DNA from: Escherichia phage GaoY1-9D
Direction: 5' to 3' (one strand)
Sequence record: PP971806.1
Length of the DNA stretch: 50,368 nt
In this document: in pieces, positions 1 through 50,368 of the stretch
Numbering within the stretch: position 1 is the stretch's first letter
How the letters are laid out: every line of letters begins with the position of its first letter
Translations under genes and position numbers: made by a program
The notes under the pieces: generated by a model
What the model was told of the DNA's origin: nothing
The model's database searches: none
What the model saw: only the letters and a program-made list of their open reading frames with translations

Positions 1-12
1 GTATCCTACGCA

Positions 13-714
13 ATGCATAAAAAAGAAATTGAGTCGTTACAGGCGCGTTTAAATGCCTTAGAATCGAATCAAAAACATCAAATTTCTGTGCCGTCAATTA
101 TCGCCGATCATGTTGAGCAAGCAATCCTCAAGGCGGTGGCTGGGAAGTTGACTCACGAAGCATGTGAGCAATTGCTCAAGGATTTGCCTAAGTACAATGG
201 CGATCCGTGTCACAGCACTGTCGATGCATTCGTGAATGAGCTTGCGGCTGGCCCAGGGAAAACCGTCGTAGATGATGGCGCAAAGTTTGATTATCTGACG
301 AAAGATGCCAAGTTCACTTTCGGTAGCAATTTCGGTGAAGGCAAGGAGCTTACCATGTCAACCGCGAAAATGGAACCACGAAGCGGCGGTTACGGTTATA
401 GCAATCGTCACGTATGGGCGGTGGGTGAATGTGAATCAGCACGCGATCGCAAGGTGGCTGTTTGCTATTACGTTGGCGGGAATGGCTTCATCAAGGGTGG
501 AGAATATGAGTATGAAGTAGACGAGTGTGAAACAGGTCATAAACCGAGCGTTATTCACATCACGCAAGATGCCTTCCTCTCTGGACTAAAAGGTGATTAC
601 CGCTGGAGAGCATTGAAAGTTGGTAATGTAATAAATGCTAATGGTGAGCTAGTTGACGCATACGCAACACTAAATATTAATGGCGGAGTAGTGGCTCAGT
701 TCTATATTAAATAG
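13..714 (+). CDS. hypothetical protein, 5' end cut by window; true start is the ATG at 50149 in the duplicated end
   Basis: ORF in frame with 50149..50368 through the 127-bp terminal duplication; stop TAG lies inside the cassette dyad. Confidence 0.55.
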   Translation: MHKKEIESLQARLNALESNQKHQISVPSIIADHVEQAILKAVAGKLTHEACEQLLKDLPKYNGDPCHSTVDAFVNELAAGPGKTVVDDGAKFDYLTKDAKFTFGSNFGEGKELTMSTAKMEPRSGGYGYSNRHVWAVGECESARDRKVAVCYYVGGNGFIKGGEYEYEVDECETGHKPSVIHITQDAFLSGLKGDYRWRALKVGNVINANGELVDAYATLNINGGVVAQFYIK

Positions 715-775
715 CACGTTTTGTTAAAAGGGGATTCATGCTGACTGGTATAATCCCCACATCAACCACACGAAA
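712..775 (+). promoter_or_regulatory. intergenic cassette copy (dyad TAGCACGTTTTGTTAAAA, hairpin, TGGTATAAT, box, RBS)
   Basis: dyad 712-729; inverted repeat GGGGATT/AATCCCC 730-758 containing TATAAT 749-754; ACACGAAAGG before ATG 788. Confidence 0.6.
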
Positions 776-787
776 GGAAGTTAACCA

Positions 788-1327
788 ATGAATCAGATGT
801 ACGCCATGATTAAGCACCACTTGAACACAGACGCAATCAATAAGCCAGTCTACCTGTTTGATTACGACGGAACTTTATCTGACGGATCGCATCGTTTGCA
901 TAAGTTGCCTACAAAGGATTTGCACCTTACTGAGTCATGGTCTGAGTTCAATCGACTTTCAGAATATGATCAGCCTATCGAGTCAACTATTCAGGTAATG
1001 AACAGCCTGTTTGACTCCGGCGCGTTCATCATTATTCTTACAGGGCGTTCAGACGAGGTGTGTGAGATTTCTACTCAGTGGCTTCATGATGCTGGAGCAA
1101 AATATAACGTTATGGTCATGCGCCAGGCAAGTGATAACCGAAAGGATACCATCATCAAAGAGGAGTTCTTGCGGTATATTGGCTTGCATCAAATTACGGC
1201 AGCATTTGATGACAGTCCTAACGTAATCGCTCACTTTCGAAGCCTAGGCATCACCACATACCAGGTGTGTGACTATGGCGATAAACTACATGCTGGCGTC
1301 GGATCGCATGGCGTGCATCATAAGTGA
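788..1327 (+). CDS. HAD-superfamily phosphatase (possible polynucleotide 3'-phosphatase)
   Basis: N-terminal motif YLFDYDGTLSDG (DxDGT); cassette upstream. Confidence 0.6.
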   Translation: MNQMYAMIKHHLNTDAINKPVYLFDYDGTLSDGSHRLHKLPTKDLHLTESWSEFNRLSEYDQPIESTIQVMNSLFDSGAFIIILTGRSDEVCEISTQWLHDAGAKYNVMVMRQASDNRKDTIIKEEFLRYIGLHQITAAFDDSPNVIAHFRSLGITTYQVCDYGDKLHAGVGSHGVHHK

Positions 1328-1447
1328 CGATATACGAACATAAATTCAGCAGCAGGGGCGTTGATATGCTCCTGCACTATGTAGACGAAAAATAGGCAAA
1401 GCTCATGCTTAAGACGCATGGCGGCACAATAACGAGGATTAACACAA

Positions 1448-2065
1448 ATGTCAAAGATTATCATTCTCAACGGTCCAGCTTCGGTTGGTAAAGACACGAT
1501 CGGCAACGAGCTCGCAGCGAATTACAAATGCATCCCGACCAGCTTCAAGCGTCCAATGTTTGAGATTGCAGCATCCATCCTTGGTGCCAGGGCTTTCTCA
1601 AAGTTCATCACCGCATACGACGACCGCGACCAGAAAGAGATGCCTCATGACTTTCTCGGTGGCAAGACCTGCCGTGAGTTCATGATCTGGATTAGCGAAA
1701 CAGTGGTCAAGCCGCTTTTTGGCAATCAGCAGTTCGGCAAATTGATGAGCGAACATATCCAGCTGTGTGATGAAGGCTTTAGCTTCGTTTGCACTGATGG
1801 CGGATTCCCAGATGAAGTAATCAGGCTCGTTGAAGATGGTCACGATGTTACCCTGGTCCGCCTGTTCATGGATGGGAAGACGTTCGAGGGAGATAGTCGT
1901 GATTATATCCGCATCAAGGAATCGCATTTCCCTGACTATAAGAAATATAACGAGAATGACGTTCATCTTGTGAATGGCGATATTGACGGCGGCGTCATGG
2001 CGGTTGTTCGCGCCTGCGGTATCCGTCCTGCAATCGACGAGTGGGCCGACGATATTCCTTGGTAA
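1448..2065 (+). CDS. P-loop kinase (polynucleotide or nucleotide kinase-like)
   Basis: Walker A GPASVGKDT near N-terminus; RBS AGGA upstream. Confidence 0.55.
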   Translation: MSKIIILNGPASVGKDTIGNELAANYKCIPTSFKRPMFEIAASILGARAFSKFITAYDDRDQKEMPHDFLGGKTCREFMIWISETVVKPLFGNQQFGKLMSEHIQLCDEGFSFVCTDGGFPDEVIRLVEDGHDVTLVRLFMDGKTFEGDSRDYIRIKESHFPDYKKYNENDVHLVNGDIDGGVMAVVRACGIRPAIDEWADDIPW

Positions 2066-2066
2066 A

Positions 2067-2130
2067 TAGCACTAATTGCTAAACCCGCCCCGGCGGGTTT
2101 TGTTATAGTTAGTTCACACCAAACGAGAGG
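2067..2130 (+). promoter_or_regulatory. intergenic cassette copy with terminator-like hairpin
   Basis: TAGCACTAATTGCTAAA 2067-2083; CCCGCC/GGCGGG hairpin then TTTTGTTATAGT; AAACGAGAGG before ATG 2139. Confidence 0.55.
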
Positions 2131-2138
2131 AAAGCAAT

Positions 2139-2297
2139 ATGATTACTATCAACCTGTCAGACAAGCAAGCTGCCGAGCTTAAAGAGGCGATTTCTATAAA
2201 GAAAATTCGATACGGCCAGCACGATCGCCCTGAAGTTATGAGGGAAGTAATTAAACAGATCAACAATCAACAATTTGACGAAAACGAAGGGGAATAG
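2139..2297 (+). CDS. small hypothetical protein (52 aa)
   Basis: ATG 2139 with cassette and RBS upstream; below the ORF-track size cutoff. Confidence 0.45.
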   Translation: MITINLSDKQAAELKEAISIKKIRYGQHDRPEVMREVIKQINNQQFDENEGE

Positions 2298-2299
2298 CC

Positions 2300-2698
2300 A
2301 TGAAGTTACGTTGCATAAAGATTAATCCATGCGCATCAGAATGGTTTAAGAAAGACTTTCAGGTTGGCAAGGTGTATGAGGCAGAGCGCGGTCGTGATAT
2401 CTACACAGGCACAGTAGATGTTATTGGTGGTAATGAAGGTATTGCTTGGTGCACTATACAGAAAGGAAGCAAATTCAACCTAAGCATCGGAAGTGGACCT
2501 GCTGTCACGTTCGAGCTGGTAAAGGGTCCGCGCCGCCTGGTTGTAACTGAAAAACGTGTAACTGGCGTATTGAACGACAAGCGAAAATTCCGCCGCATGT
2601 GCCGCCAGTACGGTAAGCTTCGATTCACTGAGCCTGGGATGTTCTGCTTTATCGCATGGCGAGCAATGAAAAAGAATGCACGAAATTACCAGCGATAG
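2300..2698 (+). CDS. hypothetical protein
   Basis: ORF with RBS GAAGGGGAA; stop TAG is first triplet of next cassette. Confidence 0.5.
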   Translation: MKLRCIKINPCASEWFKKDFQVGKVYEAERGRDIYTGTVDVIGGNEGIAWCTIQKGSKFNLSIGSGPAVTFELVKGPRRLVVTEKRVTGVLNDKRKFRRMCRQYGKLRFTEPGMFCFIAWRAMKKNARNYQR

Positions 2699-2760
2699 CA
2701 CTTTTTGTTAAAACTCAGAATCGGGGTGGCTGTATAGTTACCCCATCGAAACGAACGAGG
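2696..2760 (+). promoter_or_regulatory. intergenic cassette copy
   Basis: TAGCACTTTTTGTTAAAA 2696-2713; hairpin GGGGT/ACCCC with TGTATAGT; CATCGAAACGAACGAGG. Confidence 0.6.
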
Positions 2761-2768
2761 AAGCAGAA

Positions 2769-2981
2769 ATGAAAATTGAAATTATCGACGTGAATTACAA
2801 GCCGGAAGAAGATGCGATGACTCTTGAGGAGTGCGGATTTAAAGTTGGCGATGTTGTCGAGGTGTCCGGCGAATACAATAATGGCGACTTGTCGATTCAG
2901 GCAATCCGTAAGACTATGTTCGTCAATATCGGCAATGAAGTAAGTATTAGTGAGCATGAATACAAGGTGATCGAAGAATGA
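2769..2981 (+). CDS. hypothetical protein
   Basis: ORF preceded by cassette and RBS. Confidence 0.5.
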   Translation: MKIEIIDVNYKPEEDAMTLEECGFKVGDVVEVSGEYNNGDLSIQAIRKTMFVNIGNEVSISEHEYKVIEE

Positions 2982-3304
2982 TTTACATTCACACTTACGG
3001 AGTCGGCAAGTTCGGTAAAGAGATTCGCCGGACCGTTCACGAAACGAAGGAATCAGCCGAAGCGGCGCAAAAAGTTCTCGGCGGTGAGTTCAAGGCTTAC
3101 CGCGACGCAGAAGACTCAGTTGAATGCTGGCAGATTGAGCACATGCGCAATGTGCTGGAAAGCGAAGTGTCGGAACTTATCGACAACATGACGTGTCACG
3201 GCCCTGGCGGACCATGGGAAGAACCAGGCTCACCGGAATGGGATTGCGCCAAGGTTGACACAATGAACAAGATCAGCGAAATCATTGATGGGGTGTACGA
3301 ATAA
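2978..3304 (+). CDS. hypothetical protein
   Basis: ORF overlapping previous stop (ATGA). Confidence 0.5.
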   Translation: MIYIHTYGVGKFGKEIRRTVHETKESAEAAQKVLGGEFKAYRDAEDSVECWQIEHMRNVLESEVSELIDNMTCHGPGGPWEEPGSPEWDCAKVDTMNKISEIIDGVYE

Positions 3305-3543
3305 TGTTTGGATTAACTGATCCGCAGATGAACGCAGTAAAGGCAAAGGCCAAGCAATTAAACGCAGCGTATGCCACCCTGAGCAAGAAAGATCGCAAAG
3401 ATGATAAGATGGTTGCCTCAATTATTACCAAGCACCATGAGGCCGTAGCGACCATTATATCGCGCGACAAATTTGTGTGGATTGCTGGTTATCTTAAGGG
3501 GCTGGTTGGCAAACGTGAAAACGGAGAAAGTATCTATGAGTAA
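3304..3543 (+). CDS. hypothetical protein
   Basis: ORF, start overlaps previous stop. Confidence 0.5.
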   Translation: MFGLTDPQMNAVKAKAKQLNAAYATLSKKDRKDDKMVASIITKHHEAVATIISRDKFVWIAGYLKGLVGKRENGESIYE

Positions 3544-3730
3544 GATCAAGAATGGTGACGTGATCAAGTGTATCGGCGCGCGCGGTTATGAGTTCTTTAC
3601 TGGCTGCGAGTACACAGTGGAAAAAGTTGATTCCCAGGGATACGTTTACGTCTACAGTGACGAGGGGAACAAGGTCGCGATCGACTACCCTGTTTGCCCG
3701 ACGTATGGAACTTTCAAAAAAGTTGATTGA
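3536..3730 (+). CDS. hypothetical protein (64 aa)
   Basis: internal ATG 3536 with RBS GGAGAAAG; same frame as track ORF 3473..3730. Confidence 0.45.
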   Translation: MSKIKNGDVIKCIGARGYEFFTGCEYTVEKVDSQGYVYVYSDEGNKVAIDYPVCPTYGTFKKVD

Positions 3731-3915
3731 CAGCCATCTCACTGACTGGTATCTTTAATCTCGTAAACAGAAGAGGCCACCAAGTGGTAACGAGCGGTTC
3801 GTAAGCCGCAAATTGAAATAGCGCATCGCCAAAAGCAAAGTGTAAGTCGCAATAAAATCGAGGCATTGTGAAAGCCTGCCGGACTCCGTAACCGGACCTA
3901 ACAATGAGGTTTGAT

Positions 3916-4101
3916 ATGTTTGAAGTCAAGCTAACTATTTTGCTAATGGGGCGCACATGCGCATCGTGTAAGCAAAACTTTGAAGCAAAGGTTGAGGCCA
4001 GCAGCGCCGAAGAAGCCGTTTCAAAGGTGAAGGAAATGAGCGGAGTCGACACAACGACTCATAAATTTTTAGTTAATTATGTAAGGGGTATTTCATGCTG
4101 A
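3916..4101 (+). CDS. hypothetical protein
   Basis: ATG 3916 preceded by TGAGG; track ORF 3904..4101. Confidence 0.4.
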   Translation: MFEVKLTILLMGRTCASCKQNFEAKVEASSAEEAVSKVKEMSGVDTTTHKFLVNYVRGISC

Positions 4102-4316
4102 TGTTTATTTATGGTTTTATTTTCGCTTCCGTCCTGATCATTTCGCTTTCCTGCTCATGGGCAGCCAAGTTAATTAAGCGAGGTCAGTTCGCTCAAGCTC
4201 GATACGATGAGAAGAAAAAGCAGTGGCGCGTATCCGGCAAGTTTATCTCTGTGTTCAACGAGATTAACGACATTCGATCGGGGCGGAAGCCTGGGGCCAT
4301 AAAATACGTTGACTGA
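4095..4316 (+). CDS. small membrane protein
   Basis: hydrophobic N-terminus FIYGFIFASVLIISLS; followed by intrinsic terminator. Confidence 0.45.
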   Translation: MLMFIYGFIFASVLIISLSCSWAAKLIKRGQFAQARYDEKKKQWRVSGKFISVFNEINDIRSGRKPGAIKYVD

Positions 4317-4324
4317 TTCATTTA

Positions 4325-4349
4325 AGCATCCTTCGGGGTGCTTTTTTTA
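4325..4349 (+). terminator. intrinsic terminator
   Basis: hairpin AGCATCC-TTCG-GGGTGCT then T7. Confidence 0.7.
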
Positions 4350-4359
4350 TGACTGCGTG

Positions 4360-4388
4360 TTGACAATGATATATGGGTGCATTATTAT
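4360..4388 (+). promoter_or_regulatory. sigma70-like promoter
   Basis: TTGACA 4360-4365, 17-bp spacer, TATTAT 4383-4388. Confidence 0.55.
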
Positions 4389-4429
4389 TAACTCATCGGG
4401 GCGACCCACTAACCAGAAGGAGATTCAAA

Positions 4430-4666
4430 ATGATTACATTAAAAGCAATTCACAAAGATGGTAGCGAACAGGTTTTTGAGGTTAAGAATTTCGGCTACAG
4501 AGCAACGCAAAACCGAATTGATGCCGTTGATTGTGATTGCCAGCCATTCAGTATTTACCTTAACGATGACTCAGTTTCTGTTGTGTACGCAATGAATTCG
4601 AGAGGGGCAACTATTGGCAAGTACTTTCTTAACGATCAAGTAGGGCTACGAGATTATATTTCTTAA
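4430..4666 (+). CDS. hypothetical protein (moron-like gene)
   Basis: ATG 4430 with RBS AAGGAG; own promoter and flanking duplicate terminators. Confidence 0.5.
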   Translation: MITLKAIHKDGSEQVFEVKNFGYRATQNRIDAVDCDCQPFSIYLNDDSVSVVYAMNSRGATIGKYFLNDQVGLRDYIS

Positions 4667-4671
4667 ATACA

Positions 4672-4696
4672 AGCATCCTTCGGGGTGCTTTTTTTA
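4672..4696 (+). terminator. intrinsic terminator (duplicate of 4325..4349)
   Basis: identical hairpin AGCATCCTTCGGGGTGCT then T7. Confidence 0.7.
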
Positions 4697-4745
4697 TGCC
4701 TGCAATCTGGTATAATCCCTTCCTATTCAACAAGAGGATGAAACC

Positions 4746-5282
4746 ATGAAAGATGAAAACTTCACCAGCACCGCTCAAGAGAAGGTGCGCATTGGAAACT
4801 TCAAAGAGCTGTACAACAAAAAGTATGGCGACATTGCCAACCTGAACCATCGTCATCCAATGACGCCTGAGACTGTATTCAACCTTGCGGTTAAATATTT
4901 CTCATGGGCCGAGGACCAGGCAATTAAGGCAATCGAAACGGCGAGCTCCCAGGGCGTTGTCACTGAGAACCTAGTGCACAAGCCGCGAGTGTTCACGCTT
5001 AACGGCTTCCAGCTTTATTGCGGCGTTACCTCCGGTGCTATCCAAAGCTGGCGCGCGTCGCCTGGATTCTCTGAGGTAATGGAGTTCATCGACTCAGTAA
5101 TTATTGAACAGAAATATCAGTTAGCTGCGTCCAACCTTATCAACGCCGGATTCGTAGGCAAAGACATTGGTATCGACAAGGCGGCAGAAGTGAACGTGCA
5201 GAACAACGTATCGGCTGGCGCGGTGTCAGTAACTACTGATGAATTTAAAGAAGCCGTCAAGGATATTTTGGGGGAATTATGA
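4746..5282 (+). CDS. terminase small subunit (putative)
   Basis: position immediately upstream of and overlapping the large terminase; size 178 aa. Confidence 0.5.
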   Translation: MKDENFTSTAQEKVRIGNFKELYNKKYGDIANLNHRHPMTPETVFNLAVKYFSWAEDQAIKAIETASSQGVVTENLVHKPRVFTLNGFQLYCGVTSGAIQSWRASPGFSEVMEFIDSVIIEQKYQLAASNLINAGFVGKDIGIDKAAEVNVQNNVSAGAVSVTTDEFKEAVKDILGEL

Positions 5283-6865
5283 TCCAGTGGGAAGATCTCG
5301 ACCTTGCAAGAAAGCAGGCAATAAAGGCGCTATCTGAGCAGTCATTCGAAAAGATGTTGAGAATCTGGTTCCAGATCGGGCAGGCTCAGAAGTTCCAAAG
5401 CAACTGGCACTTCACTTACCTTTGCTGGAAGGTTGAGCAGATCATCAAAGGCGAGGCGCAGAACGTGATATTCAACATCACGCCAGGCTCCGGTAAGACT
5501 GAGATCTTCTCTATCCACATGCCAGTTTACGGAATGTTAAAGAGTCCGAAGGTTCGAAATCTTAACCTTTCGTTCTCTGACAGTCTGGTGAAGGATAACG
5601 GGATCAGGACGCGTGAGATTATCGGTTGCGATGAGTTCCAGGAGCTATGGCCTACCAAACTGGCTAAGGCGTCCGGTGGCGATATTACCGCGCTGAATGA
5701 TAACGATAAAGCGTGGCTGACGTTAACATCGCGCGCTATCGGTGGCCAGGTAACTGGTAAGCGTGGCGGATACATGGAAGACCCTGACAAGCCATGGAGC
5801 TTTACCGGAATGTTGACGCTTGATGACCCCGACAAGCCAAAGGATATGTACTCACCCGTTAAGCGGAAAGCGGCGCATACCCTGCTAAAAAACACCGTGC
5901 GATCTCGTCGCATGACAGACAGGACGCCATGTGTCGTGGTTCAGCAGCGGCTACACGTTAACGACTCGACGTGGTTCCTGATGAATGGCGGCATGGGCGG
6001 CATGAAGTTTGAGCAGGTAATCATTCCGGCGCTGGTAACTGAGGAATACAGAGACACGCTTCCTGACTGGTTGAAAGAGGAATTTGACAGAGACGTTCTA
6101 TCTTCCCCATCGGTAATGATTGACGGGGTTGAACACTTCTCTTTCTGGCCCGCGAAGGAAAGCGCAGAAAGCCTACTGGCGTTGCGCGAAGCTGACCTTT
6201 ACACCTTCGAGTCGCAGTATCAGCAGAAGCCAATCGCGCTTGGAGGTAACGCGTTTAAATCGGACTGGTTCCAGTATTACGGAGATGGCGAGAAGGCCAA
6301 CATGCCAAAGCCGGATCGCTTCGAATACCTTTTTACTACTGCGGATACGGCGCAGAAAGCCGAGGAAATTCACGACTACAGCGTCTTTGTTTTGTGGGGT
6401 AAGTATAAGGACCGCGTATATTTCATCGACGGCATTCGCGGTAAGTGGGAAGCGCCGGAACTTGAAAAGATGGCCCTTAACTTTTATGGCAACTGCTTCA
6501 AATGGGCGAAGGATAACAAGACTTCACTGCGCAAGGTTTACATTGAAGACAAGGCGAGCGGTACCGGCCTGATCCAGTCAATCAACAAGAAACTACCGAT
6601 TGATATTACGCCAGTTCAGCGAAATACGGATAAGGTAACTCGCGCAATGGACGCGGCGCCAATCATGAAAGCGGGGCGCTGTGTTTTTCCTGAGTCTCAC
6701 GAAATGTTAAGTGACATGGAGGTTGAGTTGGTTTCATTCACGTTTGATGATTCATCTCCTCACGATGACATTTGCGATAACGTCTTTGATGCTGTAAACT
6801 TTGAGATGAACTTGCTTGATGATCCGGTAGCGCGAATGAAACGATTAGCGGGAATGCGCAAATAA
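5279..6865 (+). CDS. terminase large subunit
   Basis: 528 aa; P-loop-like TPGSGKT near N-terminus; C-terminal acidic nuclease-type region; followed by portal. Confidence 0.8.
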   Translation: MIQWEDLDLARKQAIKALSEQSFEKMLRIWFQIGQAQKFQSNWHFTYLCWKVEQIIKGEAQNVIFNITPGSGKTEIFSIHMPVYGMLKSPKVRNLNLSFSDSLVKDNGIRTREIIGCDEFQELWPTKLAKASGGDITALNDNDKAWLTLTSRAIGGQVTGKRGGYMEDPDKPWSFTGMLTLDDPDKPKDMYSPVKRKAAHTLLKNTVRSRRMTDRTPCVVVQQRLHVNDSTWFLMNGGMGGMKFEQVIIPALVTEEYRDTLPDWLKEEFDRDVLSSPSVMIDGVEHFSFWPAKESAESLLALREADLYTFESQYQQKPIALGGNAFKSDWFQYYGDGEKANMPKPDRFEYLFTTADTAQKAEEIHDYSVFVLWGKYKDRVYFIDGIRGKWEAPELEKMALNFYGNCFKWAKDNKTSLRKVYIEDKASGTGLIQSINKKLPIDITPVQRNTDKVTRAMDAAPIMKAGRCVFPESHEMLSDMEVELVSFTFDDSSPHDDICDNVFDAVNFEMNLLDDPVARMKRLAGMRK

Positions 6866-6916
6866 TGTATAATGGCTAGGCTAACAACCTAGCCATTTTT
6901 ATTTGGAGAAAAGCAG

Positions 6917-8176
6917 ATGAGTAAAAAAAGCGTAAAGACCGACTCTTACAACAAGACGTTTAAGGGTGAAGGTACGGCAGGCGGCGCGCTTGCATCGCTG
7001 TATGATCAGATGTATGTGACGCAGTTTTACATTGATGATCCTATGGCTAAGAAAATTGTCGATGTTATTCCAGAGGAAATGGTTTTCCCTGGATTCGGCC
7101 TGGACGGGGTGAAGGATGAGAAGGCGTTCAAATCTTTGTGGGATGGCATGAAGCTTAACAAGCAGATTGTCGAGGCGTTCTCATGGGAGCGGCTTTATGG
7201 TGGTTCCGCTATCGTTGCCGTCGTCCGTGACAACCGACTCCTGACATCACCAATCAAGGAAGGTGCGCAGCTTGAATCAATCCGCGTCTACGAGAAAGAG
7301 CAGATCCGCATCAAGGACCGCGAGAAGAACGCGCGCAACCCTCGCTATGGTATGCCGAAGATTTACACCATTAACCCTGGCGGCAGCGTACCGGAATACG
7401 ACGTACACTACACGCGAATCTATGTTAACGGCGGCGAGCGCGTACCTAACTCACTTCGAGCGCAGAATAACGATTGGGGCGCATCGGTGCTGAGTAAGGG
7501 CTTGATTGACGCCATCCTGGACTACAACTACTGTGAAGAACTGGCTACTCAGCTATTGCGCCGTAAGCAGCAAGGCGTATGGAAAGTAAAAGGACTGGCT
7601 GATTTGTGCGACGATGACGAAGGGCGTTACGCGGCTCGACTGCGATTAGCTCAGGTTGATGACAATAGCGGCGTAGGCCGGACGATTGGCATTGATGCCA
7701 CCGACGAAGAATACGACGTCCTTAACTCAGACATTGGCGGCGTTGATGCTTTCCTGGATAAGAAGATGGACCGCATCGTCAACTACTCGCAGATTCATGA
7801 GATCATCCTCAAGAATAAGAACGTAGGCGGCGTGTCAGCGAGCCAGAACACAGCGCTTGAGACTTTCTACAAGATGATTGATCGCAAGCGTAACGAGTAT
7901 TACAGGCCGCTTCTGGAATGGCTTGTTCCGATGATTATTCAGGATGAGGAGTGGTCAATCCGCTTTGAACCGCTATCAATGCCAAGCGAGAAAGAGCAGT
8001 CCGAGACGTTGAAGAATAACGTTGATTCAATCTCAAAGCTGGTGGCGGATCAGGTCATTGACCGTGACGAGGCACGTGATACACTTGAGGCGATCTCGGA
8101 CTTTATCAAGATTCAAGGCCCAGCGCCGGAGCTTGAAATCGAACCAACTGACCCACAGGTGAGCAACGAGGAATAA
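6917..8176 (+). CDS. portal protein
   Basis: 419 aa ORF between terminase and head morphogenesis genes; acidic C-terminus. Confidence 0.75.
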   Translation: MSKKSVKTDSYNKTFKGEGTAGGALASLYDQMYVTQFYIDDPMAKKIVDVIPEEMVFPGFGLDGVKDEKAFKSLWDGMKLNKQIVEAFSWERLYGGSAIVAVVRDNRLLTSPIKEGAQLESIRVYEKEQIRIKDREKNARNPRYGMPKIYTINPGGSVPEYDVHYTRIYVNGGERVPNSLRAQNNDWGASVLSKGLIDAILDYNYCEELATQLLRRKQQGVWKVKGLADLCDDDEGRYAARLRLAQVDDNSGVGRTIGIDATDEEYDVLNSDIGGVDAFLDKKMDRIVNYSQIHEIILKNKNVGGVSASQNTALETFYKMIDRKRNEYYRPLLEWLVPMIIQDEEWSIRFEPLSMPSEKEQSETLKNNVDSISKLVADQVIDRDEARDTLEAISDFIKIQGPAPELEIEPTDPQVSNEE

Positions 8177-8178
8177 TC

Positions 8179-8952
8179 ATGAAGGTTAACGGCATTGTAA
8201 ATCAATGGAGTTACCCCGAAGCAAGCGAGCGGCAGCTTAGCCGCTCATTGTCAAACTTCGCAGGCGAGATGGCAAAGAAGGCCAGATCGCTTACTGGCGG
8301 TATGAGGTTTGACGCTTCGGACGAAGAAATCAATGATGCAGAAAGTGAGCTTGCGGAATATGCTTCCGGACTGATCGCGGCGATTGTTGCCACACTTCCG
8401 GCGCTAGCCCTGACTATCTACAAGTTTAACTCAAGGCAATTCCTCAATGTGGCGAGGAAAGCAGGTGGCGGAAAGAACCAGTCTGTGATCTTGCTTGGCG
8501 TGCTGGGAGCGAATGCCAATGAGTCGTGGTATCGAGAGAAGTCATCACAATGGCGCGGTTCGGCTGAGGCGAGTATTTTGAAGCTAGCGAGAGACATCAT
8601 CTCTGACTGGTCGCAAAACCTACGCGTCGAAAACGTGCGCAATAAAACCAGTCAGCAGATTGATGAAGTTTTAAAGCAGCGTTACAAGGTGTATACTGGC
8701 TGGACCGTGAATCGGTCACGTGGAATTGTGTCCACCTGGAACAGCGTACTGATGCGCCAGCGCCTGGATGATGCTGGAGTAACTCACTATTTCTGGCATG
8801 GTAAACTGGACGAGCGCGAGCGATTGCAGCACGTAAAATGGGAAGGTAAACGCATTGAGATCTCAAGTGACCATCCGTTCCCTGGGGAGCCTTACGGATG
8901 CCGTTGTTGGGCAGTTCCGGACTTCACAACAGCAAACGGGAAATCATCATGA
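8179..8952 (+). CDS. head morphogenesis protein (minor capsid protein)
   Basis: 257 aa ORF directly after portal. Confidence 0.55.
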   Translation: MKVNGIVNQWSYPEASERQLSRSLSNFAGEMAKKARSLTGGMRFDASDEEINDAESELAEYASGLIAAIVATLPALALTIYKFNSRQFLNVARKAGGGKNQSVILLGVLGANANESWYREKSSQWRGSAEASILKLARDIISDWSQNLRVENVRNKTSQQIDEVLKQRYKVYTGWTVNRSRGIVSTWNSVLMRQRLDDAGVTHYFWHGKLDERERLQHVKWEGKRIEISSDHPFPGEPYGCRCWAVPDFTTANGKSS

Positions 8953-9006
8953 TTAATGAGGAGAATTGGGATGTTTAAATTAACTGGATTTGGAGAGGGT
9001 TAGTAT

Positions 9007-10122
9007 ATGAAAGCTAAGCAAAGGTTTGATTACCTGTTATTTAAGGCGATAAAGGATGAGAATGGATTTATTTTTGATGTCCCAGTAGTTGCAAGGGTTG
9101 GCTTACAGGAGTATACGTTAGCAGATGGCTCAACCCAGAGGGAGTTCAGGCCAGAAAGTGAGGTTTTTGATATAGACTCACTGACTAGTTACAGAGGGAA
9201 GCCAATAACACTTGGGCACGTAACGGTAACTCCAGATAACGCAAAAGATGTTGTTGTGGGTAATTGTTCTGGAGAGGCTTTTGCTGATAGAGGTGAGGGT
9301 AAGGTAATGTGCCCGATCACCATAATGGACTCCGATGCAATTGCTGCTGCTGAGAGCGGCAAGGCTAGAGAGTTGTCAGTAGGATACACAGTTATTGAGA
9401 TTCACAAGGAAGGTTGGGGTTCAAATGCATCTGGTGAATATATTTTCAAAGACGACGTTGGGCCTGATATTAGCATCCCAGATGACTGGGTAGAGTTTGA
9501 CGTTCTACAGACAAAAATTAGGGTTAATCACGTCGCACTTGTTAGCAAGGGTCGAGCTGGTGTTGCCAGATTAAATCTTGACGGCTCAGAAGAAATTAAA
9601 TATGATGAGCATGTTCAATTAACCAATGAGGAAAGTAACATGACCGTAAAAATTAAAATTGATTCAGCAGAAGTGGAAGTGTCCAAAGACGTAGCTGACC
9701 ACATCGGCAAACTGCAAACCGCAGCAGAGCAAGCTGGTGCTAAAGTCGATGGCCTGCAAGCTGAGCGTGATGCGCTGAAAGCAAAGGTTGACGGCATTCC
9801 GGCTCAGATCGAAGCGGCTCTGGCGGAAGCAAAAGAAAAAGCTGACGCTCTGGGCGCTGTTCTCACTTTCGCTTCCGGCCTTGGCATCAAGTGCGACGGC
9901 CTTGACGAGAAAGCTATCAAGCTGGCAGTCATTGACGAAGTTCTCGGCATTGACGCGAAAGAAAAATCCGACGCATACATCAATCAGTCTTATGAAATCG
10001 CACGCGATTCTGATAAGATGGCTGCTCAACGCATTAAAGTGCACGGCGACAAAGCTGATGGCGCTCAAGGCGACAAAGCTGATGACGCGATCCCTGATCC
10101 GCAGGCGCGCTTCCGTAAGTAA
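9007..10122 (+). CDS. scaffolding protein, possibly with N-terminal prohead protease domain
   Basis: C-terminal Ala/Lys/Glu-rich coiled-coil-like region; position before capsid genes. Confidence 0.5.
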   Translation: MKAKQRFDYLLFKAIKDENGFIFDVPVVARVGLQEYTLADGSTQREFRPESEVFDIDSLTSYRGKPITLGHVTVTPDNAKDVVVGNCSGEAFADRGEGKVMCPITIMDSDAIAAAESGKARELSVGYTVIEIHKEGWGSNASGEYIFKDDVGPDISIPDDWVEFDVLQTKIRVNHVALVSKGRAGVARLNLDGSEEIKYDEHVQLTNEESNMTVKIKIDSAEVEVSKDVADHIGKLQTAAEQAGAKVDGLQAERDALKAKVDGIPAQIEAALAEAKEKADALGAVLTFASGLGIKCDGLDEKAIKLAVIDEVLGIDAKEKSDAYINQSYEIARDSDKMAAQRIKVHGDKADGAQGDKADDAIPDPQARFRK

Positions 10123-10175
10123 TAAAATGGCGGTCGAAAGGCCGCTTAATCTCTAAGTGAAAAAGGAAAAATATC

Positions 10176-10688
10176 ATGGCACTAATCAAAGCATCTTATA
10201 CGGTTAACCGTTCAAAAGCATATGCAGGACTGCTGGCTGACACCTCTCTCTACAACGTTGATGGAGCTTGTGCGGCGGCTAAAGAAATTAAGGTTGGCGT
10301 GGTAGTCGCCCTCGACCCTACTGGAAAGGTTGTTGATGGTCACAAAGTCGTAACTGACACCATCTCGGCAGAAACTCCAAACCTGGTTGGCGTATCAACC
10401 ATGTCTCACGCATACTCTCCGGAGGGTGTTTATGAAGAAGGTTCCGCAATCAACGTACTGACCAACGGTCGCGCATGGGTGCTGTGTGCTAAAGACCTGC
10501 CTGAAGTTAACAAAGAGTTCAATAAGCAGGTATTCTTGACCACTTCGGGTACTGTGGCGGCAACTGGCATTGGTACTGTTTACACCACCACTGGCGAGTG
10601 GCTAAAGACTGATAATGAGAACTTCGACATTATCAAAATCCAGGTTACTCAAGCTCAATTCCAGCTTCCGGCAAGTCCGGCAGCTTAA
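10176..10688 (+). CDS. capsid-associated protein (possible decoration protein)
   Basis: 170 aa, strong RBS, followed by terminator; position before major capsid. Confidence 0.35.
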   Translation: MALIKASYTVNRSKAYAGLLADTSLYNVDGACAAAKEIKVGVVVALDPTGKVVDGHKVVTDTISAETPNLVGVSTMSHAYSPEGVYEEGSAINVLTNGRAWVLCAKDLPEVNKEFNKQVFLTTSGTVAATGIGTVYTTTGEWLKTDNENFDIIKIQVTQAQFQLPASPAA

Positions 10689-10704
10689 TAGCTGAACCAT
10701 AATA

Positions 10705-10728
10705 GGGAGCCGAAAGGCTCCTTTTTTA
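10705..10728 (+). terminator. intrinsic terminator
   Basis: hairpin GGGAGCC-GAAA-GGCTCC then T6. Confidence 0.7.
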
Positions 10729-10767
10729 TTGCCAGAGAACGACATAATCGCTTAACATAAAAAGCTG

Positions 10768-10795
10768 TTGACCGTTTAACAAAAAATGCTATTAT
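10768..10795 (+). promoter_or_regulatory. sigma70-like promoter for capsid gene
   Basis: TTGACC, 16-bp spacer, TATTAT. Confidence 0.55.
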
Positions 10796-10845
10796 AGAGC
10801 CGTGAACTTAATCACGGCTTTCTAACAAACAAAGGAAAACAAATT

Positions 10846-11799
10846 ATGACTATGAAACTCGACGCTTTCGAGCAGAACATGATCACTACTGGTATGCGCC
10901 AGCTTGGCGTAAGCGGCAACAAAGCTGACCAGCTTGGCATCTGGACTGTAAAACAGATGACTCAGTTACTTAAGCGCCAGTATGAAGCGGCTTATCCTGA
11001 AACCTCCGCGCTGGCTCTGTTCCCTGTCACTACTGAGATTAGCCCGACCGCTAACCTGTTCGAATATCTCAAGTTTGACGGCGTGACCATGGCGAAGATT
11101 ATCGCTGACTACACCGACGACCTGCCAACTGTTGACGCTACTCACAGTATGGAATCTGGTCGAGTTCACCGCCTCGGTAACGCGTGGCTGATCTCTATCG
11201 ACGAGATTAAAACTGGTGCGGCACTTGGTTCAAGCCTGTCAGATCGTAAAGCGACTCTGGCGCGCGAAGGTCACGAAACTCTGGTTAACCAGTTGGTTTT
11301 CAAAGGCTCAAAGCCTCACAAAATCATCTCTGTTTTCGACCATCCGAACATCACCCGCGTAACATCCGCTACTGGCGCATGGGCTGACGCAGAGAAAGCA
11401 AGCGAAGAACTGACCGACCTGATCGAGAAGATGGAAACCCTGACCAATGGTCAGCACAAGATCACCGACATCGTCATCCCGCCGTCCCAGCGTAAATTGC
11501 TCGCTAAGCGTATGCCGGAAACCACGATGAGCTATCTGGACTGGTTCAAGTCTCAGAACGGTGGCATCACCATCTCTTCCATCTCCGAACTGGAAGACAT
11601 CGACGGCGCAGGCACTAAAGCTGTTCTTGCATATGAGAAAGACCCAATGAACATGAGTATCGAGATCCCTGAGTCTTTCAATATGCTCCCGATGCAGGCG
11701 AAGGATTTGCACTTTAAAGTCCCGTGCACTTCTAAGACTACTGGTCTGATCGTTTATCGACCGCTGACTATCATCATGCTGGTTGGCGTAGGTAAGTAA
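10846..11799 (+). CDS. major capsid protein
   Basis: 317 aa; own consensus promoter and terminator; position in head module. Confidence 0.65.
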   Translation: MTMKLDAFEQNMITTGMRQLGVSGNKADQLGIWTVKQMTQLLKRQYEAAYPETSALALFPVTTEISPTANLFEYLKFDGVTMAKIIADYTDDLPTVDATHSMESGRVHRLGNAWLISIDEIKTGAALGSSLSDRKATLAREGHETLVNQLVFKGSKPHKIISVFDHPNITRVTSATGAWADAEKASEELTDLIEKMETLTNGQHKITDIVIPPSQRKLLAKRMPETTMSYLDWFKSQNGGITISSISELEDIDGAGTKAVLAYEKDPMNMSIEIPESFNMLPMQAKDLHFKVPCTSKTTGLIVYRPLTIIMLVGVGK

Positions 11800-11804
11800 G
11801 ATAA

Positions 11805-11835
11805 AGCTCCTGATTAACGTCAGGGGCTTTTTTTA
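11805..11835 (+). terminator. intrinsic terminator
   Basis: hairpin AGCTCCTGA/TCAGGGGCT then T7. Confidence 0.65.
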
Positions 11836-11911
11836 TTGACATGCAACATCAAAACAATTACATTGAACACCTAGGCAATACACTCGTTAAACTAATCAAA
11901 AGGAAATAAAC

Positions 11912-12184
11912 ATGGCTAAGAAAAACGTCATTAAGAACATCGGCGCTTGTCTGGTTCGTATCGAAAAGCAAGATCTAAAACCTGATGACACTCTGGAAGT
12001 AACAGAGGAACAAATCAAATCCCAGGCGTTTAAATACCTGTTCTTACGCAAGGACATTGAATTTGACGATGATCCGAAGCGCACGCGTGAGTACATCGCT
12101 GAAATCAAAAAGGCCGCGAAGGTTAAGCCGGAAAAAGAATTGAAAGGTATTGAAGATCTTGAAACTGGCAAGGAATACAAATAA
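11912..12184 (+). CDS. hypothetical protein (Lys/Glu-rich)
   Basis: ORF with RBS AAAGGAAA; between two terminators. Confidence 0.45.
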   Translation: MAKKNVIKNIGACLVRIEKQDLKPDDTLEVTEEQIKSQAFKYLFLRKDIEFDDDPKRTREYIAEIKKAAKVKPEKELKGIEDLETGKEYK

Positions 12185-12190
12185 CCTATA

Positions 12191-12216
12191 GGGGCGCTGA
12201 TGCGTCCCTTTTTTTT
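12191..12216 (+). terminator. intrinsic terminator
   Basis: hairpin GGGGCGC-TGAT-GCGTCCC then T8. Confidence 0.65.
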
Positions 12217-12233
12217 AACATGAGGAAGCTACT

Positions 12234-12647
12234 ATGAATGAAGATCAGATTAAGGCGTTCGAATTTATGTGCCAGTTGGCCCCAGCGTTACGAAAGGTAG
12301 ATAGCGTCACCTTCCTGGCGTGGATAATGCTGGCTGAGTCATTCGTGTGCAAGAATAAATTCGGTGCTGACTATTACAAAGCACTGGCCCTGTACACCAT
12401 GCACTTGATGTTTTTGGATGGTGCAATGAAGGGAGAGAATGAAAGTCTGGAGAACTACTCACGGCGAGTAACGTCATTCTCCCTGAGCGGTGAATTTTCG
12501 ACTGGCTACGGATCTGTAACTCAGAACACTGATGGGCGTCAGATTACACAAACCCCATGGGGCAAAATGTACGACGTTCTCAACAAGAAGAAAGGCGGAG
12601 GCTTCGGCCTTATCTCTGGTATTCGGGCGCGGGGGTGTGTGCGATGA
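12234..12647 (+). CDS. head-tail connector or head completion protein (putative)
   Basis: position between capsid and tail genes. Confidence 0.4.
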
Positions 12648-13024
12648 TTGATTATAACGAAGTCCAAAGGCTTACCGATCAGGGGATTAATGCCTTCTCT
12701 GGAAACGATGAGGTCGGATTCGACATTATCATCTCTGGTGGCGGCGTCCAAATGGTTGACGGTGAAGAGGTGAAAGTACCGGAGGTTCTCGGCAAAGTTT
12801 TCGGCGCTGTACGAGCGATCAGCTATCACATGATTGATGGCGAATCTATCAGGCTGGGAGACAAGCGCGCATTCTTCTCTAACGTCACGCCGATTGAGAA
12901 CGGGATGATTATCATCCTTGATGGCCAGCACTGGCGAGTCGTTGACAATCGACCAGTTAACCCGACTCAATCTCACGTTATCGCATACCGTCCGATCTTG
13001 CGTAAGGTTGCGGCACATGGCTAA
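12644..13024 (+). CDS. head-tail adaptor (putative)
   Basis: ATG 12644 overlapping previous stop; position. Confidence 0.4.
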
Positions 13025-13460
13025 CTATATCGTCAGGAAATTCCAGGGCGATATAGAGAAGTGGATTAAGCAGGTGAAATCAGGCCTTGATGATGTTATT
13101 CGTGAGTTCGTCAAGGCTGTACACGCCGATTTAGTTAAAGGCTCTCCAGTCGATACAGGACGTTTTAGAGCTAACTGGCAGATAACCTATAATCACATCC
13201 CAATGTACGCGCTGAATGAGTATGATAAATCCGGTAACGCTACCATTGCAGCAGGCATACGAACAGCTAACGCATTGCCGTTAGGTCGTGGCGGCGCGGT
13301 AACTACCATCTATTTTTCTAACATGCTGATCTATGCAAATGCTCTGGAGTACGGACATTCACAGCAAGCTCCCGCTGGTGTGCTTGGTCTAGTGGCTATC
13401 CGGTTGAGATCTTACATGGCAGAAGCAATTATTGAATCAAGGAATAAAAATGGTTTATGA
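13017..13460 (+). CDS. neck or tail completion protein (putative)
   Basis: ATG 13017 overlapping previous stop; position. Confidence 0.4.
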   Translation: MANYIVRKFQGDIEKWIKQVKSGLDDVIREFVKAVHADLVKGSPVDTGRFRANWQITYNHIPMYALNEYDKSGNATIAAGIRTANALPLGRGGAVTTIYFSNMLIYANALEYGHSQQAPAGVLGLVAIRLRSYMAEAIIESRNKNGL

Positions 13461-13851
13461 CGATTATGACCTGGCGGTCGCGGCGCGCAAGGCGCTTTAT
13501 GGTGAGTTTGGTAGTCGATTCCCGATCATGTATGAGAACGTGTCATTCACCGAGCCTGATGATGGCTCTACGTGGTTGAAGTTTGATTACATTCCGGCAG
13601 AGAAGACGTATAAGTCTCTGAGCCGGAAGTGTATCAGGATCCGTGGACTCGTACAGATTGGCATCGTGTTCTCGCCTGATACTGGCATGGACGACGCGCG
13701 CAAGCTCGCAAAAGAAATTGCTAATTTCTTCGAAGATGGTAAAATCCTTTCTGTAGGTTTTATTTTTGAAGGCGCGAGCCAAAAGCCCGTGCAGAAATCC
13801 CAAAGAGGCTGGTTAATTCCAATCCGCTTCACAGTACAATACGACGAATAA
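13450..13851 (+). CDS. tail terminator-like protein (putative)
   Basis: ATG 13450 with RBS AAGGA; directly upstream of major tail protein. Confidence 0.4.
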   Translation: MVYDDYDLAVAARKALYGEFGSRFPIMYENVSFTEPDDGSTWLKFDYIPAEKTYKSLSRKCIRIRGLVQIGIVFSPDTGMDDARKLAKEIANFFEDGKILSVGFIFEGASQKPVQKSQRGWLIPIRFTVQYDE

Positions 13852-13864
13852 AGGAGCATTAACT

Positions 13865-14539
13865 ATGGCACTTCCTAACGGTTCCCAAATCTTTATTGAG
13901 CAGACCCGAGCAGCCACCGAAATCGAAGCAACCGCAGTGAGTAACGCGGAAAATCCGGTGGCGACTGTTGCGTCAACCACTGGCATTGTGAAAGGCGATT
14001 ACGTCCTGGTGCTGGAAAGCGTATGGGCTGCATTTAAAAACCGCGTAATGCGCGTAAAAGAAGTGGTTAGCGACACATCAATCACGCTTGAAGGCGACAA
14101 GAACACTTCCACGGCTGACCTTAACAAGTTCCCCGCTGGCGGCGCCTCCACCTTCGTTAAGATCGAAAGCTGGATTGAGATTCCATGCGTGAGCGACATC
14201 GCAAAATCTGGTGGCGAGCAGCAGTTCTATACCAAGCAGTGTCTTTCAGATGACCGTGAAAAGCAGATCCCGACCTTTAAATCTGCGACGTCCATCGCGT
14301 ATACGTTCGACTTCGACTACTCCAACCCAATCACACAGCTTCTGATTGGTTACGACGAAGACGGCAAGACGCGCGCTATGCGAATGTTTGTACCGAAGGC
14401 AAGCTATCCGATCCGAACCTTCTCTGGCACGCCATCTTTCGATGACATCCCTAACACGGTGATGAACGAAGATGAAACGACCGTCCTGACCATCTCGCTT
14501 GATGGCAAATATACTCACATGAAAGAGTTTGTTGCGTAA
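13865..14539 (+). CDS. major tail protein
   Basis: 224 aa, strong RBS AAGGAG, followed by terminator; precedes chaperone and tape measure genes. Confidence 0.6.
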   Translation: MALPNGSQIFIEQTRAATEIEATAVSNAENPVATVASTTGIVKGDYVLVLESVWAAFKNRVMRVKEVVSDTSITLEGDKNTSTADLNKFPAGGASTFVKIESWIEIPCVSDIAKSGGEQQFYTKQCLSDDREKQIPTFKSATSIAYTFDFDYSNPITQLLIGYDEDGKTRAMRMFVPKASYPIRTFSGTPSFDDIPNTVMNEDETTVLTISLDGKYTHMKEFVA

Positions 14540-14544
14540 TGCAA

Positions 14545-14574
14545 AGGGGGGCTATTGCCCCCTCTTTTTATTTG
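14545..14574 (+). terminator. intrinsic terminator
   Basis: hairpin GGGGGC/GCCCCC then T-run. Confidence 0.65.
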
Positions 14575-14613
14575 TGGTTTAATAGATACTCAATTAACTA
14601 GAGGGCATTTCAA

Positions 14614-14928
14614 ATGGCTGCAAAATTTAAAGTAACTTTGGGCGCACTGCCTGATTTCATTCTTCCGGTTTCTTTCGTCATGCCAAACGGAGATGAGGCT
14701 GAGATTAAATTCAAGGTTCGCCACAAGAAAGCAAGCGAAATCAAAGCACTATATGACGGCGAGGCGAAGGATTATACCTTTATCAACGAGGTTTGCACTG
14801 GCTGGGATCTGGAGGATGAGTTTAATTCCGAAAACGCACAGGCTATTGTTGATCTCTTCCCATCCATTGCACTGGCGCTGGCTCAAGCCTACATGGGCGC
14901 TCTCGTTGGTCAGCGAGTAAAAAACTAA
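14614..14928 (+). CDS. tail assembly chaperone (G-like)
   Basis: position before tape measure; ends at slippery AAAAAAC. Confidence 0.55.
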   Translation: MAAKFKVTLGALPDFILPVSFVMPNGDEAEIKFKVRHKKASEIKALYDGEAKDYTFINEVCTGWDLEDEFNSENAQAIVDLFPSIALALAQAYMGALVGQRVKN

Positions 14929-14942
14929 AAAGGGCGATCCGG

Positions 14943-15239
14943 TTGATGTTCCAAAAATCACCGACTGATGCAGAGCTTGAGGCGTACGGATTGACCCGTG
15001 AAGATTACGAGGATGAAGAGCCTGAGATATTAATCTTTGATGAGTCAATGTATCAGTCATGGGAGATATTCAACGCAATGAATACTCAGTGGAGATCATC
15101 CGGAGGCGTCCCTTACGGTCTTGATTATAATGTGTTGCCGATGTTGTTCAGAATCTATAAAATAGACGATGAGGAAATGGCACTCAATGATGTGCGAGTA
15201 ATGGAGGGCTTAGCCCTACAACTCATGCACAAAAAGTAA
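14943..15239 (+). CDS. tail assembly chaperone extension (T-like), probably expressed as G-T fusion by -1 frameshift
   Basis: ORF in -1 frame relative to 14614..14928; slippery heptamer 14919-14925. Confidence 0.45.
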   Translation: MMFQKSPTDAELEAYGLTREDYEDEEPEILIFDESMYQSWEIFNAMNTQWRSSGGVPYGLDYNVLPMLFRIYKIDDEEMALNDVRVMEGLALQLMHKK

Positions 15240-15241
15240 TA

Positions 15242-15265
15242 AGCGCCTACGGGCGCTTTTTTTTG
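15242..15265 (+). terminator. intrinsic terminator-like hairpin
   Basis: AGCGCC-TAC-GGGCGCT then T8. Confidence 0.5.
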
Positions 15266-18200
15266 TTTGGGGGTTTTATGACAGATAAATTTGCAGGGCT
15301 ATCTCTTGGTGTTGACGTTTCCCAGGTTGATAAGGCGGTGAAATCACTGGAGAACTTCTCCAAGGCTAACAATAAGGCGGCTGGCTCTATCTCTGATTTT
15401 GTCGATAATGAACAGGTGGCAAGGACGAAGGCAAAAGAGCTAGCGTCTGAATTGTCACGCCAGCGTTCCGAGTTCCAGAAGCTTGAGAGAGTCATTGACC
15501 CGACAGCTAGCAAAATGTCACGCCTTAAAACTGCTAGTGAGCAACTTGATGCGGCGTGGCAAAAAGGAGTTGTACCTGATAAAAAGTTTTTCGAATTAGG
15601 TGAAATGCTTGAGACGCAGAATAACGCGCTCATCAAGTCACGCTCTATGTTGACAGTGGAGGGGCGTGCTGCGGCGGAGAATGCCAAGCAGAAGGCCAGG
15701 GCCAAAGTTGATGCTGATAACTTCATTCGAAGCCTTGAGCGTCAAGCGCAAGCGGCTACGATGACGAAGCAAGAAATGCTTGAGCTCAGGGCTGCGGAGT
15801 TGGGCGTATCGGGCAAAGCGGCTCCTTTGATTTCTCAGTTAAATCAGCAAGCGGAAGCATTCAAACTCAGCGGAATCTCAGCGAGTGAATACCGAAACGC
15901 AATGAGGATGCTACCTGCGCAGATTACTGATGTTGTAACATCAATGGCGTCTGGGATGCCGATATGGATGGTTGCCATCCAGCAGGGAGGGCAGATCAAA
16001 GATTCATTCGGCGGAATTGGTAACGTGATGCAGTTAGCGAAGGATGGCGTGATTGATTATATATCATCCATTACAGAGCTTAAATCAGCATTCGAGGATG
16101 TAAGAACCTTGGGTCAAGATGCGATTACCAGATTCGGACGGGCGACAACGATTTTCGGCGGCGGCATTGTCACGGCGGTTGCTGCTATTGGTTATGCGGC
16201 TTACTCCTCATACTCTGAGCTGAAAGAGCTTCAAAGCGCTATCGTTCTGAGCGGTGGATATGCGGTTCAATCAGCGGCTGAAATGGATACATTGACCGAT
16301 GCGATCACCGAAAACAGCAAGGCAAGCGGCGGAGCGGTTAAGGATATCGCTGCATCCATGGCTAAGTCTGGCAAGTACACATCCGATCAAATCAAAATCA
16401 TCACCGCATCAACGGCGGATTGGGCGACAGTAACAGGAACAAGCGCAGATAAGATCATTGCGGAGTTCGATAAGATTGCAAAAGATCCGGTTAGCGGACT
16501 GACGGAGTTAAACAAGACATATAACTTCCTAGAGAAAGGCCAGTTAACATACATCAACAATCTTAAGAAAACGGAAGGTCAAACTGCGGCGGTTACTGCT
16601 GCGACGAAAATTTTCGCCGATGTAATGGATGATCGAATTGAAAGGCTTGCGGAATCAGCAAACCCACTAGAGAAAATGTGGTGGAATATCAAGAAATGGT
16701 CTAGCGACGCGTGGGATTCCGTTTCCGATAGGACGCTAGGGGCGCTAAATCTGATCACCGATGTAGTTGCTGGCACGGTTGAGCAGGTCAAAGTGATCCT
16801 CAACTATGGAGATCAGTACATTGGGGAGTTCGTCATTTCAGCTACAAAGGCGATGCAGGGGATTCCTGGCATGGGCACTTTCGGTCAATCGGTGATCGAC
16901 GAGCAGCAGAAAATTGTTGACGCAGCCAAAAAACAAAACGAGGAGTTGTCAAAATCCATCGCAGAGCGAGACGCTAGGATCAGAAAGGGGGAAATGGGCT
17001 ACTCGGAAGCGAGCAAGAATGAGAAGGTAGGAGACGGTTATTCGTCAAAAACAAAAGAAGCTGTAGACAAAGAGGCAGAGGATCTAAAAAAATTAAACAA
17101 GGAAAAGAAATACTCAGTCGAACAGGGTATTAAAATCACCGATCAGTACGAAATGGATATTGTCGCCTTGCAGTCTCAGCTAAAAGTACTGCAGGAGCAT
17201 AAGACCATCAACGACAGCATCAGCCAGCAGCGCAAAACGCAATGGAACGAGCAAGCGCGGATACTGATTCTGGAGGGTATCGCGGCGGATCAGAAAGGGA
17301 GAGCGCTGACGCAGGAAGAGAAATCAATCCTTTTAAACAAGGCCAAGATTCTAGACCTTGCGGAACAGAAAGCGGTGTTGGGGGATCAGATTGTTGTCCA
17401 AGAGCGTTTGAATAAGTTGCAGGACGATTCAGAGAAGTTCGTGAATAAGACTCTGGCGGCAACAAGATCTCTCAACGATACCAAAGCGATGGGCGACAGG
17501 GAGGCAAAACGCTACGCTGAAAGAGAGGCTATGAAAGCCGATTGGGCGAACAGGGGCGGGAAAGATGCTGATCCGGCACTAAAAAGAATGCTTGATGAGC
17601 AAGATAAGTACTACGCGGCGGAAGATGCTAAGCGTGCTGACTGGTTGGCTGGGGCTGAAAACGCTTTTGAAAACTACGGCGCAGCGGCAACGGATATGTA
17701 TACCAACGTTGGCAGTATCGCAACGAGCGCATTAAACGGAATGTCTGACATGATGACTGAGTTTTTGATGACGGGGCAGGCCAACTTCGCTGACTTCGCA
17801 AAGAGCATTATCAGCCAGATCATTAAGATGATCACGCAGATGGTAATCTTCAACTCAATCTCCGGCATGATGGGCGGCTCGGCTGGTGGTAAGGGATTCT
17901 CCTTCGCTAACTCAGGTTGGTTCGCCACTGGTGGCTACACCGGAGACGGCGGGAAGTATGAGCCAGCAGGAACAGTTCATAAGGGTGAGTTCGTCATGAC
18001 CAAGGAAGCTACGAAGCGAATTGGCGTCGATAACCTTTATCGAATGATGCGCGGTTATGCGAATGGCGGGATGGTTGGCGGAACGTCAAGCGGTGGCGGT
18101 GGCGGTACAATCATGGCTGGCGGAGTGACAATCGGAAGCATCCCTGTTAGCATTAATAACGGTAGCGATCCGAAGGGCATGGAGCAGGGCGTGAAAATGA

Positions 18201-18280
18201 TTTTCAAGCAAATGATTCAGGAATCATGCTCCCAGGGTGGAGAAGTTTACAACTACATCAACGGAAAAGCAGGAGCGTAA
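15263..18280 (+). CDS. tail tape measure protein
   Basis: 1005 aa, coiled-coil rich, hydrophobic segments and Gly-rich C-terminal region; position. Confidence 0.9.
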   Translation: MFGGFMTDKFAGLSLGVDVSQVDKAVKSLENFSKANNKAAGSISDFVDNEQVARTKAKELASELSRQRSEFQKLERVIDPTASKMSRLKTASEQLDAAWQKGVVPDKKFFELGEMLETQNNALIKSRSMLTVEGRAAAENAKQKARAKVDADNFIRSLERQAQAATMTKQEMLELRAAELGVSGKAAPLISQLNQQAEAFKLSGISASEYRNAMRMLPAQITDVVTSMASGMPIWMVAIQQGGQIKDSFGGIGNVMQLAKDGVIDYISSITELKSAFEDVRTLGQDAITRFGRATTIFGGGIVTAVAAIGYAAYSSYSELKELQSAIVLSGGYAVQSAAEMDTLTDAITENSKASGGAVKDIAASMAKSGKYTSDQIKIITASTADWATVTGTSADKIIAEFDKIAKDPVSGLTELNKTYNFLEKGQLTYINNLKKTEGQTAAVTAATKIFADVMDDRIERLAESANPLEKMWWNIKKWSSDAWDSVSDRTLGALNLITDVVAGTVEQVKVILNYGDQYIGEFVISATKAMQGIPGMGTFGQSVIDEQQKIVDAAKKQNEELSKSIAERDARIRKGEMGYSEASKNEKVGDGYSSKTKEAVDKEAEDLKKLNKEKKYSVEQGIKITDQYEMDIVALQSQLKVLQEHKTINDSISQQRKTQWNEQARILILEGIAADQKGRALTQEEKSILLNKAKILDLAEQKAVLGDQIVVQERLNKLQDDSEKFVNKTLAATRSLNDTKAMGDREAKRYAEREAMKADWANRGGKDADPALKRMLDEQDKYYAAEDAKRADWLAGAENAFENYGAAATDMYTNVGSIATSALNGMSDMMTEFLMTGQANFADFAKSIISQIIKMITQMVIFNSISGMMGGSAGGKGFSFANSGWFATGGYTGDGGKYEPAGTVHKGEFVMTKEATKRIGVDNLYRMMRGYANGGMVGGTSSGGGGGTIMAGGVTIGSIPVSINNGSDPKGMEQGVKMIFKQMIQESCSQGGEVYNYINGKAGA

Positions 18281-18283
18281 TAA

Positions 18284-18631
18284 ATGGCCCTAGACGTTTT
18301 CAAGTGGTGCGTACAGGTTCAGGATGGTGGCGGTGTGATGACCGTCACCAACAATGACAGGCAGGTGCAGTTTGGTAACGGATTCCGCCAGGTTGCATCG
18401 TCTGGCTATAACACTGAGCGACGAGAGTACGCAATAAGTTACGTTGGCAAGGACTGGAAAGAAGTGCGCGAATTTTTGCGATCGCACAGACTGAAAGCCT
18501 TTGCCTTTACCCCACCGGAGGACAAGATCGGCGTCTTCCTATTGAAGCCTGACACGCTGAATACTCAGCCAATCGGTCGAGGCCTTCTTGTCGTAAAATG
18601 CACCATTGTAGAAGCCTTCACAGCGGTGTAG
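18284..18631 (+). CDS. minor tail protein (M-like)
   Basis: 115 aa directly after tape measure. Confidence 0.6.
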   Translation: MALDVFKWCVQVQDGGGVMTVTNNDRQVQFGNGFRQVASSGYNTERREYAISYVGKDWKEVREFLRSHRLKAFAFTPPEDKIGVFLLKPDTLNTQPIGRGLLVVKCTIVEAFTAV

Positions 18632-18635
18632 AATA

Positions 18636-18660
18636 AAGCCTCCTAACGGGGGCTTTTTTA
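18636..18660 (+). terminator. intrinsic terminator-like hairpin
   Basis: GC hairpin then T6. Confidence 0.5.
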
Positions 18661-18674
18661 TTGGAGGTAATCCC

Positions 18675-19421
18675 ATGACACCTAAGTTTGAAAACGTATT
18701 GCAGGGGCTATTCCCTGGTGAGATCATGACGCTAATCGACGTTGACGGAACTAAATTCGGAGCAGACGTCTACCGATTCCACAACGAGAACATCCAGTTT
18801 ACGCCGGAAGAGATTCTTGCAGCAACACAGCCAGGCGGGAACCTTAAGCCAAAAACAATCAACTTTCAGGGAAATGAATATGGCGCACGCCCCTTCGGCA
18901 TCTCTGGAATTGACTTAAATGGTAATGGCAAGGCCGGAAAGCCTCAGCTATCACTATCTAACCTTGACAGCCGCGTATCGGCGCTTATCCGGTCCTACAA
19001 CGGCATGATGCAGGCCAAGGTGACTATCTGGATAACCTCACGCGAAATGCTCGGCAGCAACGGAGATGTTTCCCCAGGTGACTTCAGAAAATACGTTTAC
19101 TATGTTGAACGACCGAACTTCGTGGATCAGAACCTTGCGCGATTCGACCTGACATCACCATACGATATGGATGGCATTATGATCCCGCCGCGAGTTACTC
19201 AGAGTGTTTGCTTTTGGGCGCAGCGTGGATGGTATCGGAGCGGACGCGGTTGCGGTTATAATGGAAGCCGGATGTTTGACAAAGACAACAATCCAGTAAC
19301 TGATCCATCTCAGGACGTTTGCGCTGGAACTGTAACTGCCTGCAAATTACGATTTGGCGACAAAAATGAATTAGATTTCGGCGGATGCGCGGTCGCATCA
19401 CTTGACAGGAAAAACCAATGA
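18675..19421 (+). CDS. minor tail protein (L-like)
   Basis: 248 aa; C-terminal Cys cluster; position. Confidence 0.65.
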   Translation: MTPKFENVLQGLFPGEIMTLIDVDGTKFGADVYRFHNENIQFTPEEILAATQPGGNLKPKTINFQGNEYGARPFGISGIDLNGNGKAGKPQLSLSNLDSRVSALIRSYNGMMQAKVTIWITSREMLGSNGDVSPGDFRKYVYYVERPNFVDQNLARFDLTSPYDMDGIMIPPRVTQSVCFWAQRGWYRSGRGCGYNGSRMFDKDNNPVTDPSQDVCAGTVTACKLRFGDKNELDFGGCAVASLDRKNQ

Positions 19422-20143
19422 TTAACGGCAAAATTAAGATGGCAATCTTCGAACATGCAAAATCAGTTTACCCCAATGAATGTTGCGGGGTGGTTACTCA
19501 GAAAGGCCGAGTGCAAAAATACTGGCCTATTGACAACGTTCACTCAGAGCCGGAAAAAGGTTTTCAGCTTCATTCGGTACAATACGCCTGCATTGAGGAT
19601 GACGCAGACCTAACCACGATCGCTATCGTTCATAGTCACACTGGCGACGGGGCGACCACTTTACCAAGCGCTCACGACCTTTGCGTATTGAATGAGATGG
19701 AATTGCCATGGGTGATTGTAAGTCTGCCAGAAGGTGACATGAGAATCGTTCATCCAGAAGCCATGCCGCTGATTGGTAGGCCCTGGTCGCTTGGCTCATT
19801 CGATTGTTGGGGTCTGGTTATGGCGTGGCACAAAGAGCAAGGCGTGATCCTGAATGACTTCCGAAAGCCTTACGAATGGTGGAAGCCTGAGTATGGCGAG
19901 AATCTATACCAGGATAACTACATCAAAGAGGGATTCGTTGAAACAGGAAAAGATCCTGAACCTGGTGACATGGTAATCATGAAACTACAGGCCGAAGTAT
20001 GGAATCATGCGGGAATTTACCTTGGAAACAATCAACTTCTTCACCACGCCTTCGGTAAGCTGTCAAAGACGGATATTTACTCAGGCTGGTTCCAGGATCA
20101 TACAGTAATGGTTTGTAGGCATAAGGAGTTAGAGAAATGTTAA
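19418..20143 (+). CDS. tail assembly protein (K-like, JAB/MPN plus NlpC/P60-like)
   Basis: motif HSHTGDGATTLPSAHD; position after L. Confidence 0.7.
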   Translation: MINGKIKMAIFEHAKSVYPNECCGVVTQKGRVQKYWPIDNVHSEPEKGFQLHSVQYACIEDDADLTTIAIVHSHTGDGATTLPSAHDLCVLNEMELPWVIVSLPEGDMRIVHPEAMPLIGRPWSLGSFDCWGLVMAWHKEQGVILNDFRKPYEWWKPEYGENLYQDNYIKEGFVETGKDPEPGDMVIMKLQAEVWNHAGIYLGNNQLLHHAFGKLSKTDIYSGWFQDHTVMVCRHKELEKC

Positions 20144-20730
20144 AAACGATCAAGCTATCCGGCTCGTTGGGCCGTCGATTCGGTGTTTTCCATAAGTTCG
20201 ACGTTGACTCATACCCCGAAGCAATTCGGGCTTTATCATCCCAGGTGGAAGGGTTTAAGGAGTTCATGCAGAGTGAGATCGGCTCACGTATGCACTTCGC
20301 AGTATTCGTTGACGGAAAGAATGTAGGCCAGCATGACGAGGCGGCATTCGTTTGTGCTAAAGAGGTCCGCATTATTCCGATCCCTACTGGATCAAAAAAC
20401 GGCGGGATGTTCCAGATTGTTGTTGGCGCTGTAATGATGGTTGCGGCATTCTACACAGGCGGCGCATCACTGGCGCTAATGGGTACATTCGCAACATCAG
20501 CATTCATGATGGGCGGCGCGATGGTTCTCGGCGGCGTAATGCAGATGATTTCACCGCAGCAAGGCGGCTCAAAGATGGAGGTTCAGAGCAGCAAGAACAA
20601 GCCTTCATATGCGTTCGGTGGTGCAGTTAACACAACAGCAGCCGGAAACCCGATCCCTGTACCTTATGGGTATCGAACTGTTGGTGGGGCGACATTCTCC
20701 GCCTATAGCGTCGCAGAAGATATGTCATAA
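20137..20730 (+). CDS. tail assembly protein (I-like)
   Basis: 197 aa with Gly/Ala/Met-rich hydrophobic segment; position before J. Confidence 0.55.
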   Translation: MLKTIKLSGSLGRRFGVFHKFDVDSYPEAIRALSSQVEGFKEFMQSEIGSRMHFAVFVDGKNVGQHDEAAFVCAKEVRIIPIPTGSKNGGMFQIVVGAVMMVAAFYTGGASLALMGTFATSAFMMGGAMVLGGVMQMISPQQGGSKMEVQSSKNKPSYAFGGAVNTTAAGNPIPVPYGYRTVGGATFSAYSVAEDMS

Positions 20731-20735
20731 CTTAA

Positions 20736-20760
20736 GACCCGCCTTGCGCGGGTTTTTTTG
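20736..20760 (+). terminator. intrinsic terminator
   Basis: hairpin ACCCGC-CTTG-CGCGGGT then T7. Confidence 0.65.
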
Positions 20761-20807
20761 CGCCTGTATAATGAAACCTCTATAAATCGCACGAAAGGCT
20801 AAACATC

Positions 20808-23800
20808 ATGATTAAAAATAGTGTAGTGACTGGCCGGAAGGGTGGAAGCAGTAAGCCGCATACCCCACAGGAGATGGAAGATAACCTGATCTCAATCAAC
20901 AAGATTAAGGTTTTGCTCGCTGTTAGTGATGGCGAGGTTGACGCGAATTTCTCATTAAAGGACTTATATCTTAATGATGTTCCTGTAATTGCACCTTCCG
21001 GCGAGGTTAACTATGAAGGAGTAACGGCTGAGTTCAGACCTGGTACGCAGGCACAGGACTACATCAAAGGATTTAACGACACGGCTGCTGAGTTCACTGT
21101 AGGTCGTGAACTGAAAACAACGACGCCTTACGTGATTTCAGTAACAAACAAACAGCTTTCCGCTGTTCGCGTAAAAATCCTGATGCCTCGCGGCGTTACC
21201 ACGAAAGAAAACGGCGACATGGTTGGCGTGGTCGTGAAGTGGGCCGTAGATATGGCGGTTGATGGAGGGAGCTACCAGGAGGTTTTATCTGACGTCATCG
21301 ATGGTAAGACGATTAGCGGATATGACAAGACAAAGCGTATTGACTTGCCGTCGTTTAATAGCCAAGTCCTGCTTCGGGTTCGTCGTGTTACTCCTGATTC
21401 GGATAATGCAAGAGTTGTTGACGCGATCAACATTCAGTCATATGCGGAAGTTATTGACGCTAAATTCCGTTATCCTCTGACTGGTCTTGTTTACGTTGAG
21501 TTTAACAGTGAGCTTTTCCCGCAGATCCCAAGCATTAGCACAAAAAAGAAATGGAAGTTGATTAACGTTCCGAGCAACTACAACCCAGAGCTACGTGAAT
21601 ATAGCGGCACATGGGATGGGAGTTTTAAAAAAGCATGGTCAAATAATCCGGCGTGGGTGCTTTATGATTTGATCACCAATCAGAGATACGGGCTCGACCA
21701 AAGAGAGTTGGGGATCGCCGTTGATAAGTGGTCGCTATATGATGCTGGTCAATACTGCGATCAGAAGGTTCCTGACGGTCACGGAGGGTTGGAGCCTCGC
21801 TACCTTTGCGATGTGGTAATCCAATCTCAGGTTGATGCTTACAATCTGGTTCGAGATATTTGCTCAATCTTCCGAGGAATGAGCTTCTGGAACGGCGAGA
21901 GCCTTTCAATTGTCATCGACCGACCTAGAGAGGCGTCGTATATTTTCACTAACGATAACGTCGTTGATGGCTCATTTGCCTATACGTTCGCAAGTGAAAA
22001 AAGCATGTACACAACCTGCAACGTCACGTTCGACGACGAGCAGAACATGTACAGCCAGGACATTGAGGGGGTATTCGACCTTAACGCCTCATTACGCTTC
22101 GGTCATAATCCGACAAGCATCACGGCGATCGGGTGTACTCGACGCAGTGAAGCGAATCGACGGGGCCGTTGGGTTCTCAAAACAAACCTTCGCAGCACGA
22201 CGGTGAGTTTTGCTACTGGCCTTGAGGGTATGATTCCGATGATTGGCGACGTGGTAGCAATCGCTGATAACTTCTGGTCAAGTAACCTGACGCTTTCGTT
22301 ATCAGGTCGTGTGATGGAAGTGTCAGGCCTGCAAGTGTTCACACACTTTAAGGTCGATGCGCGCGCTGGTGATTTCATTATCGTGAACAAGGCTGACGGA
22401 AATCCGGTGCGCCGGACGATTTCAAAAGTTTCTGCGGACGGGAAAACCATTGAGCTTAACGTTGGATTCGGTTTTGATGTTCAACCCAACACAGTGTTCG
22501 CAATCGACCGCACTGATGTGGCCTTGCAGCAATACGTTGTAACCGGAATCACGAAGGGCGACGGAGACGATGAGTTCACGTACAGCATTACTGCAGTTGA
22601 ATACGATCCGAACAAATACGACGAGATTGACTACGGCGTAAATATTGATGACCGACCAACCAGTATTGTAGATCCTGACAACATGCAGCCACCTAAAAAT
22701 ATCAAGGTGTCTTCATATTCAAGGATTGTCCAAGGAATGAGCGTAGAAACTATGGTCATCTCATGGGACAAAGTTCAGTACGCTAGCAAGTACGATGTGC
22801 AGTGGCGCAAGGACAATGGCAACTGGATGAACGTACCGCGAACAGCAAACAAAGAAGTCGAGGTTGAAGGGATTTATGCAGGCAATTATCACGTACGCGT
22901 AAGGAGCATCTCAAGAGGCGAAAATGCGTCTCCATGGTCTGAGGTTGTGAGCGTTGGATTGACGGGCAAGATTGGGAGGCCAGATAAACCAACAGTCATA
23001 ACTGCATCTGACGATCAGGTATTTGGTATCAGGGTTAAATGGGGATTCCCTGAAGGCTCTGGAGATACCGCGTACACTGAGTTGCAGCAGATACCAGATA
23101 ATGGAGCCGGAGGTCACACAGGCGAGGAGAATGCAAGCCTGTTAACAATGATACCATACCCTCAGTACGAGTACTGGCACTCTACACTACCGGCAGGATA
23201 TGTGAACTGGTACAGGGCAAGATTGGTAGACAGGATTGGTAACGCCTCTGACTGGTCTGACATTGTTCGCGGAATGGCAAGCGATGACGTTGAGTCAATA
23301 ATTGGAGAAATAAAGGTTGATATCGAGAATTCCGAGGGGTTTAAGTACCTACAGCAGAACGCCATTGAGTCAAACGGAGCTATTCAGGCGCAGGCGGAAT
23401 CAATTCTTGAAAACGCACTTGCAAACGACACGGACGTGCGACGAATGACCAAGGAAAACGGCAAGCGTAAGGCTGAATACGTTCAGGCGGTGAATCTTAT
23501 TGCTGATGAAACTCAGGCTCGCGTAGAGGCTCTCACGCAGCTTAAAGCACAGATTGATGATGAGGTTGTAGCTTCCATAACTGAAGTTCAGACGGCACTA
23601 GCCACCGAAACGGAAGCTAGGACTACTGCCGACACTGCTTTAAGCGCTCAGATTGGCGACACGCAGGCCGCACTGAATGAAAAACTTGACTCATGGGTAG
23701 ATGCAGAATCAGCTGGCGCTCAGTACGGCGTTAAATTGGGCCTCAAATACAATGGGGTTGAGTATAGTGCAGGGATGAGCATGGAACTTGTTGGCAGCGG

Positions 23801-24188
23801 TGCTGGTGTTAAGAGTCAGTTCATCTTTGACGCAAACAGATTCGCCATCAGTAACGGGATTGGATCTGGTTCCGGTCAGTGGGCATTGCCTTTTGTTGTT
23901 GAGAGCAACCAGGTGTTCATCCAGAGCGCAGTGATCAAGGACGGCTCAATCACTAATGCCAAGATTGGTAACAGGATTCAGTCAAACGACTACGTTACTG
24001 GATCTCAAGGGTGGGCGATTGATAAGTCTGGCACAGCTGAGTTAAGTAACGCAACTGTAAGGGGGAATCTGTACGCAAATAACGGTAACTTCGCATTCAA
24101 TGGAACAAACAATACTGTTCAGATTAACAACAATGGAATTACAGTAAACTTACCGAATGGAGGAAGGGTTGTAGTTGGAGTATGGTAA
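20808..24188 (+). CDS. central tail fiber / host specificity protein (J-like)
   Basis: 1126 aa, last gene of tail tip block. Confidence 0.85.
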   Translation: MIKNSVVTGRKGGSSKPHTPQEMEDNLISINKIKVLLAVSDGEVDANFSLKDLYLNDVPVIAPSGEVNYEGVTAEFRPGTQAQDYIKGFNDTAAEFTVGRELKTTTPYVISVTNKQLSAVRVKILMPRGVTTKENGDMVGVVVKWAVDMAVDGGSYQEVLSDVIDGKTISGYDKTKRIDLPSFNSQVLLRVRRVTPDSDNARVVDAINIQSYAEVIDAKFRYPLTGLVYVEFNSELFPQIPSISTKKKWKLINVPSNYNPELREYSGTWDGSFKKAWSNNPAWVLYDLITNQRYGLDQRELGIAVDKWSLYDAGQYCDQKVPDGHGGLEPRYLCDVVIQSQVDAYNLVRDICSIFRGMSFWNGESLSIVIDRPREASYIFTNDNVVDGSFAYTFASEKSMYTTCNVTFDDEQNMYSQDIEGVFDLNASLRFGHNPTSITAIGCTRRSEANRRGRWVLKTNLRSTTVSFATGLEGMIPMIGDVVAIADNFWSSNLTLSLSGRVMEVSGLQVFTHFKVDARAGDFIIVNKADGNPVRRTISKVSADGKTIELNVGFGFDVQPNTVFAIDRTDVALQQYVVTGITKGDGDDEFTYSITAVEYDPNKYDEIDYGVNIDDRPTSIVDPDNMQPPKNIKVSSYSRIVQGMSVETMVISWDKVQYASKYDVQWRKDNGNWMNVPRTANKEVEVEGIYAGNYHVRVRSISRGENASPWSEVVSVGLTGKIGRPDKPTVITASDDQVFGIRVKWGFPEGSGDTAYTELQQIPDNGAGGHTGEENASLLTMIPYPQYEYWHSTLPAGYVNWYRARLVDRIGNASDWSDIVRGMASDDVESIIGEIKVDIENSEGFKYLQQNAIESNGAIQAQAESILENALANDTDVRRMTKENGKRKAEYVQAVNLIADETQARVEALTQLKAQIDDEVVASITEVQTALATETEARTTADTALSAQIGDTQAALNEKLDSWVDAESAGAQYGVKLGLKYNGVEYSAGMSMELVGSGAGVKSQFIFDANRFAISNGIGSGSGQWALPFVVESNQVFIQSAVIKDGSITNAKIGNRIQSNDYVTGSQGWAIDKSGTAELSNATVRGNLYANNGNFAFNGTNNTVQINNNGITVNLPNGGRVVVGVW

Positions 24189-24193
24189 TAGAT

Positions 24194-24222
24194 AAAGCCC
24201 CTTAATTGGGGCTTTTCTTTTA
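24194..24222. terminator. bidirectional intrinsic terminator
   Basis: hairpin AAGCCCC-TTAATT-GGGGCTT flanked by A-run and T-run; convergent genes either side. Confidence 0.65.
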
Positions 24223-25185
24223 ATACATGTTTGGGGTAAAAGGAAGTGCCATTGATATGTTTGTATCAAATGGAAATTGAGCACCTGATTGCGTTGAGTA
24301 GTTACCAATTACAGTACCTGGAACTGCTCTAACATTGCCACCTGACATACATATTCCCTTATACCTAAGATTGTTGTAACCTCCTGTCACTCTTGTTGTT
24401 GCTCCACATCTAAGTATAGGAAAGAACCCACCCACATATTGCCAGTTGTTATTGATCTGAATGAAACCACCAAGGACAAATGGCCTCCTCACACTTGAGA
24501 ACACTATCTGCCCGGCGGGATTGCTCATTGTAATACCCGGGCCTGGCGGTGGAGGTGTATTGTTAAATATAACAAGATTAACATATGTGCTTGCGGCAAC
24601 GTCATCAGTTCCTCCGTATGTTATGTCTCTACACCATATTGTTGACCCATCAGACTCCAATGATACGTTTTGGTTATCCCACATGCCAAAAGGTATCCCA
24701 GAAACCGGAAGACTTGCCGCGCCGTTAACTTGCAACCCCCCAACGTACGCTGCGCTCATTAACCTGGCATTGTTTGGTATTGCTGTAAAATTAGTTGAGT
24801 TCTCTACAAGCAATCCCTGATTTCCAGCTGCGGCTGGCAGTATCTCAAAGCAACTACCGTAGAATCTTAATAGTCTACCATTCGAACCGTTGAAGTTTCC
24901 GATCCCAATGCGCCCCACAGAATCGCTAACCTTTGAGAAACTATTGAGGAAGTAGACCTCTGGAACAACATCAAAATCGTCAACATAAACGGCCTGGGAT
25001 GGTAGGCAAAATGCAGTTGATCCTGGGGTCATTGTTAACCCAAAATCCCACGATGAGTTTGAAGATGGGAAACCATCAGCCTGAATTGCTCCAGATACGG
25101 CAGGCGCTCTCAATCCAGCGGTAATCTCCATCGCTGGCCTTCCGTCATTTAGGTCAATCAATATACCTTGAGGCATTATTTCCAC
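24220..25185 (-). CDS. receptor-binding protein (putative)
   Basis: 321 aa on opposite strand just downstream of J, co-oriented with a lipoprotein gene. Confidence 0.45.
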
Positions 25186-25421
25186 TCCTTAGACCCATGG
25201 TCAGCCACTGAACCACCGTAACCTCCACCAGCCTTGCTCTCAATACCAGCGTAGCGCACATCAACTTCACCAGCTGGTACAATCACGCCACCTTTCCACT
25301 TAGCCACGCACACGCCGTTTGCTTGCGTTGCACACCACCCTTCAGGGCGAGGGCCAGAAGAACAACCAACTGTCATGATCACTGCTGCTGCGATGATTGC
25401 CGATTTGATTAAGTTAGTCAT
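25176..25421 (-). CDS. lipoprotein, candidate superinfection-exclusion protein (Llp/Cor-like)
   Basis: signal peptide with lipobox MTVGC; directly upstream of putative RBP. Confidence 0.55.
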
Positions 25422-25505
25422 TTTGTTTTCCTTAGTAAGTATTTTTCGTTTCGATGAAGTAACTATACATGCAACTATCGTCGGAGTCTTTAACTATTCG
25501 TGCTA
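25422..25505 (-). promoter_or_regulatory. intergenic cassette copy (minus orientation)
   Basis: reverse complement reads TAGCACGAATAGTTAAA ... GTATAGTTA ... CATCGAAACGAAAAAT. Confidence 0.5.
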
Positions 25506-25938
25506 TTGTATACACGTAACCAATGTAACTCGATGTATACAATCCCATCCGCGAGAAATGATATACGCACTGTTACGCCAATTTACGCAATGGTTACATT
25601 AAAATATCTATATATATCAACCTTTTACTCTTATTATTATTATTATATATATTACTGTGTATATCATGTAACTACTTATATAGAGTGTTCCGCTTATAAA
25701 TTTCTAATATGTACATTTATACAGTATTTAATCACAAGCATACCAATGCACCATCCGCCAGAAGCGATATACACGATATACACGCTATTTACATCTAGCT
25801 ATAGCTGGGCATGATAGCCATTTTATGTAACTAGCGCCAATGTATACACATGATTACAGATACATACACGTAACCACTTGACTAATGCAACCAGTCGCGT
25901 ATAGTTAGCCACATCAACAACGAACGAGGATTAAAGAG
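25506..25938. repeat. AT-rich non-coding region with GTATACAC-type iterons and (TTA)n/(TA)n tract
   Basis: repeated TGTATACAC and GATATACAC; ACACGTAACCA twice; about 100 bp related to 46005..46100. Confidence 0.6.
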
Positions 25939-26979
25939 ATGACTAAGCCACTGTTTCAATATTTCACTTCAGAAGAAATGAGCAACGATTTCTATCACAG
26001 CAAAGATGAATGGACTGCTGAGTATGTCTCTGGTTCATCGTTGAGCAAGATTCACAGCTCATGCCCTGCGGCGTGGAAGTTTGAAATGAACTCTACGACT
26101 AAAGCTCTTGTTTTCGGCACTCAGTCACACACAAACTTTGAGAGCAAGACGCTGTTTGAACGTCAGTATCGCCGAGCACCGAAAGAAAGCGAGATTAAGA
26201 ACGTAATCACAAGCCAGGCAGCATTGGCAACGAAATTAAAATCATTTGGCCTGACTGGTACAAGCGGAAAGCAATATCCAGAACTGATCAAAATGATGGT
26301 TGATTGTGGCGAAGAACTCAACGTGATGTGGCTGATTGATATGATCGCACAGTGTCAGGCATGGGCCGATGGCGTGGAACTGGTTAAGGCGGAAGACTAC
26401 GATGCTTGCGTAAGTATGCGTCAGGTTCTTGAAATGATTCCTGAGCATAATGCTTGCATGAACAGTGAGACTGCATTCCGTGAGTATTCTTTATTCGGCG
26501 TGATTTGCGGTGTAAAAGTCAAGGTTCGTCTTGACCACGTTGACATCATTAAAGATCCAGAAGCAATACGCCGCATGGGTTACGATCCTGAGGTTCACCC
26601 TGAAATTGTCGTCATCACTGATTACAAAACGACAATGATCGCTAACCCGACAGAGTTCCCGCGCCTGGCTTTCAACCTTGGCTATTATCTCAAGATGGCA
26701 TTGCAGCGTGACCTGTTCGTCAAGTGCTTTGAAGAAACGCGTCCAGTTGTTGTGCGCTTGCTGGCCCAGGAGAAGAAAGAGCCTTACTTGCCTATGGCGT
26801 ACCGGATGAGCAGCGATCAGCTTAAGATTGGTCGCGCTCAGTATATGAGTGTTATTCACACGTTCTCAATGTGCGAGGCGAATGATGTGTGGCCTTCATA
26901 CAGCAACGGCGAACCTGAGATTGAGCTTGAAACTCCTGATTGGATTAAAAAGCAGTTCAAGCACATTCTGGAAGCGTAG
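25939..26979 (+). CDS. exonuclease of PD-(D/E)xK type (recombination exonuclease, putative)
   Basis: LDHVD ... VVITDYKTT motif arrangement; upstream of annealing protein and SSB. Confidence 0.5.
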   Translation: MTKPLFQYFTSEEMSNDFYHSKDEWTAEYVSGSSLSKIHSSCPAAWKFEMNSTTKALVFGTQSHTNFESKTLFERQYRRAPKESEIKNVITSQAALATKLKSFGLTGTSGKQYPELIKMMVDCGEELNVMWLIDMIAQCQAWADGVELVKAEDYDACVSMRQVLEMIPEHNACMNSETAFREYSLFGVICGVKVKVRLDHVDIIKDPEAIRRMGYDPEVHPEIVVITDYKTTMIANPTEFPRLAFNLGYYLKMALQRDLFVKCFEETRPVVVRLLAQEKKEPYLPMAYRMSSDQLKIGRAQYMSVIHTFSMCEANDVWPSYSNGEPEIELETPDWIKKQFKHILEA

Positions 26980-27050
26980 CACTTTTTGCTAAACACTAAC
27001 GCGGTGATTTGCTATAATCACCGTAAATCAAACGAAGTAAACAAAGGTAT
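26977..27050 (+). promoter_or_regulatory. intergenic cassette copy
   Basis: TAGCACTTTTTGCTAAA; hairpin CGGTGAT/ATCACCG with TGCTATAAT; AATCAAACGAAG. Confidence 0.6.
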
Positions 27051-27055
27051 ATATA

Positions 27056-27712
27056 ATGCGTACATCAGAGAAGTTTTCGAATGTTTCATCCGCTCTAATT
27101 GCAGCTAAAAAGCAGTTTGCCATCGCAAAAAAATCAGGCTATAACACTCACCTAAAAACTCACTACTCAAACCTGACGGACGTTTTGGAGGCGGTAGAGC
27201 CAGCACTGAAAGAACATGACCTGATGGTTATACAGTCGAATCTTGATACATCAACAGAAAAAGTAATGCACATTGAGACGATAATTCTTCACAGTTCAGG
27301 TGAGTGGCTGGCTTTTCAGTACAATATGCCTATTGAGAAGATTAGCGCCCAGGCATACGGCTCTACTACTTCATACGGTCGCCGTTACGCATTATGTGCA
27401 GCGCTTGGTATCACTCAGAGTGATGATGATGCAGAGATCGCAAAGCGCACAGCGGCAGACTACAAAAAGCTGATCGCCAACTGTGAAAAACTGGAAGACC
27501 TTCAAGTAATCTATAAGAGTGCGAAAGGTTCACTTAGTGCGGCGGAGTGGAAGATTGCAGAGGATCACTTGCAGAAGCGCAAGGCTGAGCTTAGTATCGG
27601 TAGTGCTCGCGGATTCCAGCCAGCCAAAAAGGCTGACGCTCAAAAGGTTGAGGATAAGGTTGCAAGCGCACCTTCTGAACCTGTACAATCTGAATCCATC
27701 GAGCAATTCTAA
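27056..27712 (+). CDS. single-strand annealing protein (Erf-like, putative)
   Basis: 218 aa between exonuclease and SSB. Confidence 0.45.
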   Translation: MRTSEKFSNVSSALIAAKKQFAIAKKSGYNTHLKTHYSNLTDVLEAVEPALKEHDLMVIQSNLDTSTEKVMHIETIILHSSGEWLAFQYNMPIEKISAQAYGSTTSYGRRYALCAALGITQSDDDAEIAKRTAADYKKLIANCEKLEDLQVIYKSAKGSLSAAEWKIAEDHLQKRKAELSIGSARGFQPAKKADAQKVEDKVASAPSEPVQSESIEQF

Positions 27713-27751
27713 TTAACGGGGCTTCGGCCCCGATCCAACAAGGAAAATAAA

Positions 27752-28201
27752 ATGCCACACGTAATCACTGGACAGATCCGCAAAGCACCATTCACCAAAG
27801 AAGGAAGTAACAATAATGGTCGCTGGAAAATGTACGCCGTCGAACTGTCAGAGCGTATGAAGATTCGCAATCAACAGGGCGAGGATGAGACGGTTTACAG
27901 TAACTACCGCGCTACGTTCTTCGCAAAAGAAAACGTTATGCAGTGGTATGATGAAGCGTTCCAGGAAGGTAAGGTTGTATCAATTTCTGCCGACACGCTT
28001 CACTTGGCGTCACGCCAGGGTAATGACGGCACTGTTTATGTAACCGCAGAGATGATCCGGCCTCAGTTGCAATTCAGCCAGCGTGAGCCATCACAGCAGG
28101 GCCAAGGCCAGCAGCAACAACGTCAGCAGCCTCAGCAGCAACAACGCCAGCAGCAGCAACCTAATCAATCAATGCAATTCGACGATGACATTCCATTCTA
28201 A
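27752..28201 (+). CDS. ssb: single-stranded DNA-binding protein
   Basis: OB-fold-like N-terminal region, Gln-rich linker, C-terminal FDDDIPF. Confidence 0.7.
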   Translation: MPHVITGQIRKAPFTKEGSNNNGRWKMYAVELSERMKIRNQQGEDETVYSNYRATFFAKENVMQWYDEAFQEGKVVSISADTLHLASRQGNDGTVYVTAEMIRPQLQFSQREPSQQGQGQQQQRQQPQQQQRQQQQPNQSMQFDDDIPF

Positions 28202-28202
28202 A

Positions 28203-28230
28203 TAAAAGGCCCCTTTCGGGGCCTTTTTTA
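28203..28230. terminator. bidirectional intrinsic terminator
   Basis: hairpin AGGCCCC-TTTC-GGGGCCT with flanking A and T runs. Confidence 0.65.
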
Positions 28231-30381
28231 TGAAACTCTAATGTTAAGGTTGCTTCCGTTATTTCTGTAGAATCCACCAACTGGAACGCCGACAGACGCC
28301 GCGGCGGAATCGCTATCAGCATCCCTGATTATTAACCCCCTATATTCAGAGCCAGCGTCATATGAATATCCATTTATTGTTGCCCCTCCAGATAATGAGT
28401 TAGTCTTAAGTGATAGACTACTATCTGTAACCTTGCTACCTCCGTAAGCGTAAATACCAAATTGCGAGCTGCACTTTCTCATGTCAACACCGTTAGCAAC
28501 AACAAGCCCATCAGGGTTGTTCCCAACTTTTAATCCGGCTAGCTTAGCTCCGTAGGTCGGTTCTGTTGTTGCATTCGGGTTAATTTGCTCATCAGACGCA
28601 ACTATTGCCCCACCCGTGATTGTTAAGTCAATATTTCCATAAGTTCCATCTATGGTTACAGCCCCGCCATCGCTTGACGTATATCCACCTCCAGTGATAA
28701 TGCAGTTATCTATGAAATTGTTAGTACCAGAGCCTTCGCCATCCCCAATGAAAACAACAGCGCATCTTTTAGCAACATCAAGCCACATGTTTGAGAATCT
28801 TGAGTACGACGTCCCGATGCACTGAACATGTATCCTTGTGTACTCTATCTTCCCACCAATAAAGGCAACACCAGAATGCGGACCCAACCTTATACCAACA
28901 CCAACAGTTTCCGACAATGAAGCAGGATCACTTCCTGAGTGGTATCCAATATCATTAATGTACATGCTTGTAATTGTTGAATCGCTTATGTTATTTGATG
29001 AATAGAACCCCGCTTCAACACACCCTGTAATCTGATCTCCGTAAGACCTGTGTAGACCTGCATTATCTGTCCTCAAACCAATCCTTGCGGCTCTAAACGT
29101 GCAGTTATTCCTTAAATGGTTATTGAATGACTCGGAGTTTGAGTTGTCGCTAAATCTCCTTCCGTATTCAATACAACAAACATCAGCACCCCTTGCGTCT
29201 ACGTCAATATTTGATATAGCTGTCTGCCTACAACCCCTAAAATCAAGAATCGGGTCAAGATATCCAAGAGAGTGATCACCAGCGAGCGCTATGGTTCCAT
29301 TCATATTTAAACCGCTATCAGAATAAGCCCACGAGGATAAAGGCCCAACAATTGACTTGCTACTACGCATCAAAATTGGTTTTTTAACGTAGTAATAATC
29401 ACCAATGTAGCACTCATTTACATATGGAGATGAAAGGCACAGGTTTATTGCTACCGAGTTATCAACGCTTGAATTGTGTGGGATTGCACCAAAAAACCTA
29501 ACATCAACAGGTCCTTTAAAAATACCACCAGAAAAACCATCCCTAAAAATCTGCGAAGATTCTCCAACGTTAATTACCAACCCGCCATCAGGTGTCATAT
29601 CTCTTGATTTTTCAACAGAAAAAATACCACCACCGCTATCATTGGTAGAAGAAATATTTTTAATAAAGATATAGTCACCATCATTTACATTACTATCAAG
29701 AACATCTCTTACAAAATTGAATGTCTTGAATTTTTGCTCTGATTTTGAGTAAACATCAAGGTTCTGCCTTGCAAGTTGCTTATCTGTTAAGTCCGATAGT
29801 GCCAAATCTTTTCTCAATAAGTTTTGCGTATCAAGTGATGCGGCATAATCAGCTGCCTCCTGAGCAGATGCTGCGGCAGAATCTTTGTCATTACTTGCCG
29901 AGATTGCGCTTGCGGCTGCGGCATTCTTATCAGATGATACTTGAGCAGCATCTGTGGCAACCTGGCTTCCAATAGTAACAACATCACTATGCTGCGAGTT
30001 AACCTGAGAAACCTTTGTTTCAAAGTCATTTGCATCGAAGTTGTTGAAAGCATCAACAGCATCGGCAACCTCTGTTTCGCGTGACTGATAGTAACGCAAA
30101 GTCTCGGCAACACCCTGAGCCAAACCCTGAACTGTAATCCCATCGTGCGCAAGGATCGCGTAACCTGTACCTGCTGGTGCTGTTTCACCATTTGGATTAT
30201 ATACAGATAAAGACGTATCACTAGCGATCTCAGTGATAGTGTAAATCTGCACCGGATCAGTTTTAAATACGATTGTGGCACCAACTCGAATTAGCGTCAG
30301 CGGCATAGCCCATTGAGTTCCAGCGCCAGTAACTTGACCGTTTTCTGTAAGGCTGGCTGTGCCAGTATCATAAATTGACAT
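28228..30381 (-). CDS. lateral tail fiber / tailspike-like protein
   Basis: about 718 aa; Ala/Ser-rich linker; Gly/Asn-rich repeat-like C-terminal region; start ATG 30381 with RBS AGGAG. Confidence 0.65.
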   Translation of the reverse strand: MSIYDTGTASLTENGQVTGAGTQWAMPLTLIRVGATIVFKTDPVQIYTITEIASDTSLSVYNPNGETAPAGTGYAILAHDGITVQGLAQGVAETLRYYQSRETEVADAVDAFNNFDANDFETKVSQVNSQHSDVVTIGSQVATDAAQVSSDKNAAAASAISASNDKDSAAASAQEAADYAASLDTQNLLRKDLALSDLTDKQLARQNLDVYSKSEQKFKTFNFVRDVLDSNVNDGDYIFIKNISSTNDSGGGIFSVEKSRDMTPDGGLVINVGESSQIFRDGFSGGIFKGPVDVRFFGAIPHNSSVDNSVAINLCLSSPYVNECYIGDYYYVKKPILMRSSKSIVGPLSSWAYSDSGLNMNGTIALAGDHSLGYLDPILDFRGCRQTAISNIDVDARGADVCCIEYGRRFSDNSNSESFNNHLRNNCTFRAARIGLRTDNAGLHRSYGDQITGCVEAGFYSSNNISDSTITSMYINDIGYHSGSDPASLSETVGVGIRLGPHSGVAFIGGKIEYTRIHVQCIGTSYSRFSNMWLDVAKRCAVVFIGDGEGSGTNNFIDNCIITGGGYTSSDGGAVTIDGTYGNIDLTITGGAIVASDEQINPNATTEPTYGAKLAGLKVGNNPDGLVVANGVDMRKCSSQFGIYAYGGSKVTDSSLSLKTNSLSGGATINGYSYDAGSEYRGLIIRDADSDSAAASVGVPVGGFYRNNGSNLNIRVS

Positions 30382-30405
30382 AATTTCAACTCCTATTTTT
30401 ATTGA

Positions 30406-30440
30406 TAGCACGAATTGCTAAAGCGCAGTATAGCATTACT
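30406..30440. promoter_or_regulatory. cassette-like dyad copy without downstream gene (orientation ambiguous)
   Basis: TAGCACGAATTGCTAAA 30406-30422 then GCAGTATAGCAT; followed by terminator. Confidence 0.35.
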
Positions 30441-30448
30441 TATTGCAT

Positions 30449-30470
30449 AAAAAAACCCGCCGTAGCGGGT
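30449..30470 (-). terminator. intrinsic terminator for primase operon
   Basis: hairpin CCCGC-CGTA-GCGGG with T-run on minus strand. Confidence 0.6.
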
Positions 30471-30475
30471 AATTG

Positions 30476-31420
30476 TTATGAGTACTCATCTATCAGATCC
30501 TGTGGTGTATATAGCTTTCGCTCAAGGCCCATTTTGAAGTTTCCGCCGTTCGGCACTACAACTTTTAAATCACGTTCATCTGCCATGTAAAGTGTGCGCA
30601 AATCATCAGCCGGACACGCTACGCGCAATTCACGTTCGCCACGATACCGATAAGCAACAATCTCAAGATTCTCAGGGGAGAAAGTAACCCATACTTCCTG
30701 GCTGGTTGCCATCTTCACGCGGTAGCCATCAATAAGGTCGCTTGTCATATATATAGCTGCATCATCCTCGCCACTCCCCAGTTTAACAACTGAGCCGCGA
30801 GAATAATCACGCGCAAGGAAAGTGTATTCGCCATTATCATAAGCAAACATGACGTTACACATATCCTCATCAATTCCGTCATGGTGGACCATGTAGCACG
30901 GTAGTGCGTGTATTAGCTCCTCAGTGCCATTCTGACGCACTTTTACGCCAACATCATATGAATCTTCGGTTAGGCACTCATACACGCTTAAATCGGTGCT
31001 CTCGCGCTTTTCTGTGCGCTCCATTACAGATACGCACGACTCATGATCCGCCATCTTGCCAAGGCCTTTCTCCGGTACGCGAGACGCCCTGCGGTAAGCC
31101 TTAGCTTTGTAATCCTGCGGAACTTTGCCAAGGAATCGACCGAGAATATTAATCACTTCACTGTAAGGCTCACCAGTCAGCTTCATCATCCAGCCAACAC
31201 CGGAGTCGTTACCGCACTGGTTACAGATTGCTCCACCGTCACCAGGGGAGTTAATGTTATCAGTCCAGCGGAAGCGATCCGATCCTCCACAATTAGGGCA
31301 CATCTGGTGCTTCTTATTGAACACGATGGACTGCAAACCACAAATTGACTGTAGCGCCTCCTTCCATAATCCCTTCATGTAAGGAAGCACCTCTTCTTTC
31401 TGGTAATTCATTTCGCTCAC
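30476..31420 (-). CDS. DNA primase (zinc-ribbon containing)
   Basis: CPNCGGSDRF ... CNQCG zinc-binding motif near N-terminus; replication module. Confidence 0.6.
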   Translation of the reverse strand: MSEMNYQKEEVLPYMKGLWKEALQSICGLQSIVFNKKHQMCPNCGGSDRFRWTDNINSPGDGGAICNQCGNDSGVGWMMKLTGEPYSEVINILGRFLGKVPQDYKAKAYRRASRVPEKGLGKMADHESCVSVMERTEKRESTDLSVYECLTEDSYDVGVKVRQNGTEELIHALPCYMVHHDGIDEDMCNVMFAYDNGEYTFLARDYSRGSVVKLGSGEDDAAIYMTSDLIDGYRVKMATSQEVWVTFSPENLEIVAYRYRGERELRVACPADDLRTLYMADERDLKVVVPNGGNFKMGLERKLYTPQDLIDEYS

Positions 31421-31434
31421 TGTATTTACTCCAA

Positions 31435-31468
31435 TAAAAAAGGTTGCACCAATTATGGCACAACCTTG
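31435..31468 (-). terminator. intrinsic terminator-like hairpin
   Basis: minus-strand hairpin AAGGTTGTGCC/GGTGCAACCTT then T-run. Confidence 0.45.
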
Positions 31469-31472
31469 ATTG

Positions 31473-31946
31473 TCATTCTTTAGCTTTTCGTGCTGCTTCG
31501 TTTGCCGCTTTAATTTTTCGCCATGATCGACACTCTGGTTTAGTGGCTAGTTCAGCCTCAGTGACGACGCGCAGCATGTGACGCTTTTTGCAACGCAGCG
31601 TCAGCGGCTTACCGTTCCCATCGAATTGCAGATCAGGTCGGCAGAATGTAGCGCGGAATCCTTCGCCAGTTCGCTTATATCGGTTGTGCGCCAGTTGAGC
31701 GCCGCGAGCCGACATCATTCCTCGTTTAAACCATTCCTCAACGGCCTGGCGACTAACCTTCAGTTGTTTTGCGATATTGGCCTTCGTTCCGTAGAAGTCG
31801 AGAACCATTTCCAGTCGCGCCCGAAGCCCGGCCTTTACTTCATCTTTTAAAACGTAGTAACCTGAGGGTCGTTTCCGTTGCTTTTTGTCTTCAGTTCGGA
31901 CTGTTCCGTTGTTGCCGTTAATGGTTCGCTTGTCGACTGCATTCAT
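31473..31946 (-). CDS. HTH DNA-binding protein (putative transcriptional regulator)
   Basis: helix-turn-helix-like segment TKANIAKQLKVSRQAVEEWFKRG; basic protein. Confidence 0.5.
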   Translation of the reverse strand: MNAVDKRTINGNNGTVRTEDKKQRKRPSGYYVLKDEVKAGLRARLEMVLDFYGTKANIAKQLKVSRQAVEEWFKRGMMSARGAQLAHNRYKRTGEGFRATFCRPDLQFDGNGKPLTLRCKKRHMLRVVTEAELATKPECRSWRKIKAANEAARKAKE

Positions 31947-31959
31947 CTCATCACCTCAA

Positions 31960-32038
31960 TAGCACTTTTTGTTAAACATTGGTTTCGAAGGTTGTTATTA
32001 TAACGTCAATCGAACGAACATGAAAGGCATTTAATACT
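31960..32038 (+). promoter_or_regulatory. intergenic cassette copy in divergent region
   Basis: TAGCACTTTTTGTTAAA; TGTTATTATAAC; AATCGAACGAAC; RBS GAAAGG. Confidence 0.6.
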
Positions 32039-34141
32039 ATGGCTATGCGCATTAAATCCATTAAAAAACAGATAGAGGAACTCGGTCCTCAGAAAATTAA
32101 AGAGATTCAGGATAAATTCACGTTCGGTGACATGGTTCCTTATGAATATCAATGCGTAATGTATGATGAGATCGGCAAGCGCATTGCTCGCTACAGACAT
32201 CCATTCATTGTCAAGGCGTCGGTGTCGGCAGGTAAAACAATCGGCTTTGCCATGATCGCATCGCGCGTCAAAGAGATGGGCTTGTCGATGATGATTCTTG
32301 CACGCCAGGGCGATATAGTCGCTCAGGATAGTGAGGAGATCTCAAACTTCGGCGTTCCTAACTCAGTTTACTGTGCTGGCCTGAACACAAAATCAGCTTA
32401 CTTCCCTATCGTTGTAGGCTCGGAAGGTTCGGTTGCGAACGGTCTGTTTAAGGCGCTCGGTGACTTTACACCAATGGTGCTTGGGATTGATGAATGTCAC
32501 CAGGTGGATTGGGAAGACCTTGCCGCCGCCATCGACAACGAAGAGACGATTGAAATGATGCTCACTGAAAAGGATGAGCGTGTATTCGTTGACTACCCGA
32601 AAAACAGCGAGGGCTATGTCAATGGATACCTTGATGGCGTAGAGGTTGGCGTTCAGGTGATGGATAAGCAATTGCTAATCAGCAGGAAGACTGGCGAGCC
32701 TGTTCTCGGCACCAAGCGAAGCCAGTACACTATCATAATCACTGAGTTGATGCGCCGCTGCAAAGAGAAGAACGGGAAGGAATTGCGCATCTTCGGCATG
32801 ACTGGTTCTGAATTCAGAGGGACAACTCCGATTGTTGTCGATAACCCTAAGTTACCTGGGTTCTGGCGTGAGCAGGTTACTAACATCGATACCAATTACC
32901 TTATTGAGTTCGGCTCCGTTGTTCCAACCATATTCGGAAGTGTCGGTGATGCTGGATACGATCTGGATGAGTTCAAGGCATCAGGCCAGGACGGGACGGC
33001 AGATTTTAGCCAGAAAGAAATGAAGGCGATGGAAAAGAAAATCCATGACAACGCCAGCATGACAAAGCGAATTATGGGGATGGTCGTAGAGGAAGCGAAA
33101 AAGCGAAATGGCGTACTGATTACGTGCGCAGGCCAGCGCCATTGCAAAGAGGCGTCGAGCTATCTGCCACCTGACGCTACCTATGAGATCATCACGGAGA
33201 AGACGAACACCAAAAAACGACAAGCGATACTGGAGGCGGCGAACCGTGGCGAGATCAAATACATATTCCAGGTGGTAGCGCTAACCACTGGCGTTAACGT
33301 TCCATTTTGGGATTTTTCGGTAATCCTGCGCAAGATCGGATCGCTTACACTGTTAATACAGTTACTTGGTCGCGGTATGCGATTGCTTAAGCCATGGCAA
33401 AAAGCCATGGGAATGGTTAAGGAAGATCACCTGGTATGGGATTTTGCTGGCACGATGGATGAGCTTGGTCAGCTTTACTTCGATCCGATTCTTGAAGAGG
33501 CTCAGTACCAGCGCCGCTTTGATGGTAAGAAAGAACCGAAAAAATGTGAACTGTGCGGAACCGAGAACAGTTTTTACGCCCGCCGCTGCATTCACAGAGA
33601 CGAAAACGGCAATCGGTGCGAGTATTTCTGGAAGTCTCGCATCTGCGAAGACCAGATTGATGATCGCACTGGAGAGGTTATCGTTAAGGGATGTGGCGCT
33701 AAGAATGACGTAGTGGCGAGAATATGCCGTTGCTGTGATGTTAGCCTGAAAGATCCCAATGATAATCTGACTGGTAAGGCTTACACCAAAAACGACTGGT
33801 GCACAGTTAACAGCTTTGAAGTAACACTGACACGTAACCAGACTGGTGTCCTTTATCGGTACGACCTGACAGACTCAGTGGGAGTTAACTTCATCGCGTA
33901 TGAGAAGTTTTTCCCTCAATCAACGGCGCAGGTATGTCACACGATATGGAAACAAAAAGGGGTATTGCCTCACGTGCATGACAGTAAGATCGCAAAATTA
34001 ATGGCGGCTTACAGAAGTGCCAAAATGATTTTAAACAACGCCCACCACATAGCACATCCTGTGCGGGTAACTCACCGCAAGAATGCAAAAGGTGAGGATA
34101 TTATCTCACGTAAGGATTTCGGATTGGACGGTAACTTATGA
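32039..34141 (+). CDS. SF2 DNA helicase (DEAD/DEAH-box type)
   Basis: Walker A SVSAGKT; motif II IDECH; 700 aa; C-terminal Cys-rich zinc-finger-like region. Confidence 0.8.
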   Translation: MAMRIKSIKKQIEELGPQKIKEIQDKFTFGDMVPYEYQCVMYDEIGKRIARYRHPFIVKASVSAGKTIGFAMIASRVKEMGLSMMILARQGDIVAQDSEEISNFGVPNSVYCAGLNTKSAYFPIVVGSEGSVANGLFKALGDFTPMVLGIDECHQVDWEDLAAAIDNEETIEMMLTEKDERVFVDYPKNSEGYVNGYLDGVEVGVQVMDKQLLISRKTGEPVLGTKRSQYTIIITELMRRCKEKNGKELRIFGMTGSEFRGTTPIVVDNPKLPGFWREQVTNIDTNYLIEFGSVVPTIFGSVGDAGYDLDEFKASGQDGTADFSQKEMKAMEKKIHDNASMTKRIMGMVVEEAKKRNGVLITCAGQRHCKEASSYLPPDATYEIITEKTNTKKRQAILEAANRGEIKYIFQVVALTTGVNVPFWDFSVILRKIGSLTLLIQLLGRGMRLLKPWQKAMGMVKEDHLVWDFAGTMDELGQLYFDPILEEAQYQRRFDGKKEPKKCELCGTENSFYARRCIHRDENGNRCEYFWKSRICEDQIDDRTGEVIVKGCGAKNDVVARICRCCDVSLKDPNDNLTGKAYTKNDWCTVNSFEVTLTRNQTGVLYRYDLTDSVGVNFIAYEKFFPQSTAQVCHTIWKQKGVLPHVHDSKIAKLMAAYRSAKMILNNAHHIAHPVRVTHRKNAKGEDIISRKDFGLDGNL

Positions 34142-34228
34142 TTACAGATTTGTTTTATGTGTGTAAAAGTGATTCTCTTAGATGGAAGGCTAAATCAAGT
34201 AAAAAACAAAAGAACAACATAGGCGAAG

Positions 34229-34639
34229 TTGCCGGGAAGCCCAAACAAAAATGGATACATAAGCGTAATGGTGATGGGTGAAAGGATTATGGCTCATCAC
34301 ATAGCCTGGGAAATTCACCACGGCTTTAGTGTTCCTTATGGTTTTGAAATAGATCACATCGACCATAACCCAAAAAACCAAGCCAAAGATAACTTGAGAT
34401 TGGTAAAAAGATATGATAACGCAAAAAATCTTTCAATGTCAAAATCAAATACTAGCGGAGTAACTGGAGTTTCACTATTCAAGAAAACTGGAAAGTGGAA
34501 AGCATCAATAAAGCATAACGGAAAGACGTATCACTTAGGTTATTTTAATGATATAGAAGAAGCAAGGGCGGCAAGAACCGAGGCGAATATTAAATATAAC
34601 TTCCACAAAAATCATGGAGATAAAAATGTCAATAATTGA
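34229..34639 (+). CDS. HNH homing endonuclease with AP2-like DNA-binding domain
   Basis: HHIAWEIHHG ... EIDHIDHNPKN; C-terminal SGVTGV ... YHLGYF; AT-rich; exact start uncertain. Confidence 0.7.
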   Translation: MPGSPNKNGYISVMVMGERIMAHHIAWEIHHGFSVPYGFEIDHIDHNPKNQAKDNLRLVKRYDNAKNLSMSKSNTSGVTGVSLFKKTGKWKASIKHNGKTYHLGYFNDIEEARAARTEANIKYNFHKNHGDKNVNN

Positions 34640-35057
34640 TAAAGGCGATTACCTGGAGTATTACACTCCAGACAAATCGGATACATGGACCGAGAACAAG
34701 CACCAGGTCGATTGCGTGACCTGGACGAAGGTTAGGCATTGTGATTTGCTGTTCTGGCACGCCGTTAATGAGAACAAGAAGCACATCCACACGGCGTTAA
34801 AGGATGCTCAGAGCGGGTTATTGAAGGGGGTTAGTGACTTTGTATTCCTTATAGGTCCGTTCGGTAAATATCCTTTCGGAGCCATAGAATTAAAGCGCGT
34901 CAATAAGAGCGGAAAAGGAAAGGCATCACCAGTCAGTAAGGAGCAGAAAGATTTCCTCCGGCGCGTCCGTGAGCGTGGCGGATTCGCGGCGGTGGCATAC
35001 GGCCAAGAGGAGTATAAGAAAGCTGTTCATGACATGCTGAATAGCACGAATTGCTAA
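34626..35057 (+). CDS. VRR-NUC-like nuclease (putative)
   Basis: GVSDFVFLIGPFGKYPFGAIELK (D ... ELK); protein ends MLNSTNC, read through cassette dyad. Confidence 0.45.
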   Translation: MSIIDKGDYLEYYTPDKSDTWTENKHQVDCVTWTKVRHCDLLFWHAVNENKKHIHTALKDAQSGLLKGVSDFVFLIGPFGKYPFGAIELKRVNKSGKGKASPVSKEQKDFLRRVRERGGFAAVAYGQEEYKKAVHDMLNSTNC

Positions 35058-35115
35058 AGAGGAATCAGTGAGGTGGTGTATTATCACCTCATCGAAACGA
35101 AGTAACCAACCAAGG
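35042..35115 (+). promoter_or_regulatory. intergenic cassette copy
   Basis: TAGCACGAATTGCTAAA; hairpin GAGGTG/CACCTC with TATTAT; CATCGAAACGAAG. Confidence 0.6.
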
Positions 35116-35123
35116 AAATCAAA

Positions 35124-35396
35124 ATGAAAAAGTCAATCATCGCTCTACTGGCAGTTGTGGCAATGGCAGGTTGTGCAGAAGATACCAAGTTTTACGATTG
35201 CGGTAAGGAATCATTCACAGTAACCAAGTCACAGATTGTTTCAGACAAGGGCGTTGTTATTGAGCGTGAAGGCGATCACTATGAACTGCAAACTTTCTTG
35301 GGGAAGGCGGTTTACAACGTGACTGAAAGTCAAGTCAAGGTTAGCGTAGGTGGGTTCGTTGCCGTAAATAACTGTAAAGTTACCGAGGTTAAATAA
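35124..35396 (+). CDS. small lipoprotein
   Basis: signal peptide with lipobox AMAGC; adjacent to dam start. Confidence 0.55.
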   Translation: MKKSIIALLAVVAMAGCAEDTKFYDCGKESFTVTKSQIVSDKGVVIEREGDHYELQTFLGKAVYNVTESQVKVSVGGFVAVNNCKVTEVK

Positions 35397-35397
35397 G

Positions 35398-36126
35398 ATG
35401 AACGACTCAAATGACAAAGATACCCATGACGCATTCGTTAGCTTTGAACAGATCGAGCGTGAAAACTTTGTTACCAATGCGCTTGTTCCTGGGAACGGTC
35501 ATTACCAGGCGGTCAAGCCTGATACCTTCTATCGGGTAACTGGAAACCGATACGCAGGAAGCAAGACGCCTGACGCTGTGCGTGACCTTTGGGCAACTGA
35601 CAGAGAAGTGATCTCATGGATGGAGTCGCGTTATGGTAAGTACGACATTGACGCCGCCGCCAGCGCTAATAATGCTGTTTGCGAAAAGTTCTACAGCGAA
35701 CAAGTGAACTGCCTCAAAATCTGGTGGGGTAGCAATAAGCACATCTGGCTGAATCCTCCGTACTCACATCCAGATCCTTTCGTGAAGAAAGCGATTGAGC
35801 AAATGGAACACAACAATCAGATTGATATGTTGCTTCCTGGTGATAACTCAACGGCGTGGTTTGCCGAAGCACGACGCAACGCGGCTGAAATCATCTGGAT
35901 TGAGGCGGACATCACAGAGATTGACAGTCAGGAATATTGCCGGACGGGGCGGTTGGCATTCATCTCTGGACTGACCGGAAAGCCTGTCGATGGCAACAAT
36001 AAAGGTAGCGTGATTTTTGTCATGCGAAAACTGCAAGAAGGCGAGACGCAGAAAACGACATACGTTAGCGTTGCCGATATTTGTCCTGGCGTAAGCCGTA
36101 AGAAACCACGTAAACGGAGTGTTTAA
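35398..36126 (+). CDS. dam: DNA N6-adenine methyltransferase
   Basis: catalytic NPPY motif (WLNPPYSHP). Confidence 0.8.
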   Translation: MNDSNDKDTHDAFVSFEQIERENFVTNALVPGNGHYQAVKPDTFYRVTGNRYAGSKTPDAVRDLWATDREVISWMESRYGKYDIDAAASANNAVCEKFYSEQVNCLKIWWGSNKHIWLNPPYSHPDPFVKKAIEQMEHNNQIDMLLPGDNSTAWFAEARRNAAEIIWIEADITEIDSQEYCRTGRLAFISGLTGKPVDGNNKGSVIFVMRKLQEGETQKTTYVSVADICPGVSRKKPRKRSV

Positions 36127-36127
36127 G

Positions 36128-36355
36128 ATGAGCAGTGTACAAATCAATTTAACCGACAAAGGTCAATATCTTTTATTCCGCGCGATCGTTTGTGAGGTGT
36201 TAACGAAAGCAGGCTTTAAGGGTGACGCTTGGGAGTTCTCGGATCTGGATATGTCATTCGAAGAAGTGCAGGATCAGCCGATTAACACATGGGCTAAAGC
36301 GATACGAAAGGATATGGAAGACTATAAACGCGATTGCCCCGAAGATTTCGCATAA
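36128..36355 (+). CDS. hypothetical protein
   Basis: ATG 36128 in frame of track ORF 36119..36355. Confidence 0.45.
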   Translation: MSSVQINLTDKGQYLLFRAIVCEVLTKAGFKGDAWEFSDLDMSFEEVQDQPINTWAKAIRKDMEDYKRDCPEDFA

Positions 36356-36420
36356 TAGCACGAATTGCTAAACATACCCGCCGCCGCGCGGGTATACTTC
36401 TTTCATACCAACGAGACGAG
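36356..36420 (+). promoter_or_regulatory. intergenic cassette copy
   Basis: TAGCACGAATTGCTAAA; hairpin ATACCCGC/GCGGGTAT; CAACGAGACGAGG. Confidence 0.55.
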
Positions 36421-36428
36421 GAATCACC

Positions 36429-36662
36429 ATGAAGAAGCAACCTTTTAGCACTTACAACCAGCAGGCATACCGTAAAAATATTTTACTGCCGCACCTGCTT
36501 CGCCTGGCTAATGAGTGCGCAAGTGAAGCGCTGTCGCTTGGTAAGGACGGCGGTCTTGACGAAGTGATTGCCGTTACTTATCTCAAGGGCGCTTATGGTC
36601 ACTTGCCGATCGCAGACTATCAAGCTATGTCAGGGAGCTTTGACATTTATGGTAACTGTTGA
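36429..36662 (+). CDS. hypothetical protein
   Basis: ORF after cassette. Confidence 0.45.
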   Translation: MKKQPFSTYNQQAYRKNILLPHLLRLANECASEALSLGKDGGLDEVIAVTYLKGAYGHLPIADYQAMSGSFDIYGNC

Positions 36663-36894
36663 GGTAGGTCGTCAGGCTGTTTGGGATCACTGCAAGGAGG
36701 CAGGCATAAGTGATGATATTGCTCTTATAGCAAAGTATTTCGATATTAAAGATATATGCGTCATTTTCAACGGAAAGATGACGTATATACACGAAAGGCC
36801 GCGTAAGCTTATCAGAGTTCCGGCAACTCCGGTTAAGATTGACTACAAGGCCTGCATTCAAGCAACGAAAGACGCAGCGAGAAGATATAAATGA
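36649..36894 (+). CDS. hypothetical protein
   Basis: internal ATG 36649 of track ORF 36568..36894. Confidence 0.4.
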   Translation: MVTVEVGRQAVWDHCKEAGISDDIALIAKYFDIKDICVIFNGKMTYIHERPRKLIRVPATPVKIDYKACIQATKDAARRYK

Positions 36895-37142
36895 GCTTAC
36901 CAGGCCTTGATTTTGACGCTGACAAATATCCGACTTGCAGCAACAACAATGAGACGTTCGCGATCATCCCTTTCGCTGACTGGTTGCCTTCTGACTTCGA
37001 AGATGTGCCATGTTCGCGCGGTGGCGGCTATCGCCTGATGTATTTTAGCCCGTCAACTGGTATGATGGTTCCCAGCGAATCAGAGATAACAGGCGAGGCG
37101 GTTGAACCAAATACTTTAACGACATGGTTGAAAAAGATTTGA
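36891..37142 (+). CDS. hypothetical protein
   Basis: ORF overlapping previous stop. Confidence 0.45.
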   Translation: MSLPGLDFDADKYPTCSNNNETFAIIPFADWLPSDFEDVPCSRGGGYRLMYFSPSTGMMVPSESEITGEAVEPNTLTTWLKKI

Positions 37143-37225
37143 TGCGCTGCTTAATTGCTGTATTATTACCGCCGCTAATTGGTTTTATTATCATCTACTT
37201 ACTAACACGATAAGGATTTACAAAA

Positions 37226-38356
37226 ATGGCTATTCAAAAAATCACTGACGAACAATTCATTGCTGAGCGCGAAGCTGGTAAAACACTCCGCCAGATTGCC
37301 CAGGAATACGGGATGAACATCCGCACCGTAGAGCAACGCTCAAGCAACCTGGCCAAGAAAGGTCACGGACACGGTAACAAAGCTGTTGCTAAATATGTTC
37401 CTGATGGATTCGCTGTAAAAGGCACGTCAACCATGATTGATGCGGAAGGTAACGAGAAGATCCGGTGGGTTAAGACCTCAATTGATAATGATCGCCTTGA
37501 GGTTCTGATGGAGCAGGCTCGTGAGGCATTCTGCTCAGAGTTGCCGAAGGCAGATGTGGTAATCCATTCAGGCAATGAGGTCAATTCTGAATTAATGACT
37601 CTTTACCCTATTTTCGATATCCATATTGGCATGATGGCACATCGCCATGAATCTGGTGAGAATTATGACACTAACACGGCAGAGAAATTAATGGGGTCAT
37701 ATTTTGACCACGCAATCTCTGTATCACCAGCCTCAGAGAAAGCTGTGATTTTAGTTGGTGGAGACTTCCTCCACTCTGATGGGTTGGAGGCGGTAACTCC
37801 AGCAAGCGGACACTGCCTTGATCAGGATAGCCGATATGCTAAGCTAGTTTATGTTGCGATTCGCTCAATTCGTGGTGCAGTAGAGAAGATGCTTAAAAAG
37901 CATAAAAATATCGAGATTCAGGTTATAGAAGGAAATCATGACCAAAGTGGAATGATTTGGCTTCGCGCAGCAATTGCTGCATTTTATGAAAACGAGAATC
38001 GCGTGTTTGTTGATACCAGTCCGGCAATCATGCATAAAACAAGATTTGGCTCAACACTACTTGGCTACACGCATGGTCACACCATGAAGAAGGCGGAAGG
38101 GAGATTGGCGGCAATGGCAACTGACTACCGTAAAGACTTTGGCGAATGTGAGTTTGTCTACTGCCACTCCGGCCACTTCCATCATGCAACTGTTACAGAA
38201 TGCACGCTTGGCATTGACGAAGTTCACCCAGCCCTGGCTAGTAAGGACGCATATGCAGCTCGTGGAGGTTGGAGATCATATCGTCAAGCGGCTGCAATCA
38301 TCTATCACAAAGAGTTTGGCGAGGTTGGTCGCCACATTTATCGCCCAGGTATGTAA
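37226..38356 (+). CDS. HTH domain fused to calcineurin-like metallophosphoesterase
   Basis: N-terminal TLRQIAQEYGMNIRTVEQ; motifs DIH, GGDFLHSD, EGNHD, GHTHG, HSGHFHH. Confidence 0.55.
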   Translation: MAIQKITDEQFIAEREAGKTLRQIAQEYGMNIRTVEQRSSNLAKKGHGHGNKAVAKYVPDGFAVKGTSTMIDAEGNEKIRWVKTSIDNDRLEVLMEQAREAFCSELPKADVVIHSGNEVNSELMTLYPIFDIHIGMMAHRHESGENYDTNTAEKLMGSYFDHAISVSPASEKAVILVGGDFLHSDGLEAVTPASGHCLDQDSRYAKLVYVAIRSIRGAVEKMLKKHKNIEIQVIEGNHDQSGMIWLRAAIAAFYENENRVFVDTSPAIMHKTRFGSTLLGYTHGHTMKKAEGRLAAMATDYRKDFGECEFVYCHSGHFHHATVTECTLGIDEVHPALASKDAYAARGGWRSYRQAAAIIYHKEFGEVGRHIYRPGM

Positions 38357-38357
38357 G

Positions 38358-38420
38358 TAGCACTTTTTGCCTAACATGTAGCGCCGGAAGGCGCTATATT
38401 CATATCTCACTCACAGAGGA
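38358..38420 (+). promoter_or_regulatory. intergenic cassette copy
   Basis: TAGCACTTTTTGCCTAA; hairpin TAGCGCC/GGCGCTA; GCTATATT. Confidence 0.5.
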
Positions 38421-38427
38421 TTCAATC

Positions 38428-38601
38428 ATGGTTAAATTATTTTGTGTTAAGAACACATCTAAAACCCTGCCTTTCACTGTTAAAAATCCGTACAGCGCCG
38501 AGTATCAAGGTGACGGTAACTACAAGATTTACGGCGACGATATGACGTGGATTTTTGCGCCTATTGATGGTGCGCTGGTTGAATTTATTATCGCTGACTA
38601 G
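38428..38601 (+). CDS. small hypothetical protein (57 aa)
   Basis: ATG 38428 with RBS AGAGGA. Confidence 0.4.
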   Translation: MVKLFCVKNTSKTLPFTVKNPYSAEYQGDGNYKIYGDDMTWIFAPIDGALVEFIIAD

Positions 38602-38626
38602 CGCATTAAAAACATAACGTTACGAA

Positions 38627-38653
38627 CGGGGAGCCTTTAGGCTCCCCTTTTTT
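38627..38653 (+). terminator. intrinsic terminator
   Basis: hairpin GGGGAGCC-TTTA-GGCTCCCC then T6. Confidence 0.7.
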
Positions 38654-38733
38654 GTGCTTCTTTTCTGTACCGTGCTAATGTATTATGTTTTTTACTAACT
38701 GAGATATTGACAAATAAATAAAAGGCGGATCAC

Positions 38734-38949
38734 ATGAGGGAAGTAATTAACGCTGCTACAGCGTCAACTGGTGGAGCTGCGGTAACTGGCGCGGCAACTG
38801 GTCAAATGACTATAGCAATAATCAGCCTTATCGCTCTAATCATTTTTGGTGCGTGGGGGGCTTACTGGAAGTTTAAAGATAGTCAGGCGATTCGGCGAGC
38901 TCTTGAATCAGGAGACTTAAAAACAGCAATCAAGATAAGGAGCAAGTAA
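38734..38949 (+). CDS. holin (putative)
   Basis: 71 aa with transmembrane segment; immediately upstream of endolysin. Confidence 0.55.
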   Translation: MREVINAATASTGGAAVTGAATGQMTIAIISLIALIIFGAWGAYWKFKDSQAIRRALESGDLKTAIKIRSK

Positions 38950-39435
38950 ATGAAGCAGAAGTTGGTCATTAGCGCAGCGACGGCTGCGGCAATATACATT
39001 GCAGCACCGCTCATTGAGCTCGTTGAGGGTGTGGAGAACAAGCCTTACATGGACATTGCCGGAATCCCTACGGTGTGTTCCGGTATTACTGGCCCCGACG
39101 TAGTTTGGGGTAAAACTTACAGTAACAGGGAGTGCCGGAACCTGCTGGAGAAACACATTCAGATTCATGCTAAGTATGTTCAGAATGCAGTCACCTACCA
39201 AATCTCACCGCAAACAAGGGCGGCTTTAATCAGCTTTAGCTACAATGTTGGCGGCTCAGCGATGAGGAAATCTACTGCCGTTAAGTTAATTAACCAGGGT
39301 AAGATTGAGCATGGTTGCAAGGCTCTCGGGATGTGGACAAAGGCTACCGTTAATGGCAAGAAGGTTGTCGTTAAGGGGTTAGTGAATCGCAGGAATGAGG
39401 AGATTAAGTTATGTTTAAGTGGATTGCGGCGTTAG
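38950..39435 (+). CDS. endolysin (lysozyme, T4-lysozyme-like fold)
   Basis: Glu ... Asp spacing in ELVEGVENKPYMDIAG typical of GH24 lysozymes. Confidence 0.75.
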   Translation: MKQKLVISAATAAAIYIAAPLIELVEGVENKPYMDIAGIPTVCSGITGPDVVWGKTYSNRECRNLLEKHIQIHAKYVQNAVTYQISPQTRAALISFSYNVGGSAMRKSTAVKLINQGKIEHGCKALGMWTKATVNGKKVVVKGLVNRRNEEIKLCLSGLRR

Positions 39436-39800
39436 TAATGTGCATGGCTTTATCTGGGTGCTCAGCAACATCTGCGCTGACTGGTTTAATTGGCAGCAAG
39501 CCAGAAATCAGTGCGCAGGCTGGGGCCGAGAACGTGAAGCAAACGGTAGGCGTTACCGGAAAGGTGGATAAGTCAAACGACAACGACACCACTATCAAAG
39601 ATTCAAAGGTAGGAAAGGTTGATACGTCAAACGGGAAGTCTGTCAGCACCTCAAGCATCAAGGCTGACACCATCATCGCTGATAATATTGAGATCAGGAA
39701 CGATGACTCGAAAGGTAATCTGATTGCCGGACTGGTATTCCTGTTCATTGGCATTCTGATGATTGCTATTTCAATTTGGCTGGAACGACGCAAAAAATAA
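39411..39800 (+). CDS. unimolecular spanin (lipoprotein with C-terminal transmembrane anchor)
   Basis: lipobox LSGC at N-terminus; C-terminal TM LIAGLVFLFIGILMIAISIWL; overlaps endolysin 3' end. Confidence 0.7.
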   Translation: MFKWIAALVMCMALSGCSATSALTGLIGSKPEISAQAGAENVKQTVGVTGKVDKSNDNDTTIKDSKVGKVDTSNGKSVSTSSIKADTIIADNIEIRNDDSKGNLIAGLVFLFIGILMIAISIWLERRKK

Positions 39801-39828
39801 AAGGAGCCGAAAGGCTCCCTTTTTTTAT
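39801..39828 (+). terminator. intrinsic terminator (same hairpin as 10705..10728)
   Basis: hairpin GGAGCC-GAAA-GGCTCC then T8. Confidence 0.7.
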
Positions 39829-39975
39829 CCAAATCTTTGCACCAGTAGCAACAATTCACCTTCATTATTGCACAATGTATGCTCATCACGTCGCCCTGCG
39901 CGCATGGATGAGTTAAGCATTGAAAGAAGGGCTTGGTTAAGACCATCCTCACTGATAGCATTCTCAGAACTGCAT

Positions 39976-40338
39976 CTAATTATCGCGTCGATTACGACCT
40001 GACTTTCCAAATAACTCTCCATCGCTCATCTTCTCTATGTTCATCATCTCCCATGTATAGCGATCACCCTCACCGCCATAGCACTTGAAATGAAATTCAA
40101 ATGGCCTTTTTTGCGCGCCCTTGGACCAGTACCAGTTATTCACGCCGTCAAGGTATCCTTCTGCCATACATCTTGCAATAAACTCCTTTGATGATGATGA
40201 TGCGAAATAGCGAGGAGTCACGCCTGCGGCCTTCGCAAGACGCTCGCACTCCCTGTGCTTGTATATGAATACCGCCAGGTGCTGACGGTTGAATTTTTCA
40301 TAGCCTTCGCAAAAACGGTACAGATCCAGAAGAAACAT
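39976..40338 (-). CDS. hypothetical protein
   Basis: ORF immediately downstream of P-loop protein gene, same strand. Confidence 0.5.
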   Translation of the reverse strand: MFLLDLYRFCEGYEKFNRQHLAVFIYKHRECERLAKAAGVTPRYFASSSSKEFIARCMAEGYLDGVNNWYWSKGAQKRPFEFHFKCYGGEGDRYTWEMMNIEKMSDGELFGKSGRNRRDN

Positions 40339-40341
40339 AAT

Positions 40342-41925
40342 TTACCCCAGCAGTCGCGGATTAATGTAAATTTTATCACCAATCAGGCAAGTGTAGTTTT
40401 TCTCATCCAGCATAGGGATCAGGTGATCTTTGATGCGAGTCATTACACCACTTTGCCCTTCAAAGGGTTTAACCTTACGAGCCGCTTCATATAGGGATCG
40501 GACACCTACAACGCCCTTCCCGTTCTTACCTTGCTTGATCAGAATATCGATCAGCTTATTCATCTCCGCATGGTCGCCAGCATGACCAGCAGCGTTTGCA
40601 GATGACAGATAAGTCTTACTCAGTTCCTGGAACATAATTACCGCTTCCTGCATTGTGTCAAGCTCAATCTCTCTAGACTTCTGCGGACTCCCGCCATTGG
40701 GATTAAACCAGTTACGCACAGTGTGAAGAACAGCAGCGATCCTGATAGCCTGCTTATCGAACTTACCCAGCGCTCCGCGAAGCATTGTGTGTGAATACTT
40801 CCCGCCGTCCGCAAGGTGAGGCTCCATATCCTGACGAGCACGGTTGAGATATTTCATCGCCGACGTGCTCACTGTTAGGTTGACTTCGTGTTCGCTCATG
40901 ATCTCATGGACCAGACGGAAGTAGTCCGCCTTGAGTCCGCCATCAATCGGCTCATATGTTGATTCGCCTTTCTCATCTACGAACACACGCTCACCAAGGA
41001 ATGACTTCTCACGCACAAGCAAGAAACGTTCTGACACACCGATACCACGCGCACCAGCATTCATGATCGCGTTGATTGTTTCATCCTGTGCAATTACAGA
41101 TATGCAGCCCATCGCAATGAAGCTCATGTTATTGTCTGCGTTCGCACGGGCGATAGACACGTTACCAGCATCCCATGCTTTCAGCACAAGCTCGCTGTTC
41201 GTTTTCTTTGAGCCGTCACCATAGGTCATGCCTAACAGTGAGTTCACGCTCGTTGCTTCATCCGAGATCACTGCAAAGTTGCCCTGGCGGTTGTTGATTC
41301 GCGCAAGACCTTCCGGCGTGGTGTCGGATACGGGGAAAACGATGTCACAGAGTCGTTCAAGTTTTTCTTCAAGTTCCTCTTTCTCATCAAACAGAGCCGC
41401 CATATCAGATGGTGATTTCTCCTGCTTCATCTCCTTGGATAGAGCGGAGAGCTTAGCCATAATCTTCTTGCGGTCACGCTTTCGGATCTCGTTGAGTCGC
41501 TCAGTCTCTGCGATCATTGGGGCCAGGGAAAGTGAGTTAATGGCTGATTTACCCGTCGATGGCGGCTGACTGGTTACGACGTACAGCGCGGTCGGCTGTT
41601 GTGTTCCGTGATACTCAACCGTAAATCGGCCCAGCATGGCGGCTGATATGCATCCGAGGAAATGCATGTAAGCGGACGACTCGGGGAACTGAACTGAACG
41701 AGCGGCATTGCTTGACAGCTTACCAACGACATCACAATCGTTACCAAGTGAGATAACCGGATATTTGTCACCGCCTGAGTCAATTTCTGTTGGGGCTTTC
41801 CAGAATGATTGGCTCTGCCTGTATCCGTTCGCATTGATGGCAACGCGCAAAGGTGGCAGGTTATCGGCAGCGGCTACAGCCATGACCTGATCGATTGACA
41901 ATTTATCTTCGTTGAAATCAAACAT
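40342..41925 (-). CDS. P-loop NTPase of unknown role (possible replication initiator or helicase-type ATPase)
   Basis: Walker A QPPSTGKSA; Walker B-like AVISDE; N- and C-terminal modules shared with 46901..47464. Confidence 0.55.
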   Translation of the reverse strand: MFDFNEDKLSIDQVMAVAAADNLPPLRVAINANGYRQSQSFWKAPTEIDSGGDKYPVISLGNDCDVVGKLSSNAARSVQFPESSAYMHFLGCISAAMLGRFTVEYHGTQQPTALYVVTSQPPSTGKSAINSLSLAPMIAETERLNEIRKRDRKKIMAKLSALSKEMKQEKSPSDMAALFDEKEELEEKLERLCDIVFPVSDTTPEGLARINNRQGNFAVISDEATSVNSLLGMTYGDGSKKTNSELVLKAWDAGNVSIARANADNNMSFIAMGCISVIAQDETINAIMNAGARGIGVSERFLLVREKSFLGERVFVDEKGESTYEPIDGGLKADYFRLVHEIMSEHEVNLTVSTSAMKYLNRARQDMEPHLADGGKYSHTMLRGALGKFDKQAIRIAAVLHTVRNWFNPNGGSPQKSREIELDTMQEAVIMFQELSKTYLSSANAAGHAGDHAEMNKLIDILIKQGKNGKGVVGVRSLYEAARKVKPFEGQSGVMTRIKDHLIPMLDEKNYTCLIGDKIYINPRLLG

Positions 41926-41929
41926 TAAA

Positions 41930-41995
41930 ATAACTCCTTAGTTGGTGCGCCAATGTTAACGCACCTATGGTAAAACCGCTTGCCAGAAAATGCTA
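41930..41995 (-). promoter_or_regulatory. degenerate cassette-like element
   Basis: minus strand TAGCATTTTCTGGCAAG then hairpin GGTGCG/CGCACC then RBS AAGGAG. Confidence 0.35.
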
Positions 41996-41996
41996 C

Positions 41997-42346
41997 TTAT
42001 TTATACGCCGCCTCAAATCGATAGGTTCCGCATACTGTTTCGAATCCGACATCATCCGAGCGGTACAGTTGCCAGGCTACGCCGTCGTTGTCGAAGATGT
42101 AACCAGCGTTACTACCGAGTCCTGCGTGCATGTCAACCTGATAGCGTTTACCTTGCGTGAAGTCTTTTTTAACGGAAGACTTGTGATTAATCTTCGTCAC
42201 GTAAAGGGTTTTGGTCTTAATGTATCGGCCATTGACGTCCAGGTTAACCCACTTGCCATCAACCTTGATTTGCTCTACCTCATCTTTCACGCGAGCTTTC
42301 AGAAGGCGGTTATCGGAGGTAACGAAGTTTTTGGTGGTGATTGTCA
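41997..42346 (-). CDS. hypothetical protein
   Basis: internal ATG 42346 with RBS AAGGAAA within track ORF 41997..42458. Confidence 0.45.
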
Positions 42347-42357
42347 TTTTGATTTCC

Positions 42358-42528
42358 TTATTTAGCGTAATTGGTAGAGAATTTAGCGCCAGCAAACTTT
42401 GATGGTTTACGGTTTGCATTGATTGTTTCATAAACCTTCTTAGTATCGCGAGCGTCAATTACCTCAAAAACCATCAAAGCGACCATTGGGAAAACTACTG
42501 CGATAACCATCAAAGTTAAAATAATCAT
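42358..42528 (-). CDS. small membrane protein (56 aa)
   Basis: internal ATG 42528; hydrophobic MIILTLMVIAVVFPMVALMVF. Confidence 0.35.
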   Translation of the reverse strand: MIILTLMVIAVVFPMVALMVFEVIDARDTKKVYETINANRKPSKFAGAKFSTNYAK

Positions 42529-42544
42529 TTTCTCTAGCTCTCGT

Positions 42545-42607
42545 TGTTTCGTTTCGATGGAGTAATAGTATCGCATCCTTGCGATTGTGTTTTAACAAAA
42601 AGTGCCA
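42545..42607 (-). promoter_or_regulatory. intergenic cassette copy (minus orientation)
   Basis: minus strand TGGCACTTTTTGTTAAAA; hairpin ATCGCA/TGCGAT; CATCGAAACGAAAC. Confidence 0.55.
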
Positions 42608-42855
42608 TTTGCTAGTTTGACATATCAATCCAAGAAAATACAAACTAACTCTATTCTAAATCAAACGGTATTGACCTATTGTAAAAGTACATATAACAAT
42701 CATAGTTATGTTTTGGTTGCACCGTCTCAGATAGACACGCCTTTACAGAATCGCGGTCAGATGGATCTACATGCTCAGCCTTAAGTAATGCTAAGATCTG
42801 GTTATAGCGCACCATTAGTTGTACAATTTGCTCCTGCCTCATATTATCTACCCCC

Positions 42856-43086
42856 TTAAAGTTGCTCGGCAATGTAAGAATGACAAGCGCGAAGCTTCAT
42901 TAATGCACTACCTTTCACTTCGCCTACTATGTTCATAACCTCTAATCGATCCTGTGGGTTCATCTTAGCGTGCCAGACATGGTTAGCAAGTTCCAGATTG
43001 CTCATGTTAGGTTCCATCTCAAGCAGCTCTCGCTCGAAGTCTATAACTTCTCTTGCAGCTTCTTTAAAGTTAATCATTTTCTTCAC
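42856..43086 (-). CDS. hypothetical protein
   Basis: ORF with RBS AAGGTG; cassette upstream. Confidence 0.5.
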   Translation of the reverse strand: MKKMINFKEAAREVIDFERELLEMEPNMSNLELANHVWHAKMNPQDRLEVMNIVGEVKGSALMKLRACHSYIAEQL

Positions 43087-43094
43087 CTTTCTTT

Positions 43095-43156
43095 ATTTCG
43101 TTTCGATGGGATGAATATACAGGAAAAGCCCCGAAGGGCTTTAGCAATTCGTGCTA
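43095..43156 (-). promoter_or_regulatory. intergenic cassette copy (minus orientation)
   Basis: minus strand TAGCACGAATTGCTAAA; hairpin AGCCCTTCGGGGCT; TGTATATT; CATCGAAACGAAAT. Confidence 0.6.
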
Positions 43157-43302
43157 TTTCGTGCTTTCTCTATCGCATTTAGCATTGTTTCATGGCTCTC
43201 GAGCAAATCCTCGTTAAACCAATCACCGCATGGCCATCCCTTTCCGCTATAGGCACTAATGACTTCCAGATCGAAGTAGTTTATCTCAGATGGCAGGAGC
43301 AT
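43141..43302 (-). CDS. small hypothetical protein (53 aa) ending NSTNC, translated through the cassette dyad
   Basis: ATG 43302 overlaps upstream stop; RBS GAGGTG; stop TAA inside dyad. Confidence 0.3.
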   Translation of the reverse strand: MLLPSEINYFDLEVISAYSGKGWPCGDWFNEDLLESHETMLNAIEKARNSTNC

Positions 43303-43541
43303 CACTTCACCTCATCAAAAGTTGCAACCCCAGGGATGAACATCCCAACCTTCCAGCCTGCGATAGCAACCCAGCCAGAATCGTGCTTGTGCGGTCGCTC
43401 AGCGCCATTAATCACCCATTCGTTCGGGATTGTCTTACCTTTAATGATTAGAGGCTCAGCGTCGTATACAGAGCCTTTTACGAACGGTGTCAAAACCTTC
43501 TTGTCGGTGCTGGTTATTACGTTAGTGCATCGAATCTTCAT
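43302..43541 (-). CDS. hypothetical protein
   Basis: internal ATG 43541 with RBS GGAG; track ORF 43302..43559. Confidence 0.45.
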   Translation of the reverse strand: MKIRCTNVITSTDKKVLTPFVKGSVYDAEPLIIKGKTIPNEWVINGAERPHKHDSGWVAIAGWKVGMFIPGVATFDEVK

Positions 43542-43542
43542 G

Positions 43543-43926
43543 TTAAACTCCGTAATCAATTTTTACGAGATGGCCATTATAGTAACCAAAGTTTTTAGGT
43601 AAAGCGTCATACTCAAAGAAATCTTTATCAAGTTTCTGCGGCTCATTTGACGCATATGTGTACAACCTCTCTAGCTCAATCCAGAACAAGCCTTTATGAT
43701 TAACTGGTCTTGCTCTGGTCATAACTACAACTAAGCCAAATTTATTTGAATACTTTATTGGACAAAGGAACTTATTGTCATAACCTTTCCATTGCCCTTC
43801 GGTTATGTTGCTTAACATACCTTGAACAAAATTCTTCCATGTGTTTGCTCTCGGTAGCTTTATGGCGTACTTTTTGGTTAAAATAACTAACCTTGTACCT
43901 CCAGATCTAATTATCTTCATTTCCAC
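43543..43926 (-). CDS. minimal protein-kinase-like protein (putative)
   Basis: ordered motifs RSGGTR, YAIK, YDALPKN, KIDYG in 127 aa. Confidence 0.4.
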   Translation of the reverse strand: MEMKIIRSGGTRLVILTKKYAIKLPRANTWKNFVQGMLSNITEGQWKGYDNKFLCPIKYSNKFGLVVVMTRARPVNHKGLFWIELERLYTYASNEPQKLDKDFFEYDALPKNFGYYNGHLVKIDYGV

Positions 43927-43929
43927 CCC

Positions 43930-44145
43930 TTAGAACGGTATTCCGTCATCAAATTTTAAGCGGTAGTCGAAGTCATCCCCGATCCCATCTACTGACTGGT
44001 TGCTTTCGCTTTCCAGATCCATATCCATAACGCCCAACGCGTCATCGAGTTCGATGCATCCGTAAGCAACCTTGAGCGCCCACTCTTCATTAAGTCCGGC
44101 TTCAAGTGCCGCGCGGTGGCGGCTCCAGAAATTATCTTGATGCAC
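43930..44145 (-). CDS. small acidic protein with SSB C-terminal-like tip (FDDGIPF)
   Basis: 71 aa, Asp/Glu-rich, ends KFDDGIPF; compare SSB end QFDDDIPF at 28201. Confidence 0.5.
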   Translation of the reverse strand: MHQDNFWSRHRAALEAGLNEEWALKVAYGCIELDDALGVMDMDLESESNQSVDGIGDDFDYRLKFDDGIPF

Positions 44146-44147
44146 TG

Positions 44148-44372
44148 TTAGCTCCAGGAATTGATGTAAAGTGAGTTATCGTTTAACAGGTTGACCATCT
44201 CGGCGCGGGTAAGGCTACGGATGATTGAGCCTGGATGAGTGCCAACAACGTAGCGGTCGAACTCACGGCGCGTAATGGTGATTTGGCTAACTCCTGCGGC
44301 GCGGTCAAGTTTGATGATTGCGCGGCCTTTGGCTTCGATATGTGCTACTACGTTCTGAGCTTTAACTGACAT
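44148..44372 (-). CDS. hypothetical protein
   Basis: ORF with cassette upstream. Confidence 0.5.
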   Translation of the reverse strand: MSVKAQNVVAHIEAKGRAIIKLDRAAGVSQITITRREFDRYVVGTHPGSIIRSLTRAEMVNLLNDNSLYINSWS

Positions 44373-44389
44373 TTTTACTTCCTCTTGTA

Positions 44390-44452
44390 TACTTCGTTTC
44401 GATGAAATGATTATGCCTCAATCCGTGAGGCTTAGTTTAGCAATTAGTGCTA
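44390..44452 (-). promoter_or_regulatory. intergenic cassette copy (minus orientation)
   Basis: minus strand TAGCACTAATTGCTAAA; hairpin GCCTCACGGATTGAGGC; CATCGAAACGAAG. Confidence 0.6.
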
Positions 44453-44453
44453 T

Positions 44454-44780
44454 TTATGCGATGTCGAACTCTGCCGCGTACGCTTCTTTGATACCCGATT
44501 CACGCATGGTGCGCTTGCTGATTTTGCGCGGGTGACGGTACTGAGCGTTAGGCTTAATCCACCAGAAGCAAGCAGTTTCACGAACGATTTCATAAGTGCT
44601 GTAACGAGTGAAAGTATCGCGCTCTGCGTCAGGTTGGGATACACAAGTCAGGTTCTTAACTTCCGGCTTGATTTCTTCCCAAACGAATGAATCCATACCG
44701 TTAACCTTGCAAGCTACCATCACATATTCAACGCCATTTTCGATTTTGATGATGTCGTTACCGCGATTTTCGTATTTCAT
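44454..44780 (-). CDS. hypothetical protein
   Basis: ORF with cassette upstream. Confidence 0.5.
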   Translation of the reverse strand: MKYENRGNDIIKIENGVEYVMVACKVNGMDSFVWEEIKPEVKNLTCVSQPDAERDTFTRYSTYEIVRETACFWWIKPNAQYRHPRKISKRTMRESGIKEAYAAEFDIA

Positions 44781-44789
44781 TTGCTTTCT

Positions 44790-44857
44790 CTATGTGTCTC
44801 GTTTCGATTAAGTAATAATACCCCATCGTGAGATCTGGCGTTTAGCAATTCGTGCTA
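44790..44857 (-). promoter_or_regulatory. intergenic cassette copy (minus orientation)
   Basis: minus strand TAGCACGAATTGCTAAA; TATTATTACTTAATCGAAACGAGAC. Confidence 0.6.
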
Positions 44858-44859
44858 TT

Positions 44860-45666
44860 TTATATGTCGCTGAAAACTTCACAGCTTTCACTGCAAGATC
44901 CGGTGTCGAATGATTTGGCCCCTCTAACCCTTGAGGCTATCTCATCTCTCGACTGTGGAAACATCTGTATAATGTCACCGATTGAGCGCCTTCCTCTGTA
45001 CATGTCAGATGATGATTCCTTTTTATTGTGCTCACTAATTGTGTCAATGAATAGCTTTGCAAGTTCCGGCTCATCTTTACACGCAAGCGCAATCTTAAGC
45101 TCTGACTTCTTGATGCAGAAAACGCAGTTACCAAGATGCTCATCAATTTCAAGGTCAAATGGCATGTCATGCCAGAAGTCGATAATGTCCTGTTTTTCGA
45201 AATCAGATATGTCAGCAAGGTAACTGAACCCATCGACGGGTTTTAGTCTCTTTGGCTCATCGGCACGAATACCAATCCATCTCTGATAATTACCCTTACC
45301 ATACTTCTCCTCGCAGTACTTCTCGAATGGCTTAGTCTTCATCCTGTTCGTACAGAATGGCCCGCCTTGGTATGGATTTCCGTACTTCCTTAGCATTCTA
45401 ATCCACCCAGTCAGATCATGGTGAATGTCATCGACGCTGACAACTTCGAAAGATGGAGCCCCGCGGAACTTATCGCTGGGCAAACATCTCAGGCAGGTTA
45501 TCGGCCTTGAAAGCATTGATGAGACTTTACGGATAAACTCATATGTCTTCGGATGCTCTGCTCCAGTGTCCATATAAATCACCTCCGCGTCAGGATGAAT
45601 CTTGAGTACCTCAAGTGTCATGTATGCCGAAGTCCTGCCGCCGCTAAAACTAATTACCTGATTCAT
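44860..45666 (-). CDS. PAPS reductase-family PP-loop ATPase
   Basis: PP-loop SFSGGRTSAYM at N-terminus; ATG 45666 with RBS AGGAG. Confidence 0.7.
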   Translation of the reverse strand: MNQVISFSGGRTSAYMTLEVLKIHPDAEVIYMDTGAEHPKTYEFIRKVSSMLSRPITCLRCLPSDKFRGAPSFEVVSVDDIHHDLTGWIRMLRKYGNPYQGGPFCTNRMKTKPFEKYCEEKYGKGNYQRWIGIRADEPKRLKPVDGFSYLADISDFEKQDIIDFWHDMPFDLEIDEHLGNCVFCIKKSELKIALACKDEPELAKLFIDTISEHNKKESSSDMYRGRRSIGDIIQMFPQSRDEIASRVRGAKSFDTGSCSESCEVFSDI

Positions 45667-45744
45667 TTCAACTCCTATTTGTGCGCTAAATAACAACCAG
45701 ATGATAGCAACTAACCCATGAATGGTCATTAGCAAAAAGTGCTA
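45667..45744 (-). promoter_or_regulatory. cassette-like element upstream of PAPS reductase gene
   Basis: minus strand TAGCACTTTTTGCTAAT at 45728-45744. Confidence 0.45.
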
Positions 45745-46373
45745 TTCGTTCGATTTATGGATTGTTGCAGCTATTGCAATGATTCACATGACTATTGCAC
45801 AGATAGCAATATTGCATCTATTGCAATGATGTTTTCTATTGTTGCGAATTGAGCAATGATTCATTGATGGGGGGAATGATGGGGTGATCAAGGATCACCT
45901 GATCGACTGGTAGGATTTTCCCGCCACACGCTTCTAGCGTATACGCGTTATTTATGTTATGCCATGTAGACACACCAGCACTCCGTAGGAATCATGTACG
46001 CATATCACGCTTAATTACGCCATGGTTACATTAAAATATCCTTATATAATAACCATTTATCTATATTATTATTATTAATATATATATATGTAGATAATGT
46101 AGATAGTGGATATGTGATATTGCGATAGTTTTCTATGATATTTTCCTACACCTGTAGGAATATGACGACATTGTAGGAATAAAAGGGCATGTAGGGGCCC
46201 ATTTGCTAAAAATCCTTATCTACAAACTATACGCAGACTTTACATTGAGCTATATCTGGGGCGATTGGTGGAAATATGTAACTAATCAGAAAATTTGCAC
46301 CGATAACACTTGATAACACGTAGATGTGTGATACTATGGAATCATCTTAGCGAAGACCAACCAATCAGGAGTA
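45745..46373. repeat. AT-rich non-coding region with TATTGCAATGAT repeats, GATC-rich palindrome, GTATAC and GTAGGAAT motifs and (TTA)n/(TA)n tract
   Basis: TATTGCAATGAT at about 45772 and 45819; GGTGATCAAGGATCACCTGATC; TGTAGGAAT three times; core related to 25560..25665. Confidence 0.6.
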
Positions 46374-46901
46374 ATGAGTATGTCAGAGCACAAAGAAGCA
46401 GTAAGCCTCGGTGACGTTATCCGCTACATGGCGGAGCAAGCGCTCAAGTCCGAGAACCGCAGCTACCACGTCCCAATCCATCTAATAGCTCGCCAGGTTT
46501 ACGGCCTCACATCTAGTGATATAGGAGGCATAAGTCGTGAGGATCTGGATGTAGGTGGCAAGTACAGTATGGCAAAGCTGAAGGCGTCATATGTCGCCAA
46601 TACGGTAGCCAGGATGCCAGAGATACAGGCGGCAAACGTTCGTGCAAAACTTTCAATTAAGGATGGTGATTTCGGTGATGACGTCGAGGTTCGGTGTGCT
46701 TATCTGTCTTTGGTTGATGGCGCAATCCAGACAGGAAAGCGAGTGAAGGCAAACTGCCAGATTGCAGAGAAGGCTGTGAGCGACTTTAAGGTCAAAATAC
46801 TCAAGCTGATGCCATCCGTGACTAACTTTGAGGGCGATGAGATTACAGGAGCCATCAAGGCAATCAAAATGTACCAGGAAATGATTAGGGAGACGAAATA
46901 A
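46374..46901 (+). CDS. hypothetical protein
   Basis: ATG 46374 with RBS AGGAG; first gene after AT-rich region. Confidence 0.5.
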   Translation: MSMSEHKEAVSLGDVIRYMAEQALKSENRSYHVPIHLIARQVYGLTSSDIGGISREDLDVGGKYSMAKLKASYVANTVARMPEIQAANVRAKLSIKDGDFGDDVEVRCAYLSLVDGAIQTGKRVKANCQIAEKAVSDFKVKILKLMPSVTNFEGDEITGAIKAIKMYQEMIRETK

Positions 46902-47464
46902 TGTGGATGTTTGATTTTAACGAAGAGAAGCTGACAGATGAGCAGATTATGAAGATTGCTACGGAAGATGGGATTCCACCACTACGAGTTGCAATCAATG
47001 CTAACGGATACCGACAGTCACAAAAGTACTGGTGCGAATTAGAAGTTATGCGTCGCGCAAACCTAAATCGTGAACAATGCGTCGTGGTTGAAAAGATCTG
47101 GAAGCAAGCGATAAATGGAAAAGGCGTTGTGGGAGTTCGCTCAACATATGAGGCGATCAGAAAGGTCCAGCCGTTCGTCGAGCGTAATGGAGTAATGAAT
47201 AACCTGATTGACAATATCCTACCATCACTACAGGACGCGGGAATCATTTGCCTTATTGGTGACAAGATATATGCACACCCATACCTGGTGGGCATGTATG
47301 GGAGAGACATCCACAAGTGGTGCGACTCATGGAGATCGGTTGAGCGCAAATCTCATAGCAAATTGCAGGCAAGCTCAGACATGATTCATGGCTATGATGC
47401 CGATGATGTCAGAAAGGCTGTCGAGTTTTATCGGAAAGCTAAATCACTCCTGAACGGTGAATAG
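46901..47464 (+). CDS. hypothetical protein, truncated paralog of the 40342..41925 P-loop protein
   Basis: shares MFDFNE-KL ... PPLRVAINANGYRQSQ and GKGVVGVRS-YEA-RKV-PF ... CLIGDKIY with the 527-aa protein. Confidence 0.55.
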   Translation: MWMFDFNEEKLTDEQIMKIATEDGIPPLRVAINANGYRQSQKYWCELEVMRRANLNREQCVVVEKIWKQAINGKGVVGVRSTYEAIRKVQPFVERNGVMNNLIDNILPSLQDAGIICLIGDKIYAHPYLVGMYGRDIHKWCDSWRSVERKSHSKLQASSDMIHGYDADDVRKAVEFYRKAKSLLNGE

Positions 47465-47525
47465 CACGAATTGCTAAACAATAAATCGGGTAGTCAGCTA
47501 TGATTACCCTATCGACAACAAAGAG
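47462..47525 (+). promoter_or_regulatory. intergenic cassette copy
   Basis: TAGCACGAATTGCTAAA; GGGTA/TACCC around GCTATGAT; TATCGACAACAAAGAGG. Confidence 0.55.
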
Positions 47526-47528
47526 GAA

Positions 47529-47738
47529 ATGATTATGGAAACTGTACGTATTGACGATGTTCACTTTGACCAAGCAGAGGTCAGCGTTAGAAAAACAGTT
47601 CGTGGGGCGGTTGTATCTCTAGACTTTGATCCTGACGACTACGCAGACTGTCAAACACTGATGCAATACTCACCTGATGCTGCCCGCAAATTAGCTGCGG
47701 CATTAATCCTTGCGGCAGACGAAGTAGAGGGGAAGTAA
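47529..47738 (+). CDS. small protein, paralog 1 of tandem triplet
   Basis: C-terminal motif DAARKLAAALILAADEVEG shared with next two ORFs. Confidence 0.5.
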   Translation: MIMETVRIDDVHFDQAEVSVRKTVRGAVVSLDFDPDDYADCQTLMQYSPDAARKLAAALILAADEVEGK

Positions 47739-47740
47739 TT

Positions 47741-47947
47741 ATGGAATCTGTAATTATCGAAGATTTCGCAGGTGACAGCACAGAGGTGTCAACATCCGTA
47801 TATTACGACGGCATCGTGAGCATTGACATTGACATTGACACCGAAGACCGTGGCTATAGCTCCACTATGGCTCATTACACACCAGAACAAGCACGCAAGC
47901 TGGCGGCGGCGCTTATCCTGGCGGCGGAAGAGGCAGACAATCAATGA
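47741..47947 (+). CDS. small protein, paralog 2 of tandem triplet
   Basis: C-terminal EQARKLAAALILAAEEAD. Confidence 0.5.
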   Translation: MESVIIEDFAGDSTEVSTSVYYDGIVSIDIDIDTEDRGYSSTMAHYTPEQARKLAAALILAAEEADNQ

Positions 47948-48162
47948 GAGACATTCGAGTTAACTCATCATGGAATCAGGAAACAGAAATCTCAGTAATC
48001 AAGGTTCCGTTCGGAAAGATGCGTAAGCGCGTGCACCTGGACCTTTCGCCGGATTCGCAAGTGGATGGCGCTGGCATGACATACACCGCAGAGCAGGCGC
48101 GCGAACTTGCTGCGGCGCTAATTAAGGCAGCTGAGGAAGTGGAGGCGGAAGTCGATGAGTAA
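47944..48162 (+). CDS. small protein, paralog 3 of tandem triplet
   Basis: C-terminal EQARELAAALIKAAEEVEAE. Confidence 0.5.
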   Translation: MRDIRVNSSWNQETEISVIKVPFGKMRKRVHLDLSPDSQVDGAGMTYTAEQARELAAALIKAAEEVEAEVDE

Positions 48163-48355
48163 ATTCAGGATCGCATTGATTGAAACAACAACCGCCTTCG
48201 GTCATCCGGTCAAGTGGTATGCCGTCCAGAAACGGGTGGCCTTGTTCTGGTGGGTGACAGTGGCACATGCAAGCCAGATTGACCAGGCTCGCTACTGGCT
48301 GCATAAGTCCGGCGCACCGCATCGCAAAGAGAATGTGGTGCGAGTGGTAGAATAG
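48155..48355 (+). CDS. hypothetical protein
   Basis: start overlaps previous stop; stop TAG is first triplet of cassette. Confidence 0.45.
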   Translation: MSKFRIALIETTTAFGHPVKWYAVQKRVALFWWVTVAHASQIDQARYWLHKSGAPHRKENVVRVVE

Positions 48356-48420
48356 CACTTTTTGTTAAAACTACCGTGAGTGCACTTGCTATAGTGCACT
48401 CATTGAATCGAAACAACCAA
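48353..48420 (+). promoter_or_regulatory. intergenic cassette copy
   Basis: TAGCACTTTTTGTTAAAA; hairpin GAGTGCAC/GTGCACTC with TGCTATAGT; ATTGAATCGAAACAACC. Confidence 0.6.
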
Positions 48421-48475
48421 TTAGTCTGATACTGTTTTAATATTGTATTTCCACTTAATTATTGAGGTTAAGGCC

Positions 48476-48688
48476 ATGTTAGTAAGACCAAAAATGAACA
48501 AGGTAGAGCTTGAAGGCGATAATGAGATTGTACTCACGCGTAAAAATGAAGGCATCAATTATGACATAAGAAATGAGAGCAATGTAGCAGTATGCATTAG
48601 CAACTTTAGCTTTTATGGATTGACGCAAAAAACCAGGTTAGGCAGATTCTTTGCAGCGATGAGGATTGTATGGAAATTCTGTAAATAA
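48476..48688 (+). CDS. hypothetical protein
   Basis: ATG 48476 with RBS GAGGTTAAGG. Confidence 0.45.
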   Translation: MLVRPKMNKVELEGDNEIVLTRKNEGINYDIRNESNVAVCISNFSFYGLTQKTRLGRFFAAMRIVWKFCK

Positions 48689-48706
48689 ACACTCAGGAGA
48701 ATCAGA

Positions 48707-48925
48707 ATGAACAACGAAGAAATGATTAAGATCCGTATTATCAAGTCTCCGTATCAGGGCGTTGACTCAAGCAAGCTGCCAGTGGTGGCGATGGCCTGGA
48801 AGTTGGTAGGCGATAACGAAGAGCCATTTTACATGGTTGACGCAGATTTCATTCCGGCGCTCAGCAAGAAAGGAATGGCACCAGGCGAATGGCCCTTTGC
48901 AGAGGATGAGGTTGAATTGCTATGA
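48707..48925 (+). CDS. hypothetical protein
   Basis: ORF with RBS AGGAGA. Confidence 0.45.
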   Translation: MNNEEMIKIRIIKSPYQGVDSSKLPVVAMAWKLVGDNEEPFYMVDADFIPALSKKGMAPGEWPFAEDEVELL

Positions 48926-49020
48926 AGTTCAAATTAGTTGACGTGCTGCAATTGCTTCTTGTTGGGTTATCCTGGGTGCTTCTGTTCCTGGTGATTATCT
49001 TTCTGGTAGTGGTTAAATAG
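48922..49020 (+). CDS. small hydrophobic peptide (32 aa)
   Basis: ATGA overlap with previous stop; LLLVGLSWVLLFLVIIFLVVV; stop TAG inside cassette. Confidence 0.3.
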   Translation: MKFKLVDVLQLLLVGLSWVLLFLVIIFLVVVK

Positions 49021-49095
49021 CACGAATTGCTAAACCTTCCGCAAGGCCATTTGATATAGTGGCCTTATTGAAGCAAAACAACCAATCACAGAGGA
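49018..49095 (+). promoter_or_regulatory. intergenic cassette copy
   Basis: TAGCACGAATTGCTAAA; hairpin AAGGCCA/TGGCCTT with TGATATAGT; ATTGAAGCAAAACAACC. Confidence 0.6.
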
Positions 49096-49102
49096 TTCAC
49101 AA

Positions 49103-49483
49103 ATGAAAGTACGTTTACTTAACCCGTCAATCTACTCCCTCAAACCAAACCAGAAACTTAGCGATTGGAGCAAGGTCGCCGATCCGGAAAGTTACCCCGT
49201 AGTGGTTGAGACTGATGATATCAGCCATGAACCTAAAATCATTCAGGATGCATTCAAGGATCGCGCTCTTGTCGGTGCTAGTGAGCTGGATCGTGTTTTT
49301 AACATGGGTGGAGGTTACAAACGAAGAAGCGACACGCAGCTTGGATGGTGGAACAATCAGAATAACTCAAGTCGCCCACATATCCCTAGTAACTCCTGGG
49401 AGCCAGTCGGCCCGTTCGATTTCTGGAACAAATTAAAGGCATCACGCGAAATTGGTGAAACTGTAGGTAAGGGTTACTTATGA
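49103..49483 (+). CDS. hypothetical protein
   Basis: ORF with RBS AGAGGA after cassette. Confidence 0.5.
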   Translation: MKVRLLNPSIYSLKPNQKLSDWSKVADPESYPVVVETDDISHEPKIIQDAFKDRALVGASELDRVFNMGGGYKRRSDTQLGWWNNQNNSSRPHIPSNSWEPVGPFDFWNKLKASREIGETVGKGYL

Positions 49484-49659
49484 TTACTTTATGCATCGTG
49501 CTTTACATCCTGGGCGCACTTCCGGTTTATGCAATTGCAAAAGATGTTAGCAATAGTGACAACAAGTGGTACGACATGGTAATCGTTGCCGCTATCTGGC
49601 CCCTGGCCATTTCGCTCGGAGTGGTCAAGGGCATCTACCAAAAGTTGAAGGAGCAATGA
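49480..49659 (+). CDS. small membrane protein (59 aa)
   Basis: ATG 49480 overlapping previous stop; two hydrophobic segments. Confidence 0.35.
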   Translation: MITLCIVLYILGALPVYAIAKDVSNSDNKWYDMVIVAAIWPLAISLGVVKGIYQKLKEQ

Positions 49660-49865
49660 TTATGATCCCGTTGAAGCCAATAGTTTTTATGCGTAATGGC
49701 ATTTGGTTTGCGGTAGTTTGTGGAACTGGATACGTCTATTCAAAAACAGCCGGAAGATGGTATAAGGCTTTAAGCCAGGCGATGGTATTTACTAATTTGG
49801 TTACAGCCATCCGAACAGGAACGGCATATCAGGTTAAGGGGTTAAAAAATGCAAGTCTACACTAA
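49656..49865 (+). CDS. hypothetical protein
   Basis: ATG 49656 overlapping previous stop; track ORF 49566..49865. Confidence 0.4.
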   Translation: MIMIPLKPIVFMRNGIWFAVVCGTGYVYSKTAGRWYKALSQAMVFTNLVTAIRTGTAYQVKGLKNASLH

Positions 49866-50067
49866 CAGTAAAGGCATCGAATTTTGTGCGGTCGGAGATG
49901 TTGTCCTGCGCACTGGTAGCGATGTCGGGGTTGTTAAAATCTCACGCATCACACAGGATCAGTTGGTAAAGGGCATCCAGGCTGGAATCTTTACCTATCA
50001 CTCATCGTTGACGGCTGATGATTACATCACACTTGATGCTGCGGTTCGCGTTGGGTTCATCGAATAG
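49849..50067 (+). CDS. hypothetical protein
   Basis: ORF; stop TAG is first triplet of cassette. Confidence 0.45.
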   Translation: MQVYTNSKGIEFCAVGDVVLRTGSDVGVVKISRITQDQLVKGIQAGIFTYHSSLTADDYITLDAAVRVGFIE

Positions 50068-50140
50068 CACTTTTTGTTAAAACTTGCTCGGAGACATTAG
50101 CTATAGTGTCTCCTGTCAAGTGAACACAAATCAACTGAGG
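50065..50140 (+). promoter_or_regulatory. intergenic cassette copy
   Basis: TAGCACTTTTTGTTAAAA; hairpin GGAGACA/TGTCTCC with GCTATAGT; RBS GAGGAA. Confidence 0.6.
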
Positions 50141-50148
50141 AATCACAT

Positions 50149-50368
50149 ATGAACAGCATCAACCGATATATCCCTGTGTCAGCGCCAACCAGCGTCAACA
50201 TTCACGGCGTCGGAATGCAATCCTGCGACGATGGAGCATGGGTATCCTACGCAATGCATAAAAAAGAAATTGAGTCGTTACAGGCGCGTTTAAATGCCTT
50301 AGAATCGAATCAAAAACATCAAATTTCTGTGCCGTCAATTATCGCCGATCATGTTGAGCAAGCAATCC
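50149..50368 (+). CDS. hypothetical protein, 3' end cut by window (same gene as 13..714)
   Basis: ATG 50149 with RBS; in frame with 13..714 across the terminal duplication. Confidence 0.5.
   Translation, partial: MNSINRYIPVSAPTSVNIHGVGMQSCDDGAWVSYAMHKKEIESLQARLNALESNQKHQISVPSIIADHVEQAI

Follow-up and report, generated by a model that had tools for sequence, protein, structure and literature searches.

Coliphage T1 is a pac headful packager whose DNA is terminally redundant and circularly permuted (PMC5238451). Its record opens at the left end of the annotated terminal repeat, for which GenBank gives a repeat_region at 1..2800 (2,800 bp). For the T1-like phage TLS, restriction mapping revealed a pac fragment in submolar amount and headfuls permuted in steps, and a redundancy of approximately 1 kb per headful has been inferred (PMC11447400). 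The TLS record opens with an AGATTT motif that was assigned as pac by its authors (PMC11447400). Digests of SU57, also a T1-like phage, gave a restriction map of the circular type, with no cos (PMC7718038). PhageTerm analyses of the T1-like phages MSK and KanT1 pointed to headful packaging or redundancy.

The largest k-mer length accepted by the assembler SPAdes is 127. The same number stands at the top of its canonical k series of 21, 33, 55, 77, 99, and 127 (PMC8172020), and exact 127-bp overlaps on phage contigs assembled with SPAdes have been described as artificial (PMC5923482). One T1-like phage, U136B, yielded a SPAdes contig with 127-bp terminal repeats that were removed by the authors (PMC8104045).

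In this study, we analyzed a 50,368-nucleotide stretch of DNA of Escherichia phage GaoY1-9D (PP971806.1; hereafter, the window), the ends of which repeat each other over 127 bp. The results indicate that this repeat is almost certainly a k-mer-length overlap left by SPAdes on a circular genome and not a biological feature.

Terminal duplication and genome unit

Direct comparison of the window ends revealed that positions 1..127 and 50242..50368 are exactly identical, and 127 is the sole length at which prefix and suffix agree. The identity ends there, with TCAAGG following from position 128 and GCATGG standing immediately before 50242. The probability of a random match over 127 bases is approximately 4^-127. 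When both strands of the unit were scanned with the 20-mers of the 127-bp segment, no further copy was identified. Because the identity is exact and the segment single-copy, the duplication is real and not a chance match. Without the redundant copy, the unit measures 50,241 bp (1..50241). The two copies are as follows:

1..127, no strand assigned: first copy of the end overlap, covering codons 32-73 of the junction gene and single-copy in relatives
50242..50368, no strand assigned: second and redundant copy of the end overlap, exactly identical to 1..127

All sequence-level statements of the first-pass annotation hold, including an exact 127-bp duplication of the ends. It had further read the record either as a linearized circular map or as one carrying a terminal redundancy. 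The former reading stands, and the record is a linearized circular assembly of a complete genome with an arbitrary cut point. The latter falls because 127 is the SPAdes maximum k and the redundancy figures found for T1-like phages, those of T1 and TLS, are on the kilobase scale.

Taxonomic assignment and comparison with relatives

On the basis of sequence comparison, the window is assigned to a virulent T1-like coliphage of the family Drexlerviridae, genus Nouzillyvirus. In megablast searches against deposited phages, CJ19, XT34, p111, PH1062, P817, and ESCO41 (Escherichia phage vB_EcoS_ESCO41, NC_047820, the type species) covered 51-93% of long query segments at approximately 88-92% identity, with a coverage of at least 73% for the best segment of each phage. 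All six share with the window the same gene order and the same module of small terminase subunit (TerS), large terminase subunit (TerL), and portal genes. Different from the window, ESCO41 contains a tRNA-Arg(tct) gene in a segment of approximately 190 bp that is flanked by the counterparts of window positions 3895 and 3898; no tRNA genes were found across the whole window.

The window is identical to no deposited genome. Phage p111 (L006, OL449681.1, vB_EcoM-p111), which is among the closest, aligns with 91% identity over 81% of the unit and was deposited as circular with one coding sequence across the origin. The possibility that the window is the p111 record was rejected given these values of coverage and identity and a different gene content. 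The p111 record has a length of exactly 50,241 bp as well, which is a coincidence. Homing endonuclease and HNH genes of p111 are absent from the window, and the two phages thus differ by mobile endonuclease insertions. Within window positions 4746..8176, the TerS gene directly overlaps the TerL gene and the portal gene follows; in the corresponding p111 region (16734..21242), TerS and TerL are separated by an extra open reading frame (ORF), and TerL and portal by a homing endonuclease gene.

Nouzillyvirus relatives have been deposited with about a dozen different map positions as record starts, and the origins of ESCO41 and of other Nouzillyvirus isolates differ from that of the window. Such scattered origins are as expected if these genomes all assemble as circles.

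A conserved early gene across the junction

The cut point of the window falls inside a gene whose two parts lie at opposite ends of the record:

50149..50368, plus strand: 5' part of the junction gene, with ATG at 50149 and GAGGA 9 nt upstream; it continues at 128 once the overlap is trimmed, or equivalently into 13..714
1..714, plus strand: 3' part of the junction gene, with the reading frame open from base 1 up to the TAG stop at 712..714

The ORF beginning with ATG 50149 is in phase with 13..714, as (50241+13-50149) mod 3 = 0. Once the junction is closed, it encodes a protein of 268 amino acids that terminates at the TAG of 712..714, and an in-frame stop is present upstream at 50104. The ATG at position 13 corresponds to internal Met36 and is not the true start, and the window is cut at codon 32. 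No Pfam or PHROG family was matched by the junction protein. Its homologue in ESCO41, gp08, is likewise 268 amino acids long and is 81% identical end to end. Identities to the homologues in PH1062 (WKV16881) and XT34 (WPK42177) are 93 and 78%, respectively, and the N-terminus MNSINRYIPVS is the same in the junction protein and in all three homologues.

The 3 kb over the closed junction are contiguous, internal, and single-copy in relatives. In ESCO41, positions 2809..6514 form one high-scoring pair with window 49849..3306 that runs through the junction, and PH1062, XT34, P817, 50EP, and CJ19 give similar results. This contiguity, together with a restored protein that is full length relative to annotated homologues, indicates that the closure is correct. 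The 50,241-bp circular unit with a gene spanning the junction, as proposed in the first-pass annotation, is therefore borne out by the relatives and by the restored 268-amino-acid ORF. The junction gene is a conserved early gene that is intact on closing of the circle, and the cut inside it is an accident of assembly.

Inside the gene, an in-frame segment of 60 bp at 361..420 (20 amino acids, TAKMEPRSGGYGYSNRHVWA) is shared by the window and ESCO41 gp08 and is missing from the PH1062 and XT34 homologues, representing a clean indel polymorphism inside the genus Nouzillyvirus.

A cassette had also been noted ahead of ATG 50149. It is real and represents one of 15 copies of a direct repeat in the window (up to one mismatch), compared with 0 expected by chance:

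50064..50082, plus strand: 21-nt intergenic direct repeat ATAGCACnnnTTGnTAAAA, present as the copy ATAGCACTTTTTGTTAAAA, 67 nt upstream of the ATG of the junction gene
711..729, 2066..2084, and 2695..2713, and starts at 30405, 31959, 35041, 36355, 47461, 48352, and 49017: further copies of ATAGCACnnnTTGnTAAAA
starts at 42590, 43139, 44435, and 44840, minus strand: copies of ATAGCACnnnTTGnTAAAA

The repeat matches a consensus known from direct repeats of TLS, T1, and Rtp (PMC11447400), for which roles as a stoperator, an enhancer, or an UP element have been suggested. Downstream of the copies at 711 and 50064, a -10-like TATAAT or TATAGT is located inside a short inverted repeat (GGGGATT..AATCCCC and GGAGACA..TGTCTCC, respectively).

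Terminase genes and packaging mode

Both terminase subunits were identified in the window:

4746..5282, plus strand: small terminase subunit of the P22 gp3 type, matched by Pfam, PHROG, PDB, and T1 TerS
5279..6865, plus strand: large terminase subunit (ATPase/nuclease), matched by Pfam, PHROG, and T1 TerL

The TerS protein matches Pfam PF16677 GP3_package with 34.4 bits (cut-off 29.4), PHROG 606 (E = 4.6e-53), and P22 gp3 in the PDB (3P9A; E = 3.5e-14), and is 55% identical to T1 TerS. As the DNA-recognition subunit, it is expected to choose the pac site. The TerL protein matches PF17289 Terminase_6C and PHROG 38 (E = 1e-104) and is 61% identical to T1 TerL over the full length. A sequence search of TerL against solved structures gave no match, and its typing thus rests on T1 orthology together with Pfam and PHROG. 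No match to lambda GpA or to the HK97 Terminase_1 family was found, that is, the genes do not have the character of a cos-type terminase. Nor is the enzyme of a kind that generates direct terminal repeats (DTRs), TerS belonging to the P22 gp3 family and TerL having its orthologue in T1, a headful packager. Both subunits have the orthology to T1 and TLS, and TerS the P22 gp3 type, that mark T1-like headful phages. The genome also behaves as a circle, as shown by its closure and by relatives that are either circular or deposited with scattered origins.

Headful (pac) packaging is probable for this phage given the P22-gp3-type TerS, the T1-orthologous TerL and TerS, and the experimental data on T1 and TLS. 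The first-pass annotation had come to the same mode on the ground that a cut inside a gene fits headful packaging and not cos ends. This logic is invalid because a de Bruijn path that forms a circle may be opened at any node, and a phage with cos ends or long DTRs would show the same cut if its reads assembled into a circle. Its conclusion is probably right, on terminase homology and the T1 and TLS data instead of the reason that was given.

The phage shares with T1 and TLS orthologous TerL and TerS (61 and 55% identity to those of T1), a TerS of the P22 gp3 type, the layout of the early region, and a homologous 'GATTGTTGCA' candidate start point in the non-coding DNA that precedes the rightward early genes. 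Packaging has been mapped in TLS, whereas for the phage studied here it is predicted from sequence. Packaging in series of 3-4 headfuls, with a submolar pac fragment and redundancy on the kilobase scale, is known only for T1 and TLS. Members of this group would package concatemers by a headful mechanism, and their reads would consequently close into a circle. The P22-gp3-type TerS would pick the pac site, where TerL would make the first cut. Later cuts would occur when the head is full, leaving virion DNAs that may be redundant by approximately 1 kb or more and partially permuted.

Predicted pac region

A divergent non-coding region of the window holds the homologue of T1 position 1 and contains several repeat features:

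45736..46373, no strand assigned: divergent non-coding region of 640 bp, predicted pac or left end, with the T1 position-1 homologue
45761..45863: TATTGCAAT-type iterons in the non-coding region, which also contains a G-run
45878..45904: hairpin in the non-coding region
46040..46105: TA-rich palindromic stretch in the non-coding region

The same divergent region also contains TGTAGGAAT repeats at 46153..46190. T1 position 1 (gatt/GTTGCA) aligns to window position 45,764 (gatt G/TTGCA) in a short, motif-level alignment, and this motif level is all that aligns between the T1 left-end DNA and the window. Position 1 of ESCO41 and of XT34 both correspond to window position 45,765. In both T1 and TLS, approximately 540-590 bp separate the start point from the first rightward early gene downstream. 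Approximately 160 bp of the region (45719..45879) are 86-93% conserved in phages of other Drexlerviridae genera, in which hardly any further part of the 2.7-kb query could be aligned.

Record conventions and this short alignment lead us to predict a pac cut near 45.76 kb; the window junction lies approximately 4.5 kb downstream of this point. The interval 45719..46373 may contain pac, serve in early control or as an origin, or combine these roles. Initial cleavage is predicted close to 45,764, in non-coding DNA that precedes the rightward early genes, instead of at window position 1, where defined physical ends are not expected.

Origin of the 127-bp overlap

When reads close into a cycle, SPAdes writes a linear contig from an arbitrary node and repeats its first k bases at the end. 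With a largest k of 127, a 127-bp terminal duplication would then arise as de Bruijn-graph bookkeeping. The window agrees with this in several respects: the prefix and suffix are identical exactly at the final k length and no longer, the segment is single-copy and removal of one copy restores colinearity with relatives, and the cut follows no feature of the genome, lying at codon 32 of a gene while relatives open elsewhere. SPAdes is named as the probable assembler on the strength of the 127-bp length and published cases. Similar to the window, the contig of U136B, a T1-like coliphage of approximately 49 kb, had an exact 127-bp end duplication at an arbitrary map position that disappeared on circularization. 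The two cases differ in that SPAdes is documented for U136B, and in that the cut of the window splits a gene annotation. The exact 127-mer was absent from IMG/VR and from the JGI metagenome contigs, and an exact look-up of TerL in a gene-position index gave no match. For related contigs, a search of IMG/VR returned six loci; the end overlap is absent from the sole related full-length environmental contig that was tested (L012, 48,887 bp).

Three other origins of the end repeat were weighed. The phage might have cos ends, with the circle produced from ligated or concatemeric junctions and the overlap still an assembler artifact. Circular closure by itself should not distinguish cos from pac, and a packaging experiment on any Nouzillyvirus was not found in the literature searched, both of which leave room for this explanation; it is nevertheless very unlikely in view of a TerS of the P22 gp3 family and a TerL 61% identical to that of T1, the submolar pac fragment of TLS (PMC11447400), the failure to detect cos in SU57 (PMC7718038), and the PhageTerm results for MSK and KanT1, which indicate headful packaging or redundancy. 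Less likely still is that the 127 bp represent the whole headful redundancy and the contig one physical virion molecule. T1-like phages are indeed terminally redundant, but the figures for them are approximately 1-2.8 kb with ends that vary between molecules, and a consensus assembly therefore cannot reproduce the ends of any one molecule. Short-read assemblers, moreover, collapse such redundancy into a circle, and an exact 127 bp fits k and not biology.

It is extremely improbable that the 127 bp are a genuine short DTR with exact ends in the style of T7 or SP6, present in every virion. The repeat is exact and situated at both ends of the record, and T7-like phages, in which short exact DTRs of 100-250 bp exist, offer a general precedent. 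However, a genuine DTR of this kind would be expected at fixed physical ends, outside coding sequence and at the same location in related phages. Here, the repeat is embedded in a conserved ORF, fixed ends would split the gene in every virion, and no relative has a record that opens at the window junction. The terminase, being of the T1 and P22-gp3 type, is linked to headful packaging and not to DTRs; T1 and TLS have kilobase-scale redundancy and partially permuted ends; and the length of the repeat is exactly the SPAdes maximum k. For the DTR to be real and exact, a member of the Drexlerviridae would have had to switch from pac headful packaging to fixed ends that bisect an early gene, which would then be rebuilt in the cell by circularization or concatemerization, a scenario that is likewise extremely improbable. 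As a whole, the end repeat is very likely best explained as an assembly artifact on a complete T1-like genome that closes through probable headful concatemers, with a predicted pac near 45,764. The feature is accordingly an ordinary one, already known as an assembly artifact and found here on the genome of a known phage genus.

Implications for the genome and its record

As an artifact, the 127-bp overlap carries no information on the ends of the virion DNA; what it does show is the completeness of the genome. In practical terms, the duplicate 127 bp should be trimmed to give the true genome of 50,241 bp, and the contig should then be rotated, preferably so that it opens as T1 does, at approximately 45,764. 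If left unrotated, a gene caller gives a truncated gene of 233 amino acids (13..714) and an orphan 5' fragment (50149..50368) in place of one gene of 268 amino acids. A 'DTR' of k-mer length is a known route to mislabeled phage ends in viromics catalogues, and the overlap is not usable to infer packaging mode or physical termini. Its value is as a flag of completeness, since the assembly closes.
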